A program made the translations under genes and the position numbers. A stretch of 50,247 nucleotides of DNA from Minisyncoccota bacterium (GTDB lineage Bacteria; Patescibacteriota; Microgenomatia; UBA1400; UBA12028): the NCBI GenBank assembly GCA_016211945.1, contig JACRHV010000008.1:1-50247 (forward strand), read 5' to 3'. A model generated the notes under the pieces. It did no database searches, was not told where the DNA came from, and was given only the letters and a program-made list of their open reading frames with translations. Positions 1 through 50,247 of the stretch are shown one piece after another (position 1 is the first letter of the stretch; the number at the start of each line of letters is the position of its first letter).

Positions 1-2
1 TC

Positions 3-140
3 ACCCAACAGGATGTTGATGAGGTGGTGGAAGAAATCAATGCCAAGCCCAGAAAGTGTTTACAGTGGGATACTCCCACAGAACAGTTTTGTCGCTATAC
101 TACAGAAAGGACTGGTGGTGCGTTTCTATTGCGAATGTAG
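3..140 (+). mobile_element. 3' end of an IS30-family transposase gene (truncated by window edge)
   Basis: Frame +3 is open from the window edge to TAG 138-140 and reads TQQDVDEVVEEINAKPRKCLQWDTPTEQFCRY. The N-x-(R/K)-P-R-K-x-L-x-W-x-T-P-x-E-x-F tail matches the conserved C-terminus of IS30-type DDE transposases. There is no start codon in the window, so it is absent from the ORF track. Confidence 0.5.
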
Positions 141-165
141 GCAACAGAGAAATAGGGAGTTTGCA

Positions 166-174
166 TGGTATGAT
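166..174 (+). promoter_or_regulatory. extended -10 box TGgTATGAT, 6 nt upstream of the pth ATG (leaderless candidate)
   Basis: TG at 166-167, TATGAT at 169-174, then tttacc, then ATG 181. No Shine-Dalgarno sequence lies in between. Confidence 0.45.
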
Positions 175-180
175 TTTACC

Positions 181-717
181 ATGGGAAAGATCTACATCGT
201 TGGTTTGGGCAATCCTGGAAAACAGTATGAAAACTCGCGTCATAACGCGGGATTCATGTTCGTGGATGCGCTCGCAAAAATGTGGAATACTCCATGGAGA
301 CGAGATGCATCACTGCAAGCAGAAATAGCGGTTGTTCCGGAAAAACAATGCGTGTTGATCAAACCTCAAACATTTATGAATGGGAGTGGAAAAACCATCG
401 CAGAGCTTGTGAAATATGGCGGCGGGTACGATCACTTGTACGTCGCATACGATGATCTTGATCTCACGATTGGCGAATGGAAAATACAATGGGACAAAAG
501 TCCTAAAATACACAATGGAGTAAACTCCATAAAAGAGACATTGCCGGATACATCATTTTGGCACGTGCGCTTGGGGACAGATGGGCGTAATGGAGACAGA
601 TCAATTCCAAGTGAGTCGTATGTGTTACTCCCATTTTTAGATGAAGAACGCGAACATATTGACGCGACGATTCGTGCGGTAGTAAAGGAAATTGATGCCA
701 AGATTACTTCAGCATAG
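181..717 (+). CDS. pth: peptidyl-tRNA hydrolase
   Basis: From Met57 of track ORF 13..717, MGKIYIVGLGNPGKQYENSRHNAGF is the canonical Pth N-terminus, followed by FMNGSG and HNG motifs. The 56 upstream codons overlap the transposase tail and promoter and look non-coding. Confidence 0.9.
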   Translation: MGKIYIVGLGNPGKQYENSRHNAGFMFVDALAKMWNTPWRRDASLQAEIAVVPEKQCVLIKPQTFMNGSGKTIAELVKYGGGYDHLYVAYDDLDLTIGEWKIQWDKSPKIHNGVNSIKETLPDTSFWHVRLGTDGRNGDRSIPSESYVLLPFLDEEREHIDATIRAVVKEIDAKITSA

Positions 718-1909
718 TATCCATTTTCACTATCCGCTCTTTCCGGAAAAACTGCGATGGTTATTTTATGCACACCTCTTACGAGGTGCCGCATTGCAAA
801 TGGTGGGATTATTTATCCCTGTTTTCCTTTTTCTGCAAGGTGAGCGATATACATTTTTTTCTTTTGGACACGAGTGGAGTGGAATAACCAGAGGAGTTCT
901 TGCCGTTTGCTTCTATTTTATCGTGTACAGGGTAATCGTATTGCTGTTCGCAGTTCCCTCAGCTTCTCTAATCCGTAGGATGGGTCTCACAAAAAGCATG
1001 ATGGTAGGAAACTTTATCCTTGCCAGTCTTTTCGCATCTTTTTATGGAACGCTATACTATCCGTGGCTTCTCTTTCTCACGCCTATCCTTGCAGGTATAG
1101 AAACGGTATTCTATTGGGTTCCGTATTACACGCAGTTTTCTGTACACGCTGATATAAAGAAATTGGGCCAAGAAGTTGGAGCTGCGGATTTTCTTGATCG
1201 CCTTATTCGAGCATGTTTACCGATGGTTGGGGGAGCGATGATCGGAGTTTTTGGATTTCAAGCGTTGCACATAACTGGCGTGTTGTTTCTTGTTCTTGCT
1301 TCGGTATGTTTACTTGCGGTCCATGAAACGCGACTTTCGTTTCGAGTTTCACTTCTCGAATTTTTTGCGTGGGTAAAAAATAGATTGTTCCGTGACATCA
1401 TTATTGGATTTTGCGGGAAATATATTGATGACGCGTCTTTTGAGTTATGGGCCGTGTATACGTATATTTTTCTTGGCACAGCGCAAAGAGTAGGATACCT
1501 TTACTCTGTCGTTCTTTTTTTGTCTCTGATCATTTCATATGTCATGGGGTGGTATTTGGGTAAGCATAAGGGGAGAAAGATTTTTGTGCTGAGCGGAACC
1601 TTGATGAGTATGATGTGGATGTTCCGAACAATGGTACAAACAGTTTGGCATATTATTGCCGTTGACCTCGTGGATCGATTGGCATTGAGCGCATTTGTAC
1701 CGATTTTTGACACTCGTTTTTTCTTTGCTTCTCGAGGAAAATTAGTGTTTCATTTCTATATATTTCGAGAAATGATTCTCTCATGTATTGGCATACTTTT
1801 TTGGGTAAGTGTGGGCATTCTTTTTGTCTTGCCAGCACAGTGGAGTGGGGTGTTTGTATTAGCAAGTATCGGATCGTTGCTCAGTATACGGATGAGGAGG
1901 AATGAATGA
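695..1909 (+). CDS. MFS-type transporter (multi-pass membrane protein)
   Basis: About 12 hydrophobic segments. SLIRRMGLTKSMMVGN resembles MFS motif A in the TM2-TM3 loop. The track start at 692 is TTG; ATG 695 follows AAAGGAA. The gene overlaps the pth stop. Confidence 0.6.
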   Translation: MPRLLQHSIHFHYPLFPEKLRWLFYAHLLRGAALQMVGLFIPVFLFLQGERYTFFSFGHEWSGITRGVLAVCFYFIVYRVIVLLFAVPSASLIRRMGLTKSMMVGNFILASLFASFYGTLYYPWLLFLTPILAGIETVFYWVPYYTQFSVHADIKKLGQEVGAADFLDRLIRACLPMVGGAMIGVFGFQALHITGVLFLVLASVCLLAVHETRLSFRVSLLEFFAWVKNRLFRDIIIGFCGKYIDDASFELWAVYTYIFLGTAQRVGYLYSVVLFLSLIISYVMGWYLGKHKGRKIFVLSGTLMSMMWMFRTMVQTVWHIIAVDLVDRLALSAFVPIFDTRFFFASRGKLVFHFYIFREMILSCIGILFWVSVGILFVLPAQWSGVFVLASIGSLLSIRMRRNE

Positions 1910-2232
1910 AATCAATAGGATCGGTATTACAAAAGTACACACTTGATGACAAGGGTGGGCATATCACGCGCGAATTTCAAGATTACGGTTACCGACTAGC
2001 TGTGGAGCTCAATGATCTGGATCATACATCGTTGTACATCCGAATGGCGAAAACAGTAGATCGGGGAATATTGGAGCAGGCGCGAACATTTGTACTTGAC
2101 GCAAATGCGCGGAATCGTGCGCGACTTTTTATGTGGAAAGTTGGCGAATTGAAACGATCAAAAAATGGAGTAGGTGAAAAGAAAAGAGGTGGTGGGACTG
2201 TACGAAGCCAAGCAGACAAAGGAGGTCGATAA
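1906..2232 (+). CDS. hypothetical protein, basic C-terminal tail
   Basis: ATGA overlap with the upstream stop and TAATG overlap with the downstream start indicate operon packing. No motif recognised. Confidence 0.5.
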   Translation: MKSIGSVLQKYTLDDKGGHITREFQDYGYRLAVELNDLDHTSLYIRMAKTVDRGILEQARTFVLDANARNRARLFMWKVGELKRSKNGVGEKKRGGGTVRSQADKGGR

Positions 2233-2702
2233 TGGTTGTGACGATTTTCTTTACGATTGGTATGAAAATATTTGGAATGTGTTTTGGTGCACTTCTCCCC
2301 CTCGCCGATATATTGATGCACGCACTCTACCTTCATCCACAAGATGCTGATTCACAAGGACTCATCCAAGCCGTGAAGGAAAAAAAATTTGGAACAATCA
2401 TTCACGAAATTTTTCGTTTAGCAGATGAACCACATCATTACATCCATCGGGGAATTCTTTTTTTTGGAGTCTATGTATTAACCTCTCTCTTTGTTTTAAC
2501 CTCGACCGGTAGTGTATTGGGCAAGGGCTTTATCGCGGGATTTGGGGCGTCGCTCCTTTGGGCAATGTATCCCTATAGAAACCACGCTTTCGAGTTTCGC
2601 ACACGATTTTTCTGGGGAGTGTCAACAGATGTTTCACACGCATTCTTTGTGGTGTGTGTTATTGCACTGTGTATTCTTACAGTGCTCACTATTGTGGTAT
2701 AA
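2232..2702 (+). CDS. hypothetical membrane protein (about 4 TM)
   Basis: GGAGG at 2221-2225 precedes the ATG. The sequence contains hydrophobic helices. No family recognised. Confidence 0.5.
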   Translation: MVVTIFFTIGMKIFGMCFGALLPLADILMHALYLHPQDADSQGLIQAVKEKKFGTIIHEIFRLADEPHHYIHRGILFFGVYVLTSLFVLTSTGSVLGKGFIAGFGASLLWAMYPYRNHAFEFRTRFFWGVSTDVSHAFFVVCVIALCILTVLTIVV

Positions 2703-2703
2703 G
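2695..2703 (+). promoter_or_regulatory. extended -10 box TGgTATAAG, 7 nt upstream of the lgt ATG
   Basis: TGG at 2695-2697, TATAAG at 2698-2703, catatct, ATG 2711. It overlaps the stop of the upstream ORF. Confidence 0.35.
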
Positions 2704-2710
2704 CATATCT

Positions 2711-3442
2711 ATGTTTCATCTCTATGGATTTATCTTGGGATTTGCGATTGTTGCGGGAATGCATGCTTCCGAGTGGTTCATACAAAAACAACGATTCAAT
2801 ATTGAGAAAAAAATGTTTGAACGCGGATCTCTTTGGGCAATCGTTTTTGGTTTAATTGGCGCGCGTGTCTATCACCTTGCCACCGATTGGAGTATTTATG
2901 CTGGTAAATCAATGCTTTCCTTATTTGCGGTGTGGAATGGTGGGCTTGGAATATATGGGGCGATTGTTGGGGGAATTGCTGGATTGAGCGTTTTTCTCTA
3001 TAGAAACCAGTTGTTTCATGCAAAAAACATTCGTGATTTCCTCAACGCACTTGCATTCGGACTACCATTGGGTCAAGCAATAGGGAGATGGGGAAACTAT
3101 GGTAATGGAGAACTTATGGGAAAAGAGACAATGCTTCCTTGGGGAGTTTCTACATCGTTTGATGGACAAAAATTTCACCCGCTTTTTCTTTACGAGAGTA
3201 TTGCGGTGGCAATGTTTTGGATTGTTTCTCTGTGGTGTGTGAAGAAAAATGTTCGTCATATAACAATAAGGCTTTTTGTGTTCTACATCATGTGGTATGG
3301 AATCATCCGATTTTTTCTCGATTTTTTACGACCAAATCCAGCAATCGTTGGTTCTCTCACTGTCGCGCAGTGGTGGAGTATTCTGGCGGTTGTGAGTGGG
3401 ATCGTGATAGAGTTTAAACTAAGGAAAGAGTATGAAACATAA
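2711..3442 (+). CDS. lgt: prolipoprotein diacylglyceryl transferase
   Basis: MFHLYGFILGFAIVAG start, GARVYH, NGGLGIYGAIVGG, GQAIGRWGNYGNGEL and HPLFLYES are the conserved Lgt blocks. Met20 of the track ORF was chosen as the start. Confidence 0.85.
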   Translation: MFHLYGFILGFAIVAGMHASEWFIQKQRFNIEKKMFERGSLWAIVFGLIGARVYHLATDWSIYAGKSMLSLFAVWNGGLGIYGAIVGGIAGLSVFLYRNQLFHAKNIRDFLNALAFGLPLGQAIGRWGNYGNGELMGKETMLPWGVSTSFDGQKFHPLFLYESIAVAMFWIVSLWCVKKNVRHITIRLFVFYIMWYGIIRFFLDFLRPNPAIVGSLTVAQWWSILAVVSGIVIEFKLRKEYET

Positions 3443-3899
3443 AAAATTGATCGCACTTGTCGTGGGTTTTATTGCTGTCACACTTTTTGTTTTGTGGACG
3501 ATCTCATTCTCACGGAATATGTCTCTGAGCACGATCATTATTGGGAAAATACCATTGCGCGTCGAGGTGGCGCAGTCTCCCAATGCTCTAGAAAAAGGTT
3601 TGGGTGGTCGGGATAGTATTGGATCTGACGGCATGCTTTTTATTCTGCCACAGAAATCAATTCCAACTTTCTGGATGAAAGACATGAAGTTTCCGCTCGA
3701 TTTTATATGGATTGATGGCGACAAAGTTGTTGATATCACAGAAGGTGTTCTTGCTCCCCGGGCGTCAGAACTGGAGAGCGTGTTGCCAAGATATTCGCCC
3801 AAATTTCTTACAACACATGTGCTCGAGATACCTGCCGGATCTACAAAAAAATATGGGATACAGATAGGAGATAGCGTTACATTGAGATTAAAAATATAG
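3432..3899 (+). CDS. DUF192-family protein with N-terminal membrane anchor
   Basis: GLGGRDSIGSDGMLFI...FWMKDMKFPLDFIWID...VLEIPAG matches the DUF192 (COG1430-type) pattern. It overlaps the lgt end by 11 nt. Confidence 0.75.
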   Translation: MKHKKLIALVVGFIAVTLFVLWTISFSRNMSLSTIIIGKIPLRVEVAQSPNALEKGLGGRDSIGSDGMLFILPQKSIPTFWMKDMKFPLDFIWIDGDKVVDITEGVLAPRASELESVLPRYSPKFLTTHVLEIPAGSTKKYGIQIGDSVTLRLKI

Positions 3900-4166
3900 A
3901 TCCGCAACATTTATTTTATGCAGACTGAGAATAACGTGCTGATTTTCCTCATTCACGCCAATACTTTCTGAGACATACCATCCAAGTTTTCTAAAATGTT
4001 CGGTAAGAAAGCGGTGGAGTTCTTGCGGAAGTTTGTGATTCTCCGGAACAACATCCATGCCCAAGATTGCCATGCTCACGAACAGAGAGGCTTTGTCACC
4101 AAAAAGCGCATTTTTCTGATGTTCTATCGCATCGACTATACCAATTCCTATTGCTCTATCAATCAT
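3888..4166 (-). CDS. hypothetical protein
   Basis: 92-aa ORF divergent from the CsoR-like gene. On the minus strand a TATAAT box (plus-strand attata 4182-4187) and GAGGGG precede its ATG. No family recognised. Confidence 0.35.
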   Translation of the reverse strand: MIDRAIGIGIVDAIEHQKNALFGDKASLFVSMAILGMDVVPENHKLPQELHRFLTEHFRKLGWYVSESIGVNEENQHVILSLHKINVADLYF

Positions 4167-4190
4167 TTTTACCCCTCGAACATTATACTC

Positions 4191-4220
4191 TTGACATCAC
4201 TTGCGAAGAAGGTGTACAGT
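4191..4220 (+). promoter_or_regulatory. sigma70-like promoter TTGACA-N18-TACAGT for the CsoR-like/trx operon
   Basis: TTGACA at 4191-4196 and TACAGT at 4215-4220. The predicted transcription start falls about 4227, at the edge of the palindrome below. Confidence 0.45.
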
Positions 4221-4226
4221 ACCAAG

Positions 4227-4241
4227 TACTGGGGGGGAGTA
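4227..4241 (+). promoter_or_regulatory. candidate CsoR-type operator TACT-G7-AGTA
   Basis: Inverted repeat TACT/AGTA around a G7 tract, 6 nt upstream of the regulator ATG. This resembles the G-tract-centred AT-flanked operators of CsoR-family repressors. The G tract could alternatively be just the ribosome binding site. Confidence 0.35.
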
Positions 4242-4246
4242 TATTT

Positions 4247-4504
4247 ATGACGTCTGGAATAAACACCCAAGAAGATCTCACACAGCTCCTCAATCGCATT
4301 CGCGGACAGATTGAAGGTATTGCAAAAATGATAGATGAAAAACGCGATTGTTTGGATATTGTTCAACAAATCCTTGCAGCTCGAAGCGCACTCGCAAGAG
4401 TCGGAAAAGAATTTTTAACGAAAGAGGCCGTTCAATGTTCAAGTTCGGCAAAGGATAAAGACAAGCTCGATATCTTACTCAAACAACTTTTTTCTTTAGA
4501 GTAA
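4247..4504 (+). CDS. CsoR/RcnR/FrmR-family (DUF156) transcriptional repressor, two-Cys type
   Basis: From Met61 of track ORF 4067..4504, LLNRIRGQIEGIAKMIDEKRDCLDIVQQILAARSALARVG is the family signature. Cys is present at RDC and VQC. The position 4 residues before the second Cys is Glu rather than the His of Cu-sensing CsoR. Confidence 0.8.
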   Translation: MTSGINTQEDLTQLLNRIRGQIEGIAKMIDEKRDCLDIVQQILAARSALARVGKEFLTKEAVQCSSSAKDKDKLDILLKQLFSLE

Positions 4505-4525
4505 GAAAGATAAAAAGGAGGCAAT

Positions 4526-4852
4526 ATGCCAGCACAACATATCAACGATGCAGATTTCCAGTCAAAAGTAATGGAAAGCAAGTTGCCGGTGCTCCTCGAT
4601 TTTTATGCGACATGGTGTGGTCCATGCAAAATGGCGGGACCCGTATTGGATACCTTATCGGACGAACTCGATGGCAAAGTACATATTTTTAAGATTGATG
4701 TTGACGAGAATCCAGAAACGCCACAAAAATTTGGTGTCATGAGCATTCCAACAGTTATCCTGTTTCAGGATGGCAAAGAAGTGGCGCGGAAGGTTGGATT
4801 TGGCGGTGAACAGGGGTATCGCACAATGTTAACTCAAGTATTGTCTGTGTAA
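4526..4852 (+). CDS. trxA: thioredoxin
   Basis: WCGPCK active site, length typical of thioredoxin, AAGGAGG ribosome binding site upstream. Confidence 0.92.
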   Translation: MPAQHINDADFQSKVMESKLPVLLDFYATWCGPCKMAGPVLDTLSDELDGKVHIFKIDVDENPETPQKFGVMSIPTVILFQDGKEVARKVGFGGEQGYRTMLTQVLSV

Positions 4853-4864
4853 CAAGGGAGTTGT

Positions 4865-5863
4865 ATGGCAGGGGTACAGAACGTCATCATTATCGGCTCA
4901 GGACCTTCGGGATGGTCGGCCGCGATATATCTTGCCCGAGCACAGCTCCAACCCTTGGTTTTTGCGGGGGAAAAAAGCGGTGGACAGCTCATGCTTACCA
5001 CGGTTGTTGAAAATTTTCCTGGATTTCCACAGGGGATTGAGGGCCCGCAACTCATGACGAATATGCGCGAGCAGGCAGTAAAATTTGGCGCAATAGTAAA
5101 AGATACCAACGTAACACGTGTTGATTTTTCTCAAAAACCATTAAAAGTTTGGGCGGCTACCGGTTCGCAAGGAGCCGAGGAAGAATACCAAGCAAAAGCG
5201 GTGCTTATCACAACAGGTGCTGAAGCAGTTTGGCTCGATGTACCAGGAGAAAAGGAGTTTATTGGGCGTGGAGTTTCAACATGTGCGGTCTGTGATGCAG
5301 CATTTTTTAAGAATAAACAAACGGTTGTCGTTGGTGGCGGAGATGCGGCAATGGAAGACATTCTTGCACTCACTACATTTGCGTCGAATGTTACCGTGAT
5401 CCATCGACGGGACAGTTTCCGAGCGAGCAAAATCATGGCGGAACGCGTGCTCGGTCACCCAAAGGTGAAGGTGATATGGAACAGTGCAGTACAAGAGATT
5501 CGCGGGGATGGAAAAGTAACTGGAGTTCTTGTGGAAAACCTTGTTACGCACGAAAAAAGTGCTTTATCTACAGACGGAGTATTTGTTGCCATAGGCCATC
5601 GGCCGTCAACGGAACTTTTTAAAGATCACATTCAACTTGATGAAAAAGGGTTCATACTTACGCGTTTTGGACTTGAAGAAAAAAGCGTTCACCTTGCCCA
5701 ATCTTCATTACGCAATGGATTTGTGCAGTTTCCCACAATGACCTCGGTTGAGGGGGTTTTTGCGGCGGGAGATGTTGTTGATTTCCGATACAAGCAAGCG
5801 ATTACCGCGGCAGGATACGGAACGATGGCGGCGCTTGATATTGAATGGTGGCTTTCAACATAA
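4865..5863 (+). CDS. trxB: thioredoxin-disulfide reductase
   Basis: GSGPSGWSAAIY (FAD-binding GxGxxG), CAVCDAAFF redox CxxC, VVGGGDAAMEDI NADPH site, GVFAAGDV. Confidence 0.92.
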   Translation: MAGVQNVIIIGSGPSGWSAAIYLARAQLQPLVFAGEKSGGQLMLTTVVENFPGFPQGIEGPQLMTNMREQAVKFGAIVKDTNVTRVDFSQKPLKVWAATGSQGAEEEYQAKAVLITTGAEAVWLDVPGEKEFIGRGVSTCAVCDAAFFKNKQTVVVGGGDAAMEDILALTTFASNVTVIHRRDSFRASKIMAERVLGHPKVKVIWNSAVQEIRGDGKVTGVLVENLVTHEKSALSTDGVFVAIGHRPSTELFKDHIQLDEKGFILTRFGLEEKSVHLAQSSLRNGFVQFPTMTSVEGVFAAGDVVDFRYKQAITAAGYGTMAALDIEWWLST

Positions 5864-5877
5864 AATTTAGGAGGAAT

Positions 5878-7146
5878 ATGGTACATAATCCGTATCACAA
5901 CGCCGTGAAACAACTCGAAGAGGCCGCTGTTTTGTTGGAGCCGATGTATGAAGATAAAAAGAAATTTCATGCAATTGTTGAACAATTAAAAACGCCAAAC
6001 GCTGTGCACGAAGCACAACTTGTTGTGAAGATGGATGATGGTTCAACACAGAAATTCCAGGCATATCGTAGTCAACACGATGACGTACGCGGACCATATA
6101 AGGGTGGTATTCGCTATCATCACGATGTGAATTTAGACGAAGTGAAGGCGCTTTCTTTGTGGATGACGTGGAAATGCGCAACAACGGGAATTCCATACGG
6201 TGGTGCAAAAGGTGGGATTATTGTTGACCCATCAAAACTCACACACAATGAGTTGGAGCGGCTGAGCAGAGCATATGCGAAATTTGTCGCTCCGTACATC
6301 GGTACCTGGCGCGATGTTCCAGCACCAGATGTAAACACAAACGGCCAAATCATGGCGTGGATGCTCGACGAGTACGAGTCCATTATTGGAAAACATGAGC
6401 CCGCAGTCTTCACTGGAAAACCGTTAGAGTTAGGTGGGTCATTGGGGCGCGAGGAAGCAACGGGGCAAGGGGGAGTGTATGTTCTTGAACAGCTCGCAAA
6501 AAAATTAAAGATGGTTCCATCAAAGACTTCGATTGCAATACAGGGGTTGGGGAATGTTGGGTATTGGTTTGCTGTTTGTGCTGCAGATATGGGATTTCTT
6601 GTCGTTGCTTTATCTGATAGTCGAGGAGGAATTGTATCAAATGACATGAAAAAAGGACTCGACGTGAAAAAAGTGCTTGCATACAAGAAAGAGAAGGGGA
6701 GTATTCAAGGGTTTTCAGGAACGCGTGATATAACGAACGACGAACTTCTCTCGCTTCCCGTGGATATTCTTGTCCCAGCGGCACTAGAAAATGTGATAAC
6801 AGATGAGAATGTAAAGAATATTCGAGCAAAGGCCATCATCGAGATGGCAAATGGACCAGTCACTCCGGAAGCAGACGGTATGTTGTGGGAGCGTGGCATC
6901 TTTTCAGTTCCTGATGTTCTGTCGAACGCAGGAGGTGTTACGGTGTCGTATTTTGAATGGGTGCAGAACCTTCATGGATACAGTTGGAGTAAAGAGGAAG
7001 TGTTTAAAAAATTGAAACCACTCATGGTTGATGCGTTTAATCACATGTGGTCTTTACACACAACACGAAAGGTTCATTTGCGTATGGCTACATACATTGG
7101 CGCGGTAAAAAGAGTGGTAGATGCTCACATATTGAGGGGGAGATAA
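5878..7146 (+). CDS. gdhA: Glu/Leu/Phe/Val-family (glutamate) dehydrogenase
   Basis: YKGGIRYH, PYGGAKGG catalytic Lys block and GLGNVGYW Rossmann motif. ATG 5878 follows AGGAGG (Met12 of the track ORF). Confidence 0.88.
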   Translation: MVHNPYHNAVKQLEEAAVLLEPMYEDKKKFHAIVEQLKTPNAVHEAQLVVKMDDGSTQKFQAYRSQHDDVRGPYKGGIRYHHDVNLDEVKALSLWMTWKCATTGIPYGGAKGGIIVDPSKLTHNELERLSRAYAKFVAPYIGTWRDVPAPDVNTNGQIMAWMLDEYESIIGKHEPAVFTGKPLELGGSLGREEATGQGGVYVLEQLAKKLKMVPSKTSIAIQGLGNVGYWFAVCAADMGFLVVALSDSRGGIVSNDMKKGLDVKKVLAYKKEKGSIQGFSGTRDITNDELLSLPVDILVPAALENVITDENVKNIRAKAIIEMANGPVTPEADGMLWERGIFSVPDVLSNAGGVTVSYFEWVQNLHGYSWSKEEVFKKLKPLMVDAFNHMWSLHTTRKVHLRMATYIGAVKRVVDAHILRGR

Positions 7147-7173
7147 AGAATGTTGGACATTCTCTCTTTTTTT
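7147..7173 (+). terminator. intrinsic terminator after gdh
   Basis: agaatgt-tgg-acattct hairpin followed by ctcttttttt. Confidence 0.7.
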
Positions 7174-7222
7174 CTATACACTATCCGCACGCATTCTTTA
7201 AATACACGCCCAGGGAGGTTTT

Positions 7223-8047
7223 ATGAAGACAGTAAAAGCAGCCGTTCAGGCAGAGAATAATGAAAAGACAGAAAAAAAAGCCTCAATGAAAATGATCTCA
7301 TTTACTGAAGTTGTGAACGCCAGTATTGCCCATTTCGGAACGGCGTTGCTCATTGTTGCTGCATTTTTAATCGGCATGTTGTGGACGGAAGTTCGTTATC
7401 TGAAGAAGGGCGTGGGGACGGCACCATCGTATGCACCGACCGCGCAAGCTCCAACACAACAGCAGAACCAACCACAGGAAACTCCGTTAACCGATGATCA
7501 ATGGAAGCAAGTTACTTCTGGAGCGGTGTTTGAGTTGGGAAAGAAGAACGCGCCTGTGACAATGGTTGAGTTTACTGATTATCAGTGTCCGTTCTGTGCT
7601 CGACATTTTACGGAAACCTATGGCAAACTTGTTGAAAACTATGTGAAGTCTGGAAAGCTTCGAATTCTTGTGCGAGATCTTCCGCTTTCATTCCATCCAA
7701 ATGCACGTCCGGGGGCGATTGCCGCTCGATGCGCAGGTGAGCAGGGGAAGTACGAACAGATGCATGACACGCTTTTTGGAAGTCAACAAGATTGGTCAAG
7801 TCTTGCAGGTGATGCGGCAAAACTGAAAATGAACGAATATGCCAAGAAAATTGGATTAAATACAGAAAAATTTGATCAATGTATAAAAGAAGAAAAATAC
7901 GGTAAAGACGTAGATGCTGATTTGGCGTTGGCAAACAAAGTTGGCGCAACGGGAACGCCAACGTTCTTTGTGAATAAAGAACGTATTGTCGGCGCTTTAC
8001 CGTATATAGATTTTTCAGCGCGAATAGACGCAATGTTAAAGAAGTAA
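7223..8047 (+). CDS. membrane-anchored DsbA-family thiol:disulfide oxidoreductase
   Basis: N-terminal TM segment (LLIVAAFLIGMLW), a Q/P-rich linker, then a thioredoxin fold with YQCPFC. GGGAGG ribosome binding site. Confidence 0.8.
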   Translation: MKTVKAAVQAENNEKTEKKASMKMISFTEVVNASIAHFGTALLIVAAFLIGMLWTEVRYLKKGVGTAPSYAPTAQAPTQQQNQPQETPLTDDQWKQVTSGAVFELGKKNAPVTMVEFTDYQCPFCARHFTETYGKLVENYVKSGKLRILVRDLPLSFHPNARPGAIAARCAGEQGKYEQMHDTLFGSQQDWSSLAGDAAKLKMNEYAKKIGLNTEKFDQCIKEEKYGKDVDADLALANKVGATGTPTFFVNKERIVGALPYIDFSARIDAMLKK

Positions 8048-8074
8048 CCTCTGGAATTGTTGTATAATAGCCCG

Positions 8075-8992
8075 ATGAGGGTATGTACAGTGAGTGTTGT
8101 TTTTGCGATAAGTACTTTTGTGGTGGTTGCCATGTCTCCGGCATACGTACGTGCAGCGCAAGAAACATCATTGCAACCCCAACAACTTCTGACCGTTACA
8201 CCACCTCCATTCGCAACCTCCTCAGGACAAACACAAGAAAAAGAACATACCATTGATATCACACAAACAACTGTTGAGACAAAAAGTAAACTTGCCGCGT
8301 ACCTCGATAGTGTTTCAATGACGCCGCGTTCTCCATTAAATATTATCCAGCATGCAATTCGCAACGCAGTGAACCAAGGCGTTCCCGCAAACATTCTTGT
8401 TTTATTATTATTGTTTCCTGTTACAGCATCACTTATCGCAATTTTTCGCCACATTATCGGACTACGAGGATTTGGTATATACACTCCCGCCGTTATTGCG
8501 GTGGCATTTATCTCCACAGGAATTGTTCGAGGACTCATTCTTTTTCTTCTTGTTTTTACTACAGTGATGGTTGGGAAGTCATTGTTGAATAGATTAAAAC
8601 TACAGTATCTTCCGCGCACTGCACTCTTGCTTTGGTTTGTTTCGTGTACGATGTTTGGTCTGCTCCTTCTCTCGCCGTACCTGCCAATAGCGAATCTTGC
8701 GAGTGTTGGAATTTTTCCATTATTGGTCCTTATTCTGCTTTCAGAAAACTTTTTAGAAGCGCAGATTTCCGGGAGCCTTCGTCGGGCCATCCAGCTCACC
8801 ATTGAGACGCTTGTTCTTGCAACGATTTCTGCAGTTTTCATGCGCACACTCGAGGTACAAAAATTTGTGATTATCTATCCAGAATTTACAATTCTCGCGG
8901 TGCTTTGTATAGATATTATTGTGGGGAAGTATACAGGCCTTCGTGTCTCTGAGTTTTTCCGATTCCAACCCATAATTGATCCGGAAGAATAA
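8075..8992 (+). CDS. 7-TM membrane protein of the type usually fused to an inactive transglutaminase (7TM_transglut-like)
   Basis: The track start at 8057 is TTG. ATG 8075 gives a signal-peptide-like MRVCTVSVVFAISTFVVVAMSPAYVRA. The C-terminal two thirds form about 7 helices (LIAIFRHIIGLRGFGIYTPAVIAVAFISTG). It is the immediate neighbour of the ATP-grasp gene. TATAAT at 8063-8068 lies 6 nt before the ATG. Confidence 0.55.
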   Translation: MRVCTVSVVFAISTFVVVAMSPAYVRAAQETSLQPQQLLTVTPPPFATSSGQTQEKEHTIDITQTTVETKSKLAAYLDSVSMTPRSPLNIIQHAIRNAVNQGVPANILVLLLLFPVTASLIAIFRHIIGLRGFGIYTPAVIAVAFISTGIVRGLILFLLVFTTVMVGKSLLNRLKLQYLPRTALLLWFVSCTMFGLLLLSPYLPIANLASVGIFPLLVLILLSENFLEAQISGSLRRAIQLTIETLVLATISAVFMRTLEVQKFVIIYPEFTILAVLCIDIIVGKYTGLRVSEFFRFQPIIDPEE

Positions 8993-8997
8993 CCACC

Positions 8998-10275
8998 ATG
9001 GTGAAAATTTCACACATCCTTGGAATGAACGGGCGCGATCAATTATATTGTGCGTTAAACAGTTATCAAGCAAAGAGGTATGGATTTTCGAAGTACGTCG
9101 CAAAAGAATTTTTTAAAAAACATAACATTCAAGTTGCACAACTCTACGGTATCGTAAAAAATGCTGAGCACATTCGCCGTTTTGATTGGGAAGGAGTTCA
9201 TGGTGGGTTTGCGGTCAAACCTTCAAATGGAAGCGCCGGAAAGGGTGTGCTTGTCATCAAAAAATATGATCATAAAAAAAGTGTATGGATCGATGTCGAG
9301 GGAAAACAGCATACGTCGGATGATCTACGATTTCATGCACAAAATATATTGGATGGACAGTACAGTACCTGGGGAACAACGCCGAATGTGATTATCGAAG
9401 AACGTGTTCCAATCCATCCCGATTTGGAACCGTATGTTCGATTTGGCACGCCGGATGTGCGCGTCATTGTCTTTAATAGAATTCCTGTGATGGCGATGGT
9501 GCGTTTACCAACAAAGGCTTCAGGAGGTCGCGCCAATCTTGACCAAGGCGCAATAGCGTTGGGAATCGATATGGGGACGGGAAAAACGATGTACGGGGTC
9601 TCGGGAAAGAAAAAAATTCTTCGAGAATTTCCTGAAACAACTCGAACAACCGTTGGATTACAGATCCCAAACTGGATCGATGTACTAAAAACTGCTGTAC
9701 GCGCAGCAAACGCGACAGGGTTACAGTACATGGGCGCAGATATTTTTATTCACCCCGAAAAGGGTCCGATGGTTGCAGAAGTCAATGCCTATCCCGGTCT
9801 CTCTATCCAACTCGCAAATCGTGCAGGACTTCGAAAGAGACTTCAACGTATAGAAGATATTGAGGCAAAAAATGTCAGTCAAGCTGTGAAGATTGGTCAA
9901 TCCCTTTTTGCTGAGAACTATCCCATCGAATCAGAAGGTGAGTTTGCAGTGATTTCCACAAAGGAGCCTGTGGAAATATTTGGCAAACACCACACTACAA
10001 TGCATGGGACAGCATTGATAAATACCTCAAGAGAGTGGAGTGCGATTTCTTTTTCTGCAGCAGAAAAACTTGGCCTTGCTGATAAGAATGATGTGTTGTG
10101 GACGCAGTACGTCGATGGAGAAACAAAAGAAGTTGTTGTCCAAGTGAAATATAAACTTCACGATGTTACAAAAACATCAGCGATGGTAGTTTCAAAACGA
10201 TTAAGTACAGGGAAATACATCATGCATTTGGGAAGAAAAGATCTTACGGGATATTTTATAGGAGTATCGCGATGA
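8998..10275 (+). CDS. RimK-related ATP-grasp peptide ligase fused to a C-terminal retropepsin-like (DUF785 / Zn_protease-type) domain
   Basis: ATP-grasp blocks FAVKPSNGSAGKGVLVI, VIIEERV, DVRVIVF, ANLDQGAIALGID and GADIFIHPEKGPMVAEVNAYPG. Residues about 316-425 (ALINTSREWSAIS...KYIMHLGRKDL) align to the RimK-associated retropepsin-like fold with NTS in place of DTG. Confidence 0.75.
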   Translation: MVKISHILGMNGRDQLYCALNSYQAKRYGFSKYVAKEFFKKHNIQVAQLYGIVKNAEHIRRFDWEGVHGGFAVKPSNGSAGKGVLVIKKYDHKKSVWIDVEGKQHTSDDLRFHAQNILDGQYSTWGTTPNVIIEERVPIHPDLEPYVRFGTPDVRVIVFNRIPVMAMVRLPTKASGGRANLDQGAIALGIDMGTGKTMYGVSGKKKILREFPETTRTTVGLQIPNWIDVLKTAVRAANATGLQYMGADIFIHPEKGPMVAEVNAYPGLSIQLANRAGLRKRLQRIEDIEAKNVSQAVKIGQSLFAENYPIESEGEFAVISTKEPVEIFGKHHTTMHGTALINTSREWSAISFSAAEKLGLADKNDVLWTQYVDGETKEVVVQVKYKLHDVTKTSAMVVSKRLSTGKYIMHLGRKDLTGYFIGVSR

Positions 10276-11267
10276 AAGTCCTTCAATCTGCAATTCAACT
10301 CCTGCAGCCGCTCAATAAAGAAGAGGAAAAACAAAAGTTCTTGTTTGATAAACAATACAATCCTCAATTCGTATACGAAAAAACCATGGATCCAAAAATG
10401 ATGAGAAAGTATGGATCAATTTCAGATGAATATCTTCCGCTTGCATTGTCAATTTTAAAAAAAGGAGTTGAGATACGCGGGGAAGAAGAAAGTTTTCTTG
10501 AACTTGTCGAAGGAGGGAAAATTGATCGACAACAAGTTGAAAAAAATATTATCGAATACTTGAAAAAGTACGGATTAGAAAGAAAAATGCAGATACATTT
10601 TTCAAAAAGATTTCTTTCTCCAACAAGTGTAACCTGGCCGTACATCAATATTCGATTACCAATCATCCATCGCGAACGGGGAATCATCTACACACTTCAT
10701 CATGAAATTGGGACACATGTTTTTCGCAGACTCAATGATGAGCGTCAACCTTGGTACGAAAAGAGAGAGGCGTATCATCTCCATCAACCATATGAAACGG
10801 AAGAGGGTTTGGCAGTGATCAATGCACATATCTTTCGATCACATCCGCTTTTATGGCAGTCAGCGCTGTACTATTACTCGGTGTATCACGGATCACGCAT
10901 GTCATTTTCAGAACTCTATAAAGATCTTCGGCAGTACACAGTGAGTGAAGATTCACGATGGAGTATGTGTATGCGGATAAAAAGAGGAATACAAGACACG
11001 TCTGTTCCAGGAGCGTTTTCAAAAGATCAAATATATCTTCGTGGAGTTATAAAAGTGTTGCGGTGGTTGAAAGCACATACGTTTGACCCGAGACCTCTAT
11101 ACATAGGAAAGATTGCGGTGGAGGATGTTGAGGTTGCACAACACCTGAACCCGCAATATATCCCATTATTACCGTCATTTCTTCAAGAAGATGCGATCGA
11201 AGAGTATAAAAAACGTGTCCATTTTTTGATTGAAGAAAACTCGCTTCACCACATACTTAATGCCTAG
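10272..11267 (+). CDS. DUF1704 / QEGLA-motif metallopeptidase (MATCAP-like carboxypeptidase family)
   Basis: HHEIGTH (HExxxH, codons at 10701-10718) and YETEEGLAV (the QEGLA-type motif). ATGA overlap with the ATP-grasp stop. Confidence 0.75.
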   Translation: MKVLQSAIQLLQPLNKEEEKQKFLFDKQYNPQFVYEKTMDPKMMRKYGSISDEYLPLALSILKKGVEIRGEEESFLELVEGGKIDRQQVEKNIIEYLKKYGLERKMQIHFSKRFLSPTSVTWPYINIRLPIIHRERGIIYTLHHEIGTHVFRRLNDERQPWYEKREAYHLHQPYETEEGLAVINAHIFRSHPLLWQSALYYYSVYHGSRMSFSELYKDLRQYTVSEDSRWSMCMRIKRGIQDTSVPGAFSKDQIYLRGVIKVLRWLKAHTFDPRPLYIGKIAVEDVEVAQHLNPQYIPLLPSFLQEDAIEEYKKRVHFLIEENSLHHILNA

Positions 11268-12195
11268 ATTGTAACGATGGTATCCACGCTTCTCCTTCCG
11301 ATAAGAGAAGAAGAACTACGTTAAGGTGTTCAGAGTTTTCCAATGTTGCACCCTGTGATGCTCGTGGTACATATCCAAGTAAATCATCGAACTCTTTTTC
11401 GATCGTTGTTATGTATTGTTCTACCTCTCGTTTAGCTGCATGTTGCATGCGCAATGCTAATGCAATCTCTGTCATGAGATCTTTACTTAAACTTTTCTGA
11501 AGATTTTTGAGTGCGTATTGTAATGGCTCCACAGTCCAATGGAATTGTGATAGTGGCGCATGTTGATAAAACAGACTGGAACAGATAACAAGATGTGTGA
11601 GTCCGTAATAGTAATTTGTGTACTCAGCCTCATCGATATATGTGTGATGATCAAACACACGTTGAAATTGGTGAGAAAATTCATCTACTTTATCCAAATA
11701 ACCAAAAAAGTAGAGGAAGAACATAACACAGCACGCATAGGTAGATGAAACAAGAAGTGGAGTATCTTTTTGTAGTATCTCTGTCACCACATCGGAAATT
11801 AGGGATTGAGGTATCGCTATTGATACTGATGATTGGACTGTTTTCAAATAAAATTGTGTGAGTAATGCCGAATATAGAAGTGGGAAAGAGGGAAATGTTG
11901 TCCAATACGAAAGTCGTTTTACATCGGACGGTTTTAGTGGAGATGTATTCTGTACCCGTCTCTGTGTTTCTTCCAGTAACATTAGAATGTCTTTTTCAAT
12001 AGACCGATATTGTCTCGATTGTTCTATCGTATGTTGTTTACTGTGCGTTATAAATGCGGTTCGATTTTCTTCTGTAGGACATGCAATAGCGACTCTGTAC
12101 AAGAAATGTCGTTGTTTTTCAAAAGAAAGGGCCGAAAAATTGTGAAGATATGTTTCAACGATACGTCGTGAGATTGGATGCATGATCGAGGTCAT
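11257..12195 (-). CDS. hypothetical alpha-helical protein
   Basis: 312-aa ORF convergent with, and overlapping by 11 nt, the DUF1704 gene. No family recognised. The true start may be Met5 (12183) because a TGGTATAAT box overlaps the first ATG. Confidence 0.5.
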   Translation of the reverse strand: MTSIMHPISRRIVETYLHNFSALSFEKQRHFLYRVAIACPTEENRTAFITHSKQHTIEQSRQYRSIEKDILMLLEETQRRVQNTSPLKPSDVKRLSYWTTFPSFPLLYSALLTQFYLKTVQSSVSIAIPQSLISDVVTEILQKDTPLLVSSTYACCVMFFLYFFGYLDKVDEFSHQFQRVFDHHTYIDEAEYTNYYYGLTHLVICSSLFYQHAPLSQFHWTVEPLQYALKNLQKSLSKDLMTEIALALRMQHAAKREVEQYITTIEKEFDDLLGYVPRASQGATLENSEHLNVVLLLLSEGEAWIPSLQSRH

Positions 12196-12202
12196 TATAC
12201 CA
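12194..12202 (-). promoter_or_regulatory. extended -10 box TGGTATAAT (minus strand)
   Basis: Plus-strand attatacca at 12194-12202. The hexamer overlaps ATG 12195, and the next in-frame ATG (12183) lies 10 nt downstream. Confidence 0.4.
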
Positions 12203-12220
12203 GAGGGAGATCATCTTTCG

Positions 12221-12229
12221 TGATAAAAT
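12221..12229 (+). promoter_or_regulatory. extended -10 box TGaTAAAAT, 6 nt upstream of the mnmA ATG
   Basis: TG at 12221-12222, TAAAAT at 12224-12229, tcgctc, ATG 12236. No Shine-Dalgarno sequence. Confidence 0.45.
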
Positions 12230-12235
12230 TCGCTC

Positions 12236-13303
12236 ATGAAACGTGTTGCGCTTGGAATGTCCGGTGGAGTAGATTCGTCTGTTTCAGCAGTCCTTTTACA
12301 AGAACAAGGATATGACGTAACTGGGGTATTTTTGGAATGTTGGAGAGCACCCGGATGTCGGGCGGAAGAAGACAGAAAAGACGCATTAGGAATAGCTTTG
12401 CAACGGGGAATACCGTTTGAGGTATTGGACTTTAAGAAACAATACAAAGAGAAGGTGGTCGAGTACTTTTTCACCGAGTACTCTGCGGGGAGAACGCCCA
12501 ATCCTGACGTTTTGTGCAATAAAGAAATAAAGTTCGGTATGTTTTACGATTGGGCGATGGCGCATGGATTCGATGGTATTGCCACAGGCCATTATGCCCG
12601 TGTAGGTGTTGTCGATGGACAAAAAGCACTATTACGCGGCACAGATGAGAAAAAAGATCAGTCATATTTTCTTTATCTTTTACATGAAGAACAACTTGAG
12701 CATATATTGTTCCCCATTGGTCATATGAAAAAATCAGAGGTTCGGATGCTTGCTGAAAAACACAACCTTTCAGTTGCGAAAAAACCGGATTCACAAGGCA
12801 TTTGTTTCATTGGAGAAATTAACGTGCATTCGTTTTTAAAGGAGCGGTTGGGTGAAAATCCTGGTGTTGTTGTCAATACGAAAGGAGAGGTTATTGGAGA
12901 GCACAATGGTTTGTGGTTTTATACGATAGGGCAACGACACGGATTTACACTTCGGGGAAAGATTCGATCAGATCATCATGAATGGAAACACGTGATTCCT
13001 CCATTTTATGTTATTGCAAAAGATGCGGAACACAATACACTTATTGTTGGATACGGAGAAGAAACATTGAGAGATCGTTTTATTATTCACCAAACGCATT
13101 GGATTGGAAACGCGCCAAGAGATCAAGGAATGCATGTTCGTATCCGGCACGGAGGAGCACTTCTTCCGGCAACGATAACGCAGAGAATAGAAAGTGAGGA
13201 TGTTGAAGTGAGGTTAACAACGTCAGCCCAAGGCATCGCTGAAGGTCAGAGTGCGGTGCTGTATAAAAACGTCACATGTTTAGGTGGAGGGGTTATCCAA
13301 TGA
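12236..13303 (+). CDS. mnmA: tRNA-specific 2-thiouridylase
   Basis: PP-loop GMSGGVDSSV, NPDVLCNKEIKF, DQSYFL, and a conserved C-terminal barrel. Confidence 0.92.
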   Translation: MKRVALGMSGGVDSSVSAVLLQEQGYDVTGVFLECWRAPGCRAEEDRKDALGIALQRGIPFEVLDFKKQYKEKVVEYFFTEYSAGRTPNPDVLCNKEIKFGMFYDWAMAHGFDGIATGHYARVGVVDGQKALLRGTDEKKDQSYFLYLLHEEQLEHILFPIGHMKKSEVRMLAEKHNLSVAKKPDSQGICFIGEINVHSFLKERLGENPGVVVNTKGEVIGEHNGLWFYTIGQRHGFTLRGKIRSDHHEWKHVIPPFYVIAKDAEHNTLIVGYGEETLRDRFIIHQTHWIGNAPRDQGMHVRIRHGGALLPATITQRIESEDVEVRLTTSAQGIAEGQSAVLYKNVTCLGGGVIQ

Positions 13304-14169
13304 CTGGAGAATTACGTGCACAAGAAGATGCGCAGAAGGCGTATGAAGAGTCCAAACTTTACTTGGTAGAACCAACTGGTAAACATCGCTTGTCTCAATT
13401 GCTCATGGATGCGTCGCTGTTTTGCGAACATCGATCTGAGTTATTGCGGACAACAGAAAAAAAACATGTTGAAACCGGAAGACTTGCACTCCAATATCAT
13501 AAGGCGGCATTGAGGATCATCTGTGCTTCGAGTAAATTGAGGGATGAGTCCGAAGAGGAGATTCAGACTCAACGACAATATACCTATCACGCATTTTGTA
13601 CAGATATTTTTTCTTATGGATTGATCGATTCTGATTTGGAAAAAATAGATGAGTGGAGGAAGACGGATGCGTTGAAGAACAGGGGAATAGAGCCCCAGTT
13701 CGGAACATTCCGCAAAGATGAATATACCCCTCGTATTTTCAAGAAATATCTAAAAGAAGAGAACGATTACGGAACGTACGTTGAACTTGATCTTGCAGGA
13801 TTAAAAGTGTACAACACAACTTCAAATGCGTTTGGAGATATCGCATTACATGCCGTAGCAGATTTTGGGAGATATGTTTACGAGCAGTTGAACATGCCCC
13901 ATGGTGAAATAGGGAGACGCGGGGACGAGTTTTATCTTTTTTTCCCGAATATGGACCCAGAAACTGTCACAATGGCGATTACCCAAGCATATCAGAATTT
14001 TTACGACGCAGGTGGGTTTCTCGTACAATTTCATGATGAAAGTACTGGGAGTACATATAAAAAAGCAGTCCAGTTTTATTGGAGAGCATCTCAAGTAAAA
14101 AGATCGACATTTAACGCTGTGGTTCAGAAGATGGAAAATGAGATCGAGGATGAAAAATTACATATATAA
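13300..14169 (+). CDS. protein with a degenerate GGDEF-like nucleotidyl cyclase (palm) domain
   Basis: YVELDLAGLKVYNTTSNAFGDIALHAVADF...GRRGDEFYLFFPNMD aligns to the GGDEF pattern (lDiDhFKxiND..GHxxGDxxL...RxGGDEFxxll) with RGDEF at 13918-13932. ATG 13300 forms an ATGA overlap with the mnmA stop. Confidence 0.5.
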   Translation: MTGELRAQEDAQKAYEESKLYLVEPTGKHRLSQLLMDASLFCEHRSELLRTTEKKHVETGRLALQYHKAALRIICASSKLRDESEEEIQTQRQYTYHAFCTDIFSYGLIDSDLEKIDEWRKTDALKNRGIEPQFGTFRKDEYTPRIFKKYLKEENDYGTYVELDLAGLKVYNTTSNAFGDIALHAVADFGRYVYEQLNMPHGEIGRRGDEFYLFFPNMDPETVTMAITQAYQNFYDAGGFLVQFHDESTGSTYKKAVQFYWRASQVKRSTFNAVVQKMENEIEDEKLHI

Positions 14170-14174
14170 AGCAA

Positions 14175-14471
14175 ATGCTACAAAGATTGTCGGCGGAAAA
14201 AAGACATGGGGCGGATGCGTATGTTACGTTGTTGAAATACCTCGAACATAAAAGGGTCCCTTCGCAAGTTGTTGAAAAAATCGTTGATGCAGGTGTTGAG
14301 TTTGTTCTCAGTTTACTCGCCCTTGCTCCAGAAGAGGAAAAGGTTGTACGTCGTGGACTTGTGGATCTGCAGAGCATGTTTAACTCCCCGGACAGCGAGA
14401 AATTATTATCAGAAATATTGGCAGATACATCAAATCACAGTATGGGAAATTGGAAGAGGCATATTGTGTAA
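14175..14471 (+). CDS. hypothetical protein
   Basis: 98-aa ORF, the last of the mnmA operon. No motif recognised. Confidence 0.4.
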   Translation: MLQRLSAEKRHGADAYVTLLKYLEHKRVPSQVVEKIVDAGVEFVLSLLALAPEEEKVVRRGLVDLQSMFNSPDSEKLLSEILADTSNHSMGNWKRHIV

Positions 14472-14484
14472 TCTTAACTGAGAA

Positions 14485-14512
14485 TTGACATCCCTCCCAG
14501 ATTTGGTATTAT
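14485..14512 (+). promoter_or_regulatory. strong sigma70-type promoter TTGACA-N16-TGgTATTAT
   Basis: TTGACA at 14485-14490, TGG at 14504-14506, TATTAT at 14507-14512. Confidence 0.6.
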
Positions 14513-14559
14513 ACCCATTGCCTATGAACTCTTGAGAACTTGATCAAGTAGGGAACACA

Positions 14560-14589
14560 AACCTCGCTTGGTCGAGGTTTTCTTTTTTT
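14560..14589 (+). terminator. hairpin plus T-run (operon terminator or leader attenuator)
   Basis: aacctcg-cttggt-cgaggtt followed by ttctttttttc. It lies about 50 nt downstream of the promoter above and about 200 nt upstream of the 16S. Confidence 0.55.
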
Positions 14590-14644
14590 CAGAGGACCTC
14601 TTTTTCTGCACTATACGCCTTAAGCGGAGTAGCAATGAGAGTCG

Positions 14645-14656
14645 GCTCTTTAATAA
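14645..14656 (+). promoter_or_regulatory. boxA-like antitermination element
   Basis: GCTCTTTAATAA compared with the rrn boxA consensus TGCTCTTTAACAA. Confidence 0.5.
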
Positions 14657-14698
14657 ATGAACATGACATGAAGTCAGCCGCTTGCACAGTGGTGGGAA

Positions 14699-14708
14699 GC
14701 TCTTTAAC
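14699..14708 (+). promoter_or_regulatory. second boxA-like element in the 16S leader
   Basis: GCTCTTTAAC lies immediately after the 5' strand of the 16S processing stem (14678-14696). Confidence 0.5.
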
Positions 14709-14794
14709 GGAGTTTCTTTTCTTACTGCGCAAGCAATAATTTTAGTAAATTCCGTTAATTCTTTAAGTTAGATAAGAATCAAATTTCTTTTTTT

Positions 14795-16525
<1,731 letters not shown>

Positions 16526-16667
16526 AGGAGTGACATAGGAATCGAAGTCACGCTCGACTCCTTCTATAGGTAACTATAGTAAACTTCAAAGTCCTATGAC
16601 CTCGTGTCTAGGCCTTCCTACCACGGTGCAAGCGGTTGAAAGAAAATTGTCATGTTTATAGAAAAAG

Positions 16668-16687
16668 CCCTGCGTATGCGGGGTTTT
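16668..16687 (+). terminator. hairpin plus T-run downstream of the 16S processing stem
   Basis: ccctgc-gtat-gcgggg then tttt, preceded by an A-run. It lies about 30 nt after the 3' strand of the processing stem (16617-16635). Confidence 0.45.
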
Positions 16688-16719
16688 CGTGTATAATGAG
16701 AATGAGAAAAGAAAATTTT

Positions 16720-17037
16720 ATGGCAGAAAAAACGTCACTTACCTCGGAAGAACTACACAAACTTCTCGAATTATTTGAGCAAAGAAATATAGGGGGGGGA
16801 TGTTCTACTTTTAATGAGATAAAATCCTTGGGGTTGAGAGATCCAATATACCCAAGAGTAGGAATGATTAAATTACTTATCGCACACATAGCGACGATTG
16901 ATAACATTAAAGATAGAGATTCGACATATGCAAAAGATGAAATCGAAAGAATAATTATAGAACATGTCATTCCCATTTTGCAATTTTTATTACAAGAACT
17001 ATCACCAGATGTTGAGGCAGCGGTAATAAGTGAATAA
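16720..17037 (+). CDS. small hypothetical protein in the 16S-tRNA-Ile spacer
   Basis: 105 aa from ATG 16720; the track start at 16636 is TTG and sits inside the 16S trailer. In-frame ATG 16702 lies 4 nt after a TATAAT box (16692-16697). The ORF contains a G8 run at 16792-16799. Confidence 0.4.
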   Translation: MAEKTSLTSEELHKLLELFEQRNIGGGCSTFNEIKSLGLRDPIYPRVGMIKLLIAHIATIDNIKDRDSTYAKDEIERIIIEHVIPILQFLLQELSPDVEAAVISE

Positions 17038-17053
17038 AGGTTAGGAGGTGCAT

Positions 17054-17329
17054 ATGGCAGAACAATCAGCGCAAGAAAAAAGCGAAGCATTTTTAGCAGA
17101 ATTACGTAAAGTTCTCACTCCGTTTATGCAACCAGGAATAATATCACTCAATCCAAAATTTGAGGAGGCAAAGAGGGCAGTGGAAGAATCAAATATTCTA
17201 ACAACATTTCCCGATCTTGCTTATTTACTCGATCATTCAACAATGGCAGAAGCACTCTTACTTGCAATACTTTCAGGTAATGGAAAAATTTACGTAAAAA
17301 ATGATGGTGTGATCGGAGTATCTCTCTAA
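17054..17329 (+). CDS. small hypothetical protein
   Basis: AGGAGG at 17043-17048, 5 nt before ATG 17054 (the track start at 17048 is GTG). 91 aa. Confidence 0.45.
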   Translation: MAEQSAQEKSEAFLAELRKVLTPFMQPGIISLNPKFEEAKRAVEESNILTTFPDLAYLLDHSTMAEALLLAILSGNGKIYVKNDGVIGVSL

Positions 17330-17344
17330 TTTCTTTTTCTCACA

Positions 17345-17353
17345 TGATACAAT
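17345..17353 (+). promoter_or_regulatory. extended -10 box TGaTACAAT upstream of tRNA-Ile
   Basis: TG at 17345-17346 and TACAAT at 17348-17353, 17 nt before the tRNA 5' end. Confidence 0.45.
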
Positions 17354-17370
17354 ACCTCTTGTCTTCTTTT

Positions 17371-17442
17371 GGGTCACTAGCTCAGTGGTAGAGCGCTTTC
17401 CTGATAAGAAAGAGGTCAATGGTTCGATCCCATTGTGACCCA
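17371..17442 (+). tRNA. tRNA-Ile (anticodon GAU)
   Basis: Hand-folded cloverleaf: acceptor gggtcac/gtgaccc, D arm gctc-agtggta-gagc, anticodon arm ctttc-ctGATaa-gaaag, T arm aatgg-ttcgatc-ccatt. No encoded CCA. Confidence 0.9.
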
Positions 17443-17449
17443 CAGAGAT

Positions 17450-17713
17450 TTATTTTTCTTGCATCTTTACCCACATCCTTTTGAAAAACGGTAGGGTCAG
17501 TGTTGAAAGCAAAAAACCTATCGTTGGAACAATCGTGTTTATCCACGGGTTAACTTGCAATATATACTGAAAATACAATCCAATCGCTGTGTACGTAAAC
17601 AACGCAATTAAAGCTTTTCTTGCCAAACTTCCTTCCCATTTCTTATCCATTTCTACCCGAGCATTACGCTCCTCAATGCGATGAACACGCTCTTCGATAT
17701 TCAATATTTTCAT
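17450..17713 (-). CDS. small membrane protein (charged helical N-terminus plus 2 TM)
   Basis: MKILNIEERVHRIEERNARVEMDKKWEGS followed by two hydrophobic helices. ATG 17713 forms an ATGA overlap with the upstream stop (Met16 of the track ORF). Confidence 0.55.
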   Translation of the reverse strand: MKILNIEERVHRIEERNARVEMDKKWEGSLARKALIALFTYTAIGLYFQYILQVNPWINTIVPTIGFLLSTLTLPFFKRMWVKMQEK

Positions 17714-18222
17714 ACTATTCCCCAACTTCCCTGTGCGACTTCTTTGTATATGTTGCATGAATCAACAGTCCATTTTTCGTCAAATTTTTGATGAATAAGT
17801 TCGGAGGAAATATTTCCTGCATTGTAATCAATCGTGGTATGTGCTCGGTATTGCGGAATAACTCCACTCGTAAATGGCGATGTATCGAGTTCGACATATG
17901 GTGCAATTGCTGACCCATAACGTTTGTGTAATTGTTCAAATATTTTCGCAGGTTCTATCTCCATATGCAGAATTTTTCGATCATGCTGTGTAAATACACC
18001 GACATTCCCAAACGATGCCATAAACACATCGAAATGAATACTTTTTATTGCACGAGTTACATCGTCTATTGTTGAATCATTTTTTATTGTAAACGGAGAC
18101 ACAATCGTGACATGATGAAAGTGAACGGGGCTAGGATGTCCAGTCATTTGTATACACATCTGATCGAGTTTGGCAACACAGTGTTTTGGGAGTGGAGTAG
18201 CAATAACATACCGCTGTGCCAT
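17710..18222 (-). CDS. 2H phosphoesterase superfamily protein (LigT/ThpR-like RNA 2',3'-cyclic phosphodiesterase / 2'-5' ligase)
   Basis: Two H-x-T-x motifs at the expected spacing (FHHVTIV and RAHTTID) in a 170-aa protein. Confidence 0.7.
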   Translation of the reverse strand: MAQRYVIATPLPKHCVAKLDQMCIQMTGHPSPVHFHHVTIVSPFTIKNDSTIDDVTRAIKSIHFDVFMASFGNVGVFTQHDRKILHMEIEPAKIFEQLHKRYGSAIAPYVELDTSPFTSGVIPQYRAHTTIDYNAGNISSELIHQKFDEKWTVDSCNIYKEVAQGSWGIV

Positions 18223-18245
18223 GGTCAGTATGATACACTATACCC

Positions 18246-18845
18246 ATGCAAAACGGATATTTTCCAGGCCAGCAATCGGACGAACGCGTGTTGTATGAAG
18301 TGAAGCCGCACGTCTATGCACTGTACTTCAGTTTGGCGAAACTCTATGTACTTTCGCTCATCCTCGCAATCTTTCTTATCGCACTTTCTTCGATTCATTC
18401 TTCATTTTTTCTTCTTGGTCTTTTGCTTGGCGTAGGTATCGCGGCACTTGGTACTTGGATTATGACGGAGATGTACCATAAGAACATTTCGTACATCACC
18501 GATCGTCGCATTGTTCGTTTTGAAGCGGCAACTCCTTTTGCGACAAATGTTCGCGCGCTCACTTGGGATGAGGTAGTGAAGGTAAAAACATTTCCGCGAA
18601 ACGTACTATGGAAATCGCTGATGATCGGTACCGTAATCATTCACGCAGGATCAACCTACGTGCATACACACGTCCAAACTCGGGAAAATGTGTATACGAA
18701 TGATGATCTTGATCTAGAGCATGTGTATTATTACAAAGATTTAGGAAACTACATTGATAAAGTGCTCTACACATACAAGCATAAACCGGCAGAGCTGGCA
18801 GAGCTTCGTCCATTTGTTCCTAAGCCAACAGGGCAAAGATATTAA
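18246..18845 (+). CDS. membrane protein with bacterial PH (YdbS/YdbT-like, bPH_2) domain
   Basis: Two N-terminal TM helices, then ITDRRIVRFEAATPFATNVRALTWDEVVKV...GTVIIHAGS, typical of the membrane-flanked PH domain. Confidence 0.6.
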   Translation: MQNGYFPGQQSDERVLYEVKPHVYALYFSLAKLYVLSLILAIFLIALSSIHSSFFLLGLLLGVGIAALGTWIMTEMYHKNISYITDRRIVRFEAATPFATNVRALTWDEVVKVKTFPRNVLWKSLMIGTVIIHAGSTYVHTHVQTRENVYTNDDLDLEHVYYYKDLGNYIDKVLYTYKHKPAELAELRPFVPKPTGQRY

Positions 18846-18860
18846 ATTGAAGAGGAAATA

Positions 18861-19634
18861 ATGAAATATATGCTACAGATTCTTTTTAAGTCAACCTTTA
18901 TAACAACTTGTTCACTAGTAGCATTTTTTGTTATCCGCACAGTATTTCGCACAGATACGATGATAGCCGATATTGGTGTTTTAGGATTATTTGGATCGTT
19001 TTTTGGAGTCCTGTTCGGTATACTTTCTGCTTTTGTTGTTTTTGAGGTGTGGGGACAATACAACAAAACTGTTGCTCTTATTGAGAAAGAAGCAATGAAT
19101 TTAGAAAAGATTTTTCGTCTCGCATTTTATTTTAGAGATAAAAAATTTTTAACGAGCATGAAAAATGTTGTGAATAGATATATTGCCGTGGTATGTACTC
19201 AAGAATTTCCAGCACTTGCCCAAGGAAGTAGAACGAGTCCTGCTGGCAAAATTTTTCGAGAGATATCGCAGCTTATCTGCAATGTAAAATTTAATGATAA
19301 TCACGACCAAGTTGTTTTCGATCACATGTTAGCAGAATACAATACGCTCGCAGAAGTTCGTTCAGAAAGACTTGTCCAAAGTTTGGCACGACTGCCAAAC
19401 CTGTTACGAATTTTTCTCTATATGTCGTCATTCTTGGCAACATCTATACTTCTTGTTGCGCCAGTTATTGTTGTTCCTTTTGGTTTATTATGTACAGGTG
19501 GTTTTGTTTTTATTCTTTCTCTTGTTCTTCAGCTTGTTGAGGATCTAGATAATCCATTTGTTGGGTATTGGAATATTAATGTTGAACCTTACGAACGAGT
19601 ACAGAAACACATAAAAGAAGACTATACGTTTTAA
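18861..19634 (+). CDS. DUF4239-like membrane protein
   Basis: FGILSAFVVFEVWGQYNKTVALIEKEAMNLEKIFRLA plus C-terminal TM helices resembles DUF4239. GAAGAGGA ribosome binding site. Confidence 0.45.
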   Translation: MKYMLQILFKSTFITTCSLVAFFVIRTVFRTDTMIADIGVLGLFGSFFGVLFGILSAFVVFEVWGQYNKTVALIEKEAMNLEKIFRLAFYFRDKKFLTSMKNVVNRYIAVVCTQEFPALAQGSRTSPAGKIFREISQLICNVKFNDNHDQVVFDHMLAEYNTLAEVRSERLVQSLARLPNLLRIFLYMSSFLATSILLVAPVIVVPFGLLCTGGFVFILSLVLQLVEDLDNPFVGYWNINVEPYERVQKHIKEDYTF

Positions 19635-19816
19635 GTCTTATTTCCCCCTGAACTACCTCTTGCATTTTCGAGGTGCCCATCATACAATAACGCTCTACGA
19701 AAGTAGTAGAGAAATAAGGAGACTGTTCTTGTTCACGGGTGCCCCAGCAGCATTTACTCGAGGAAGGAGCGATATCACTAGATAGCTCTTCTGCTGATCC
19801 GTGAAGAATAACAGAG

Positions 19817-19837
19817 CTCCCGCACAGGGAGTTTTTT
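19817..19837 (+). terminator. intrinsic terminator-like hairpin 30 nt before tRNA-Ala
   Basis: ctccc-gcaca-gggag followed by tttttt. Confidence 0.55.
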
Positions 19838-19866
19838 ATTTCTCGAAGAAAGGACGAGCAGAACGC

Positions 19867-19939
19867 GGGCCCATAGCTCATCCGGTAGAGCGCATCATTT
19901 GCAATGATGAGGTGAGCGGTTCGAGTCCGCTTGGGTCCA
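19867..19939 (+). tRNA. tRNA-Ala (anticodon UGC)
   Basis: Cloverleaf: gggccca/tgggtcc with the G3-U70 identity pair, anticodon arm catca-ttTGCaa-tgatg, T arm agcgg-ttcgagt-ccgct. Confidence 0.9.
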
Positions 19940-19956
19940 CAAGAAAGATAAACAAT

Positions 19957-20217
19957 ATGACGACAATAGACCTAGAACCATCAACAAGAGGAGAGCTTGA
20001 AGGGACATTAAAAGCACTTGGAGTACCTACAGAGGTAAATATTGGCACTATACGGGGTATTGAAAAAAATCTACTTGAACAAGCTTTAGAAGCAATTTCG
20101 TTCTATTTTGCTTGGGGAAGTGAAAAACCAGAGGACACAAAGTTTAATCAATACGCAATGCAAATAGAAGAAGAAATCGAAAGAATTTTAGGCAAACAAG
20201 AAGTAGTACAAGCATAA
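19957..20217 (+). CDS. small hypothetical protein in the tRNA-Ala-23S spacer
   Basis: 86 aa from ATG 19957. The longer track ORF (19801) would run through the tRNA. No clear ribosome binding site. Confidence 0.35.
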   Translation: MTTIDLEPSTRGELEGTLKALGVPTEVNIGTIRGIEKNLLEQALEAISFYFAWGSEKPEDTKFNQYAMQIEEEIERILGKQEVVQA

Positions 20218-20280
20218 CAACAATGATTCAAGAAGTGTCGCAGTCGCAAGATTGAGACTCTTCTCCGATCAAACGGATTC

Positions 20281-20292
20281 GCTCCTTAACAA
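20281..20292 (+). promoter_or_regulatory. boxA-like element in the 23S leader
   Basis: GCTCCTTAACAA compared with consensus GCTCTTTAACAA. It overlaps the 5' strand of the 23S processing stem (20284-20304 pairs with 24828-24849). Confidence 0.45.
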
Positions 20293-22331
20293 GTGAAGAG
20301 AATGTAAATAAAGTAAAGAAATTGAAATTGTAGGTTTTACATCTTTATAGAAATATAAAAAGATTTATCGTTTATGTAAACTCACGCAGATAGTGGATGC
20401 CTTGGCAATACATACCGAAGAAGGACGTACTAAGCCGCGAAAGTCGTCGGGGAGCTGCTACGAAGCGCCGATCCGACGGTGTCCGAATGGGGAAACCCAC
20501 TCTGGGTTATACCAGAGGGTCCGCCAGCCTTGTGCTGGGGAAGGGAACGCGCTGAACTGAAATATCTAAGTAAGCGCAGGAAAAGAAATCGAATGAGATT
20601 CCCTGAGTAAGCGACGAGCGAAAAGGGAACAGTCTAAACCGAGATTTATCTCGGGGTTGCAGGAGCCCAACATTGGATTGTAGTGATATAGCAGAACACC
20701 TCGGAATAGGTGGCCAAAGACCGTGATAGCCGGGTACGCGACATGTCAGTGCACCATAGGGATTTCCTAAGTACTTTCGAAGACGGCAAACTTCGTAAGG
20801 AATCAGGGGTGACCACACTCCAAGACTAAACATATGTATTGACCGATAGTGAACGAGTACCGCGAGGGAAAGGTGAAAAGAAGGGTCGAAGACCCCGTGA
20901 AATAGTACCTGAAACTATCTGCTAACAAGCAGACAGAGCCCGTAAGGGTGATGTCGTGCCTATTGAAGAATGAACCGGCGAGTTATGGTGTACTTCAAGT
21001 GTAAGCGGTTGCCACCGCGGACGCGTAGTGAAAGCGAGCCTGAATAGGGCGATGAGAAGTGCACTGTAGACCCGAAACCAGATGAGCTAACCATGTCCAG
21101 GCTGCAGGTGGGGTAAAACCCACTGAAGGGCCGAACCGTTTAGCGTTGCAAGGCTATCGGATGAGGTGTGGTTAGAGGTTATATGCCAATCGAATCTGGA
21201 GATAGCTGGTTCTCCCCGAAATATATTTAGGTATAGGCTCGTGATAAGCGCAATGGGGGTAGAGTACTGGATGAGTGCCTTGGTCGCAAGGCCAAGCACT
21301 TAACCAAACTGCGAATACCATTGTTGCATGCACGGGACTCAGTACGGCGGAGCTAAGTTCGTCGGGCAAAAGGGAAACATCCCAGACTCTCGTCTAAGGT
21401 CTCTAAAATTCCCTCAGTTGGGAAGGTAGTTGTCATCCTTAAACACCTAGGAGGTCGGCTCAGAAGCAGCCATCCTTGAAAGAAAGCGTAACAGCTCACT
21501 AGCCGAGGTTGACAGCGCCGAAAATGTACCGAGGATCAAGGGAATTACCGAAGACAGAGATTTTTATGTATTTTTTAAATATATAGGAGTGGTAGGGGAG
21601 CGTTCTGAGTGCTGTGAAGGCGGCGGGAAACCGATCTGCTGGAGCGATCAGAAGTGCGAATGCCGGTATGAGTAGCGTAAACGAAGTGAGAATCTTCGTC
21701 TCCGAATGTTCAAGGTTTCCGCACCCACGTTCGTCGTGTGCGGGTTAGGCGACCCTTAGGCGAGGCCACTCGGCGTAGCTGATGGATAACTGGTTGATAT
21801 TCCAGTCCTTGAGCGAGTTCGTTATTACTTGGGGAGGGACGGATTTGGATAGTGCATATGCCCGTAGTGAATGGGCCATCAAAGCAACGAGACAGTGTCT
21901 GCAGGCAAATCCGCAGATGTGTTTAATCGAGTTGTAATAGCAAGTGTGCTGAGCAATCAGCGCGCAAGATGCATGACTTCAGGTCCCTAGAAAAGCTTCG
22001 CAAGGAGAACTTGATCAATTCGTACCAATAACCGACACAGGTGAACTGGTAGAGTATACCAAGGAGAGCGAGAGAAAGTGGTTTAAGGAATTCGGCAAAT
22101 CTGCTGGGCGTACCTTTGGTATATGCCCTCCTCTTCGCAAGAAGAGGCGCAGAGAAAGTTTTGAGATCGACTGTTTAACAAAAACACAGGTCTGTGCAAA
22201 CTCGAAAGAGGACGTATACAGGCTGAAACCTGCCCAGTGCCGGAAGGTCAACTGCGAGAGTGGTATCGCAAGATACTGCTTTCAATTGAAGCCCCGGTGA
22301 ACGGCAGCAGTAACTATAACTGTTCTATGGT

Positions 22332-23040
22332 AAATCGTTGCCATAGTAAAACTTGGCCAAATGCTGGAAAACCTGAGTATGTTGCGCTAGTTGAATTTGG
22401 GTAAATTTCGGGTATTATGAAAGTAATGTCCAAAATCCCACTTTTTACTGACAATGCGTCAACTGCAGAAAATCAGCAGGAAAGACTTATCTTTGCCGGA
22501 TGGATTGTTGGTTTTGTGGATGGAGAAGGGTATTTTGGTGTGAGTATTAATAGAAATTCAAAAACAAAGTTTGGATTTCAAATACTTCCTGAGTTCGTTG
22601 TAACTCAGGGGGCCAAAAGTCTTACTTCACTTGAAAAGATACGAGAATATTTTGGTTGTGGAAGAATTTTTGTAAATAAAAGACATGATAATCATAAAGA
22701 AGATCTTTATCGATATTGTGTTCGGAATTTGCATGATATTTCAACAATTATTATTCCATTTTTCAAGAAATATTCACTAAAAACAGCAAAACATCAGGAT
22801 TTTGTAAGATTTTCTAAAGTAGTTGAACAAATGATTCAAAAGAAACATTTTTCTTTTGAGGGAATAAACTCAATCGCTTTAGAATTACAAAAAAATTAGA
22901 TAAGAATCCTCAACGACTATACGCCAGGCTCCAAAAGGAGAAGATATAGTCTGAACTTATGGGCGACCATAAGAGTGTACTAATCATGATTACACCGGCG
23001 AAAGCTGCAACAAGAAAAGATTGATAAACCAATCTATATA
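22332..23040 (+). mobile_element. group I intron in 23S helix 69-71 region (position equivalent to E. coli U1931)
   Basis: The exon reads gtaactataactgttctatggt | agcgaagtaccttgtc. Intron GCCATAG (22340-22346) pairs with exon CUAUGGU, with U-G at the splice site. The aagatatagtc core is at 22941-22951. The last intron base appears to be A, not G. Confidence 0.75.
22417..22899 (+). CDS. LAGLIDADG homing endonuclease (single-motif, homodimer type), intron-encoded
   Basis: LIFAGWIVGFVDGEGYFGVSI motif, 160 aa, located in a peripheral loop of the intron. Confidence 0.85.
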   Translation: MKVMSKIPLFTDNASTAENQQERLIFAGWIVGFVDGEGYFGVSINRNSKTKFGFQILPEFVVTQGAKSLTSLEKIREYFGCGRIFVNKRHDNHKEDLYRYCVRNLHDISTIIIPFFKKYSLKTAKHQDFVRFSKVVEQMIQKKHFSFEGINSIALELQKN

Positions 23041-23616
23041 AGCGAAGTACCTTGTCACTTAATTGGTGACGCGCATGAAAGGTCCAACGAGTCTCAAGCT
23101 GTCTTGAACCATTACTCGGCGAAATTGAAATGGCTGTGAAGATGCGGCCTACTGACAGTAGGACAAAAAGACCCCGTGAAGCTTTACTACAACTTGGCAC
23201 TGATGTTTTATACGGAATTGTTGAGAATAGGCGGGAGTGCGTGCCGCAAGGTACGTACACCAGTGAAATACCGCTCGTTTTGCATAGAATATCTTACTTA
23301 TCATGGCTGCATACGCCATGGAGGACACTGTCTGGCAGGTAGTTTAACTGGGGAGGTTGCTTGCGAAAGGGTATCGCAAGCGCGCAATGGTATCCTTGGT
23401 CCGGATGGAAATCGGACTGGAAGTGCAATGGCAAAAGGATGCTTAACTGTGAGGCAAACAGGCCGAGCAGATGCGAAAGCAGGTCATAGTGATCCTCGTG
23501 TGCTTTGTGGAAGGCACCGGGCTTAACGAATAAAAGCTACTCCGGGGATAACAGAGTCATCGCGCCTAAGCGTCCCTAGCGACGGCGCGGTTTGCTACCT
23601 CGATGTCGGCTCATTG

Positions 23617-23647
<31 letters not shown>

Positions 23648-23703
23648 GGTCTGTTCGCCCATTAAAGCAGTACGCGAGCTGGGTTCAGAGCGTCGTGAGA
23701 CAG

Positions 23704-24523
23704 CAGTAATCAAAGAGGCATTACTGTCTCAGCTACAGAGTGACGTATTTGAACAATGAGGTTCTGTTATAAAAATATGTAGCTCCACAAAAAGATTTGT
23801 GGAATAAATCTGACTAAATGCTGGAAACCCTCGTAAATATGTACTTACTAGTATATAAACTATATACTAGTGAAAATAGTTCATCAATGACCGTATGGTT
23901 ACGCGAGACAATCAGCAGGAAAGACTATGAAAACAATACATGATGAATATTTTATCGGTTTTATCGAAGGTGAAGGATGTTTTTATGTGAGCGTTGTTCG
24001 GTCACAAGAAACGACTTCCGGTTGGCAAGTAGTTCATTTCTTTAAGGTATCTCAGAATCCGAGAGGGAGAACAGTGCTTCGTGCATTGCAGAAACGATTG
24101 GGTTGCGGATATATTAAAGCAAATGGATCACAATCCTCTTCTGATAAATCGTTAGCGTATGTGGTACGTAATATTCTTGATTTACAAGAGAAGGTTATTC
24201 CTTTTTTGAAAGGGAAATTAATTATCAAACAAGAAGATTTTTCTCGATTTGAAAAAGTTGTAGAAATCGTTTCATTAAAAGCTCATTTAAAAAAGAGTGG
24301 AATGAAATGTATTCTTGATCTTGCATTTCAGATGAATACGAAGCAAAGAAAATATACGCGAAAAGAAATACTATCATCGTTTTTATAGAATCCTCACAGG
24401 CCATATGTCAGACATTACGCAAATAGCGTATAAAGATATGGTCGGATCTCTCTAGTGATAGAGAGTGCGATTTGAAAACTAGAAATTGAGTCGCCGATGG
24501 TAGAAATACCAGTAACATACATG
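23704..24523 (+). mobile_element. group I intron in the 23S peptidyl-transferase region (after the gagacag block, about E. coli 2603)
   Basis: The exon reads cgtcgtgagacag | (g)tcggcctctatcc. The core motif aaagatatggtcgg is at 24432-24445. G 24523 is a possible omega-G. Boundaries are uncertain by 1-3 nt. Confidence 0.65.
23927..24388 (+). CDS. LAGLIDADG homing endonuclease (single-motif), intron-encoded
   Basis: DEYFIGFIEGEGCFYVSV motif, 153 aa. Confidence 0.85.
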   Translation: MKTIHDEYFIGFIEGEGCFYVSVVRSQETTSGWQVVHFFKVSQNPRGRTVLRALQKRLGCGYIKANGSQSSSDKSLAYVVRNILDLQEKVIPFLKGKLIIKQEDFSRFEKVVEIVSLKAHLKKSGMKCILDLAFQMNTKQRKYTRKEILSSFL

Positions 24524-24655
24524 TCGGCCTCTATCCACTGTCAGCGTTGGAAGTTTGAGGGAATTTGCTCCTAGTACGAGAGGACCGGAGTGAGGCAATC
24601 CCTAGTGTGTCTATTGTCGCTGTCAAGCGCACCGTAGAGTAGCTACATTGCTGTT

Positions 24656-24688
<33 letters not shown>

Positions 24689-24865
24689 GTCCCCAAGATT
24701 AAACTTCCCAATCAGATCCCTTGTAGATCACGAGGTTGATAGGCAACCGGTGTACACGTGGTGACACGTTAAGCCTAGTTGTACTAATAGATCGATTGAA
24801 CATAAACGATAACTCGTAAAACCATTGCATTCTCTTCACGTTGTCAAGGAGGGAAACCTCCTCGA

Positions 24866-24983
24866 TCCCGGTCTTTAGAGCGATGTGGTCCGACCTCTTC
24901 CCATTCCGAACAGAGTCGTCAAACGCATCAGCGCCGACAATAATGCCCCCGCGAGGGAGTGTGAAGATAAGTCAAGGCCGGGA
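24866..24983 (+). rRNA. rrf: 5S rRNA
   Basis: Helix I pairs tcccggtct with aggccggga. Internal ccattccgaacagagtcgtcaaacgcatcagcgccga matches the loop C-helix III consensus (CCCATGCCGAAC...AGCGCCGA). It is followed by a T6 run. Confidence 0.85.
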
Positions 24984-25016
24984 TTTTTTGTGAAAAAAAG
25001 AGGTAAGATACTTATA

Positions 25017-25280
25017 ATGGGAACTGTTGATGTAGAACATACGCTTGCGCAATATTTTAAAGGTGAGATCACAATATCTGATCTCAGAGATATTTTTTAC
25101 CACAATACTTGGATGTTACAAGAGGGACAGATGGAATATCTTCGCCAACTTGCCAGCAAGGATGATGAAAGAGAGAGAAGATTGGCAGCGGCAGGATTAA
25201 CACTTGATCAGGCGAGGGTACAAATGCTAACACAACAAATGACTATCGATGAATTTCGCCATCTCGTGTATGGTAATTAA
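25017..25280 (+). CDS. small hypothetical protein downstream of 5S
   Basis: 87 aa from ATG 25017, preceded by AAGAGG. The longer track ORF (24885) overlaps the 5S gene. Confidence 0.4.
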   Translation: MGTVDVEHTLAQYFKGEITISDLRDIFYHNTWMLQEGQMEYLRQLASKDDERERRLAAAGLTLDQARVQMLTQQMTIDEFRHLVYGN

Positions 25281-25307
25281 ACTCCTCTAGTATGTCTTTT
25301 GTGTATC

Positions 25308-25316
25308 TGGTACAAT
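25308..25316 (+). promoter_or_regulatory. extended -10 box TGgTACAAT upstream of rpsA (leadered)
   Basis: TGG at 25308-25310 and TACAAT at 25311-25316. A leader of about 65 nt follows, with AAAGGGGA before ATG 25386. Confidence 0.45.
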
Positions 25317-25385
25317 ACCCGTTGCCTTCTTATAGGGAAATAAACACTATGAGAAAGTAATTCAACTGAAAGGGGATTATTCGAT

Positions 25386-26645
25386 ATGCCACGTGCAAAG
25401 AAAGATCCGGCAGCGGTAGCCGAAGATAAAAAAACCGTGAAATCCACAAAAAAGGAGATAGAGAAAGTTTTACCAAAGACAGAACACATAGAGAAAAACG
25501 AAAAACTTGCAGAAAAACCTGTAGTAAAATCTGAGAAAAAATCAACAAAAGCTCCAACCTCCATGGAGGAACTTTTGGCCTCTGTATCAACCGAACTTCG
25601 AGTTCCAAAAGTAGGAGATGTTCTTGATGGTGTGGTCACAGAAGTGACAAAAAAAGCTGTTCTTGTTGATATTGCTGGGAAAACAGAAGGTGTTGTCACG
25701 GACAAAGAGTTTGATGCAGCGATGGAGTACATTCGCACGCTTAAACAGGGCGACACAATTTCTGTCTATGTCGCAAGCACAGAAAATGATCGCGGCCAAA
25801 TTTTACTCTCGCTTCGTCGCGCCGCAATGAACCAACGATGGGATCAATTCTCTCAAGCGATGCAAACGGGTGAAACAGTAGTGGTTCGTGGATTAGAGTT
25901 AAACAAAGGTGGCATGATTGTTGGTGTTGATGGTATTCGCGGATTCGTTCCAACGAGCCAGTTTAGCAAGCAGTTTATTGGCAAGCTTGATTCATTGATG
26001 AATCGACCAATTAAGGTCAAGGTGATCGAGGTCGATAAAGAGAAAAATCGGTTGATTTTCTCTGAACGCCATGTATCCGAGGCAGATTTGATCGCACAAA
26101 AATCCGCGACGCTTTCGCAGATTGCAGTAGGGACGATCTATGAAGGAAAAGTTTCTGGAGTGATGCCATTTGGTATTTTTGTTTCGCTTTCAGTTCCGCT
26201 TGCTGGCGAGAAGGAAAAAACGAGCGAGGGAAAAATCGAGGGGCTCGTTCATATTAGTGAAATTTCATGGGAGAAGATCGAGGACTTGAGCAGAATGTTC
26301 ACGGTAGGGCAAGAGGTAAAAGTAAAGGTGCTCACCATTGATCAAGCGACCGGCAAGTTAAATTTGTCGATGAAGCAGCTTTCATCCGATCCATGGTCTA
26401 CCGTTGCAGAAAAATATCCTGATGGTACCGTTATTTCTGGCGTTGTTTCGAGGATTGCGCCATTTGGTGTGTTTGTCACGGTTGAACCGGGTGTTGATGG
26501 GTTAATTCACATCAGTAAGGTTCCTGCAGGTGAGGAGCCAAAGGTTGGTAACAAGATTCAAGTCTCTGTTGAGAAGCTTGAGCCAGAGGCGCGTCGCATG
26601 AGTTTGAGTATTGTTTTAAGTGAAGTTCCAATGGGATACAAATAA
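25386..26645 (+). CDS. rpsA: 30S ribosomal protein S1 (four S1 domains) with Lys/Glu-rich N-terminal extension
   Basis: Four OB/S1 repeats (GDVLDGVVTEV.., GETVVVRGLELNKGG.., GTIYEGKVSGVMPFGIFV.., GTVISGVVSRIAPFGVFV..). The first roughly 65 residues are K/E-rich and low complexity. Confidence 0.85.
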   Translation: MPRAKKDPAAVAEDKKTVKSTKKEIEKVLPKTEHIEKNEKLAEKPVVKSEKKSTKAPTSMEELLASVSTELRVPKVGDVLDGVVTEVTKKAVLVDIAGKTEGVVTDKEFDAAMEYIRTLKQGDTISVYVASTENDRGQILLSLRRAAMNQRWDQFSQAMQTGETVVVRGLELNKGGMIVGVDGIRGFVPTSQFSKQFIGKLDSLMNRPIKVKVIEVDKEKNRLIFSERHVSEADLIAQKSATLSQIAVGTIYEGKVSGVMPFGIFVSLSVPLAGEKEKTSEGKIEGLVHISEISWEKIEDLSRMFTVGQEVKVKVLTIDQATGKLNLSMKQLSSDPWSTVAEKYPDGTVISGVVSRIAPFGVFVTVEPGVDGLIHISKVPAGEEPKVGNKIQVSVEKLEPEARRMSLSIVLSEVPMGYK

Positions 26646-26654
26646 GGGGGGAAA

Positions 26655-26819
26655 ATGTCTAAACAACGCATGATTGTGACTGATGATCAGCTCTTGATCG
26701 ATATGGATCTGCTTTTTAAAGCAATTCGTGAAGCAAATGGAGACTGGGAAAAGGTCGAAAAAGAGATGCGCGCTTATTTAGAGGCAGTGCAGTCGATGGT
26801 CACACATTCAGAAGAATAA
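26655..26819 (+). CDS. small hypothetical protein (54 aa, below the ORF-track cutoff)
   Basis: My own translation is MSKQRMIVTDDQLLIDMDLLFKAIREANGDWEKVEKEMRAYLEAVQSMVTHSEE. AAGGGGGG lies 5 nt upstream of the ATG. Confidence 0.4.
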   Translation: MSKQRMIVTDDQLLIDMDLLFKAIREANGDWEKVEKEMRAYLEAVQSMVTHSEE

Positions 26820-26927
26820 CGTACCTTTTTTATCACGAGTTTTGTACGCAGTTTCCTCAGGTTTTTTGTTGAAATCTTACAATAACCTTACAATGGTCGA
26901 GTTCCTGCGTGTTTTCTGTAATCCCGA

Positions 26928-26936
26928 TGGTACAAT
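26928..26936 (+). promoter_or_regulatory. extended -10 box TGgTACAAT, 8 nt upstream of the radA ATG
   Basis: TGG at 26928-26930, TACAAT at 26931-26936, gtggtgca, ATG 26945. No Shine-Dalgarno sequence. Confidence 0.4.
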
Positions 26937-26944
26937 GTGGTGCA

Positions 26945-28318
26945 ATGAGCTCCAAATTATCATCAGTGTTTATTTGTCAGCAATGTTCGTACCAATCGTC
27001 TAAGTGGATTGGACAGTGTCCGGAGTGCGGTGCGTGGAATACCTTTGAGGAAACGGTTGCGACGGTGTCTGAGAAGAAGCATGGAAAGAGTGGAGGCATT
27101 GGGGTTGCCACGATCCAACCACTTTCTACTGTTACGCATGCACATGAGTTTCGCCGAATCTCAACGGGAATGGAAGAATGCGATCGTGTGTTGGGCGGAG
27201 GAATTGTCCAAGGATCGGTGATGCTTATTGGTGGAGAGCCGGGAATAGGGAAGTCTACACTACTTACTCAAATAGTTATAAATATATTGGATAATCAAGA
27301 AAAAGATTATCGCATAATATATATTTGCGGAGAGGAAAGTCCGGAGCAAATTCTGCTTCGTATTGAGCGAATGAATGGGAAAAAGGGAACAGAGGTTGTG
27401 TGGAAAGAACGACTTCTTTTTTTACCATCGACTGATGTTGACGCGTGTATTTCAGCGATAGAGGCAGAACATCCAAACCTTGTGATTGTTGATAGTATCC
27501 AGAGTATGCAAACCGACGATCTTACCGGAACAGCAGGGTCAATTGGGCAACTTAAAGAGAATACCCAACGACTCGCTCGTGTTGCAAAAGATCGACACAT
27601 CCCCATGTTTCTTGTTGGCCATGTCACAAAAGAAGGGGCGATTGCCGGTCCAAAAGTCCTTGAACATATTGTAGATGCAGTACTTGAATTAAGTGGTGAA
27701 AGAACGGGCTTTTTTAGATTGCTTAGAACCGTAAAGAATCGATTTGGTGCAACAGATGAGGTGGGAGTATTTCAAGTTGTCGAGCAAGGGTTGGCCGAGG
27801 TTTCCAATCCAAGCCTGGTATTTTTGGAAGGATCGACAAAAGACGTTCCAGGCTCCGCGATTGTCCCGGTCATGGAGGGAACGCGAGCGATGCTCGTTGA
27901 GATCCAAGCGCTTGTTGTGGAGTCCCAGCTTGCAATGCCACGGCGCGTCGGTCGAGGAATTTCTTTACCCAGAATACAACTCTTAGCCGCGGTACTTCAA
28001 AAACACTGTGGGTTGCCACTCGGGACAATGGACATTTTTGTCAATGTGGCAGGTGGGTTTATTGTTGACGAACCCGCGGCGGATCTTGCTATCGCGATGG
28101 CCATTGCGTCATCCTGCAAAAATGTGCCGCTTCCAAACGACACGGCATATGCCGGTGAAATCGGTCTTTTGGGAGAAGTACGGAATGTTGGTCTGTTAGA
28201 AAAGCGCGTGAAAGAGGCAAAACGATTGGGATATAGTCGAGTCATTTCGCGGCAAGACGCATATCAAATTGCACGCCTTGTTCGATCATTCCAGAGTGTA
28301 AAAACAAAGAAATCGTAG
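26945..28318 (+). CDS. radA: DNA repair protein RadA
   Basis: N-terminal zinc finger CQQCSYQSSKWIGQCPECGAWNTF, Walker A GGEPGIGKST, VKNRFG motif, Lon-like C-terminal domain. Met13 of the track ORF was chosen as the start. Confidence 0.9.
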   Translation: MSSKLSSVFICQQCSYQSSKWIGQCPECGAWNTFEETVATVSEKKHGKSGGIGVATIQPLSTVTHAHEFRRISTGMEECDRVLGGGIVQGSVMLIGGEPGIGKSTLLTQIVINILDNQEKDYRIIYICGEESPEQILLRIERMNGKKGTEVVWKERLLFLPSTDVDACISAIEAEHPNLVIVDSIQSMQTDDLTGTAGSIGQLKENTQRLARVAKDRHIPMFLVGHVTKEGAIAGPKVLEHIVDAVLELSGERTGFFRLLRTVKNRFGATDEVGVFQVVEQGLAEVSNPSLVFLEGSTKDVPGSAIVPVMEGTRAMLVEIQALVVESQLAMPRRVGRGISLPRIQLLAAVLQKHCGLPLGTMDIFVNVAGGFIVDEPAADLAIAMAIASSCKNVPLPNDTAYAGEIGLLGEVRNVGLLEKRVKEAKRLGYSRVISRQDAYQIARLVRSFQSVKTKKS

Positions 28319-28412
28319 GCATTGTTCAACTGTTATAGAGACGCAACGTCGTTATGGTGTGCATGGGGATATGTCTTGTTACTTGAGTATATATTTAGTG
28401 ATTATTACTCGA

Positions 28413-28442
28413 TTATTCACACCTCTTTATGAATGTGGATAA
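28413..28442. promoter_or_regulatory. pair of convergent DnaA-box-like 9-mers
   Basis: TTATTCACA (28413-28421, 8/9 to TTATCCACA) and TGTGGATAA (28434-28442, a perfect reverse-complement box), 12 nt apart in an AT-rich 600-bp intergenic region. Confidence 0.35.
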
Positions 28443-28521
28443 CTAATTGATGTTACTCGAGAAAATGCAGAAAAAAATACTTCTAGGACATATGAAAAAT
28501 CACTCATATATTATTATAGGT

Positions 28522-28550
28522 TTGACAAGAGGAGAAAATGGAGTTATACT
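28522..28550 (+). promoter_or_regulatory. consensus-like sigma70 promoter TTGACA-N17-TATACT
   Basis: TTGACA at 28522-28527 and TATACT at 28545-28550, about 360 nt upstream of the rho ATG. Confidence 0.6.
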
Positions 28551-28918
28551 TTTCAGGCAAGAAAAAAAGCATCACTACCGCTGGAATGAGCCACGAATAG
28601 CAATGCTTTTTTAAAGATGTTTCCTCAATACCAGGAAACTACTCTTTCTGCACATACAGTAGCAAGCTGTGTGAAGCGTGTCAAGTACATAAATGAATAC
28701 AACACTTCGAATCTTTAGCGCATAGCATCGAGATCTCATGGAGGTTCGGAGGTTGGGCAGGCATCCGAGCTTCCATAAGGTTCCGATGATATGCGTGTTG
28801 ATTTGATACTTGACCAGTTCATAGCAAGCATGACACAATACTGGTCGTAAGAACCTCTCTTACGCGTGTATGTTTTCCAAACAATAATAAATACAGTACA
28901 GGAGTAAAGGTAGGCCCT

Positions 28919-30376
28919 ATGGCAACCACAAAAACAACAAAACCAGCAGAAGAAATTTCTTTAGATGCGCTTATTGGTGCACCCGTGAGTGATATAAAAT
29001 CTCCAGAAAAAGAAGAGTTGGCGAAACCGGTTCCTCCGGTCATTCCAGTTGTTCCGGTTATGCCAGTTGCGCAGCCATCACCAGTGCAGTTTCAACAACA
29101 ATCGTACGATTCGCGCGATACCCGCGGTTCTCGTCCACAGTACAACCCTCGCGGTATGGGAAATATGAACGGTGGTCGTCGCCCTATGCGTGGACCACAA
29201 GATAACAACTCATTTGATATGGGGAACACCAATCAAATGCAGGATGCGGATATGCCAACGGAACCAGTCAATGGAGTGTTAGACACTTCTCCAGATGGTC
29301 ATGGCCTTTTGCGTCCCAAATTTTCTCCTTCACGCAGGGATGTCTATATCAGTTCTTCGCAAATCCGTCGGTTTTGGCTACGGCCAGGCGATGTTGTTGA
29401 GGGTGTTGCGCGTGTTCCAAAAGAAAACGAGCGGTATTGGGGTTTGTTGAAAGTTGAGAGAGTGAATGGAAAACCTGTTGAGGAGGTTGAGCGTCGTGTG
29501 CGTTTTGAGGACCTCACGCCGGTGTATCCAGATAAACGATACACACTTGAAACGGGCAAAGAACCGCTTTCTACTCGATTAATCGATTTAGTTGCGCCTA
29601 TTGGAAAAGGACAGCGCGGCATGATCGTTTCTCCTCCAAAAGCCGGCAAAACGACCGTCATGAAGGAGATCGCAACCGGTATTGCGGCAAACTATCCAGA
29701 CTCCCACCTCATGGCAGTACTCATCGGTGAGCGTCCTGAAGAAGTCACTGATATTCGCAGACATATCGAACAAATTACCGGGGGAAAAGGTGAGGTTGCG
29801 GCGAGTAACTTTGATGAGCCTGCAGACGAACAAACCCGCGTCGCTGAGATTGCACTTGAACGCGCAAAAAGACTTGTTGAGGATGGCAGAGACGTTGTTA
29901 TCTTGCTTGACTCCATCACACGTTTGGCTCGTGCATATAACTTGGCAATTCCAACCTCTGGGCGTACGCTCTCCGGTGGATTTGACCCCGCGGCGTTGTA
30001 CCCGCCAAAAAAGTTCTTTGGTGCGGCGCGAAACTTTGAGGGACACGGCTCGCTCACCATCATTGGAACCGCGCTTGTTGATACAGGATCCCGTATGGAC
30101 GACCTCGTGTATGAGGAGTTCAAGGGAACTGGCAACATGGAGCTCGCGCTTGATCGTGCGCTTGCGGAACGTCGTATCTATCCGTCGATTGATGTACAGC
30201 GCTCTGGAACCCGCCGAGAAGATCTTCTGTTTAGCCAGTCCGACTACCAAAGTGTTATCGTCATGCGTCGCATGGTCGATGTCCTTGGCAAGGAAGAGCG
30301 CACCTCGCTCCTTCTTGAACGGTTGAAGAAAACCAAGTCGAACAAAGAGTTCCTCGCAAGCCTCAAAGAAGGGTAA
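28919..30376 (+). CDS. rho: transcription termination factor Rho with low-complexity N-terminal region
   Basis: OB/CSD-like GVLDTSPDGHGLLRP...VYISSSQIRRFWLRPGD, Walker A GQRGMIVSPPKAGKTT, ALVDTGSRMDDLVYEEFKGTGNMEL. The first roughly 135 aa are P/Q/N/M/G-rich. Confidence 0.92.
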   Translation: MATTKTTKPAEEISLDALIGAPVSDIKSPEKEELAKPVPPVIPVVPVMPVAQPSPVQFQQQSYDSRDTRGSRPQYNPRGMGNMNGGRRPMRGPQDNNSFDMGNTNQMQDADMPTEPVNGVLDTSPDGHGLLRPKFSPSRRDVYISSSQIRRFWLRPGDVVEGVARVPKENERYWGLLKVERVNGKPVEEVERRVRFEDLTPVYPDKRYTLETGKEPLSTRLIDLVAPIGKGQRGMIVSPPKAGKTTVMKEIATGIAANYPDSHLMAVLIGERPEEVTDIRRHIEQITGGKGEVAASNFDEPADEQTRVAEIALERAKRLVEDGRDVVILLDSITRLARAYNLAIPTSGRTLSGGFDPAALYPPKKFFGAARNFEGHGSLTIIGTALVDTGSRMDDLVYEEFKGTGNMELALDRALAERRIYPSIDVQRSGTRREDLLFSQSDYQSVIVMRRMVDVLGKEERTSLLLERLKKTKSNKEFLASLKEG

Positions 30377-30400
30377 GCGCGTGCGTGCGTCATAGAACAT

Positions 30401-31513
30401 ATGAAAGCTCAATCGTTCATTGGTGAGTTGCGTGCGTTCTTCCAGATGTTTCGGAAGTATCTTCGCATGCGATTGTATGCGCATTTTTCTCGATTTGAAT
30501 CGGTCAAGGATGTTGTTGTCGATCTGTTGTACAAAAAACGTGGAAAGTACAGTCGTCCGTTTTTGCACGCGGGAATGATGGGGCTTTTGTTTATCGGAGT
30601 CACATTCGGTCCACTTATTTTGAAACAAGTAGATGCAGGCGAGTCGGCTCCGGATGTTCTCCCCTCAGGTGTTCTTACCTCGATTACCGATTATGGACAA
30701 GGAATGACCACACAACAAGGAAAAGAAGTGGCAGAGTTTCGAGGTGGCGAGGTGATTGAGCACGTGGTGAAGGAAGGCGAGACGGTCTCGTCAATTGCGA
30801 ATCTATATAACTTAGAAGAAACGACGATTCTTTGGCTCAATGGACTCGATGAAAAAAAGCCGATCATCAAGATTGGTCAAACAATAAAAATCCTCCCGAC
30901 CGACGGAGTGTTGCACAAAGTGAAACGCGGCGAAACAATTTACTCGATTGCGAAGAAGTATGGACTTGATGCCGCACAAGCTCAGGGCATCGTGAACTAT
31001 CCATTTAACACTTTTGTGAATGATGAGACATTTGCGTTGGCGGTGGGACAGGATCTCGTTGTTCCAGATGGTGTGATGCCAAAGAACGATCAACTTCCAG
31101 CCTCCGCAATTGCACGAGTACTGACACCAAATGCGGGCGCTGTCTCTGCGACGGGCGCATTTGTTTGGCCAACTTCCGGGGTGATCACCCAACGGTATAA
31201 GTTTTACCACAAGGCAGTAGACATCGCGAATCATAGTGGTGGCAATATCTTGGCGGCAGATGCAGGGAAGATTGTTGTTGCGGGGTGGATTGATAACTCG
31301 GGCTACGGAAACCGCATCATGATCGACCACGGCAACGGGTATGTTACGCTGTACGCACACCTCTCGCTCATTCAAGTGCAGGTGGGGCAGTCGGTGAAAC
31401 GCGGCGATATTATCGGACAGATGGGAAGCACTGGTCGTAGCACAGGAACACATCTCCACTTTGAGGTCCGACGTGGTGGAGTGTTAGATGATCCGCTTGG
31501 ATATTTGAAATAA
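30401..31513 (+). CDS. LysM-domain M23 family metallopeptidase
   Basis: N-terminal TM segment, two LysM repeats (VKEGETVSSIANLYNL, VKRGETIYSIAKKYGL), and the M23 core HKAVDI...GYGNRIMIDHGNGYVTLYAHL...GSTGRSTGTHLHFEV. Confidence 0.88.
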   Translation: MKAQSFIGELRAFFQMFRKYLRMRLYAHFSRFESVKDVVVDLLYKKRGKYSRPFLHAGMMGLLFIGVTFGPLILKQVDAGESAPDVLPSGVLTSITDYGQGMTTQQGKEVAEFRGGEVIEHVVKEGETVSSIANLYNLEETTILWLNGLDEKKPIIKIGQTIKILPTDGVLHKVKRGETIYSIAKKYGLDAAQAQGIVNYPFNTFVNDETFALAVGQDLVVPDGVMPKNDQLPASAIARVLTPNAGAVSATGAFVWPTSGVITQRYKFYHKAVDIANHSGGNILAADAGKIVVAGWIDNSGYGNRIMIDHGNGYVTLYAHLSLIQVQVGQSVKRGDIIGQMGSTGRSTGTHLHFEVRRGGVLDDPLGYLK

Positions 31514-31539
31514 CTAGGGGATAGTATAGGGAGAAAGAT

Positions 31540-32568
31540 ATGATCGATGTTGCACGTGTTACTGTACAAGCGGGGAACGGTGGTTCTGGACGCGTCTCAT
31601 TTCGTCGTATGAAGTTTATGCCCAAAGGTGGCCCAGACGGCGGAGATGGGGGTGATGGTGGATCGGTGTATCTTGTTGGCGACAAAGATATGAACACGCT
31701 CCAGCAGTTCATGGGAAAGCAACACTACGAGGCAACACCAGGGGAGATGGGCGGCGCAAACAATTGCCACGGAAAAAACGGGACTGATATTGAAATAAAA
31801 GTTCCAATGGGGACGGTTGTTTCGGTTGTACAGCAAAAGGAAGATGGTGGGGAGGAGCGCAGAGCTATTTGCGAAATTTTACATCATCAACAACGTGTCC
31901 GTATTGCACAAGGCGGCCGAGGTGGGTTGGGGAATGATCATTTTAAAAGTAGTGTCAATCAAGCTCCTGACTATGCACAACCAGGAATTGGCGGTGAAGC
32001 ATTTTCATTATTGCTCGAACTGAAGTTACTGGCAAACGTTGGGTTCGTTGGTTTTCCAAACGCGGGGAAAAGTTCTTTGTTAGCCTCACTTACCAAAGCA
32101 CGGCCGGAAATTGCAAACTATCCGTTCACCACGCTCTCGCCGAATTTAGGTGTCATGCTTGACGAAACAGAGACGCGTTCGCTCGTTCTTGCTGATATAC
32201 CGGGATTAATCGAAGGTGCTGGACAAGGAAAGGGATTAGGTCACGAATTTTTACGCCACGTAGAGCGATGTAGTGTCATTTTTATGGTGTTATCTCTTGA
32301 TGACGCGGTTTTGTTTGATGATGATATGAAAACAGCAGAGAAAGTGAAGACATTGATCAAAAAAGAGATTATCCTTAAAAAGGAGTTGGGAGAATATCAC
32401 GAAGATTTGTTGAAAAAACCGTGTATTGTTTGTGTGAATAAAATCGATATCTATAATGCTGAGTTGCAAAAAGCAATTGCGAAAAAATTTCCAAAGGCCT
32501 TATTGTGTTCTGCTGCAACACACGAGGGGTTGGATGTGGTGAAGCGGACGCTGTTTGCGATGGTGTAG
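31540..32568 (+). CDS. obg: GTPase Obg/CgtA
   Basis: Obg-fold glycine-rich GGPDGGDGGDGG, G1 GFPNAGKSS, G3 DIPGLIEGA, G4 NKID. Confidence 0.92.
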   Translation: MIDVARVTVQAGNGGSGRVSFRRMKFMPKGGPDGGDGGDGGSVYLVGDKDMNTLQQFMGKQHYEATPGEMGGANNCHGKNGTDIEIKVPMGTVVSVVQQKEDGGEERRAICEILHHQQRVRIAQGGRGGLGNDHFKSSVNQAPDYAQPGIGGEAFSLLLELKLLANVGFVGFPNAGKSSLLASLTKARPEIANYPFTTLSPNLGVMLDETETRSLVLADIPGLIEGAGQGKGLGHEFLRHVERCSVIFMVLSLDDAVLFDDDMKTAEKVKTLIKKEIILKKELGEYHEDLLKKPCIVCVNKIDIYNAELQKAIAKKFPKALLCSAATHEGLDVVKRTLFAMV

Positions 32569-32591
32569 TGGAGACTCTATTTTTCATGCGG

Positions 32592-32597
32592 TATAAT
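32592..32597 (+). promoter_or_regulatory. -10 box TATAAT upstream of the tandem tRNA-Ala genes
   Basis: TATAAT lies 14 nt before the first tRNA. No convincing -35 element. Confidence 0.3.
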
Positions 32598-32611
32598 TAC
32601 GTCTGGTTCGG

Positions 32612-32682
32612 GGGCCCGTGGTGAAGAGGTATCACAAGAACATGGCATGTTTTAATCAGGGGTTCGATTCCCCTCGGGTCCA
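32612..32682 (+). tRNA. tRNA-Ala (anticodon GGC)
   Basis: Cloverleaf: gggcccg/cgggtcc with G3-U70, D arm gtga-agaggta-tcac, anticodon arm agaac-atGGCat-gtttt, T arm agggg-ttcgatt-cccct. 71 nt. Confidence 0.75.
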
Positions 32683-32706
32683 CAGTCCAGACACCTATAC
32701 AGTATA

Positions 32707-32779
32707 GGGCCCGTAGCTCATCTGGTAGAGCGCACGATTCGCATTCGTGAGGTGGTCGGTTCGAGTCCGATCGGGTCCA
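32707..32779 (+). tRNA. tRNA-Ala (anticodon CGC)
   Basis: Cloverleaf: gggcccg/cgggtcc with G3-U70, anticodon arm cacga-ttCGCat-tcgtg, T arm gtcgg-ttcgagt-ccgat. Confidence 0.88.
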
Positions 32780-32788
32780 CAAACGTTC

Positions 32789-32847
32789 GACACTCCTTTT
32801 TTTCGCAAAAAAGCTAATCACATTTTTTTGCTCAAAAAAAGAGTGTC
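32789..32847. terminator. long A/T-tract hairpin (possible bidirectional terminator)
   Basis: gacactc-c-ttttttt-c-gcaaaaaa [loop gctaatcacat] ttttttgc-tc-aaaaaaa-gagtgtc. About 22 bp are paired. Confidence 0.5.
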
Positions 32848-32901
32848 TCACTGAAGGGCAACACATCGTAGTCTTCTTCTTTTTTCCACCACTTCAAAAT
32901 G

Positions 32902-32910
32902 TGCTACAGT
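32902..32910 (+). promoter_or_regulatory. extended -10 box TGcTACAGT, 6 nt upstream of ATG 32917
   Basis: TG at 32902-32903, TACAGT at 32905-32910, aagaat, ATG 32917. Confidence 0.4.
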
Positions 32911-32916
32911 AAGAAT

Positions 32917-33582
32917 ATGCGTGACTCGATTTTTTCTCGTATTATTCGTACCGCGATCCATCGTTTTCCTTCCCTTCGTTCACAACGTGGGCTCACACTC
33001 ACAGAGGTGCTTGTCGTTGCAATTATTCTTGCGATTCTTATCATCGCAAGCATGATTAACGCGCCAAAATTTATTGCGCGAGCAAACGACAGCAGAAGAA
33101 AAAGCGACCTCGAAGCATTCAAGATAGCATTTGAACGGTATTACGATGATTACAAATGCTATCCGGATCCGTCGGTGATGACAACATGCCGGACAACGGT
33201 TCTTTCTACATATCTCCCATACATCATGTGTGATCCAAAACTGGAAATGCCGTACGAGTATGTTCGAGAAAGTTGCAAGTCGTTCAAAATATACACAACA
33301 CTTGAGGATACGAGTGATCCGGACATTGAAAAGATTGGATGCACTGGAGGATGTGGGCCGGACAAAAATGGCGATAGTGTCAGTGATTTTAACTACGGAG
33401 TCAGTAGTGGTGACGTAAATGTTGGTGCACCAGCAAACGCAACATTACCTGGTTTGTGCATACTTGGGAATGGAAGGAAATGTTACGCCGGTGTGTGTTC
33501 AGCATGTTGTCCAGGAGACGCGTATCGGTGCGACATGCAGGGGGTAAACTGTGTTCCAGACACGTTGTGTACAAAGCAATAA
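32917..33582 (+). CDS. type IV pilin-like protein (prepilin N-terminal domain) with Cys-rich C-terminus
   Basis: A long basic leader ends in QRG | LTLTEVLVVAIILAILI, the class III signal peptide with Glu+5. KSDLEAFKIAFERYYDDY is the pilin alpha-1 helix continuation. The mature part has about 13 Cys, 8 of them in the last 60 aa. The track start at 32899 is an alternative. Confidence 0.75.
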   Translation: MRDSIFSRIIRTAIHRFPSLRSQRGLTLTEVLVVAIILAILIIASMINAPKFIARANDSRRKSDLEAFKIAFERYYDDYKCYPDPSVMTTCRTTVLSTYLPYIMCDPKLEMPYEYVRESCKSFKIYTTLEDTSDPDIEKIGCTGGCGPDKNGDSVSDFNYGVSSGDVNVGAPANATLPGLCILGNGRKCYAGVCSACCPGDAYRCDMQGVNCVPDTLCTKQ

Positions 33583-34060
33583 ACTCGCTCAACTCGGTTT
33601 CACCTTGATGGAGCTCATGGTTGTTATGGTGATCATTGGTATTTTAGCCTCTGTTATTGGAGGAAGTTTTGTCCAGTCAAAATTGAAATCGCGGGATGCG
33701 CAACGGAAAAGCGATCTCTCGCAAGTTCAGCGTGCACTTGAAACGTACTACAACGATCACGGCGAGTATCCTTTAGCCTCCAACGATGGGAAAATATTGG
33801 GAACTCCATGGGGAGGTGTGTTTCAGGACACCAATACTACGGTGTATATGAACCAACTTCCGAACGATCCAAAAGAGCCGAATATCCAATTTTTATATGT
33901 CACAAACACCACGAAAACAATGTATCAACTTTTTACTGTGCTTGAAAATGACAAGGACGAGATGATCAATACAAGCATTGTTGGGCATACCTGTGGAACG
34001 ACCACATGCAATTATGGAGTAAGTAGCACAAACACGCGTCCGGAATCGGCAATGAATTAG
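33551..34060 (+). CDS. type IV pilin-like protein
   Basis: LG | FTLMELMVVMVIIGILA followed by KSDLSQVQRALETYYNDHGEYP. Confidence 0.8.
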   Translation: MFQTRCVQSNKLAQLGFTLMELMVVMVIIGILASVIGGSFVQSKLKSRDAQRKSDLSQVQRALETYYNDHGEYPLASNDGKILGTPWGGVFQDTNTTVYMNQLPNDPKEPNIQFLYVTNTTKTMYQLFTVLENDKDEMINTSIVGHTCGTTTCNYGVSSTNTRPESAMN

Positions 34061-34075
34061 TATGGAGAATCTACT

Positions 34076-34564
34076 ATGTGGAAACAGATGAAAAAAGGGT
34101 TTACGTTAATCGAACTTTTAGTGGTGATCAGCATTATTGGGGTGTTGGCGGGTTTGTTGTTTACAAACTTTTCTGGAGCACGGGAAAGAGCGCGTGATAT
34201 TAAAAGAAAGAGTGATCTCCAGCAAGTGAAAAATGCGTTGCGCTTGTATTACAACGACTATCAACAATACCCGGCAGATAATGGTGGGGGGAAGATATCT
34301 GGATGTGGCATAGACGGCACCTCGGTATGCGAGTGGGGAAGTCCATTTACCGCTGGTGCGGGTCAAACGGTGTATCTTAATCAGCTCCCTACGGACCCAC
34401 TTTCTACACAAACGTATTTGTATACAAAAACGAACGACGAAATTTTTCTCCTGCAGGCAAGTTTGGAGAATCTTTCCGATGATTCTGCGGTCAAAAGCCA
34501 GGTAAAATGTGGGATTCCGGAAGTCAACGCGGTACTGAAAGTGTATATAGTGTGTTCAGAGTAA
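34076..34564 (+). CDS. type IV pilin-like protein
   Basis: MWKQMKKG | FTLIELLVVISIIGVLA followed by KSDLQQVKNALRLYYNDYQQYP. GGAGA ribosome binding site. Confidence 0.85.
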   Translation: MWKQMKKGFTLIELLVVISIIGVLAGLLFTNFSGARERARDIKRKSDLQQVKNALRLYYNDYQQYPADNGGGKISGCGIDGTSVCEWGSPFTAGAGQTVYLNQLPTDPLSTQTYLYTKTNDEIFLLQASLENLSDDSAVKSQVKCGIPEVNAVLKVYIVCSE

Positions 34565-34582
34565 TGGAGATGATGGTTGTTT

Positions 34583-34909
34583 TTATGTTCCGAAGATAAT
34601 TTCGTGCTTGTGAACAAGCATGTCGGTTACACCAGATCCACTATATTTTACCGATCGAAAATCTCTATTTTTTAACTGATAGACTGGAACCGCGACAAAA
34701 CCTGCATGTGTTTCTTCAAGGACAAATCCAACATGTTTTGCCTTTACATCTGGGGAAAAATTGGCATTTCTCTCAGAATAATATGGCTCCTCTTTTACCA
34801 TCTCTTTTCCGGCATCAAGAGCAGCTTTTTTCATTCTTTGCGCTGATTCAAAACGCCGAGCAGCCTCACCTCTAGCGGAATTTTGTTGTGTATCAACAGT
34901 GCTCACCAT
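34583..34909 (-). CDS. hypothetical protein
   Basis: 108 aa from ATG 34909 (Met28 of the track ORF), preceded by GAGGAAAA. The start lies 10 nt after the stop of the upstream gene. Confidence 0.45.
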   Translation of the reverse strand: MVSTVDTQQNSARGEAARRFESAQRMKKAALDAGKEMVKEEPYYSERNANFSPDVKAKHVGFVLEETHAGFVAVPVYQLKNRDFRSVKYSGSGVTDMLVHKHEIIFGT

Positions 34910-34919
34910 ATTTTCCTCA

Positions 34920-37004
34920 CTACTCTTTTGGCGTTGTTGCTGGCGGATTCTCTGACGGCAGTCCAAGATCAGATGGCAGACGAATCTCACCCTCAGGGAC
35001 AGTCTTTGTTGTTTTCTGCGGTGCTGTGGTACTCTTCGGTTTTGTTTCCTGTTGTACTGTGGGCTGCGGTGTCACTGTTTTTTGCTTTTCAAGCTGTGCA
35101 ATCTGTCCCTCAACCGTTGTGCGTTCGGCACTTCCGACGGGGAGGAGGTTCCATGTTTGGCGCAGTGCATCAATCGCCAACTGCTTCTCACCCTTCATTT
35201 TGTACGCGTTGGCGAGATTGAAATGTGCGTTTGGCCAATCCGGTTTCAGCTCTGCTGCCTGTTGGAAGAGGCGAATGGCCTGTTCGTAGTTTTGTGTCGA
35301 GACATACACTCCTCCCAAGTCAAGCCGCAACATGGGGTTTGTGGGATCGGTTTGAATTGCGCGCACGTATGCGGCAATGGCCCACTGGTCTGCGCCTTGT
35401 GCAACATTGATGAGCGCGCGATAGATCGTTGCAAGTGTTTGCCAGTTTAATGTTTTTCTCCCGTCAAGCTCTGTCGCGGCCTTGGCTTCGCGGATTGCCT
35501 GCTGAATGAGCTGTGGAATGGTGTTTTTGTCCTGCTCTGTCGCGGATGGATTGTCTGCGATGTTTTCTGCTATCAGGAAATTTGTTGATGCGAATGCGCG
35601 TCGATACCTATCAGACAACGGGGCGAGGTTCACCACTTTCCCTTGAAGCTCGTATGTTTTCTTCCCGTCATTTTTTTGTGCTGCTTGGAGTGATTGGTAG
35701 AGAAGCATGTCGGCATAGTACGCTCGGGCGATGAAATATCCACTTACTCCAACTCCGCCAAGAACGAGAAGTGAAAGAATCAAGGCTAAGATTCTTGATG
35801 CGGGATGTTGCTCGACACGGTCAATGGTTCCAGGTGAAAGAATGCGTATGGCAAAAAGGTGAAGAACGATGTCCGCGATACGATCGTCCTTCGCTTTTTT
35901 CAGCATTACCGTAATTAACGTTACAGTGCCAAACAGCACGGCAAGTTGTGCGGTGTTTGAGATAAAGAAAAACTGTTCGAGAACGAGAATGCCCGTAATA
36001 ATACTCAGAGGCCGAAACTCCTCGCGCATGGGGAACGAGGTGCGGAGCATGTTGATCATGAGAAAGAGCCACGCGAGTCCGCCAACGAGACCCATCGTGG
36101 GAAGGATATGAAGAAACTCGGTTCGTCCTATGGTAAACAAGATATTCCAGTACGGAGCGGCGTTAAGAGAGAGCGGTCGGAACTGTGTAAACGCAACTGA
36201 ATACGATTCCGGTCCAACTCCCACGAGTGCGGTACGCGTATTTTTAAATGTATCAACGGCGATAGACCATGATACAGCAAGCGGAGTGAACACCGCCTCT
36301 GCAGGTTTTCCCGGAAGCATGACGTACATGTGCGCAGCAAATCCAAGAATCAGAATCCCAAGAAAACTTCCAAAAATAATACGGTCTTTTTTCTGTTTTG
36401 CCTTGATGAGCTCAACACCGTTTGCAACAAGAAGTGGGAAAAGAAACAGTGCGCCCGCCAACACAGAACCCGCGGGGTTGAATCCGCCTTTTTCAGGAAG
36501 TTGAATCTTCAACAAAACATTAAGCAGATTGGAGAGGCCAAACCCAAAAGCCTCAAGAACTCCAATGATGGAGAGCACAACGCCACTTCCGGAAACAACA
36601 TAGAGATATGTTTTTGCTTGAATCGATTTCAGCAGGGACGGGACAACAAGAACTCCGGTTGCAAGGCCGAACACGACGAGTCCGCGACCCATGATGACCT
36701 CATATGGATAGGTTGATCCAAAAAATGTTGAAAGAAGGAGGACTGCAACGTAAAGGAGAGTGGGGACGGTGAGTGGAGAGATGGTAAATCGTACCGCCTG
36801 TCTCACGAGTGACTGCACTGCCCAAAGGACGACGCACAGCATTGCAACACCCACGATGAGAACCTGCTTATTGATCTCAAAAAAATCAGCGGTTATGGGA
36901 AGGAAGAAAAGCGGGGAGAGTGCGAGGAGTGCATACATCAACACAAGCGGCATGTGTTCTGAACAGAAAGACAGTACGCGTTCCGCAATGTGTTTAACCA
37001 TCAT
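34920..37004 (-). CDS. O-antigen-ligase-like (Wzy_C) polytopic membrane protein with C-terminal TPR repeats
   Basis: At least 10 TM helices with a large loop typical of the Wzy_C/PilO/PglL type, then TPR units (AIAAYVRAIQTDPTNPMLRLDLGGVY.., AIRLFQQAAELKPDWPNAHFNLANAY..) and a Pro/Thr/Gln-rich tail. The track start at 37025 is TTG; ATG 37004 follows AAGGAG. Confidence 0.7.
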   Translation of the reverse strand: MMVKHIAERVLSFCSEHMPLVLMYALLALSPLFFLPITADFFEINKQVLIVGVAMLCVVLWAVQSLVRQAVRFTISPLTVPTLLYVAVLLLSTFFGSTYPYEVIMGRGLVVFGLATGVLVVPSLLKSIQAKTYLYVVSGSGVVLSIIGVLEAFGFGLSNLLNVLLKIQLPEKGGFNPAGSVLAGALFLFPLLVANGVELIKAKQKKDRIIFGSFLGILILGFAAHMYVMLPGKPAEAVFTPLAVSWSIAVDTFKNTRTALVGVGPESYSVAFTQFRPLSLNAAPYWNILFTIGRTEFLHILPTMGLVGGLAWLFLMINMLRTSFPMREEFRPLSIITGILVLEQFFFISNTAQLAVLFGTVTLITVMLKKAKDDRIADIVLHLFAIRILSPGTIDRVEQHPASRILALILSLLVLGGVGVSGYFIARAYYADMLLYQSLQAAQKNDGKKTYELQGKVVNLAPLSDRYRRAFASTNFLIAENIADNPSATEQDKNTIPQLIQQAIREAKAATELDGRKTLNWQTLATIYRALINVAQGADQWAIAAYVRAIQTDPTNPMLRLDLGGVYVSTQNYEQAIRLFQQAAELKPDWPNAHFNLANAYKMKGEKQLAIDALRQTWNLLPVGSAERTTVEGQIAQLEKQKTVTPQPTVQQETKPKSTTAPQKTTKTVPEGEIRLPSDLGLPSENPPATTPKE

Positions 37005-37040
37005 ACGTTCTCCTTTATTTGACAAGTCTATTACGCTCTA

Positions 37041-38027
37041 TTATTCAATTTCCCACCACGTGATGTCTAGTGGGGAGTTGGGGGCAGAGGTTGTGGCGAC
37101 AGTAAATCCAAATCCAGCTTGCTTATTCTTGACATAGATTGGCAGATTTTCTATATTTTTCTCGGCGGTAACATAGAGTTGCGTCGTATCTTTCACTTGA
37201 GTGTAGGGAACAAAAACCTCCGATTTTCCAGCTTCAAGTGTAACAGAGCCGCGTTTTGCGTTTTTCTCTGCCTCACCTTGAACAGTTTCTTTTGCTTTTC
37301 CATCTTCCGGTCCTGCGATCATGGCGGTTGATTTACTTGCGGCTTGTTCTGTGGGAAGGAGATCCATTGGATTTTTTGTTGCGGGAACCTGAGTAGGATT
37401 TGGCGCGCCAAGCGACGAGGCTTTGGCAAAATCCTGATCTGCAAGCTGTTTCATTTCAGGTTTGACCACGGACGTGACTTGGTAGATGCGTCCGCGGCTC
37501 ATGTAGCCAGCAGGATCGTTAGGGTTTATGGAGATCGCACGATTAGCCGATTCAAGTGCTTGATTGAGCAAGAGGACAATCATGTCTTTTTCTTCCACGG
37601 TTTGCACGGAGCTGGAGTTAGAGAACTCGATTGCTTTCTTGAGAAAACCATTGGCAAGCGAAACCTCATATTCGAAGTTCTGCGGAGTAGGGGTTGCGGT
37701 GGACTCTGCCTGCGCCGTTTGCACAGGTGTCTCTGTTGAGAAAGGAACTTGTGCTTGTGATATCCGATTTGGCGCATCTGCGGATGCAAGCGGAGAGGTT
37801 AGTCCCTGATTAAACTTGAGTGTGCCAGCTTGTGTGAGACCGTACGCTCCGGCAACAGGAGTTGCAAAAAGCATCGAGTAAATTGTTCCAAGTTTGAGGA
37901 TGTGGAGAACGGTGTTCTTTTTTTGCGTTGCATGAGTGACTGCCGATGGAACTTGAGGTACAGCGTATGATTGGGGGATCACAATGGAGGGGGTTTCAAC
38001 AACAACCCGGGCAAGTGGAGTTTGCAT
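37041..38027 (-). CDS. membrane-anchored or secreted protein with TPR-like segment and a C-terminal domain shared with the giant protein
   Basis: Start taken at Met75 (38027) to avoid overlap with the upstream gene. TM segment ILKLGTIYSMLFATPVAGAYG. The C-terminal 65 aa align to the C-terminus of the 40005.. gene. Confidence 0.55.
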   Translation of the reverse strand: MQTPLARVVVETPSIVIPQSYAVPQVPSAVTHATQKKNTVLHILKLGTIYSMLFATPVAGAYGLTQAGTLKFNQGLTSPLASADAPNRISQAQVPFSTETPVQTAQAESTATPTPQNFEYEVSLANGFLKKAIEFSNSSSVQTVEEKDMIVLLLNQALESANRAISINPNDPAGYMSRGRIYQVTSVVKPEMKQLADQDFAKASSLGAPNPTQVPATKNPMDLLPTEQAASKSTAMIAGPEDGKAKETVQGEAEKNAKRGSVTLEAGKSEVFVPYTQVKDTTQLYVTAEKNIENLPIYVKNKQAGFGFTVATTSAPNSPLDITWWEIE

Positions 38028-38097
38028 GTATTCATAGTAAGGAATTTTGGATGATACGTCAAGGCGCGGAAGTTTTTTACAGCACAGAGCAGAAATA

Positions 38098-38637
38098 TTA
38101 GCTCTGAATTCTTGGCAAGTTGAGGTGAGCTTCAATGCGCTCAATGCGTTTTCTGTGATCATGAATCTTGTTGTCATAATCTCCAATGACCATATTAAAC
38201 GTTGCCCGTGTTTTTTTGTGTTCTCGAAGAATAGATTTTTTGATTTCACTCTTCAGTTCTTTCTTCGCATCATCAACAATACCATGGACAATCTTATGGA
38301 CGATATCAGGGACAGTTCCTTGAACAATATTTTGAACAATATTTGGTACAGTATTTTGAATAATGCCATGGACAATCCCTGGGACGGTATCCTGAATAAT
38401 GCCATAGACAATCCCTGGTACAGTATCCTGAATAATGCTATGAACGATTTTTGGAACAGTCCCCTGAATAATATCTTGAACAATCGTTGGAACAGTACCT
38501 CGAACAGTATCTTGCACAATCTTAGGAATTGAACTTTGAATAATATCCTGTACAATCTCAGGAACAGTCCCTTGAATTTCTTCCTTCATCACTGTACGAA
38601 TTTGGCTGAGATCTTGGGGGGTCAACATGGTTCGCAT
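38098..38637 (-). CDS. repeat protein: eight tandem 12-residue units (Q-x-T-V-P-x-I-V-x-x-I-I) plus charged helical tail
   Basis: The translation shows QGTVPEIVQDII / QSSIPKIVQDTV / RGTVPTIVQDII / QGTVPKIVHSII / QDTVPGIVYGII / QDTVPGIVHGII / QNTVPNIVQNIV / QGTVPDIVHKIV. The true start may be Met4 (38628), given the -10 box that abuts ATG 38637. Confidence 0.6.
   Translation of the reverse strand: MRTMLTPQDLSQIRTVMKEEIQGTVPEIVQDIIQSSIPKIVQDTVRGTVPTIVQDIIQGTVPKIVHSIIQDTVPGIVYGIIQDTVPGIVHGIIQNTVPNIVQNIVQGTVPDIVHKIVHGIVDDAKKELKSEIKKSILREHKKTRATFNMVIGDYDNKIHDHRKRIERIEAHLNLPRIQS
38287..38574 (-). repeat. 8 x 36-nt in-frame tandem repeat
   Basis: Nucleotide periodicity of 36 underlies the dodecapeptide repeats. 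The copies are diverged, not identical. Confidence 0.7.
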
Positions 38638-38646
38638 ACTGTACCA
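38638..38646 (-). promoter_or_regulatory. extended -10 box TGGTACAGT (minus strand)
   Basis: Plus-strand actgtacca at 38638-38646. It abuts ATG 38637, and the second in-frame ATG (38628) lies 9 nt downstream. Confidence 0.4.
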
Positions 38647-38733
38647 ATTTGTGCCTTGTAGAACAAGAGAACAAAACGGATCACAATAGCGCAGAAATCA
38701 CGCAGTTTTTGCGGGAGCTATTTCACTACAAGT

Positions 38734-39870
38734 CTAATACAGAAATCTTTGCGCATTCTCAAGAGTGATATATGTGACATGTTCAGTTTTTTTTGTCTTT
38801 TTTCCCGATGTTTTTATCTCATAAAGCGATTGTGTTTGCTCAGTTTTCTTTACAATATCAATTTCCGAACCAGAAGAAGAACGAAAAAATCCCAATTGAT
38901 ACGGTGTGCGTTGATACTCAAGTTGACGCTTGATCCCCATAAAGACAGCATTCTCTAAAAGTTGACCTTTATCTAGTCGGAGATGATACTCATCAAAATT
39001 ATTGATCAGCGCATTTCTTATCCCTAAGTCGGTGAAATATATTTTTTTCGCTTTGGAAATAGACTCCCGCTCATTGGTGGAAAGAGGAGTTGCTACGGTA
39101 ATCATTCCGAGTTGTTCAAAAAAATCAAGAAAACGAAGAACGGTTTCCCTATTGAGTTCCGTATGAAGCGCAAGTTCATTCACATTGACTAACTGACCAA
39201 TTTGATGCGCGAGGAGTTTTGCAAGAAAAAGAGCTTGAATCGGTTTGCGAAGATTTCCAATCTCAAGCAGATCTTTGGAAAACACATGATTCACATATTC
39301 TTTCAAGAACTGTGGATATTCTGTTAATGGAAGATTTTGTGAGGAAGGGAGAGATCCGAATACAAGATATGTGCGGAGTCGCGATTGATTTTCTTGAATA
39401 TTGTTCCATTCAGCCGAGAAATCAAATGAAAGTCCGGATTGGATATTCATCTCTGCAAGTGAGAGGGGATAGAGATGAACCTCATACACGCGCCCGGTAA
39501 GAGAATCTCCGATACTGTGCCGAATACGTATTTCTGATGAACCAGTGAGGATAAAACGTAAATCCTTATTTTTATACGTATCGTAGAGATATTTTATGGT
39601 TCCAGTTGCCTCCGGATACTTTTGAACCTCATCGATCAAAATATCATGATGTGCATAGGTTGTAGCGAATATATCTAGGCTTTCGCGATCAAATGCAGAG
39701 AATCGATGGATGTCATTGACGAGATCAAAGTTGAATCGCACAACTTTTGGACGAACAAGACTTTCAGCAAGCGTTGTTTTTCCAGTTTGACGTGCCCCCA
39801 AAAGTAAGATAATGGGACTCCATTTGGTCTCAAGGGTGTTGTGTATCTGAGCGTAGATAGTACGATACAT
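38734..39870 (-). CDS. AAA-family ATPase (AAA_14 N-domain plus DUF4143-type C-domain)
   Basis: Walker A LLGARQTGKTTLA, Walker B HHDILIDEVQ, and a C-terminal region resembling DUF4143. Confidence 0.75.
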   Translation of the reverse strand: MYRTIYAQIHNTLETKWSPIILLLGARQTGKTTLAESLVRPKVVRFNFDLVNDIHRFSAFDRESLDIFATTYAHHDILIDEVQKYPEATGTIKYLYDTYKNKDLRFILTGSSEIRIRHSIGDSLTGRVYEVHLYPLSLAEMNIQSGLSFDFSAEWNNIQENQSRLRTYLVFGSLPSSQNLPLTEYPQFLKEYVNHVFSKDLLEIGNLRKPIQALFLAKLLAHQIGQLVNVNELALHTELNRETVLRFLDFFEQLGMITVATPLSTNERESISKAKKIYFTDLGIRNALINNFDEYHLRLDKGQLLENAVFMGIKRQLEYQRTPYQLGFFRSSSGSEIDIVKKTEQTQSLYEIKTSGKKTKKTEHVTYITLENAQRFLY

Positions 39871-39876
39871 GTACGT

Positions 39877-39905
39877 ATCCTACATAATAACCACAAGTTT
39901 GTCAA
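39877..39905 (-). promoter_or_regulatory. TTGACA-N17-TAGGAT promoter, 6 nt upstream of the ATPase ATG (leaderless candidate)
   Basis: On the minus strand, TTGACA at 39905-39900, TAGGAT at 39882-39877, acgtac, ATG 39870. No Shine-Dalgarno sequence. Confidence 0.4.
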
Positions 39906-40004
39906 TATTATCCAGCAAAATAGTGCAGATAATGTTGGATGTAACATGAGATTTGAGAGATAAACATGGTCAGAGCAACTGAAATGTACCTCGTTATTCC
40001 ACGT

Positions 40005-43000
40005 TTACTCCATCTTGATGATCCAGTAGTTGAACTGAATATTTGTCGTAAGTGGTTGGTTTACCGCAACAGTAAATCCTAACCCATCCGATTTTTGTTT
40101 CACGTACAAGACTTGATTTTGTGTATTAGAAAGTGGTGTCAAGTAAATCAATGTGTTTGGAGCAACTTGTGTACTCGTCACCAAAACCTCTGTTGTTCCT
40201 GCTGGGATGGTGGCAGTTCCGGCACTCGCGTTTGCTTTTGCCTGTATGGCAAGTGTTGCGGACTCGGTGGCATTAGCAGAATCTGTTGCGTACTTTGGCG
40301 CGGCAATAGTAACAAGTTTGGTGGTGAGACTTTGGAACATTGCGGAACCGGATGCGGTAATCTCGCTGACTAACTCGCCGCGATTATTGTAGAGCGCCAA
40401 AAGGCGGGAGCGATTGGAGATGCCCGGGGCGAGCGTAAGCGCGGCAGAGTCCGTAACGATGGCATCGGCAAATGCAGCGCTCACCGTGGCATCTGTGCTA
40501 CCAATAAGTGAGGTCAAACCAATAGAAATTGATTCTGTTTGAATATCTTGTGTATAGATAGACCCATTCACATAGAGATTTCCGTTGATGGAAACATCGC
40601 CAGAATCGCTCAAAATCATACGGTTTCCAAGTAAACTGAGTGATCCACTTCCTGATGGTTGGATATATAAAGTAGTACTTTGTAATGATTCGTTACTGTT
40701 TGCGGTTGACGCCAGGCTAATACTATTGCCGGTGACAGTTAATGCTTGATTCGATCCATTCACGGTGAGTCCTGTAGAGAATTCGGCATAGTTGAAGTTT
40801 GCCAAGCCTTGGACAGAGAGGAACTCGTTGACCAGCACGGCGGTTGGAGCGATTACCTCGGTGTCGGCGACATGTGAGCCCGACTTCATATTTAATGCTG
40901 CGATGTATGCCGATGTGGAGGCGTCATTATCTGCAATCAGTGAGTTTATGAGCTCGAGTGTTGATGCTGGTGGCGTGTAGGTGATTGCACCACTTGCGGT
41001 TGCGGTGTCCATGGCATGTTGCACGGCGGATGAGATTTTGTCATCAAGACCAAAGATGCTTTGTGCGTTGATGTTGTCCGCGTACAACGTGCCAGAAATG
41101 GTGGCGTTGCCGCTGATCTGTGCATCGAGTGACTTAATAGACTCAATCTCGGCAAGCGCCGCTTGGAGTTTTTGCGCGCGGACAGATTTGGTGACAACTT
41201 CGCCGGAGAACGAGGCGTTGCCCTGGTTGTCAAACGAGGCGACGACTTCTGGATGTGTTGAGGTAGTGTTGATAATCTCGATATTCGTTGCGTTCAGTTT
41301 GAGTGCAACTGCAGAATCTGTGGCGTTGGTAGTAAGGAGGCCTGCGGAAACGGATGCGGTATGAATGACGTCTGCAACCAAACTGTTCACTTGTGCTTCT
41401 TGTGCAATAAGTTTGTCTGCCTCAACTTGACGAGCGGTAATGATATCAAAGGTGGCGCTGCTTACATTACCATTTCCGTCAAATGAGATTGCGGGGTCAA
41501 AGTAGGAGATGTTAATTGCAACATGGAGAGGAGTCTCGCCTTGTGAAGCATCCCATGACTCAACTGCACGTCCAATAATTTGTCCTGGCTGAATGGCCTT
41601 AGTGCCGTGGCCAGGAAGGGTGGAGGAAATAGTGATGGCATCGCCTGCTTGAATGGATGGGGAGGAAGGATCAATATTGACGGTGGTAACACCTTCAGTG
41701 ACAAGTGTTCGCACTGCAAGTGTTGCGTTGTTGACACGAGTGCGGTGAATGATTGCGCCAACATTTTCGTTGTCAGAAATGATACCAACCATGGTTTGAA
41801 GATCTTGTGTTGTGCGTTGGACAGGGGAAATGGTTCCAATAGAAATGGTTTGTGATGTGTTTGATGGATCTTGCTCTTGATGGTAATTGATTTTGACAAT
41901 ATGTCCAACCTCTGTAATAGGTGAGAGTACAAATTGTTCATCTTGTGAGACAACAATCGTAGTTGAGGTGGTGTCGATGGCGTCTGTTGGGTCAAAGTAA
42001 GAAGGTCCTATAAAGACAAGCACTTCACCACACATATCTCCGGTTGATGCACCATTTACAACACATGGAGACAATGATGATTGTGCTGTTAATGGCTCAA
42101 GCGCTTTTCCAATAATTTGCCCACGTTGTGTTGCTTTCATACCAACACCTGGGATATCTGATGAGGTGATTGCATCACCACGCGTAATCTCGCCATTCTT
42201 GAGTGTGACGCGTGTTGGGACACGACCAGCAAGCGCCATTTGAACACTTCCTTCATTTTTGTCACCAATAAGCCATCCGGCTTTGGTTGAAACAACACCA
42301 AGAATAGCGGGGTCATATGCTTTTGAAGAAGGGATAACCCTCTCGTTGTTGTTTGGATCAACAGAAATAATGGTTGCTTGTGTTACATCTGCAGAAGCAG
42401 GGATCCACTCAGCAAGGTCTGATCCAGCATCTTTGGAACAGTAGGTGAGTTGGATGTAGGGGGCGTTAGTGCCGGCAACAGAACCTTCATTATTAATCGT
42501 GACGCCTGTGGTACTACTGTTTATTGCGTTATACGTGTATGGTCCTCCTTGTGCAAGACCTCCATTTGCTCCTCCAGCTGCACCACTCGTATTGATGGAG
42601 TGGGTGTGACCTGGATCTGTAATTCCATGGTTATGCTGACCCACTGGTCTATTTTCTGTATTCGAAAGAGCGGTTCCAACAGTAGCACCTATAGTTCCAG
42701 AAGCTGGTGTTCCAACAATATATCTTCCCCTTGCCGCGGTGTACTCTGTCCATCCTGCTGGACAGGTAGATGCGAATGCTGCAATTTGTCCTTGAGTTTC
42801 TGGTATTGAGACCCTACCCCAAGACGTTCCATTACAATAATAGTAGGCGTTTTGTGAAGCATCATAATATTCTTTACCCGCAGCAGCAGTGTTACATGTT
42901 CCGGCTGCTGCTTGGAATGTTGGTGCGAGGGAAAAAGTTCCTGAGATTGTTGCTGATCCAGCGACATCAAGTTTTGTGGCTGGGGAAGTGGTGCCGATAC

Positions 43001-46000
43001 CGACGTTGCCTGTATTTTGTTGAACTACTACACGAGAAACTGCATTTGTAACATCTCTTATTTCAAAACCACCATTACTAACACCATAAATAAATGGGTT
43101 TAGTGAGAATGTATTACCCCCAGCATACCCCGTTGAAAGGACGAGCAATTTATCATCGCCCCCAGCAGACTCGTAAACTTCAAGTGGTCCACTTGGACTT
43201 GTTGTCCCGATGCCCACAGTCCCATCATTCTTAATGTACAACTTATCTACCCCACCAACCTGCAATCGCAGTGCGCCAGAGGCATTTGCGTCAGAGTCAG
43301 CATTGACAATAGCATCTGTTGTATTTGCAAGGTTGTTTGCACTTCCCAAACCAGCACTACTCATGGACGTTCCATCGGCAAAGTATATTGCTCCGCTACT
43401 GGTAAGTTTAATATCTCCAGCGACCTGCAACTTGTATGTTGGACTTGAATCGCCGATACCAACATTTCCATTGTTTTTAATGGTGACTCGGTCGGTGAGT
43501 CCGGCATTTCCACCTGGGGATGTTTGGATAATAAAGTCATTGCCATTGAGTTGTTTAATGTAGCCTGGGGAAGATCCAAGAACAGTCAATGAGCCGGAGA
43601 TGGAAGCACTTCCATTCACATCAAGTGCAACAACTGGCGCAGTACGGCCGATGCCAAAGTATCCGGTGTTAATAAAGCTGTTTTCCCCTGCAAGTCCGGC
43701 AAGGTGTACAAGCGCAGAGGCGGTTGCGGTTGCACCAAGGTTGAGCGATTGGTTGATGGTGACCGGAGAAATGGCGCCACTATTAACCTGCCACAGATTG
43801 GAGAACGAGGCCCAAGACGTTCCGTTGTAGTAGTACAAACCGTTATCTGTGGAGTTGACGTAGAGCGAACCAAGGCCAAGTGCTGTTGGTGCGGCGGCAA
43901 AACTTCCAATTTGGAGTTGTCCACCAGAATCAACCTTAAATTTGTCAGTTCCATTGGACTGGAAGCGCAGAAAGTTTCCGCCCGTTCCTGTTTTATTGAT
44001 CCAAATACTACTCGTGTTGGTGTTTGCATCAACGTCTGGCGTGTCCACTGGCGCCAAGCTTACCGCACCAGAGTCGGATCGCAGTCCGCCGACCACCACA
44101 TCCAAACGCATGTCTTGTGCTGAGCCGGAGTAGTTATAGAAACGCACTTTGTTACTATCGGTGACCTCGATTTTGTAGGTGGCGTTGGAGGCGTCAACCT
44201 TATCCCATTTGGTGGTACTTGCGTTGTACAGCCATCCGGTTGCGAGCAGATCACTGGTCCCTTGACCGTGATTCACCTCGACATATCCGTTGTTTGCAAC
44301 GTTGGTTGCAGCGTTGGTGTACAAGCCGTTTCCTCCGCCAACCACCTGGTCTTCCCATCGCATGCCAAGTCCATACAGTTTGGCGTTGCCGGTGATGATG
44401 ACTTTCCAACGCATCTTGGTGCCAGGGGTTTGTGAGGAGAGGTCTGCCAATCCGGAATAGATATGGATTGTGCCGGTGTCCAGACCCTGATCTGTCATGC
44501 TGACAGTTGACCATGTTGCACCGTCGTTTCGTGAGACGGAGTAGGTGAGGGTGCCGGTTCCCACGTCCGCGAGCGCGGAGAGCCACGCTTTGGTTGGTGC
44601 GGCAACAGCATCGTATGATTTGGAGACCACGGTTGCGGGGTCGGTGCCGCCGGCAGTACCGTACTCGAATTTGACGTAGTTGATGTTTGGAGGGGCTGCC
44701 TCGTTACTTTGTACTGATTGAATTGCGCGGTATTGCACAAATCGGTTGTTGGTTGAGGTGACGGTTGATCCACCAGGAATGGTGAGGTAGTCGCCACCGT
44801 AGCGCATGTCATCGATAAAGATATTTGCACCTTGGTAGCCGTCCATGACGCGGAATGTGAATCTGGTGAGCGCATTGCGTTCTGCAGTTGGGATACCAGT
44901 CACGTCAAGCCATTGTTTTTGCCACTTGAACAACTTGGAGTTTCCATCAAATCCACCCGGTGGGAAAGTGCCGGTCCAACTTCCACTCGTAATGCCGAGT
45001 GTTGTGGTGCTTCCATTGACGGTCACAGAGTTGACGGTTCCTTGCACAAGATACTCAGTTCCGCTGACATTTTCCATAAGCACGATTTTGTCATCTACAT
45101 AGATGCGACCTGTGACATCAGGGACAGTAACTGTTGTTGTTCCTGACCCTACGCTGTCAGTGGTGAGGAGCGGGTAACTTACTGGGAAGTCAACAGTGAT
45201 GGGGTATTGACGCTTGGTGATGTTGTATGTTGCGGCAATATCAGTTCCAGAACGAGCGATGTTGGACACGCGGACTTCGTCAACGACACCGTCAGTGTAC
45301 AGCGTTCCAGTTGTTGCGCGACGGCCGATGTGTGATCCGGCACCAACACCGGTTGCCAATGTTGCGGATGCAGTTGCTTTAGCTTCACCGTTCACGTAGA
45401 TGCGAACATTGGTGGCATCATACGTAGCTGCCACGTGATACCAGGTATCTGCAGTGGGAATAGTTGATGAGTTGACCGTTGTTCCATGAAGTTGGACAAA
45501 GAATCCTTTTGAGTTATCTTGAGCGATAGAGAACTCTTGGTTAGCGATGTTGGTTCCGTATCCATAAATATAGCGCTCTGTTGCGTTCACGGTTCCTGGT
45601 TTATACCACGCCTCTATAGTTCGTGCTCCTGTTCCGGTGGGAAGAGAAGTAGTGCCCGTTGAGAGATACCCTGTTGACCCATCAAACCCTCTGCCTGCAC
45701 CAATCTTTCCATGGGTAGTTGCATAGGTCGTGCCGTTTAATGTGGCATGGTTTGCTCCCGTACAGGTATCACGGATATCTGAGGCAGAGGTTCCCTCTGC
45801 TTCATCAAGATGCCACAACGAGATAGTATTCGCATCACACAGATACGAATCATAATCACTCTCCCCAATGGTTGCCTCTAACCATGTGCCTGGTCTATCT
45901 GCTGCAATATCAAATGCAAACTTGGTAGCAGAAGAGAGATCCTTGGCTGTAAAGGTTCTCACAATACGGGTATCTCTCCCTGCTCGTCCCTCTTCTGCTT

Positions 46001-49000
46001 CAAACAGAGTAGAGTAGCGTGCACTACTTCCTTTACTCACCCGAAGCTCATCAATGATACCGTTAAAGTAAGCATAGGTACCGAAATATCCTGTCCAGTT
46101 ATCTCGTCCAACGGTGTATTGGTAACTGGTGCCATAGTTCATGGTGCCAAGCGTACAGTTGGTTTGATACCGTCCATTAATATACAGATACACAATATTG
46201 TTGTTGTAGGTAAACGCAACGTTTGTCCATTGGTTGGCAGGAATCACTTGGGATGTTGCACAGGAAGCAATACCAGCGTTGTACCGTCCCCAATACAGTT
46301 GTCCAGAAGCATTTAATGCAAAAATCCAATCTACAGTGTGGTTGACGATGGTTTGTGCGACATTATTCACATTGGGTTTAATCCACGCTGTCCCATTAAA
46401 GTAGTCTTGGTGATGGACCACACTTCCGGATGAAATGAGATAGTCAGATGATCCATTAAAGTTTCTGGCTTTCCCAATGTATCCATCGACTACCGTTGTT
46501 CCGGTGGGAGTCATATCATAGGTAGTAAGTCCTGCTCCACTATTCTTAATGTATGCTCCGGTTCCTGATACTTCTTCCATGTGGAGAAGCATGAAGTCTG
46601 TACTATCAATCTGTTGGGGTTGGAGCTGCACCCGCATACTTCCTGTTCCCTCGGTCTTAATGGTGGTCTCATTCCCTTTGTTGATGGAGTACGCTGTACT
46701 GGGCACAAAGCTCCAGTTTGCACTATCCGTATCCATGGACACCACCTGCGTCTCAGAGGTAGTTGGCTTCCATGCTTCCCAAGTACTGTTGTCGGCACTA
46801 CTTCTGGTCTCAAACTCGACGTTTCCGTAGGAGCCAAGAGATTCTGTCCAGGAGAGTGGCCCTAATGCGGTCGGTGTTTGTCCTATATCCATCACCTGAG
46901 AGGTTAATACTGCATAGGGATATCGTTGGGCATCTTGTTTTAACTCCAACGCGGTTCGTGCACGACCTGAGATGCGGAAGTCATCCAAGTATCCATTCAA
47001 TGCTGAACCAGTACCACTCATACGTGAAAGGTAGTTATTTCCACTAGTGGAGAGTGGCATGGTGTTTGTACGAATAACATTATTGGTTTCAACTCCATCC
47101 ATAAAGAGTCTCCAATACGATCCATCCCAAGTTGCAGCAATGTGATACCAACGATTTGCAACTAAAGTGGAAGATGTTCCTGTATAGACAGAACCGGCTC
47201 CAACCTTAAATACAAGTTGACCTGATGAGTTGATCTGCAAGTATGACTCATTCGTTCCATCAGATGAGCGGAAGATAGTTTGTGTTCCACTTATAGCATT
47301 GGTGTACACCCATGTTTCTACTGTACCTGTAGCCAACAACGGAAATGCTCCGGTAGGTGGTTTGAAGTAGTTTGTGTCTGAGCCAACAAATGAGTATGAA
47401 TTGAGTCTTTTAATTACAGTGCTATACGCAGGTGTTCCTACAGCAGTTAAGATCTGACCATATTTTGATGAATCATTCCCATTATTCTCAAATTTATACA
47501 ACGCAAGGGTAGTAATATCATTTGGAGTTTCAACCAATGACGACTGCACATACGCGGAACTTGTTGCCTCAATACGCTCGCGCGCTTTTGCGCTATTAAA
47601 GTCTCCAGCCACTTGATGAATGAAGCTAGATGAACTGGTTGAGATACGAACGTTGTAGTTTTCTGTATCGCGAATGTAACCACCACTTGAAGATGCTGCT
47701 TCAATACCAGTAGAGTCCATAAATCGGTCAGCAACACCTTTTTCAAAAAGGCGGAATGGGGTAGAGTTTGCTCGAATATCTTTGAATGCGTTGATAAAGA
47801 TGTTGGTGATGTCTGCTTGATTCACTCCACCTTCTGTGCTGCTTGAACTTATAATTGGTTGTGGACGGAAGATCATCTCAAGATATCCACTTCCAATGTT
47901 TGCGGTAGAGGACACCACGCCGAGCATGCCAGTATGTTGCGTTGAATCTGCAACACCTTTTCCAGATTGTGTTGCGGTGTACATGTAATCGCCAATGCCA
48001 ACGCCAGAAGTGTTCGTGACATTCACATTTACTTTTCCTGCAACAGCGACAAGACATGTTTCGTTCAAGTCACAGACACCGTCTGCATCAGTGTCGCCAC
48101 CGATCTCAACACCTTGAACAACACCAGCAAGTGCTTTGGTGTATGCAGAGGTTGTTGCATTAAAGCTTGTGGCGTTTGCTTGATCGAGCACAACGAGTGA
48201 GCGCGTTGTGACGCCATTTTGCCATTTATTGGTGAGCGGAATGGCAAATCCATTACCAGCAGTGATTGTTCCGGAAACGTAGAGATTTCCATTGGAATCG
48301 AGGTACATTTTCTCTGTACCACCGTTTTTGACAGAGAGAAGTTTAGTATTTGTTGCTGTTAACGAATTTGCTGAATCAAGCGTGTATGCAATGTTGTTGG
48401 CAGCATTGGTAATTCCGGAGGTAAACACACCCGCTTGACTTAAACTCATGATGTTTGTGCCATTAGACTGGAAGCGGAAGAAGTTTCCGCCCGTTCCAGT
48501 TTTGTTAATAAAGATAGAGTTGGAACTCGATTGCGAATCAGTATCAGCAGAAGATGGCCCAAGTGTTACGGTGCCTGCGTTGGTGTTAATTCCACCCGTA
48601 ATCACATCAAGGCGTAAGTTTTGGGTGATACCAGAGTTGTTATACAAACGAACCGCATTTGCTGAGTTGATCTGGATGTTGTAGCTTGTACTCGACGCGT
48701 CAACCTTATCCCATTTCAGCGTACTTGTGTTATACACCCATCCAGTAGCAACAACCTCGCTGGTGTTTTGACCATGAATGACTTCAAGATATCCACCGTT
48801 TACCACGCTTGGATTTGACCCTGTATACAACCCTGCCGCTGATGTTGTTGAGGTCTGTGTGTCATCCCATCGCATACCCATAGCGTACAGTTTTGCATCA
48901 TTGGTAAGGGTAGCCTTCCATCGCATTCCAGTTCCCGCAGATTGACTTGCAACACTTTGATTGCCAGAGTACATGTGAATGGAGCCGGTTTCAACACCTT

Positions 49001-50247
49001 GGTCTGTCATCGGCACCTCAACCCATTCCGCGCCATTGTTTCTACTAACGTAGTAGTTAATGGTTCCTGTTGCTCCCAAATCTGCCCATGATGCAAGGTA
49101 GGCTTTGAGTGGGGTAGTGAGCGTATTAAACACCTGAGACACCATGGTTCCAGTACTACTTCCACCTGGAACTTGATAGTTAAATGTGACCGCACTTATG
49201 TTTGGAGGTGTTTGCGCGGTGTCGTTGGTGGACAAGATTGAACGATATTGAATGTAACGCTGTGGTGTAGAGGTAACGGTTGAGCCAGGGGCTGTTGGTG
49301 TGGTCATATATGCGCCACCGTATCGAATGTTATCGATCCAAATATTGGAACCTTGGAATCCGTCCATAATACGGAAGCTTAATCGAGTAATGGCATTACG
49401 CTCACCGCTTGTGATACCGGTGAGATCAAACCATTGTGTTGACCATTTCAATACCATTGCATTGTTATCGTATCCACCTGGGGGGAAGGTTCCGCTCCAT
49501 CCTCCGGAGGTTAACGTAAACGTACTTGTACTTGGGCCAACGGTGGTTGCGGTGACTGTGTTTTGCGCGCGGTACTCAACGCCGTCTTTGTTTTCGTATA
49601 TAATAATGGTGTCACCAACGCCAACTTCACCAGAGATTTCTGTCACACTCAGCGATGTATTTGATGGACCAATAATGGTAGAACTTACTGGTCTTGCGGT
49701 AAATTTGTTTGTAAAAAGGAACTGGCGTTTGGTGATGTTGTATGCGGCGGTAATGTCTGCGGCAGGACGCGCAATGTTGGAGACGCGGACTTCGTCAATA
49801 ATACCGTCGGTGTAGAGGGTGCCGGTGGTAACGCGGCGACCAATTTGAGAGCCAGAAGAAATGCCTGTATTTAACGCTCCGCCAACAGATTGGGAAAGTA
49901 CCTGTGACCCGTTCACATAAATCTTGAGCCAGGTGCCGTCATATGTTGCCGCAACGTGATACCACGTGTCTGCGACTGGAACACTTGCGCTTGGATATGT
50001 TGTTCCGTTGATATCAATAAAGAATCCATCCGTTGAGTTTTGTGCAAGCGAGAATTCTTGGCCTGCAGCATTTGCACCATATGAGTAGATATATCTTGAT
50101 GTCGAGTTTACCGTCTTCGCCTTGTACCACGCCTCAATGGTTCTGGCTCCTGTCCCGGTGGGAAGAGAAGTAGTGCCCGTTGAGATATATCCTGTTGACC
50201 CATCAAATCCTCTACCTGCACCAATCTTTCCATGTGCAGTGGCATAA
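40005..50247 (-). CDS. giant (more than 3,413 aa, 5'-truncated by the window) surface protein: multiple LamG/concanavalin-like domains plus a tail-fibre-like C-terminal half
   Basis: The frame stays open from 49916 (a GTG, not a real start) to the window edge. There are at least 4 LamG-type units (W-Y-H-(V/I)-A-(A/F)-T-(Y/W)-D ... Y-(V/I)-N-G ... (I/V/L)-D-(E/D)-(V/L/F)-R-(V/I)-S), GNVGIGTTSP-x-x-KL-x-V repeats, a collar-like CPAGW...GQHNHGITDPGHTHS segment and two GDAITSS..PG.G.KA..GQIIG(K/R)A modules. Confidence 0.85.
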   Translation of the reverse strand, partial: YATAHGKIGAGRGFDGSTGYISTGTTSLPTGTGARTIEAWYKAKTVNSTSRYIYSYGANAAGQEFSLAQNSTDGFFIDINGTTYPSASVPVADTWYHVAATYDGTWLKIYVNGSQVLSQSVGGALNTGISSGSQIGRRVTTGTLYTDGIIDEVRVSNIARPAADITAAYNITKRQFLFTNKFTARPVSSTIIGPSNTSLSVTEISGEVGVGDTIIIYENKDGVEYRAQNTVTATTVGPSTSTFTLTSGGWSGTFPPGGYDNNAMVLKWSTQWFDLTGITSGERNAITRLSFRIMDGFQGSNIWIDNIRYGGAYMTTPTAPGSTVTSTPQRYIQYRSILSTNDTAQTPPNISAVTFNYQVPGGSSTGTMVSQVFNTLTTPLKAYLASWADLGATGTINYYVSRNNGAEWVEVPMTDQGVETGSIHMYSGNQSVASQSAGTGMRWKATLTNDAKLYAMGMRWDDTQTSTTSAAGLYTGSNPSVVNGGYLEVIHGQNTSEVVATGWVYNTSTLKWDKVDASSTSYNIQINSANAVRLYNNSGITQNLRLDVITGGINTNAGTVTLGPSSADTDSQSSSNSIFINKTGTGGNFFRFQSNGTNIMSLSQAGVFTSGITNAANNIAYTLDSANSLTATNTKLLSVKNGGTEKMYLDSNGNLYVSGTITAGNGFAIPLTNKWQNGVTTRSLVVLDQANATSFNATTSAYTKALAGVVQGVEIGGDTDADGVCDLNETCLVAVAGKVNVNVTNTSGVGIGDYMYTATQSGKGVADSTQHTGMLGVVSSTANIGSGYLEMIFRPQPIISSSSTEGGVNQADITNIFINAFKDIRANSTPFRLFEKGVADRFMDSTGIEAASSSGGYIRDTENYNVRISTSSSSFIHQVAGDFNSAKARERIEATSSAYVQSSLVETPNDITTLALYKFENNGNDSSKYGQILTAVGTPAYSTVIKRLNSYSFVGSDTNYFKPPTGAFPLLATGTVETWVYTNAISGTQTIFRSSDGTNESYLQINSSGQLVFKVGAGSVYTGTSSTLVANRWYHIAATWDGSYWRLFMDGVETNNVIRTNTMPLSTSGNNYLSRMSGTGSALNGYLDDFRISGRARTALELKQDAQRYPYAVLTSQVMDIGQTPTALGPLSWTESLGSYGNVEFETRSSADNSTWEAWKPTTSETQVVSMDTDSANWSFVPSTAYSINKGNETTIKTEGTGSMRVQLQPQQIDSTDFMLLHMEEVSGTGAYIKNSGAGLTTYDMTPTGTTVVDGYIGKARNFNGSSDYLISSGSVVHHQDYFNGTAWIKPNVNNVAQTIVNHTVDWIFALNASGQLYWGRYNAGIASCATSQVIPANQWTNVAFTYNNNIVYLYINGRYQTNCTLGTMNYGTSYQYTVGRDNWTGYFGTYAYFNGIIDELRVSKGSSARYSTLFEAEEGRAGRDTRIVRTFTAKDLSSATKFAFDIAADRPGTWLEATIGESDYDSYLCDANTISLWHLDEAEGTSASDIRDTCTGANHATLNGTTYATTHGKIGAGRGFDGSTGYLSTGTTSLPTGTGARTIEAWYKPGTVNATERYIYGYGTNIANQEFSIAQDNSKGFFVQLHGTTVNSSTIPTADTWYHVAATYDATNVRIYVNGEAKATASATLATGVGAGSHIGRRATTGTLYTDGVVDEVRVSNIARSGTDIAATYNITKRQYPITVDFPVSYPLLTTDSVGSGTTTVTVPDVTGRIYVDDKIVLMENVSGTEYLVQGTVNSVTVNGSTTTLGITSGSWTGTFPPGGFDGNSKLFKWQKQWLDVTGIPTAERNALTRFTFRVMDGYQGANIFIDDMRYGGDYLTIPGGSTVTSTNNRFVQYRAIQSVQSNEAAPPNINYVKFEYGTAGGTDPATVVSKSYDAVAAPTKAWLSALADVGTGTLTYSVSRNDGATWSTVSMTDQGLDTGTIHIYSGLADLSSQTPGTKMRWKVIITGNAKLYGLGMRWEDQVVGGGNGLYTNAATNVANNGYVEVNHGQGTSDLLATGWLYNASTTKWDKVDASNATYKIEVTDSNKVRFYNYSGSAQDMRLDVVVGGLRSDSGAVSLAPVDTPDVDANTNTSSIWINKTGTGGNFLRFQSNGTDKFKVDSGGQLQIGSFAAAPTALGLGSLYVNSTDNGLYYYNGTSWASFSNLWQVNSGAISPVTINQSLNLGATATASALVHLAGLAGENSFINTGYFGIGRTAPVVALDVNGSASISGSLTVLGSSPGYIKQLNGNDFIIQTSPGGNAGLTDRVTIKNNGNVGIGDSSPTYKLQVAGDIKLTSSGAIYFADGTSMSSAGLGSANNLANTTDAIVNADSDANASGALRLQVGGVDKLYIKNDGTVGIGTTSPSGPLEVYESAGGDDKLLVLSTGYAGGNTFSLNPFIYGVSNGGFEIRDVTNAVSRVVVQQNTGNVGIGTTSPATKLDVAGSATISGTFSLAPTFQAAAGTCNTAAAGKEYYDASQNAYYYCNGTSWGRVSIPETQGQIAAFASTCPAGWTEYTAARGRYIVGTPASGTIGATVGTALSNTENRPVGQHNHGITDPGHTHSINTSGAAGGANGGLAQGGPYTYNAINSSTTGVTINNEGSVAGTNAPYIQLTYCSKDAGSDLAEWIPASADVTQATIISVDPNNNERVIPSSKAYDPAILGVVSTKAGWLIGDKNEGSVQMALAGRVPTRVTLKNGEITRGDAITSSDIPGVGMKATQRGQIIGKALEPLTAQSSLSPCVVNGASTGDMCGEVLVFIGPSYFDPTDAIDTTSTTIVVSQDEQFVLSPITEVGHIVKINYHQEQDPSNTSQTISIGTISPVQRTTQDLQTMVGIISDNENVGAIIHRTRVNNATLAVRTLVTEGVTTVNIDPSSPSIQAGDAITISSTLPGHGTKAIQPGQIIGRAVESWDASQGETPLHVAINISYFDPAISFDGNGNVSSATFDIITARQVEADKLIAQEAQVNSLVADVIHTASVSAGLLTTNATDSAVALKLNATNIEIINTTSTHPEVVASFDNQGNASFSGEVVTKSVRAQKLQAALAEIESIKSLDAQISGNATISGTLYADNINAQSIFGLDDKISSAVQHAMDTATASGAITYTPPASTLELINSLIADNDASTSAYIAALNMKSGSHVADTEVIAPTAVLVNEFLSVQGLANFNYAEFSTGLTVNGSNQALTVTGNSISLASTANSNESLQSTTLYIQPSGSGSLSLLGNRMILSDSGDVSINGNLYVNGSIYTQDIQTESISIGLTSLIGSTDATVSAAFADAIVTDSAALTLAPGISNRSRLLALYNNRGELVSEITASGSAMFQSLTTKLVTIAAPKYATDSANATESATLAIQAKANASAGTATIPAGTTEVLVTSTQVAPNTLIYLTPLSNTQNQVLYVKQKSDGLGFTVAVNQPLTTNIQFNYWIIKME
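43930..45727 (-). repeat. internal 1.8-kb module, copy B (LamG end plus following beta-rich module)
   Basis: Colinear with 48440-50247 at the protein level (RRATTGTLYTDGVVDEVRVSNIAR...WINKTGTGGNFLRFQSNGT versus RRVTTGTLYTDGIIDEVRVSNIAR...FINKTGTGGNFFRFQSNGT). There are identical nucleotide runs, such as ccggtgggaagagaagtagtgcccgttgaga. Confidence 0.8.
48440..50247 (-). repeat. internal 1.8-kb module, copy A (extends past the window edge)
   Basis: See copy B. Confidence 0.8.

Follow-up and report, generated by a model that had tools for sequence, protein, structure and literature searches.

How might a bacterium use together three adjacent genes that encode a seven-transmembrane (7TM) protein, an ATP-grasp ligase and a relative of the eukaryotic MATCAP carboxypeptidases, and on what substrate would their products act? 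The question is raised by a locus in a 50,247-nucleotide stretch of DNA from a Minisyncoccota bacterium (GCA_016211945.1, contig JACRHV010000008.1; the stretch analysed in full is referred to as the window). An association of ligase, 7TM and QEGLA proteins was reportedly predicted by comparative genomics in Proteobacteria by Iyer, Aravind and colleagues in 2009, and a reading of the window from its sequence alone (the sequence-only reading) proposed that the genes form a writer/eraser cycle coupled to a membrane protein. The system is no longer entirely uncharacterized: in Pseudomonas aeruginosa, a homologous operon, RloABC, was studied by genetics and structure in 2025 (Lormand et al., mBio; PMC12239564). 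The RloA and RimB retropepsins cleave polyglutamate, and mutations in rloB or rloC suppress the loss of rloA (PMC12239564), a genetic order in which the hydrolase comes downstream of the 7TM protein and the ligase.

A check of the open reading frames in the window places the three genes co-directionally on the + strand, at positions 8075–8992 (7TM protein), 8998–10275 (ligase) and 10272–11267 (peptidase). The 7TM gene begins with an ATG at 8075, with an in-frame TTG upstream at 8057 as a possible alternative, and is separated from the ligase gene by 5 nt (CCACC). The ligase stop and the peptidase start share a 4-nt ATGA overlap (10272–10275), and the coordinates and junctions thus agree with the tight packing described earlier. 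In a survey of 80 genomes, 74 of the 75 loci that could be evaluated had the 7TM gene directly upstream of the ligase gene on one strand, at a spacing of mostly 0–15 nt, and a 4-nt overlap was common at the ligase/MATCAP junction across the surveyed loci. Relatives of the ligase are encoded in at least 594 species genomes. Comparison of gene neighbourhoods, a check that the sequence-only reading had proposed, showed conservation of the trio among relatives: many Patescibacteria genomes carry it between differing flanking genes, and it is therefore no chance juxtaposition. At one locus (L001), a glycosyltransferase is encoded near the trio. None of the four proteins scanned against the PADLOC defence-system models had a match at E ≤ 0.01.

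HMM searches with the three translations upheld every domain assignment of the sequence-only reading. The second gene encodes a 425-residue ATP-grasp amidoligase related to RloC and RimK and fused to a retropepsin-like domain (8998–10275). The PF14397 alignment (ATPgrasp_ST; E = 7.8e-56, 189.8 bits, cutoff 31.4), together with the fold match, delimits a catalytic module at residues 14 to 286 (9037–9855), in which the ATP-grasp catalytic residues K74, E134/E135, D248 and E261-x-N263 are invariant. The best NCBIfam match, TIGR02291 ('alpha-L-glutamate ligase-like'), scores 235.7 bits, under the equivalog cutoff of 314.2, so that the ligase is a member of this family and not an equivalog; the RimK model TIGR00768 scores 40.6 bits (cutoff 143.4), PRK10446 scores 20 bits (cutoff 331), and the TTL Pfam model matches at E = 0.013 only. 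In a Foldseek search, the AF2 model of the ligase (pLDDT 85.7) matched RimK (5zct/7qys) and ArgX (3vpb), at E values of about 1e-10, and LysX best, with Ddl and cyanophycin synthetase ranking lower. PF14397, the RimK signal and the RimK/ArgX/LysX fold thus bear out the proposed RimK-related amidoligase, and assignment to a metabolic ATP-grasp family (Ddl or a carboxylase) was rejected, as the protein groups with RimK, LysX and ArgX by both HMM and fold. RimK is a poly-α-L-glutamate synthetase, and RimK, LysX and ArgX all ligate onto the C-terminal carboxylate of proteins. Judged from the family to which the ligase belongs, it would add glutamate. It has no leader and, judged from its sequence, is cytoplasmic.

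The C-terminal part of the ligase (residues 318 to 425; 9949–10272) adopts a retropepsin fold in an AF2 model of residues 312 to 425 (pLDDT 85), for which Foldseek returned 2pma (the DUF785 protein Lpg0085), 9g58/9g59 (RloA/RloA2), Ddi1 and retroviral proteases, with DUF785 and RloA as the best matches. A Pfam search of the window's own tail gave no match; 18 of 30 family tails matched retropepsin Pfam models weakly, and the tail of one homologue (L068) matched PF05618 at 27.6 bits, above threshold. The protease-like domain in cis that the sequence-only reading had put forward is thus real as a fold, but its catalytic Asp is an Asn: N342-T-S (10021–10029; N342 codon AAT, 10021–10023) takes the place of the catalytic D-T-G, hhalign aligned N-T-G opposite D-T-G, and a GRKDL motif stands where an LLGR motif is expected. 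Among 120 homologues, the catalytic position is N in about 112 and D in 3. As the same change in RloA, D48N, is experimentally dead and serves as a dead control (PMC12239564), the domain is predicted to be a catalytically dead pseudo-protease, which would probably leave the MATCAP-like enzyme as the sole eraser here.

This third protein, a 331-residue MATCAP-family zinc metallocarboxypeptidase (10272–11267), consists of the catalytic domain only. It matches PF08014 (MATCAP; E = 8.6e-23, 81.3 bits, cutoff 27) and, below the cutoff of 338.65, TIGR02421 (QEGLA; E = 3.5e-22, 79.2 bits), and phmmer aligned it with human MATCAP (7z5g) over its full length (residues 10 to 325, E = 2e-55), with the HEIGTH and TEEGLA motifs in register. 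In the gene, HHEIGTH (HExxxH) is encoded at 10698–10718 and EEGLA at 10800–10814, and HE[IV]GTH and TEEGLA are kept in 115–120 of 120 homologues. Its placement in the DUF1704/MATCAP family on the strength of these two motifs was therefore correct, and no search put it outside DUF1704. No signal peptide was seen on the protein, which starts at the catalytic domain, whereas its animal homologues have 100–300 additional N-terminal residues. The peptidase is much closer to animal MATCAP1/2 than to the proteobacterial QEGLA proteins: its identity to those of Vibrio, Photobacterium and rhizobia is 24–29%, and in a neighbour-joining tree the Patescibacteria family nests with eukaryotic MATCAP. This unusually close kinship did not figure in the sequence-only reading. 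MATCAP/TMCP enzymes take off single C-terminal residues sequentially and shorten polyglutamate chains (PMC10499314), and by analogy the peptidase would be a sequential C-terminal exopeptidase on acidic tails.

A candidate for such a tail is encoded by the first gene, which specifies a 305-residue membrane protein (8075–8992) with a RloB-like 7TM module. It matches PF14402 (7TM_transglut; E = 9.4e-29, 101 bits; Pfam residues 112 to 306), and its match to NCBIfam RloB involves the C-terminal half (E = 1e-23), the score against NF052267 being 83.9 bits (cutoff 900) over model positions 315–506 only. No transglutaminase domain was found in it, the N-terminal 111–138 or so residues having no Pfam match, which supports the earlier description of a 7TM protein without this module. 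The chain comprises a signal/anchor segment (residues 1 to 27), about 80 poorly conserved external residues, seven transmembrane helices and a C-terminal tail, which is predicted to be cytoplasmic from family-wide hydropathy and Lys/Arg distribution (about 11.3 K+R in inside loops versus 2.3 outside) and would thus lie in the compartment of the ligase and the peptidase, both of which have no leader. This tail, IVGKYTGLRVSEFFRFQPIIDPEE (8918–8989), ends in two Glu codons (8984–8989), and its open reading frame is the only one of at least 100 residues in the window with an EE terminus. Among the best 120 of 1368 homologues, nearly all about 300–330 residues long, 112 end in -EE (background, 0.8% of other open reading frames), and the terminal Glu run numbers two in 81, three in 25 and four in 6 of them. 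RloB of Legionella and of Aeromonas has no such end, so that the 7TM tail cannot be a universal substrate of the ligase family. The conserved terminus, absent from the sequence-only reading, is a candidate substrate: the Glu-Glu end is proposed to be both the acceptor of the ligase and the end on which the carboxypeptidase acts, although it could instead be a docking motif.

The retropepsin site and the 7TM terminus co-vary with the presence of MATCAP, as counted over 72 loci. In the 46 loci with MATCAP, the retropepsin catalytic position is N in 42 and the 7TM protein ends in -EE in 36; in the 26 without, the position is D, with the DTG intact, in 21 and the 7TM end is not -EE in 24. The -EE is not strict in the other ten MATCAP-positive loci, and in two of these the last residue is K or R. 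A stand-alone PF05618 retropepsin takes the place of MATCAP at two loci whose fused domain is dead, and at three NTKR loci no MATCAP or retropepsin lies nearby. On the ligase tree, the pattern goes back to a few stepwise changes and not to many independent events, so that the Fisher p of 3.5e-9 overstates the support. Together with the stand-alone retropepsins, the co-variation points to a hydrolase being provided at almost every locus, with MATCAP standing in for the retropepsin; on our best reading, MATCAP has replaced it as the eraser.

These observations lead us to favour, tentatively and at somewhat less than an even chance, a Patescibacteria variant of the bacterial modules that add and trim polyglutamate tails, represented by RimK/RimB (on ribosomal protein S6) and RloABC, with the 7TM C terminus as the likely acceptor. 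The cytoplasmic RimK-like ligase would add α-linked glutamates to a C-terminal carboxylate, most probably that of the encoded -EE end on the cytoplasmic tail of its co-encoded 7TM protein, with the dead retropepsin-fold domain probably serving as an acidic-tail-binding or dimerization module. The MATCAP-like zinc carboxypeptidase, whose translation is coupled to that of the ligase, would trim C-terminal glutamates singly, so that tail length would be set by the balance of writer and eraser and would presumably tune an envelope-related or osmotic role of the membrane protein. The writer/eraser cycle of the sequence-only reading gains support in this respect, since RimK makes α-polyglutamate tails and MATCAP/TMCP enzymes shorten polyglutamate chains (PMC10499314). 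A further-reaching proposal, which we consider rather doubtful, is that the locus amounts to a bacterial equivalent, complete in itself, of the tubulin tail code, in which the genetically primed -EE end of a membrane protein would be reversibly polyglutamylated by a dedicated ligase and a MATCAP-type eraser and read by the dead retropepsin, and also that the Patescibacteria MATCAP lineage was the prokaryotic source of the eukaryotic tubulin detyrosinase/deglutamylase.

An unlikely alternative is that the product is free or exported poly-α-glutamate, or another acidic peptide, which the 7TM protein would export or anchor and whose cytoplasmic length or level the MATCAP-like enzyme would control, the -EE end being a docking site, for instance for the pseudo-retropepsin tethering the ligase. 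RimK can make free poly-α-glutamate, according to a reference cited in PMC4431377, and the authors of the Pseudomonas study raise free polyglutamate (PMC12239564); as RloA is periplasmic there, the substrate must cross the membrane, for which RloB is the only membrane component, and proteobacterial RloB works with the same ligase family without an -EE end. However, neither the fused or stand-alone retropepsins nor the MATCAP of the Patescibacteria clade have signal peptides, which makes trimming cytoplasmic, and docking poorly explains a run of two to four glutamates with Glu kept at the very end and leaves its pairing with a C-terminus-specific exopeptidase unexplained. That -EE tracks MATCAP likewise has no reason if writer and eraser act on ribosomal protein S6 or another acidic-tailed protein, with the 7TM protein as a regulator or sensor of the ligase. 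This arrangement has a precedent in RimK/RimB, RloA cleaves polyglutamylated RpsF in vitro (PMC12239564), and operons of the DTGA clade contain additional RimK-like ligases and can thus hold several; but the TIGR00768 score argues against a RimK equivalog, the invariable partner of the ligase is the 7TM protein, and neither the window nor the other loci examined contain an S6 gene, and we regard such a target as improbable.

Least probable of all, and by our estimate very much so, is an envelope or small-molecule amidoligase that acts on a cell-wall precursor, glycan or metabolite, together with a MATCAP-like peptidoglycan or peptide carboxypeptidase. The PF14397 name ('sugar-transfer associated'), the lower-ranking fold matches to Ddl and cyanophycin synthetase, the glycosyltransferase near one trio and the cell-shape and β-lactam phenotypes of Rlo mutants (PMC12239564) would fit such an activity. 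Yet by fold and by HMM alike, the ligase matches enzymes that act on protein C termini best, the neighbourhoods compared across relatives revealed no conserved sugar-transfer gene beside the trio, and the characterized MATCAP relatives and RloA/RimB all act on acidic peptide tails.

Reversible C-terminal polyglutamylation of the 7TM protein, if it holds, would represent a type of post-translational regulation that is new for bacteria. In Pseudomonas, RloBC-type systems are important for tolerating antibiotics, for forming biofilms and for surviving osmotic stress, hypo-osmotic conditions included (PMC12239564), and the Patescibacteria variant offers them a concrete substrate candidate, the cytoplasmic -EE tail of the 7TM protein itself. 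Taken as a natural series, the loci also show a MATCAP exopeptidase displacing a retropepsin endopeptidase, with the old domain kept as a conserved pseudo-enzyme, a clean case of non-orthologous displacement inside an operon. That the closest prokaryotic relatives of human MATCAP are operon partners of a glutamate ligase supports acidic-tail trimming as the ancestral job of the family, and acquisition from bacteria may explain the patchy distribution of MATCAP in eukaryotes (PMC10499314).

Among known systems, RloABC shares with the locus a PF14397/TIGR02291-like ligase (RloC), the PF14402 7TM module (the C-terminal half of RloB) and a DUF785/PF05618 retropepsin in one operon, and in each system the hydrolase is expected to work against what the ligase and the 7TM protein make. 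By contrast, the periplasmic inactive transglutaminase domain of RloB is missing from the Patescibacteria 7TM protein, whose conserved -EE end is not present in RloB of Legionella and Aeromonas; RloA is secreted with an active D-T-G, whereas the Patescibacteria retropepsin is fused to a leaderless cytoplasmic ligase and has Asn at its catalytic site; and the Patescibacteria operon adds a MATCAP-family carboxypeptidase, whereas in the two proteobacterial rlo loci examined a retropepsin, and no QEGLA protein, is the partner. The QEGLA proteins of TIGR02421 have PF08014 in common with the peptidase but differ in their low identity to it and in the motif, EEGLA here, and the Vibrio protein carries a fused formylglutamate-amidohydrolase-like domain, with no 7TM/ligase pair next to its gene. 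The tubulin tail code, comprising MATCAP and TTL/TTLL enzymes, also pairs such a peptidase, here a full-length homologue of the catalytic domain of MATCAP1/MATCAP2 (TMCP1/2; KIAA0895L/KIAA0895), with a C-terminus-adding ATP-grasp ligase as writer and eraser of an acidic tail, and the candidate end ...D-x-E-E resembles a detyrosinated tubulin tail. However, the Patescibacteria genes are operonic and bacterial with no tubulin in their context, the peptidase lacks the N-terminal microtubule-binding extension, and the ligase is of the RimK/RloC type, not the TTL type. In the RimK/RimB system, a cytoplasmic ATP-grasp ligase, the nearest solved fold to ours, extends the -EE C terminus of S6 with α-glutamates and a cytoplasmic hydrolase trims it, but the Patescibacteria ligase is not a RimK equivalog, its candidate acceptor is a membrane protein of the same operon and not S6, and its eraser is a metallo-exopeptidase and not an aspartic endopeptidase. 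Compared with RloABC and RimK/RimB, the new elements are, on the best reading, a MATCAP eraser and a 7TM -EE candidate acceptor within a known polyglutamate-type system.

The 7TM protein gene (8075–8992, + strand; 305 residues from its ATG, with an in-frame TTG at 8057 that would add six residues if used), the ligase gene (8998–10275, +; 425 residues) and the MATCAP-like peptidase gene (10272–11267, +; 331 residues) are tightly packed, with a 5-nt gap (CCACC) between the first two and an ATGA stop/start overlap between the last two. Profile searches matched all three domain calls (7TM, ATP-grasp and MATCAP/DUF1704) of an earlier sequence-only reading: the 7TM protein matches PF14402 (7TM_transglut, E = 9.4e-29) over residues 112 to 306, the ligase PF14397 (ATPgrasp_ST, E = 7.8e-56) and the peptidase PF08014 (MATCAP, E = 8.6e-23). 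A Pfam search of the N-terminal third of the 7TM protein found neither a transglutaminase nor any other Pfam domain, in agreement with that reading's proposal that the transglutaminase module is lacking. The top NCBIfam model for the ligase is TIGR02291 (alpha-L-glutamate ligase-like), at 236 bits under the equivalog cutoff of 314. The peptidase, which carries the HHEIGTH (10698–10718, +) and EEGLA (10800–10814, +) motifs, matches TIGR02421 (QEGLA, E = 3.5e-22) at 79 bits, well under the cutoff of 339.

The 7TM protein ends in ...RFQPIIDPEE (tail peptide SEFFRFQPIIDPEE), and an -EE end is present in 112 of its 120 closest homologs, as a terminal run of two (81), three (25) or four (6) glutamates preceded by the otherwise fixed motif G-x-Y-T-G-L-R-x-x-E-[YF]-x-R-F. 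Among other ORFs of at least 200 residues in the same loci, 0.8% (4/482) end in -EE, and the 7TM gene is the only window ORF of at least 100 residues to do so. Escherichia coli ribosomal protein S6, the acceptor of RimK, ends in -EE, as does detyrosinated α-tubulin. Hydropathy across the 7TM family indicates seven transmembrane helices, preceded by a signal/anchor segment and ~85 external residues. Lysine and arginine together number ~11.3 in the loops and tail predicted to lie inside versus ~2.3 outside, and this excess places the C-terminal tail, by prediction, in the cytoplasm. The predicted topology matches that described for RloB, the transglutaminase-7TM protein of the Pseudomonas aeruginosa RloABC operon. 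The RloB proteins of Legionella and Aeromonas keep the R-F motif and lack an EE end; the acidic end is therefore specific to the MATCAP-bearing Patescibacteria clade. No signal peptide was found on the ligase or the peptidase.

When the entire ligase was modelled with AlphaFold2 from a 38-sequence alignment (pLDDT 85.7), its best fold match was RimK (5zct, 7qys and 7qyr), a poly-α-L-glutamate synthetase, followed by ArgX and LysX; all three join an amino acid to a protein C-terminal carboxylate. The RimK match is consistent with the RimK-related amidoligase named in the sequence-only reading. The ATP-grasp signature residues, including K74, E134/E135, D248 and E261-x-N263, are invariant throughout the family. 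An unannotated 584-residue ORF on an archaeal plasmid (Halobacterium sp. DL1; locus L007, 5176–6930) matches the ATP-grasp part with 35% identity (E = 7e-38), and the RloC-like ligase family therefore extends to haloarchaea.

Ligase residues ~318 to 425 form a separate all-β domain. A Foldseek search with a model of this tail alone (pLDDT 85.3) recovered Lpg0085, a DUF785 protein (2pma), with a TM-score as high as 0.68; RloA and RloA2, whose crystal structures date from 2025 (9g58 and 9g59); Ddi1; and retroviral proteases. The window tail alone gave no retropepsin match in Pfam even at E ≤ 10, and a profile of 30 ligase tails found no match among PDB sequences. Weak matches to retropepsin-clan Pfam models occur in 18 of 30 family tails, and the tail of L068, a full-length homolog of the clade with a DTGA motif, scores above threshold for PF05618, the family of RloA and RimB (27.6 bits). 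The fold matches, together with these Pfam matches, establish that the protease-like domain noted earlier in cis on the ligase is real. Alignment by hhalign of the tail profile with single RloA sequences and a five-sequence DUF785 profile was co-linear with weak E-values (0.012–0.035) and was used solely to locate the catalytic column. In the profile–profile alignment with the RloA family, co-linear over 82 columns with weak statistics (E = 0.012), the near-invariant N-T-G of the tails shares columns with the invariant catalytic D-T-G, and GRkDL with LLGR. The corresponding triplet of the window ligase is N342-T-S (AAT ACC TCA; 10021–10029, +), and across 120 homologs the catalytic column holds N in ~112, S in two, H in two and D in three, one sequence being truncated. 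Because asparagine occupies the catalytic aspartate site and the D48N mutant of RloA served as the catalytically dead control of Lormand et al. (PMC12239564), the tail domain is predicted to be a pseudo-protease. The more than 90% conservation of this asparagine and of the basic residues R345, K386, K400 and R413 argues for a retained non-catalytic role, such as acidic-peptide binding.

The peptidase aligns over its full length with the catalytic domain of human MATCAP/KIAA0895L (7z5g; E = 2e-55, 192 bits). In a word-indexed search, its relatives pass straight from Patescibacteria to MATCAP1/2 of vertebrates and transcripts of protists, at 34–37% identity; proteobacterial DUF1704/QEGLA proteins share only 24–29% identity with it. 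An exhaustive representative search returned short (~320-residue) and long (430–1,070-residue) proteins intermixed below ~215 bits, and those long ones that were identified are MATCAP1/2 proteins of sharks, frogs and annelids. The PF08014 model is centred on the proteobacterial proteins, scoring 342 bits for a Vibrio and 270 bits for a Phyllobacterium protein, 81 bits for the window peptidase and 53–65 bits for animal MATCAPs. In a neighbour-joining tree of PF08014 (59 sequences, 321 columns, 200 bootstraps and four outgroup sequences, with the Patescibacteria labels partly inferred), Patescibacteria and eukaryotes were set apart from the QEGLA-type outgroup in 200/200 replicates and eukaryotic MATCAP was monophyletic in 194/200. 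Patescibacteria were monophyletic without eukaryotes in only 10/200, and a nesting of eukaryotic MATCAP inside the Patescibacteria radiation is suggestive only. By these sequence comparisons of the 10272–11267 product with the homologous proteins P0219–P0237 and P0250–P0381, the Patescibacteria MATCAP-like proteins are the nearest prokaryotic relatives of eukaryotic MATCAP1/2, which hints at a bacterial origin or ancient transfer of this tubulin detyrosinase/deglutamylase. MATCAP/TMCP enzymes are carboxypeptidases that strip acidic tubulin tails residue by residue and shorten polyglutamate side chains (PMC10499314), an activity that would suit a partner of a glutamate ligase. Among the QEGLA proteins, a 663-residue example from Vibrio sp. 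HDW18 (locus L088, 4975–6966) joins an N-formylglutamate amidohydrolase-like domain (PF05013) to a MATCAP domain, and a Photobacterium QEGLA gene and its adjoining 'GshB' ATP-grasp gene are induced 27–38-fold at low salinity (PMC10308900), which echoes the Rlo osmotic phenotype.

Relatives of the ligase occur in at least 594 species-representative genomes, the nearest (68% identity) in Microgenomates bacterium GW2011_GWC1_46_15, and the 425-residue architecture is common in Patescibacteria, including Microgenomates, Woesebacteria, Pacebacteria and Shapirobacteria. The association of 7TM, ligase and peptidase genes seen in the window recurs among the best 80 loci. Of these, 74 of the 75 that could be evaluated have a co-directional 7TM gene immediately before the ligase gene, but only 47 of 74 have a MATCAP gene immediately after it. 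Loci with MATCAP have N (42), D (2), K (1) or H (1) at the tail catalytic site, and their 7TM proteins end in -EE in 36/46 cases, most others still ending in E. Loci lacking MATCAP have D (21, as canonical DTGA) or N (5), and their 7TM C terminus, typically basic, is not -EE in 24/26. Loss of the retropepsin aspartate thus accompanies MATCAP presence; the co-variation has a Fisher p of 3.5e-9, which we discount as the loci are not phylogenetically independent. Stand-alone DTGA retropepsins of ~120–150 residues (PF05618, 34–46 bits against a cutoff of 27) directly follow the ligase in three loci without MATCAP (L018, 6286–6717; L046, 4535–4894; L065, 6281–6742); L018 and L046 belong to the five loci in which MATCAP is missing and the fused domain is dead (NTG). 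Operons of the DTGA clade have, in place of these, one or two further RimK-like ATP-grasp genes of ~300 residues (PF08443, 93 bits), directly after the ligase in L063, L068, L069, L072, L073, L075, L076 and others; L004 combines the MATCAP trio with one such gene (11226–12191). These extra enzymes could be initiator and elongator ligases. The loci therefore almost always encode some predicted hydrolase, be it MATCAP, a separate retropepsin or an active one fused to the ligase. On a tree built from the ATP-grasp part of the ligase only, the states form a graded series. It runs from DTGA with no MATCAP and a basic 7TM end, through DTGR and NTKR, to NTGR loci that have MATCAP or a separate retropepsin together with a weakly acidic end; last comes a large crown clade that combines NTGR with MATCAP and -EE. 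As the states map to a few nested clades, the association of MATCAP, asparagine and -EE reflects a small number of stepwise transitions.

Neighbouring genes were considered as system members and rejected: neither the upstream DsbA-like gene (7223–8047) nor the convergent DUF3541-like gene (11257–12195, −; E = 9.6e-14), which shares 11 nt with the 3′ end of the MATCAP gene and is probably unrelated, is conserved beside the trio in the homologous loci L001 and L002. An anti-phage defence function was rejected after a scan against defence-system models. Promoter and terminator counts did not exceed those of shuffled sequence, and hence we make no claim about operon boundaries from them. The tRNA 2-thiouridylase gene mnmA (tRNA_Me_trans) follows the trio at a distance of one to three genes in the window (12236–13303) and in several other Patescibacteria loci, among them L001 (12876–14066) and L004 (12995–14107), a local synteny with no obvious functional link. 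Farther along, the rRNA genes (14789–24983) are non-contiguous: the 16S gene (14789–16244) is separated from the 23S gene (20370–23756) by a ~4.1-kb spacer containing two tRNAs, a 2′-5′ RNA ligase-like gene (17710–18222, −), an unassigned ORF (18246–18845) and a bestrophin-like gene (18861–19634), and the 5S gene lies at 24867–24983. The 23S gene spans 3,387 nt against a 2,925-nt model, and an ORF within it (22417–22899) encodes a homing endonuclease of the LAGLIDADG type (PF00961, E = 1e-24), a sign of an intervening sequence or intron. A giant 3,302-residue ORF (40005–49916, −) with three Laminin_G_3/concanavalin-like lectin domains (E = 1.4e-59) probably encodes a surface or adhesion protein.

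Homology to characterised enzymes suggests a writer/eraser logic for the ligase and the peptidase. We propose that the ligase would append α-glutamates to the cytoplasmic -EE terminus of the 7TM protein with which it is paired and that the MATCAP-like enzyme would shorten this extension one residue at a time, whereas the dead retropepsin domain would bind the acidic tail or dimerise the ligase; tail length would in turn modulate an envelope function of the 7TM protein. The conservation, location and co-variation of the 7TM tail point to it as the acceptor. In Pseudomonas, hydrolase loss is toxic in hypo-osmotic stress and loss of rloB or rloC suppresses the toxicity (PMC12239564), genetics that fit the proposed direction. 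We consider it likely that the two enzymes form an antagonistic pair on acidic C-terminal tails; the specific model, with the 7TM tail as their shared substrate, is advanced tentatively, as plausible but a little short of probable.

Other readings differ in the substrate or product. The product could be polyglutamate that is free or exported, in which case the -EE tail would be a docking site. Another protein could be the acceptor, such as S6, of which no gene is present in the window or any fetched locus. The ATP-grasp enzyme might also be a cell-wall or metabolite ligase; Ddl and cyanophycin synthetase rank lower than RimK, ArgX and LysX among the fold matches of its model. The finding turns the substrate question of RloB-type systems into a simple experiment and connects a bacterial operon with an enzyme of the human tubulin code.

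In the literature searched, MATCAP was not tied to Patescibacteria and the RloB-type C terminus was not proposed as an acceptor, although parts of the system may have been predicted earlier by comparative genomics (2009). By curated scores, the ligase is not a RimK equivalog and the peptidase is not a TIGR02421 equivalog. The closest described system is RloABC (2025), which has the ligase family, the 7TM module and the retropepsin family in common with the trio. Unlike in RloABC, however, the 7TM protein here lacks a transglutaminase domain, the retropepsin, which is not secreted, is predicted to be catalytically incompetent, and a putative eraser of the MATCAP family is added.

What the first reader, a model, noticed from the sequence alone, without database searches (positions are those of the whole stretch)
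40005..50247. Giant LamG-rich surface protein of more than 3,400 aa with a phage-tail-fibre-like distal half
A single open frame covers 10.2 kb and continues past the window edge. The track start at 49916 is an internal GTG.
The N-proximal two thirds carry at least four LamG/concanavalin-type lectin-like units. These alternate with beta-rich modules (GGYDNNAMVLKWSTQWFDLTGITSGERNAITRLSFRIMDG...IWIDNIRYGG).
The distal third switches to tail-fibre grammar.
- GNVGIGTTSP..KL.V.G repeats (about 42960-43500).
- A collar-like CPAGWTEY...GRYIVG...GQHNHGITDPGHTHS block (about 42450-42800).
- Two GDAITSS-PG-G-KA-GQIIG(K/R)A modules (about 41570-42180).
- A long Ala/Ser/Thr-rich stalk.
- A compact C-terminal domain.
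No capsid, terminase or integrase genes are nearby. This looks like a cellular adhesin built from phage-receptor-binding parts, a plausible host-attachment device for an episymbiotic small-genome bacterium.
Basis: partly seen in the sequence, partly recalled or inferred. Interest (0 to 1): 0.72.

Follow-up and report, generated by a model that had tools for sequence, protein, structure and literature searches.

The report
Giant phage-fibre-like surface adhesin gene
A tiny-genome bacterium carries a chromosomal gene for an enormous cell-surface fibre assembled from lectin-like modules and phage tail-fibre parts, including a self-cleaving folding module, and it probably serves to grip other cells.

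Summary
One frame on the minus strand is open for 3,413 codons, from the stop at 40005-40007 to base 50246. The window is a whole 50,247-bp contig, so the 5' end is simply missing.

The protein has four LamG domains. A 700-aa supermodule occurs twice (52-60% identity). Three or four GNVGIG..P..KL loops match solved Bdellovibrio MAT fibres. A His-rich collar-related tip domain follows.

The "GDAITSS" modules are phi29 gp12 / Peptidase_G2-type intramolecular chaperone modules. The first one keeps the gp12 cleavage motif (S2609|D2610-L-A-E). In 19 of 41 homologues the protein ends exactly after the tip domain. So the collar-like block is probably the mature tip.

The last 75 residues form a tailspike-type beta-sandwich that the neighbouring ORF also carries. 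The 40 kb of context is cellular (rRNA operon, rho, obg, pilins), with no phage genes.

Homologues come mostly from candidate-phyla-radiation (CPR) bacteria. Many are anchored by an N-terminal integrase-SAM or HTH domain plus one membrane helix.

Best reading: a giant, probably trimeric, MAT-like adhesin matured by a gp12-type chaperone. Trimerisation, cleavage and host binding are inferred, not shown. I rate it a new variant of a known kind, of moderate interest.

The parts
40005..50246 (-). 3' portion (3,413 codons plus stop) of a giant gene. The 5' end lies beyond the contig end.
   Evidence: Translation has no stop. The window is a whole 50,247-bp contig. A Logan contig is 100% identical over 28734-45663.
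48120..50246 (-). Supermodule copy 1 (aa 1-709): LamG, jelly-roll-like module, further beta modules and a short fibre start.
   Evidence: 52-60% identical to aa 1508-2185 in tiled self-BLAST. DNA identity is about 74%.
49737..50246 (-). LamG domain 1 (aa 1-170), cut by the contig end.
   Evidence: Laminin_G_3 has four stretches. Self-BLAST aligns it to LamG 4.
49137..49661 (-). Beta-rich module (aa 196-370, '...IWIDNIRYGG'). It recurs at aa ~1700-1880.
   Evidence: In the full-library search, 138 representative proteins match at E<=1e-10, most of them on this stretch. It often sits at the C-terminal end of ~2,000-aa LamGx4/DUF2341 proteins. No Pfam or PDB sequence hit.
47952..48218 (-). Decayed chaperone-like module G0 (aa 677-765) without the D-x-A-E motif.
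   Evidence: G-module HMM match, E 2e-12, from profile position 15. The equivalent module in P0199 is at 2460-2602.
46908..47426 (-). LamG domain 2 (aa ~941-1113).
45927..46484 (-). LamG domain 3 (aa ~1255-1440).
43692..45725 (-). Supermodule copy 2 (aa 1508-2185), including LamG domain 4 (aa 1522-1671, 45234-45683).
   Evidence: An exact 31-mer shared with copy 1 is where the Logan contig stops.
42792..43691 (-). Beta-helical fibre shaft (aa 2186-2485) with three or four 'GNVGIG..P..KL.V' capping loops and two 'YYYxNGTSW' motifs.
   Evidence: phmmer hits to Bdellovibrio MAT structures 8OND (E 4.3e-9), 8ON4 and 8OML. This stretch is covered by more than 100 homologues.
42420..42791 (-). Tip domain (aa 2486-2609), collar-related and His-rich (CPAGW..RGRYIVG..HNHGITDPGHTHS..APYIQLTYCSK).
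   Evidence: 41 homologues carry it, and in 19 the protein ends right after it. BLAST to the Pfam-Collar region of P0178 gives E 6e-8. The orthologous region of P0133 passes Pfam Gp10_C. The fold test was inconclusive.
42417..42422 (-). Predicted autoproteolytic site, Ser2609|Asp2610 (AGS|DLAEW).
   Evidence: The profile aligns D2610 to the first residue of the released phi29 gp12 autochaperone (3GQH) and to 'NTWS|DFAEYF' in 6QZ9. D and E are invariant in 34 sequences.
41982..42419 (-). Chaperone module G1 (aa 2610-2755), Peptidase_G2 / phi29 gp12 D4 type. Contains 'GDAITSS..PGVGMKA..GQIIGKALE'.
   Evidence: The G-module HMM overlaps the PF11962 hits in P0015, P0079, P0160 and P0188.
41472..41819 (-). 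Chaperone-like module G2 (aa 2810-2925), lacking the motif Glu.
   Evidence: HMM E 8.6e-21 from profile position 35. Self-BLAST 2687-2758 against 2865-2923.
40245..41471 (-). C-terminal extension (aa 2926-3334): predicted helices, then beta structure.
   Evidence: AF2 confidence is low, with helices at model residues 13-50, 96-120, 143-160 and 170-184. The same extension follows an S74 chaperone in P0012 and P0026.
40008..40244 (-). C-terminal beta-sandwich (aa 3335-3413), tailspike-cap type.
   Evidence: AF2 pLDDT is above 90. Foldseek best hit is cyanophage Pam1 tailspike 7EEA (E 0.02, prob 1.0, 27-29% identity). Other hits are K64-1 depolymerase, R2 pyocin fibre, Sf6 and phi297 tailspikes and K1 lyase.
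37044..37274 (-). Paralogous beta-sandwich at the C-terminus of neighbouring ORF 37041-38249.
   Evidence: 39% identity over 77 aa, E 2e-14. Weak Pfam K1-lyase_C hit, E 4e-4.

Best explanation
This is the 3' part (at least 3,413 codons) of a chromosomal gene of a CPR-type bacterium. It encodes a giant extracellular fibre that is probably a homotrimer.

**Proposed layout, from the cell outwards.**
1. An N-terminal membrane anchor. This is inferred from homologues only, because the N-terminus is not in the contig.
2. Concatenated units of LamG lectin-like domains and jelly-roll-like beta modules. Each unit is a relic of a once separate fibre, and one internal chaperone module has decayed.
3. A MAT-type beta-helical shaft with GNVGIG capping loops.
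4. A collar-related, His-rich tip domain.

**Proposed maturation.**
- Folding and trimerisation are nucleated from the C-terminus by a phi29 gp12 / Peptidase_G2-type intramolecular chaperone.
- This chaperone is extended by a helical stalk and a tailspike-type beta-sandwich.
- Once the shaft is folded, the chaperone cleaves itself off between Ser2609 and Asp2610, which exposes the tip.

**Proposed function.** The fibre binds surface glycans or proteins of another cell, most likely the host of an episymbiont.

**Shown:** the open frame, the domain homologies, the conserved motif and the cellular context.
**Inferred:** trimerisation, cleavage, anchoring and host binding.
For: - **Frame and assembly:** open frame and independent assembly.
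- **LamG:** four domains.
- **Unit structure:** duplicated supermodule and decayed G0. The same unit logic appears in the 5,609-aa relative P0199, where only the last of three G modules keeps 'ADLAEW'.
- **Shaft:** the loops match solved trimeric MAT fibres (PMC10769870).
- **Tip:** it is the terminal domain in 19 of 41 homologues.
- **Chaperone:** the G-module profile hits the gp12 autochaperone exactly at its cleavage product start. D and E are invariant. PF11962 overlaps these modules in homologues.
- **Precedent:** gp12 D4 and Dpo31 D4 are autochaperones that are cleaved off (PMC13317679). In phage T5 only the processed fibre competes for the receptor (PMC4690869).
- **Anchor:** homologues P0001-P0007 and P0126-P0134 have an N-terminal domain, then a single hydrophobic segment, then the fibre.
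- **Context:** cellular, with pilin genes nearby.
- **Lineage and literature:** named homologues are mainly CPR. Giant membrane proteins have already been proposed as host-attachment fibres in the CPR bacterium Vampirococcus (PMC8080830).
Against: - The N-terminus is missing, so no anchor or signal sequence can be shown for this protein.
- No single-sequence Pfam hit to Peptidase_G2, Collar or Gp10_C.
- In gp12 the chaperone is the very C-terminus. Here about 650 more residues follow module G1.
- Monomer AF2 models of the tip and of the extension are of low to moderate confidence, and Foldseek gives nothing significant for the tip.
- Trimerisation could not be tested.
- The organism's taxonomy rests on homologue names and rRNA-operon features, not on a phylogeny.
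- There are no expression or proteomic data.
Confidence: 0.6

Rival explanations
1. It is the same fibre, but the chaperone-like modules are not cleaved. G1 and G2 would be permanent structural knobs, like the decayed G0. The C-terminal tailspike-type beta-sandwich would be the real distal end or a permanent trimerisation cap, and the collar-like domain would be an internal module.
For: - G-like modules occur internally without the motif (G0, G2).
- About 650 conserved residues follow G1, ending in a confident beta-sandwich like those capping Sf6, Pam1 and K1-lyase tailspikes.
- The same extension follows S74 domains in P0012 and P0026.
- The P22 C-terminal fin acts as an uncleaved autochaperone (PMC4690869).
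Against: - G1 keeps the exact S|D-x-A-E motif, with invariant D and E.
- 19 of 41 homologues stop precisely in front of that motif.
- The modules that lost the motif are exactly the internal ones.
Confidence: 0.22
2. It is a tail fibre or tailspike of a prophage, tailocin or contractile injection system that lies beyond the contig end.
For: - Module-level similarity to phage fibres and tailspikes.
- The LamG part matches PHROG 8510, 'virion structural protein'.
- The 5' flank is unknown.
Against: - 40 kb on one side is rRNA operon and housekeeping genes, with no phage gene.
- No relative was found in IMG/VR.
- Homologues carry an N-terminal membrane anchor rather than a baseplate adaptor.
- The size (over 3,400 aa, and 5,609 aa in P0199) and tandem giant genes are unlike phage fibres.
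Confidence: 0.05
3. It is a cell-envelope or matrix protein with the opposite orientation or a different role. The C-terminal sandwich, shared with the neighbouring ORF, would anchor it to the wall. The LamG arrays would then face outwards to scavenge glycans, or would build a surface layer, rather than recognise a host.
For: - The C-terminal domain is shared with the adjacent ORF.
- LamG-rich ~2,000-aa proteins carry the same beta module.
- No direct evidence of host binding exists.
Against: - Homologues have their only hydrophobic anchor at the N-terminus.
- The chaperone logic puts the C-terminus at the distal, last-folded end.
- MAT fibres are anchored at the N-terminus.
Confidence: 0.1
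4. It is a pseudogene or an assembly chimera created by the internal repeats.
For: - The contig ends inside a repeated module.
- A de Bruijn assembly breaks at the 31-mer shared by the two copies.
Against: - No stop in 3,413 codons.
- The copies are only about 74% identical at the DNA level.
- The order aa 6-2115 is collinear with an independent 5,609-aa protein.
- The Logan contig is identical.
Confidence: 0.03

Closest known systems
Bdellovibrio bacteriovorus MAT (mosaic adhesive trimer) fibres, e.g. Bd2133 and Bd3182 (PMC10769870; PDB 8OND, 8ON4, 8OML)
   Same: Both are cellular proteins, not phage proteins. Both have a beta-helical shaft with the same capping-loop motif, and the sequence match is direct. 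Both have swappable tips and a C-terminal autoproteolytic chaperone in part of the family. Both occur in a bacterium that lives on other bacteria.
   Different: MATs are about 1,000 aa, with a signal peptide and a conserved 130-aa N-terminal domain, and they use an S74 chaperone or none. This protein exceeds 3,400 aa. It carries LamG and jelly-roll arrays and a duplicated supermodule. It uses a gp12/G2-type chaperone followed by a 650-aa extension. Its homologues are anchored by a cytoplasmic SAM/HTH domain plus a membrane helix.
phi29 gp12 pre-neck appendage autochaperone D4 (Peptidase_G2, PF11962; PDB 3GQH, 3SUC, 6QZ9) and Dpo31 D4
   Same: There is profile-level homology. The S|D-x-A-E junction is identical, with D as the first residue of the released domain. 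Both sit directly behind the functional part of a trimeric fibre or spike.
   Different: In gp12 the domain is 163 aa and terminal. Here it is duplicated (G1, G2), a decayed internal copy exists (G0), and a long extension follows. The second half ('GD..TSS..PG.GMKA..IGKALE') aligns only weakly to gp12. Cleavage is untested.
Phage Tail Collar (PF07484) / T4 gp10 C-terminal domain (PF21939)
   Same: The flanking motifs are shared (G.I.aF..P.GW ... RGR..vG ... H.H). P0133's orthologous domain passes Gp10_C. Pairwise E to a bona fide Collar region is 6e-8.
   Different: About 32 residues of the Collar core are missing. The Pfam models do not hit this sequence. The fold search was not significant.
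Giant membrane proteins of CPR and Omnitrophota predators (Vampirococcus, PMC8080830; giant genes preprint 10.1101/2023.11.21.568195)
   Same: All are very large surface proteins of ultrasmall, host-dependent bacteria that have been proposed to mediate attachment. Their genes are often fragmented by assembly.
   Different: In the passages I read, those reports describe domain content in general terms and do not mention a MAT-type shaft, a collar-like tip or a gp12-type chaperone.

Membership tests
Laminin_G_3 / concanavalin-like lectin domain | Pfam PF13385 match above the gathering score | tested here: met
   264.9 bits against a cut-off of 27.6, four stretches.
Bdellovibrio-type MAT fibre | Beta-helical shaft with capping loops (V-G-G/N-pi-x-x-P-x-x-x-L type) | tested here: met
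   phmmer to 8OND E 4.3e-9, 8ON4 5.8e-5 and 8OML 6.8e-4, aligned on the GNVGIG..P..KL loops. Three clear loops and one degenerate loop.
Bdellovibrio-type MAT fibre | Signal peptide followed by the conserved ~130-aa beta-rich N-terminal domain | not testable with these tools
   The N-terminus lies beyond the contig end. Homologues use a different anchor.
Bdellovibrio-type MAT fibre | S74 chaperone with an SDxxxK motif (S74 subgroup) | tested here: not met
   No Peptidase_S74 hit and no SD.R.K match.
Bdellovibrio-type MAT fibre | Homotrimer | not testable with these tools
   Only monomer AF2 was available.
Peptidase_G2 / phi29 gp12-type intramolecular chaperone | Sequence homology to PF11962 / gp12 D4 | tested here: met
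   A profile of 34 modules hits 3GQH at E 5.9e-5, 6QZ9 at 1.7e-4 and Dpo31 D4 at 8.9e-4. The module HMM overlaps PF11962 hits in four homologues. The single sequence alone gives no Pfam hit.
Peptidase_G2 / phi29 gp12-type intramolecular chaperone | Ser|Asp-x-Ala-Glu junction at the start of the released domain | tested here: met
   AGS|DLAEW at aa 2609/2610. D and E are invariant and A is at least 90% conserved. It aligns to S691|D692 of gp12.
Peptidase_G2 / phi29 gp12-type intramolecular chaperone | Domain forms the extreme C-terminus | tested here: not met
   About 650 residues follow G1.
Peptidase_G2 / phi29 gp12-type intramolecular chaperone | Autoproteolysis after trimerisation | not testable with these tools
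   This needs protein expression.
Phage Tail Collar / Gp10_C | Pfam PF07484 or PF21939 match | tested here: not met
   No hit at E<=1 on tiles covering aa 2050-2900.
Phage Tail Collar / Gp10_C | Homology through intermediates, and fold | tested here: inconclusive
   P0133 tip passes Gp10_C at 29.8 bits against a cut-off of 27. P0178 Collar region gives E 6e-8 with a 32-aa gap. Foldseek best E is 0.9.
Prophage tail fibre | Flanking phage structural, packaging or integration genes | tested here: not met
   None in 40 kb on the 3' side of the gene. No IMG/VR relative. The upstream flank is not available.

The most novel reading that the evidence does not exclude
The family may be more than a passive adhesin. 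It could be a membrane-spanning device that links a phage-type, self-processing extracellular fibre to a cytoplasmic DNA-binding-type domain (integrase-SAM or MerR/excisionase HTH), which many homologues carry in front of their single membrane helix. Contact with a host cell, or the state of fibre maturation, could then be signalled to the genome. This would be a bacterial counterpart of the logic of MyRF, the eukaryotic membrane-bound transcription factor that uses a phage-derived chaperone domain. In this reading the giant genes also grow by head-to-tail fusion of fibre genes whose internal chaperones decay.
Probability: 0.12. Interest if true: 0.85.

Novelty: new variant of a known kind. 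Interest (0 to 1): 0.55.

Why it matters
How ultrasmall CPR bacteria recognise and hold on to their hosts is largely unknown. So far, type IV pili and unnamed "adhesins" are the only leads (PMC11665869).

This locus gives a concrete, testable candidate:
- a defined tip domain (aa 2486-2609) that can be expressed and used for host-range or glycan-binding tests;
- a predicted processing site that can be mutated.

It also extends the Bdellovibrio MAT idea, in which predators reuse phage fibre parts, to another lineage. Here the chaperone type differs and the protein is three to five times larger. The tip module appears to be shared with a DPANN archaeon.

Tried and rejected
- **Exact-DNA scans for the missing 5' end.** Scans of the GTDB genome and JGI metagenome collections found nothing.
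- **Protein-based scans.** The metagenome scan with aa 1-400 found nothing. The genome scan with the tip plus G1 found only one Woesearchaeota locus.
- **Hopping along a related JGI contig.** L004 is syntenic, but its neighbouring genes are only 48-57% identical.
- **Sequence searches of the beta-rich modules and the C-terminal 484 aa against PDB.** These gave nothing. The tip profile against PDB gave only chance-level hits.
- **NCBIfam.** It gave nothing for the giant protein.
- **The word-indexed protein database.** It listed no hit longer than about 2,400 aa, so the protein itself and its giant relatives were not returned there. Only two hits covered aa 170-640.
- **AF2 models.** The tip model has pLDDT 70.6. 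The model of aa 2925-3413 has pLDDT 52 and is good only for the last 75 aa. Both were too weak for confident fold assignment, except for the C-terminal sandwich.
- **Promoter and terminator scan of 34500-40300.** Counts were at chance level.
- **Rejected: S74 chaperone.** No such domain or motif is present.
- **Rejected: repeat-driven misassembly.** The two copies are only about 74% identical at the DNA level.
Full report
**1. The observation**

The minus-strand frame beginning at base 50246 runs for 3,413 sense codons to a stop at 40005-40007. My first attempt, from 50247, was one base out of frame and full of stops. The ORF listing gives GTG 49916 as the start only because the frame has no upstream stop inside the window.

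The first 110 codons are clearly coding. aa 1-300 are 60% identical to aa 1508-1807, and aa 6-2115 are collinear at 47% identity with an independent 5,609-aa protein, P0199.

The proteins of this window are on record from an NCBI contig of exactly 50,247 bp. The window is therefore a whole contig, and the contig end truncates the gene. "Recover it from the complete contig" is not possible.

A Logan assembly of run SRR12113407 is 100% identical over 28734-45663. It stops at an exact 31-mer shared by the two copies of an internal repeat. This explains why assemblies fragment here and independently confirms the distal 1,885 codons.

**2. Anatomy**

Residue numbers count from the contig edge.

- Pfam finds only Laminin_G_3, four times. 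PHROG hits all fall on LamG.
- Tiled self-comparison shows a 700-aa supermodule (aa 1-709) repeated at aa 1508-2185 with 52-60% identity. Two further LamG domains lie between the copies.
- The non-LamG part of the supermodule has no Pfam or PDB sequence match. The word-indexed database gave only two hits for it.
- An exhaustive HMMER search found 182 representatives for that part. Most match aa ~196-370, a module that often ends ~2,000-aa proteins with four LamG domains and DUF2341.
- From aa 2186 the grammar changes. Three clear GNVGIG..P..KL.V loops and one degenerate loop align with solved Bdellovibrio MAT fibres: 8OND at E 4.3e-9, plus 8ON4 and 8OML. In those structures such loops cap a trimeric beta-helix (PMC10769870).
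- tblastn against phage genomes gives only weak hits (25-34% identity). They fall on distal tail fibres, 'chaperone of endosialidase' genes and virion proteins.

**3. The tip**

aa 2486-2609 (CPAGWTEY...RGRYIVG...HNHGITDPGHTHS...APYIQLTYCSK) is a discrete domain.

- An HMM built from it finds 41 homologous domains. In 19 of them the protein ends exactly after '...APYIQLxxCxK'. In the others a chaperone module follows.
- Pfam Collar and Gp10_C do not hit this sequence.
- The orthologous domain of P0133 does pass Gp10_C, at 29.8 bits against a cut-off of 27.
- A pairwise alignment to the Pfam-Collar region of P0178 gives E 6e-8. It shows the two flanks of Collar conserved around a ~32-residue deletion.
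- A monomer AF2 model reached pLDDT 70.6. Foldseek found nothing significant. The top rows were phage fibres and T4 gp10, at E of about 1 or more.
- "Collar-like" is therefore a reasonable description, but membership is not established.

**4. The "GDAITSS" modules are chaperone modules**

- An HMM of aa 2605-2755 finds 104 modules in 80 of the collected proteins. It finds three in this protein: G1 at 2605-2754, G2 at 2810-2907, and a decayed G0 at 677-765.
- In P0015, P0079, P0160 and P0188 these modules coincide with Pfam Peptidase_G2 (PF11962) hits.
- A 34-sequence profile hits the phi29 gp12 autochaperone in the PDB. The hits are 3GQH (E 5.9e-5), full-length 6QZ9 (E 1.7e-4) and the Dpo31 chaperone domain D4 (E 8.9e-4).
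- The 3GQH chain is the released domain and starts 'DFAEYF'. In full-length gp12 the sequence reads 'NTWS|DFAEYF'. Here it reads 'DAGS|DLAEWIP'.
- Asp and Glu of this motif are invariant in all 34 sequences.
- gp12 D4 and Dpo31 D4 are described as autochaperones that are lost from the mature spike (PMC13317679).
- For the T5 fibre, only the processed protein competes for the receptor (PMC4690869).
- G2 and G0 lack the motif. I read this directly from the sequence.
- The relative P0199 has three G modules, and only the last keeps 'ADLAEW'. That module sits right behind a different tip, a sub-threshold H-type lectin.

This pattern has three parts: intact motifs only at the last unit, tips that differ between relatives, and proteins that stop exactly in front of the motif. 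Together they are the main argument that the collar-like domain is the mature tip and that S2609|D2610 is a processing site. Cleavage itself is not shown.

**5. Behind the chaperone**

- aa 2926-3413 are conserved in about 25 homologues. The same extension follows an S74 chaperone in P0012 and P0026.
- AF2 predicts helices and then beta structure at low confidence. The last ~75 residues form a confident beta-sandwich with pLDDT above 90.
- Foldseek's best matches to that sandwich are the C-terminal parts of phage proteins. Cyanophage Pam1 tailspike scores E 0.02, probability 1.0, 27-29% identity. The others are a Klebsiella depolymerase, the R2 pyocin fibre, phi297 and Sf6 tailspikes and K1 lyase.
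- The same sandwich ends the neighbouring ORF 37041-38249, at 39% identity and E 2e-14. That ORF weakly hits Pfam K1-lyase_C.
- This leaves room for the main rival. In that reading the modules are not cleaved and the sandwich is a permanent cap, as proposed for the P22 fin.

**6. Context and lineage**

The rest of the contig is cellular.

- Housekeeping genes include pth, lgt, trxB-like, gdh, mnmA, S1, radA, rho, an M23/LysM peptidase and obg.
- Four tRNA genes are present.
- The rRNA operon has protein genes lying between the 16S and 23S genes. One LAGLIDADG ORF lies inside the 23S gene and a second lies between 23S and 5S.
- Three pilin-like ORFs lie at 32899-34564.
- Downstream of the giant gene, on the same strand, are an AAA_14/DUF4143 ATPase, a 179-aa ORF, the sandwich-bearing ORF and a TPR protein.
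- I found no phage structural, packaging or integration gene, and IMG/VR has no relative.

To my knowledge, an rRNA operon interrupted by protein genes and homing-endonuclease insertions is typical of CPR bacteria. The named homologues are mostly CPR: Nealson-, Dojka-, Levy-, Woese-, Uhr-, Kaiser- and Gottesmanbacteria. The tip domain also occurs at 50% identity in a Woesearchaeota (DPANN) genome. The CPR assignment of this contig is an inference, not a phylogenetic result.

**7. Anchoring**

The N-terminus is missing.

- Homologues that share the whole 1,000-aa distal cassette are P0001-P0004, at 31-34% identity over aa 2413-3410. They start with a Phage_int_SAM-like domain. Others start with a MerR/HTH_17 domain.
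- That domain is followed by a single hydrophobic segment around residue 85-125 and then by the fibre.
- Among 150 Met-starting homologues, 37 have such a segment at residues 41-400 and 28 have it within the first 40 residues.
- This suggests N-in, C-out anchoring with the tip distal, as in MAT fibres. For this protein it is only an analogy.

**8. Comparison and verdict**

The closest known system is the Bdellovibrio MAT family. These are cellular, trimeric, phage-like fibres with swappable tips and, in part, a self-cleaving chaperone.

The present protein shares the shaft motif by direct sequence match. It differs in these ways:
- three- to five-fold greater length;
- LamG and jelly-roll arrays;
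- unit concatenation with decayed internal chaperones;
- a gp12/G2-type chaperone instead of an S74-type one;
- a long C-terminal extension;
- a different anchor in its homologues.

Giant surface proteins have already been proposed as attachment fibres in CPR bacteria (PMC8080830) and as adhesion devices in Omnitrophota. The general idea is therefore not new. The specific architecture and the predicted processing site were not mentioned in the papers I searched.

I rate it a new variant of a known kind, with interest 0.55. Its interpretation is partly supported, with a corrected parse of the distal end.

Noticed in passing
window 14789-24983: The rRNA operon is unusual. Protein-coding ORFs (17710-19634, including a 2'-5' RNA ligase-like gene) lie between 16S and 23S. 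The 23S gene is about 460 nt longer than the model and has a LAGLIDADG ORF inside it (22417-22899). A second LAGLIDADG ORF (23927-24388) lies between 23S and 5S.
   Followed up: partly
window 50247 (contig end) and 45633-45663: The window is a complete 50,247-bp NCBI contig. The Logan contig of SRR12113407 ends at an exact 31-mer (TCTCAACGGGCACTACTTCTCTTCCCACCGG) shared by the two supermodule copies. Internal repeats are therefore what fragments this gene in assemblies.
   Followed up: yes
homologues P0001-P0007, P0010-P0026, P0126-P0134, P0182: Many fibre homologues begin with a Phage_int_SAM-like or MerR/excisionase HTH domain, followed by one hydrophobic helix and then the extracellular fibre. 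Some are annotated 'site-specific integrase' or 'excisionase'. A DNA-binding-type domain tethered to a surface fibre is unexplained.
   Followed up: partly
L003 7604-8017 (Candidatus Woesearchaeota, JAGVZH010000009.1); P0139: The collar-like tip domain occurs at 50% identity in a DPANN archaeal genome bin. This suggests module exchange between bacterial and archaeal episymbionts, or a binning error.
   Followed up: no
L002 42-26871 (JGI Ga0394881_0000140, 364-kb contig): P0199 is a 5,609-aa relative that is also cut by its contig end. It has three units, and only the last G module keeps 'ADLAEW'. Its tip is a sub-threshold H-type lectin instead of the collar-like domain. A 4,265-aa gene with BNR repeats follows it directly.
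   Followed up: partly
window 37041-38249 and 34920-37025 (minus strand): The ORF downstream of the giant gene ends in the same 77-aa beta-sandwich as the giant protein (39% identity). A 701-aa TPR protein follows it. The pair is syntenic in a related JGI contig, L004, at 57% and 48% identity.
   Followed up: partly
window 32899-34564: Three consecutive ORFs carry pilin-type N-terminal methylation motifs, within 6 kb of the fibre gene cluster.
   Followed up: no
P0188 (1,511 aa): A VgrG-like protein (Phage_GPD plus Phage_base_V) carries three of the same chaperone-type G modules at its C-terminal end. The module is therefore also used on spike proteins of contractile systems.
   Followed up: no
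window 8057-11267: A cluster of 7TM_transglut, ATPgrasp_ST and MATCAP-like genes. It is unrelated to the finding.
   Followed up: no
P0012, P0026: The ~400-aa C-terminal extension (helices, beta region, terminal sandwich) follows an S74 chaperone in some CPR fibres and a G2-type chaperone in this one. It therefore appears independent of the chaperone type.
   Followed up: partly
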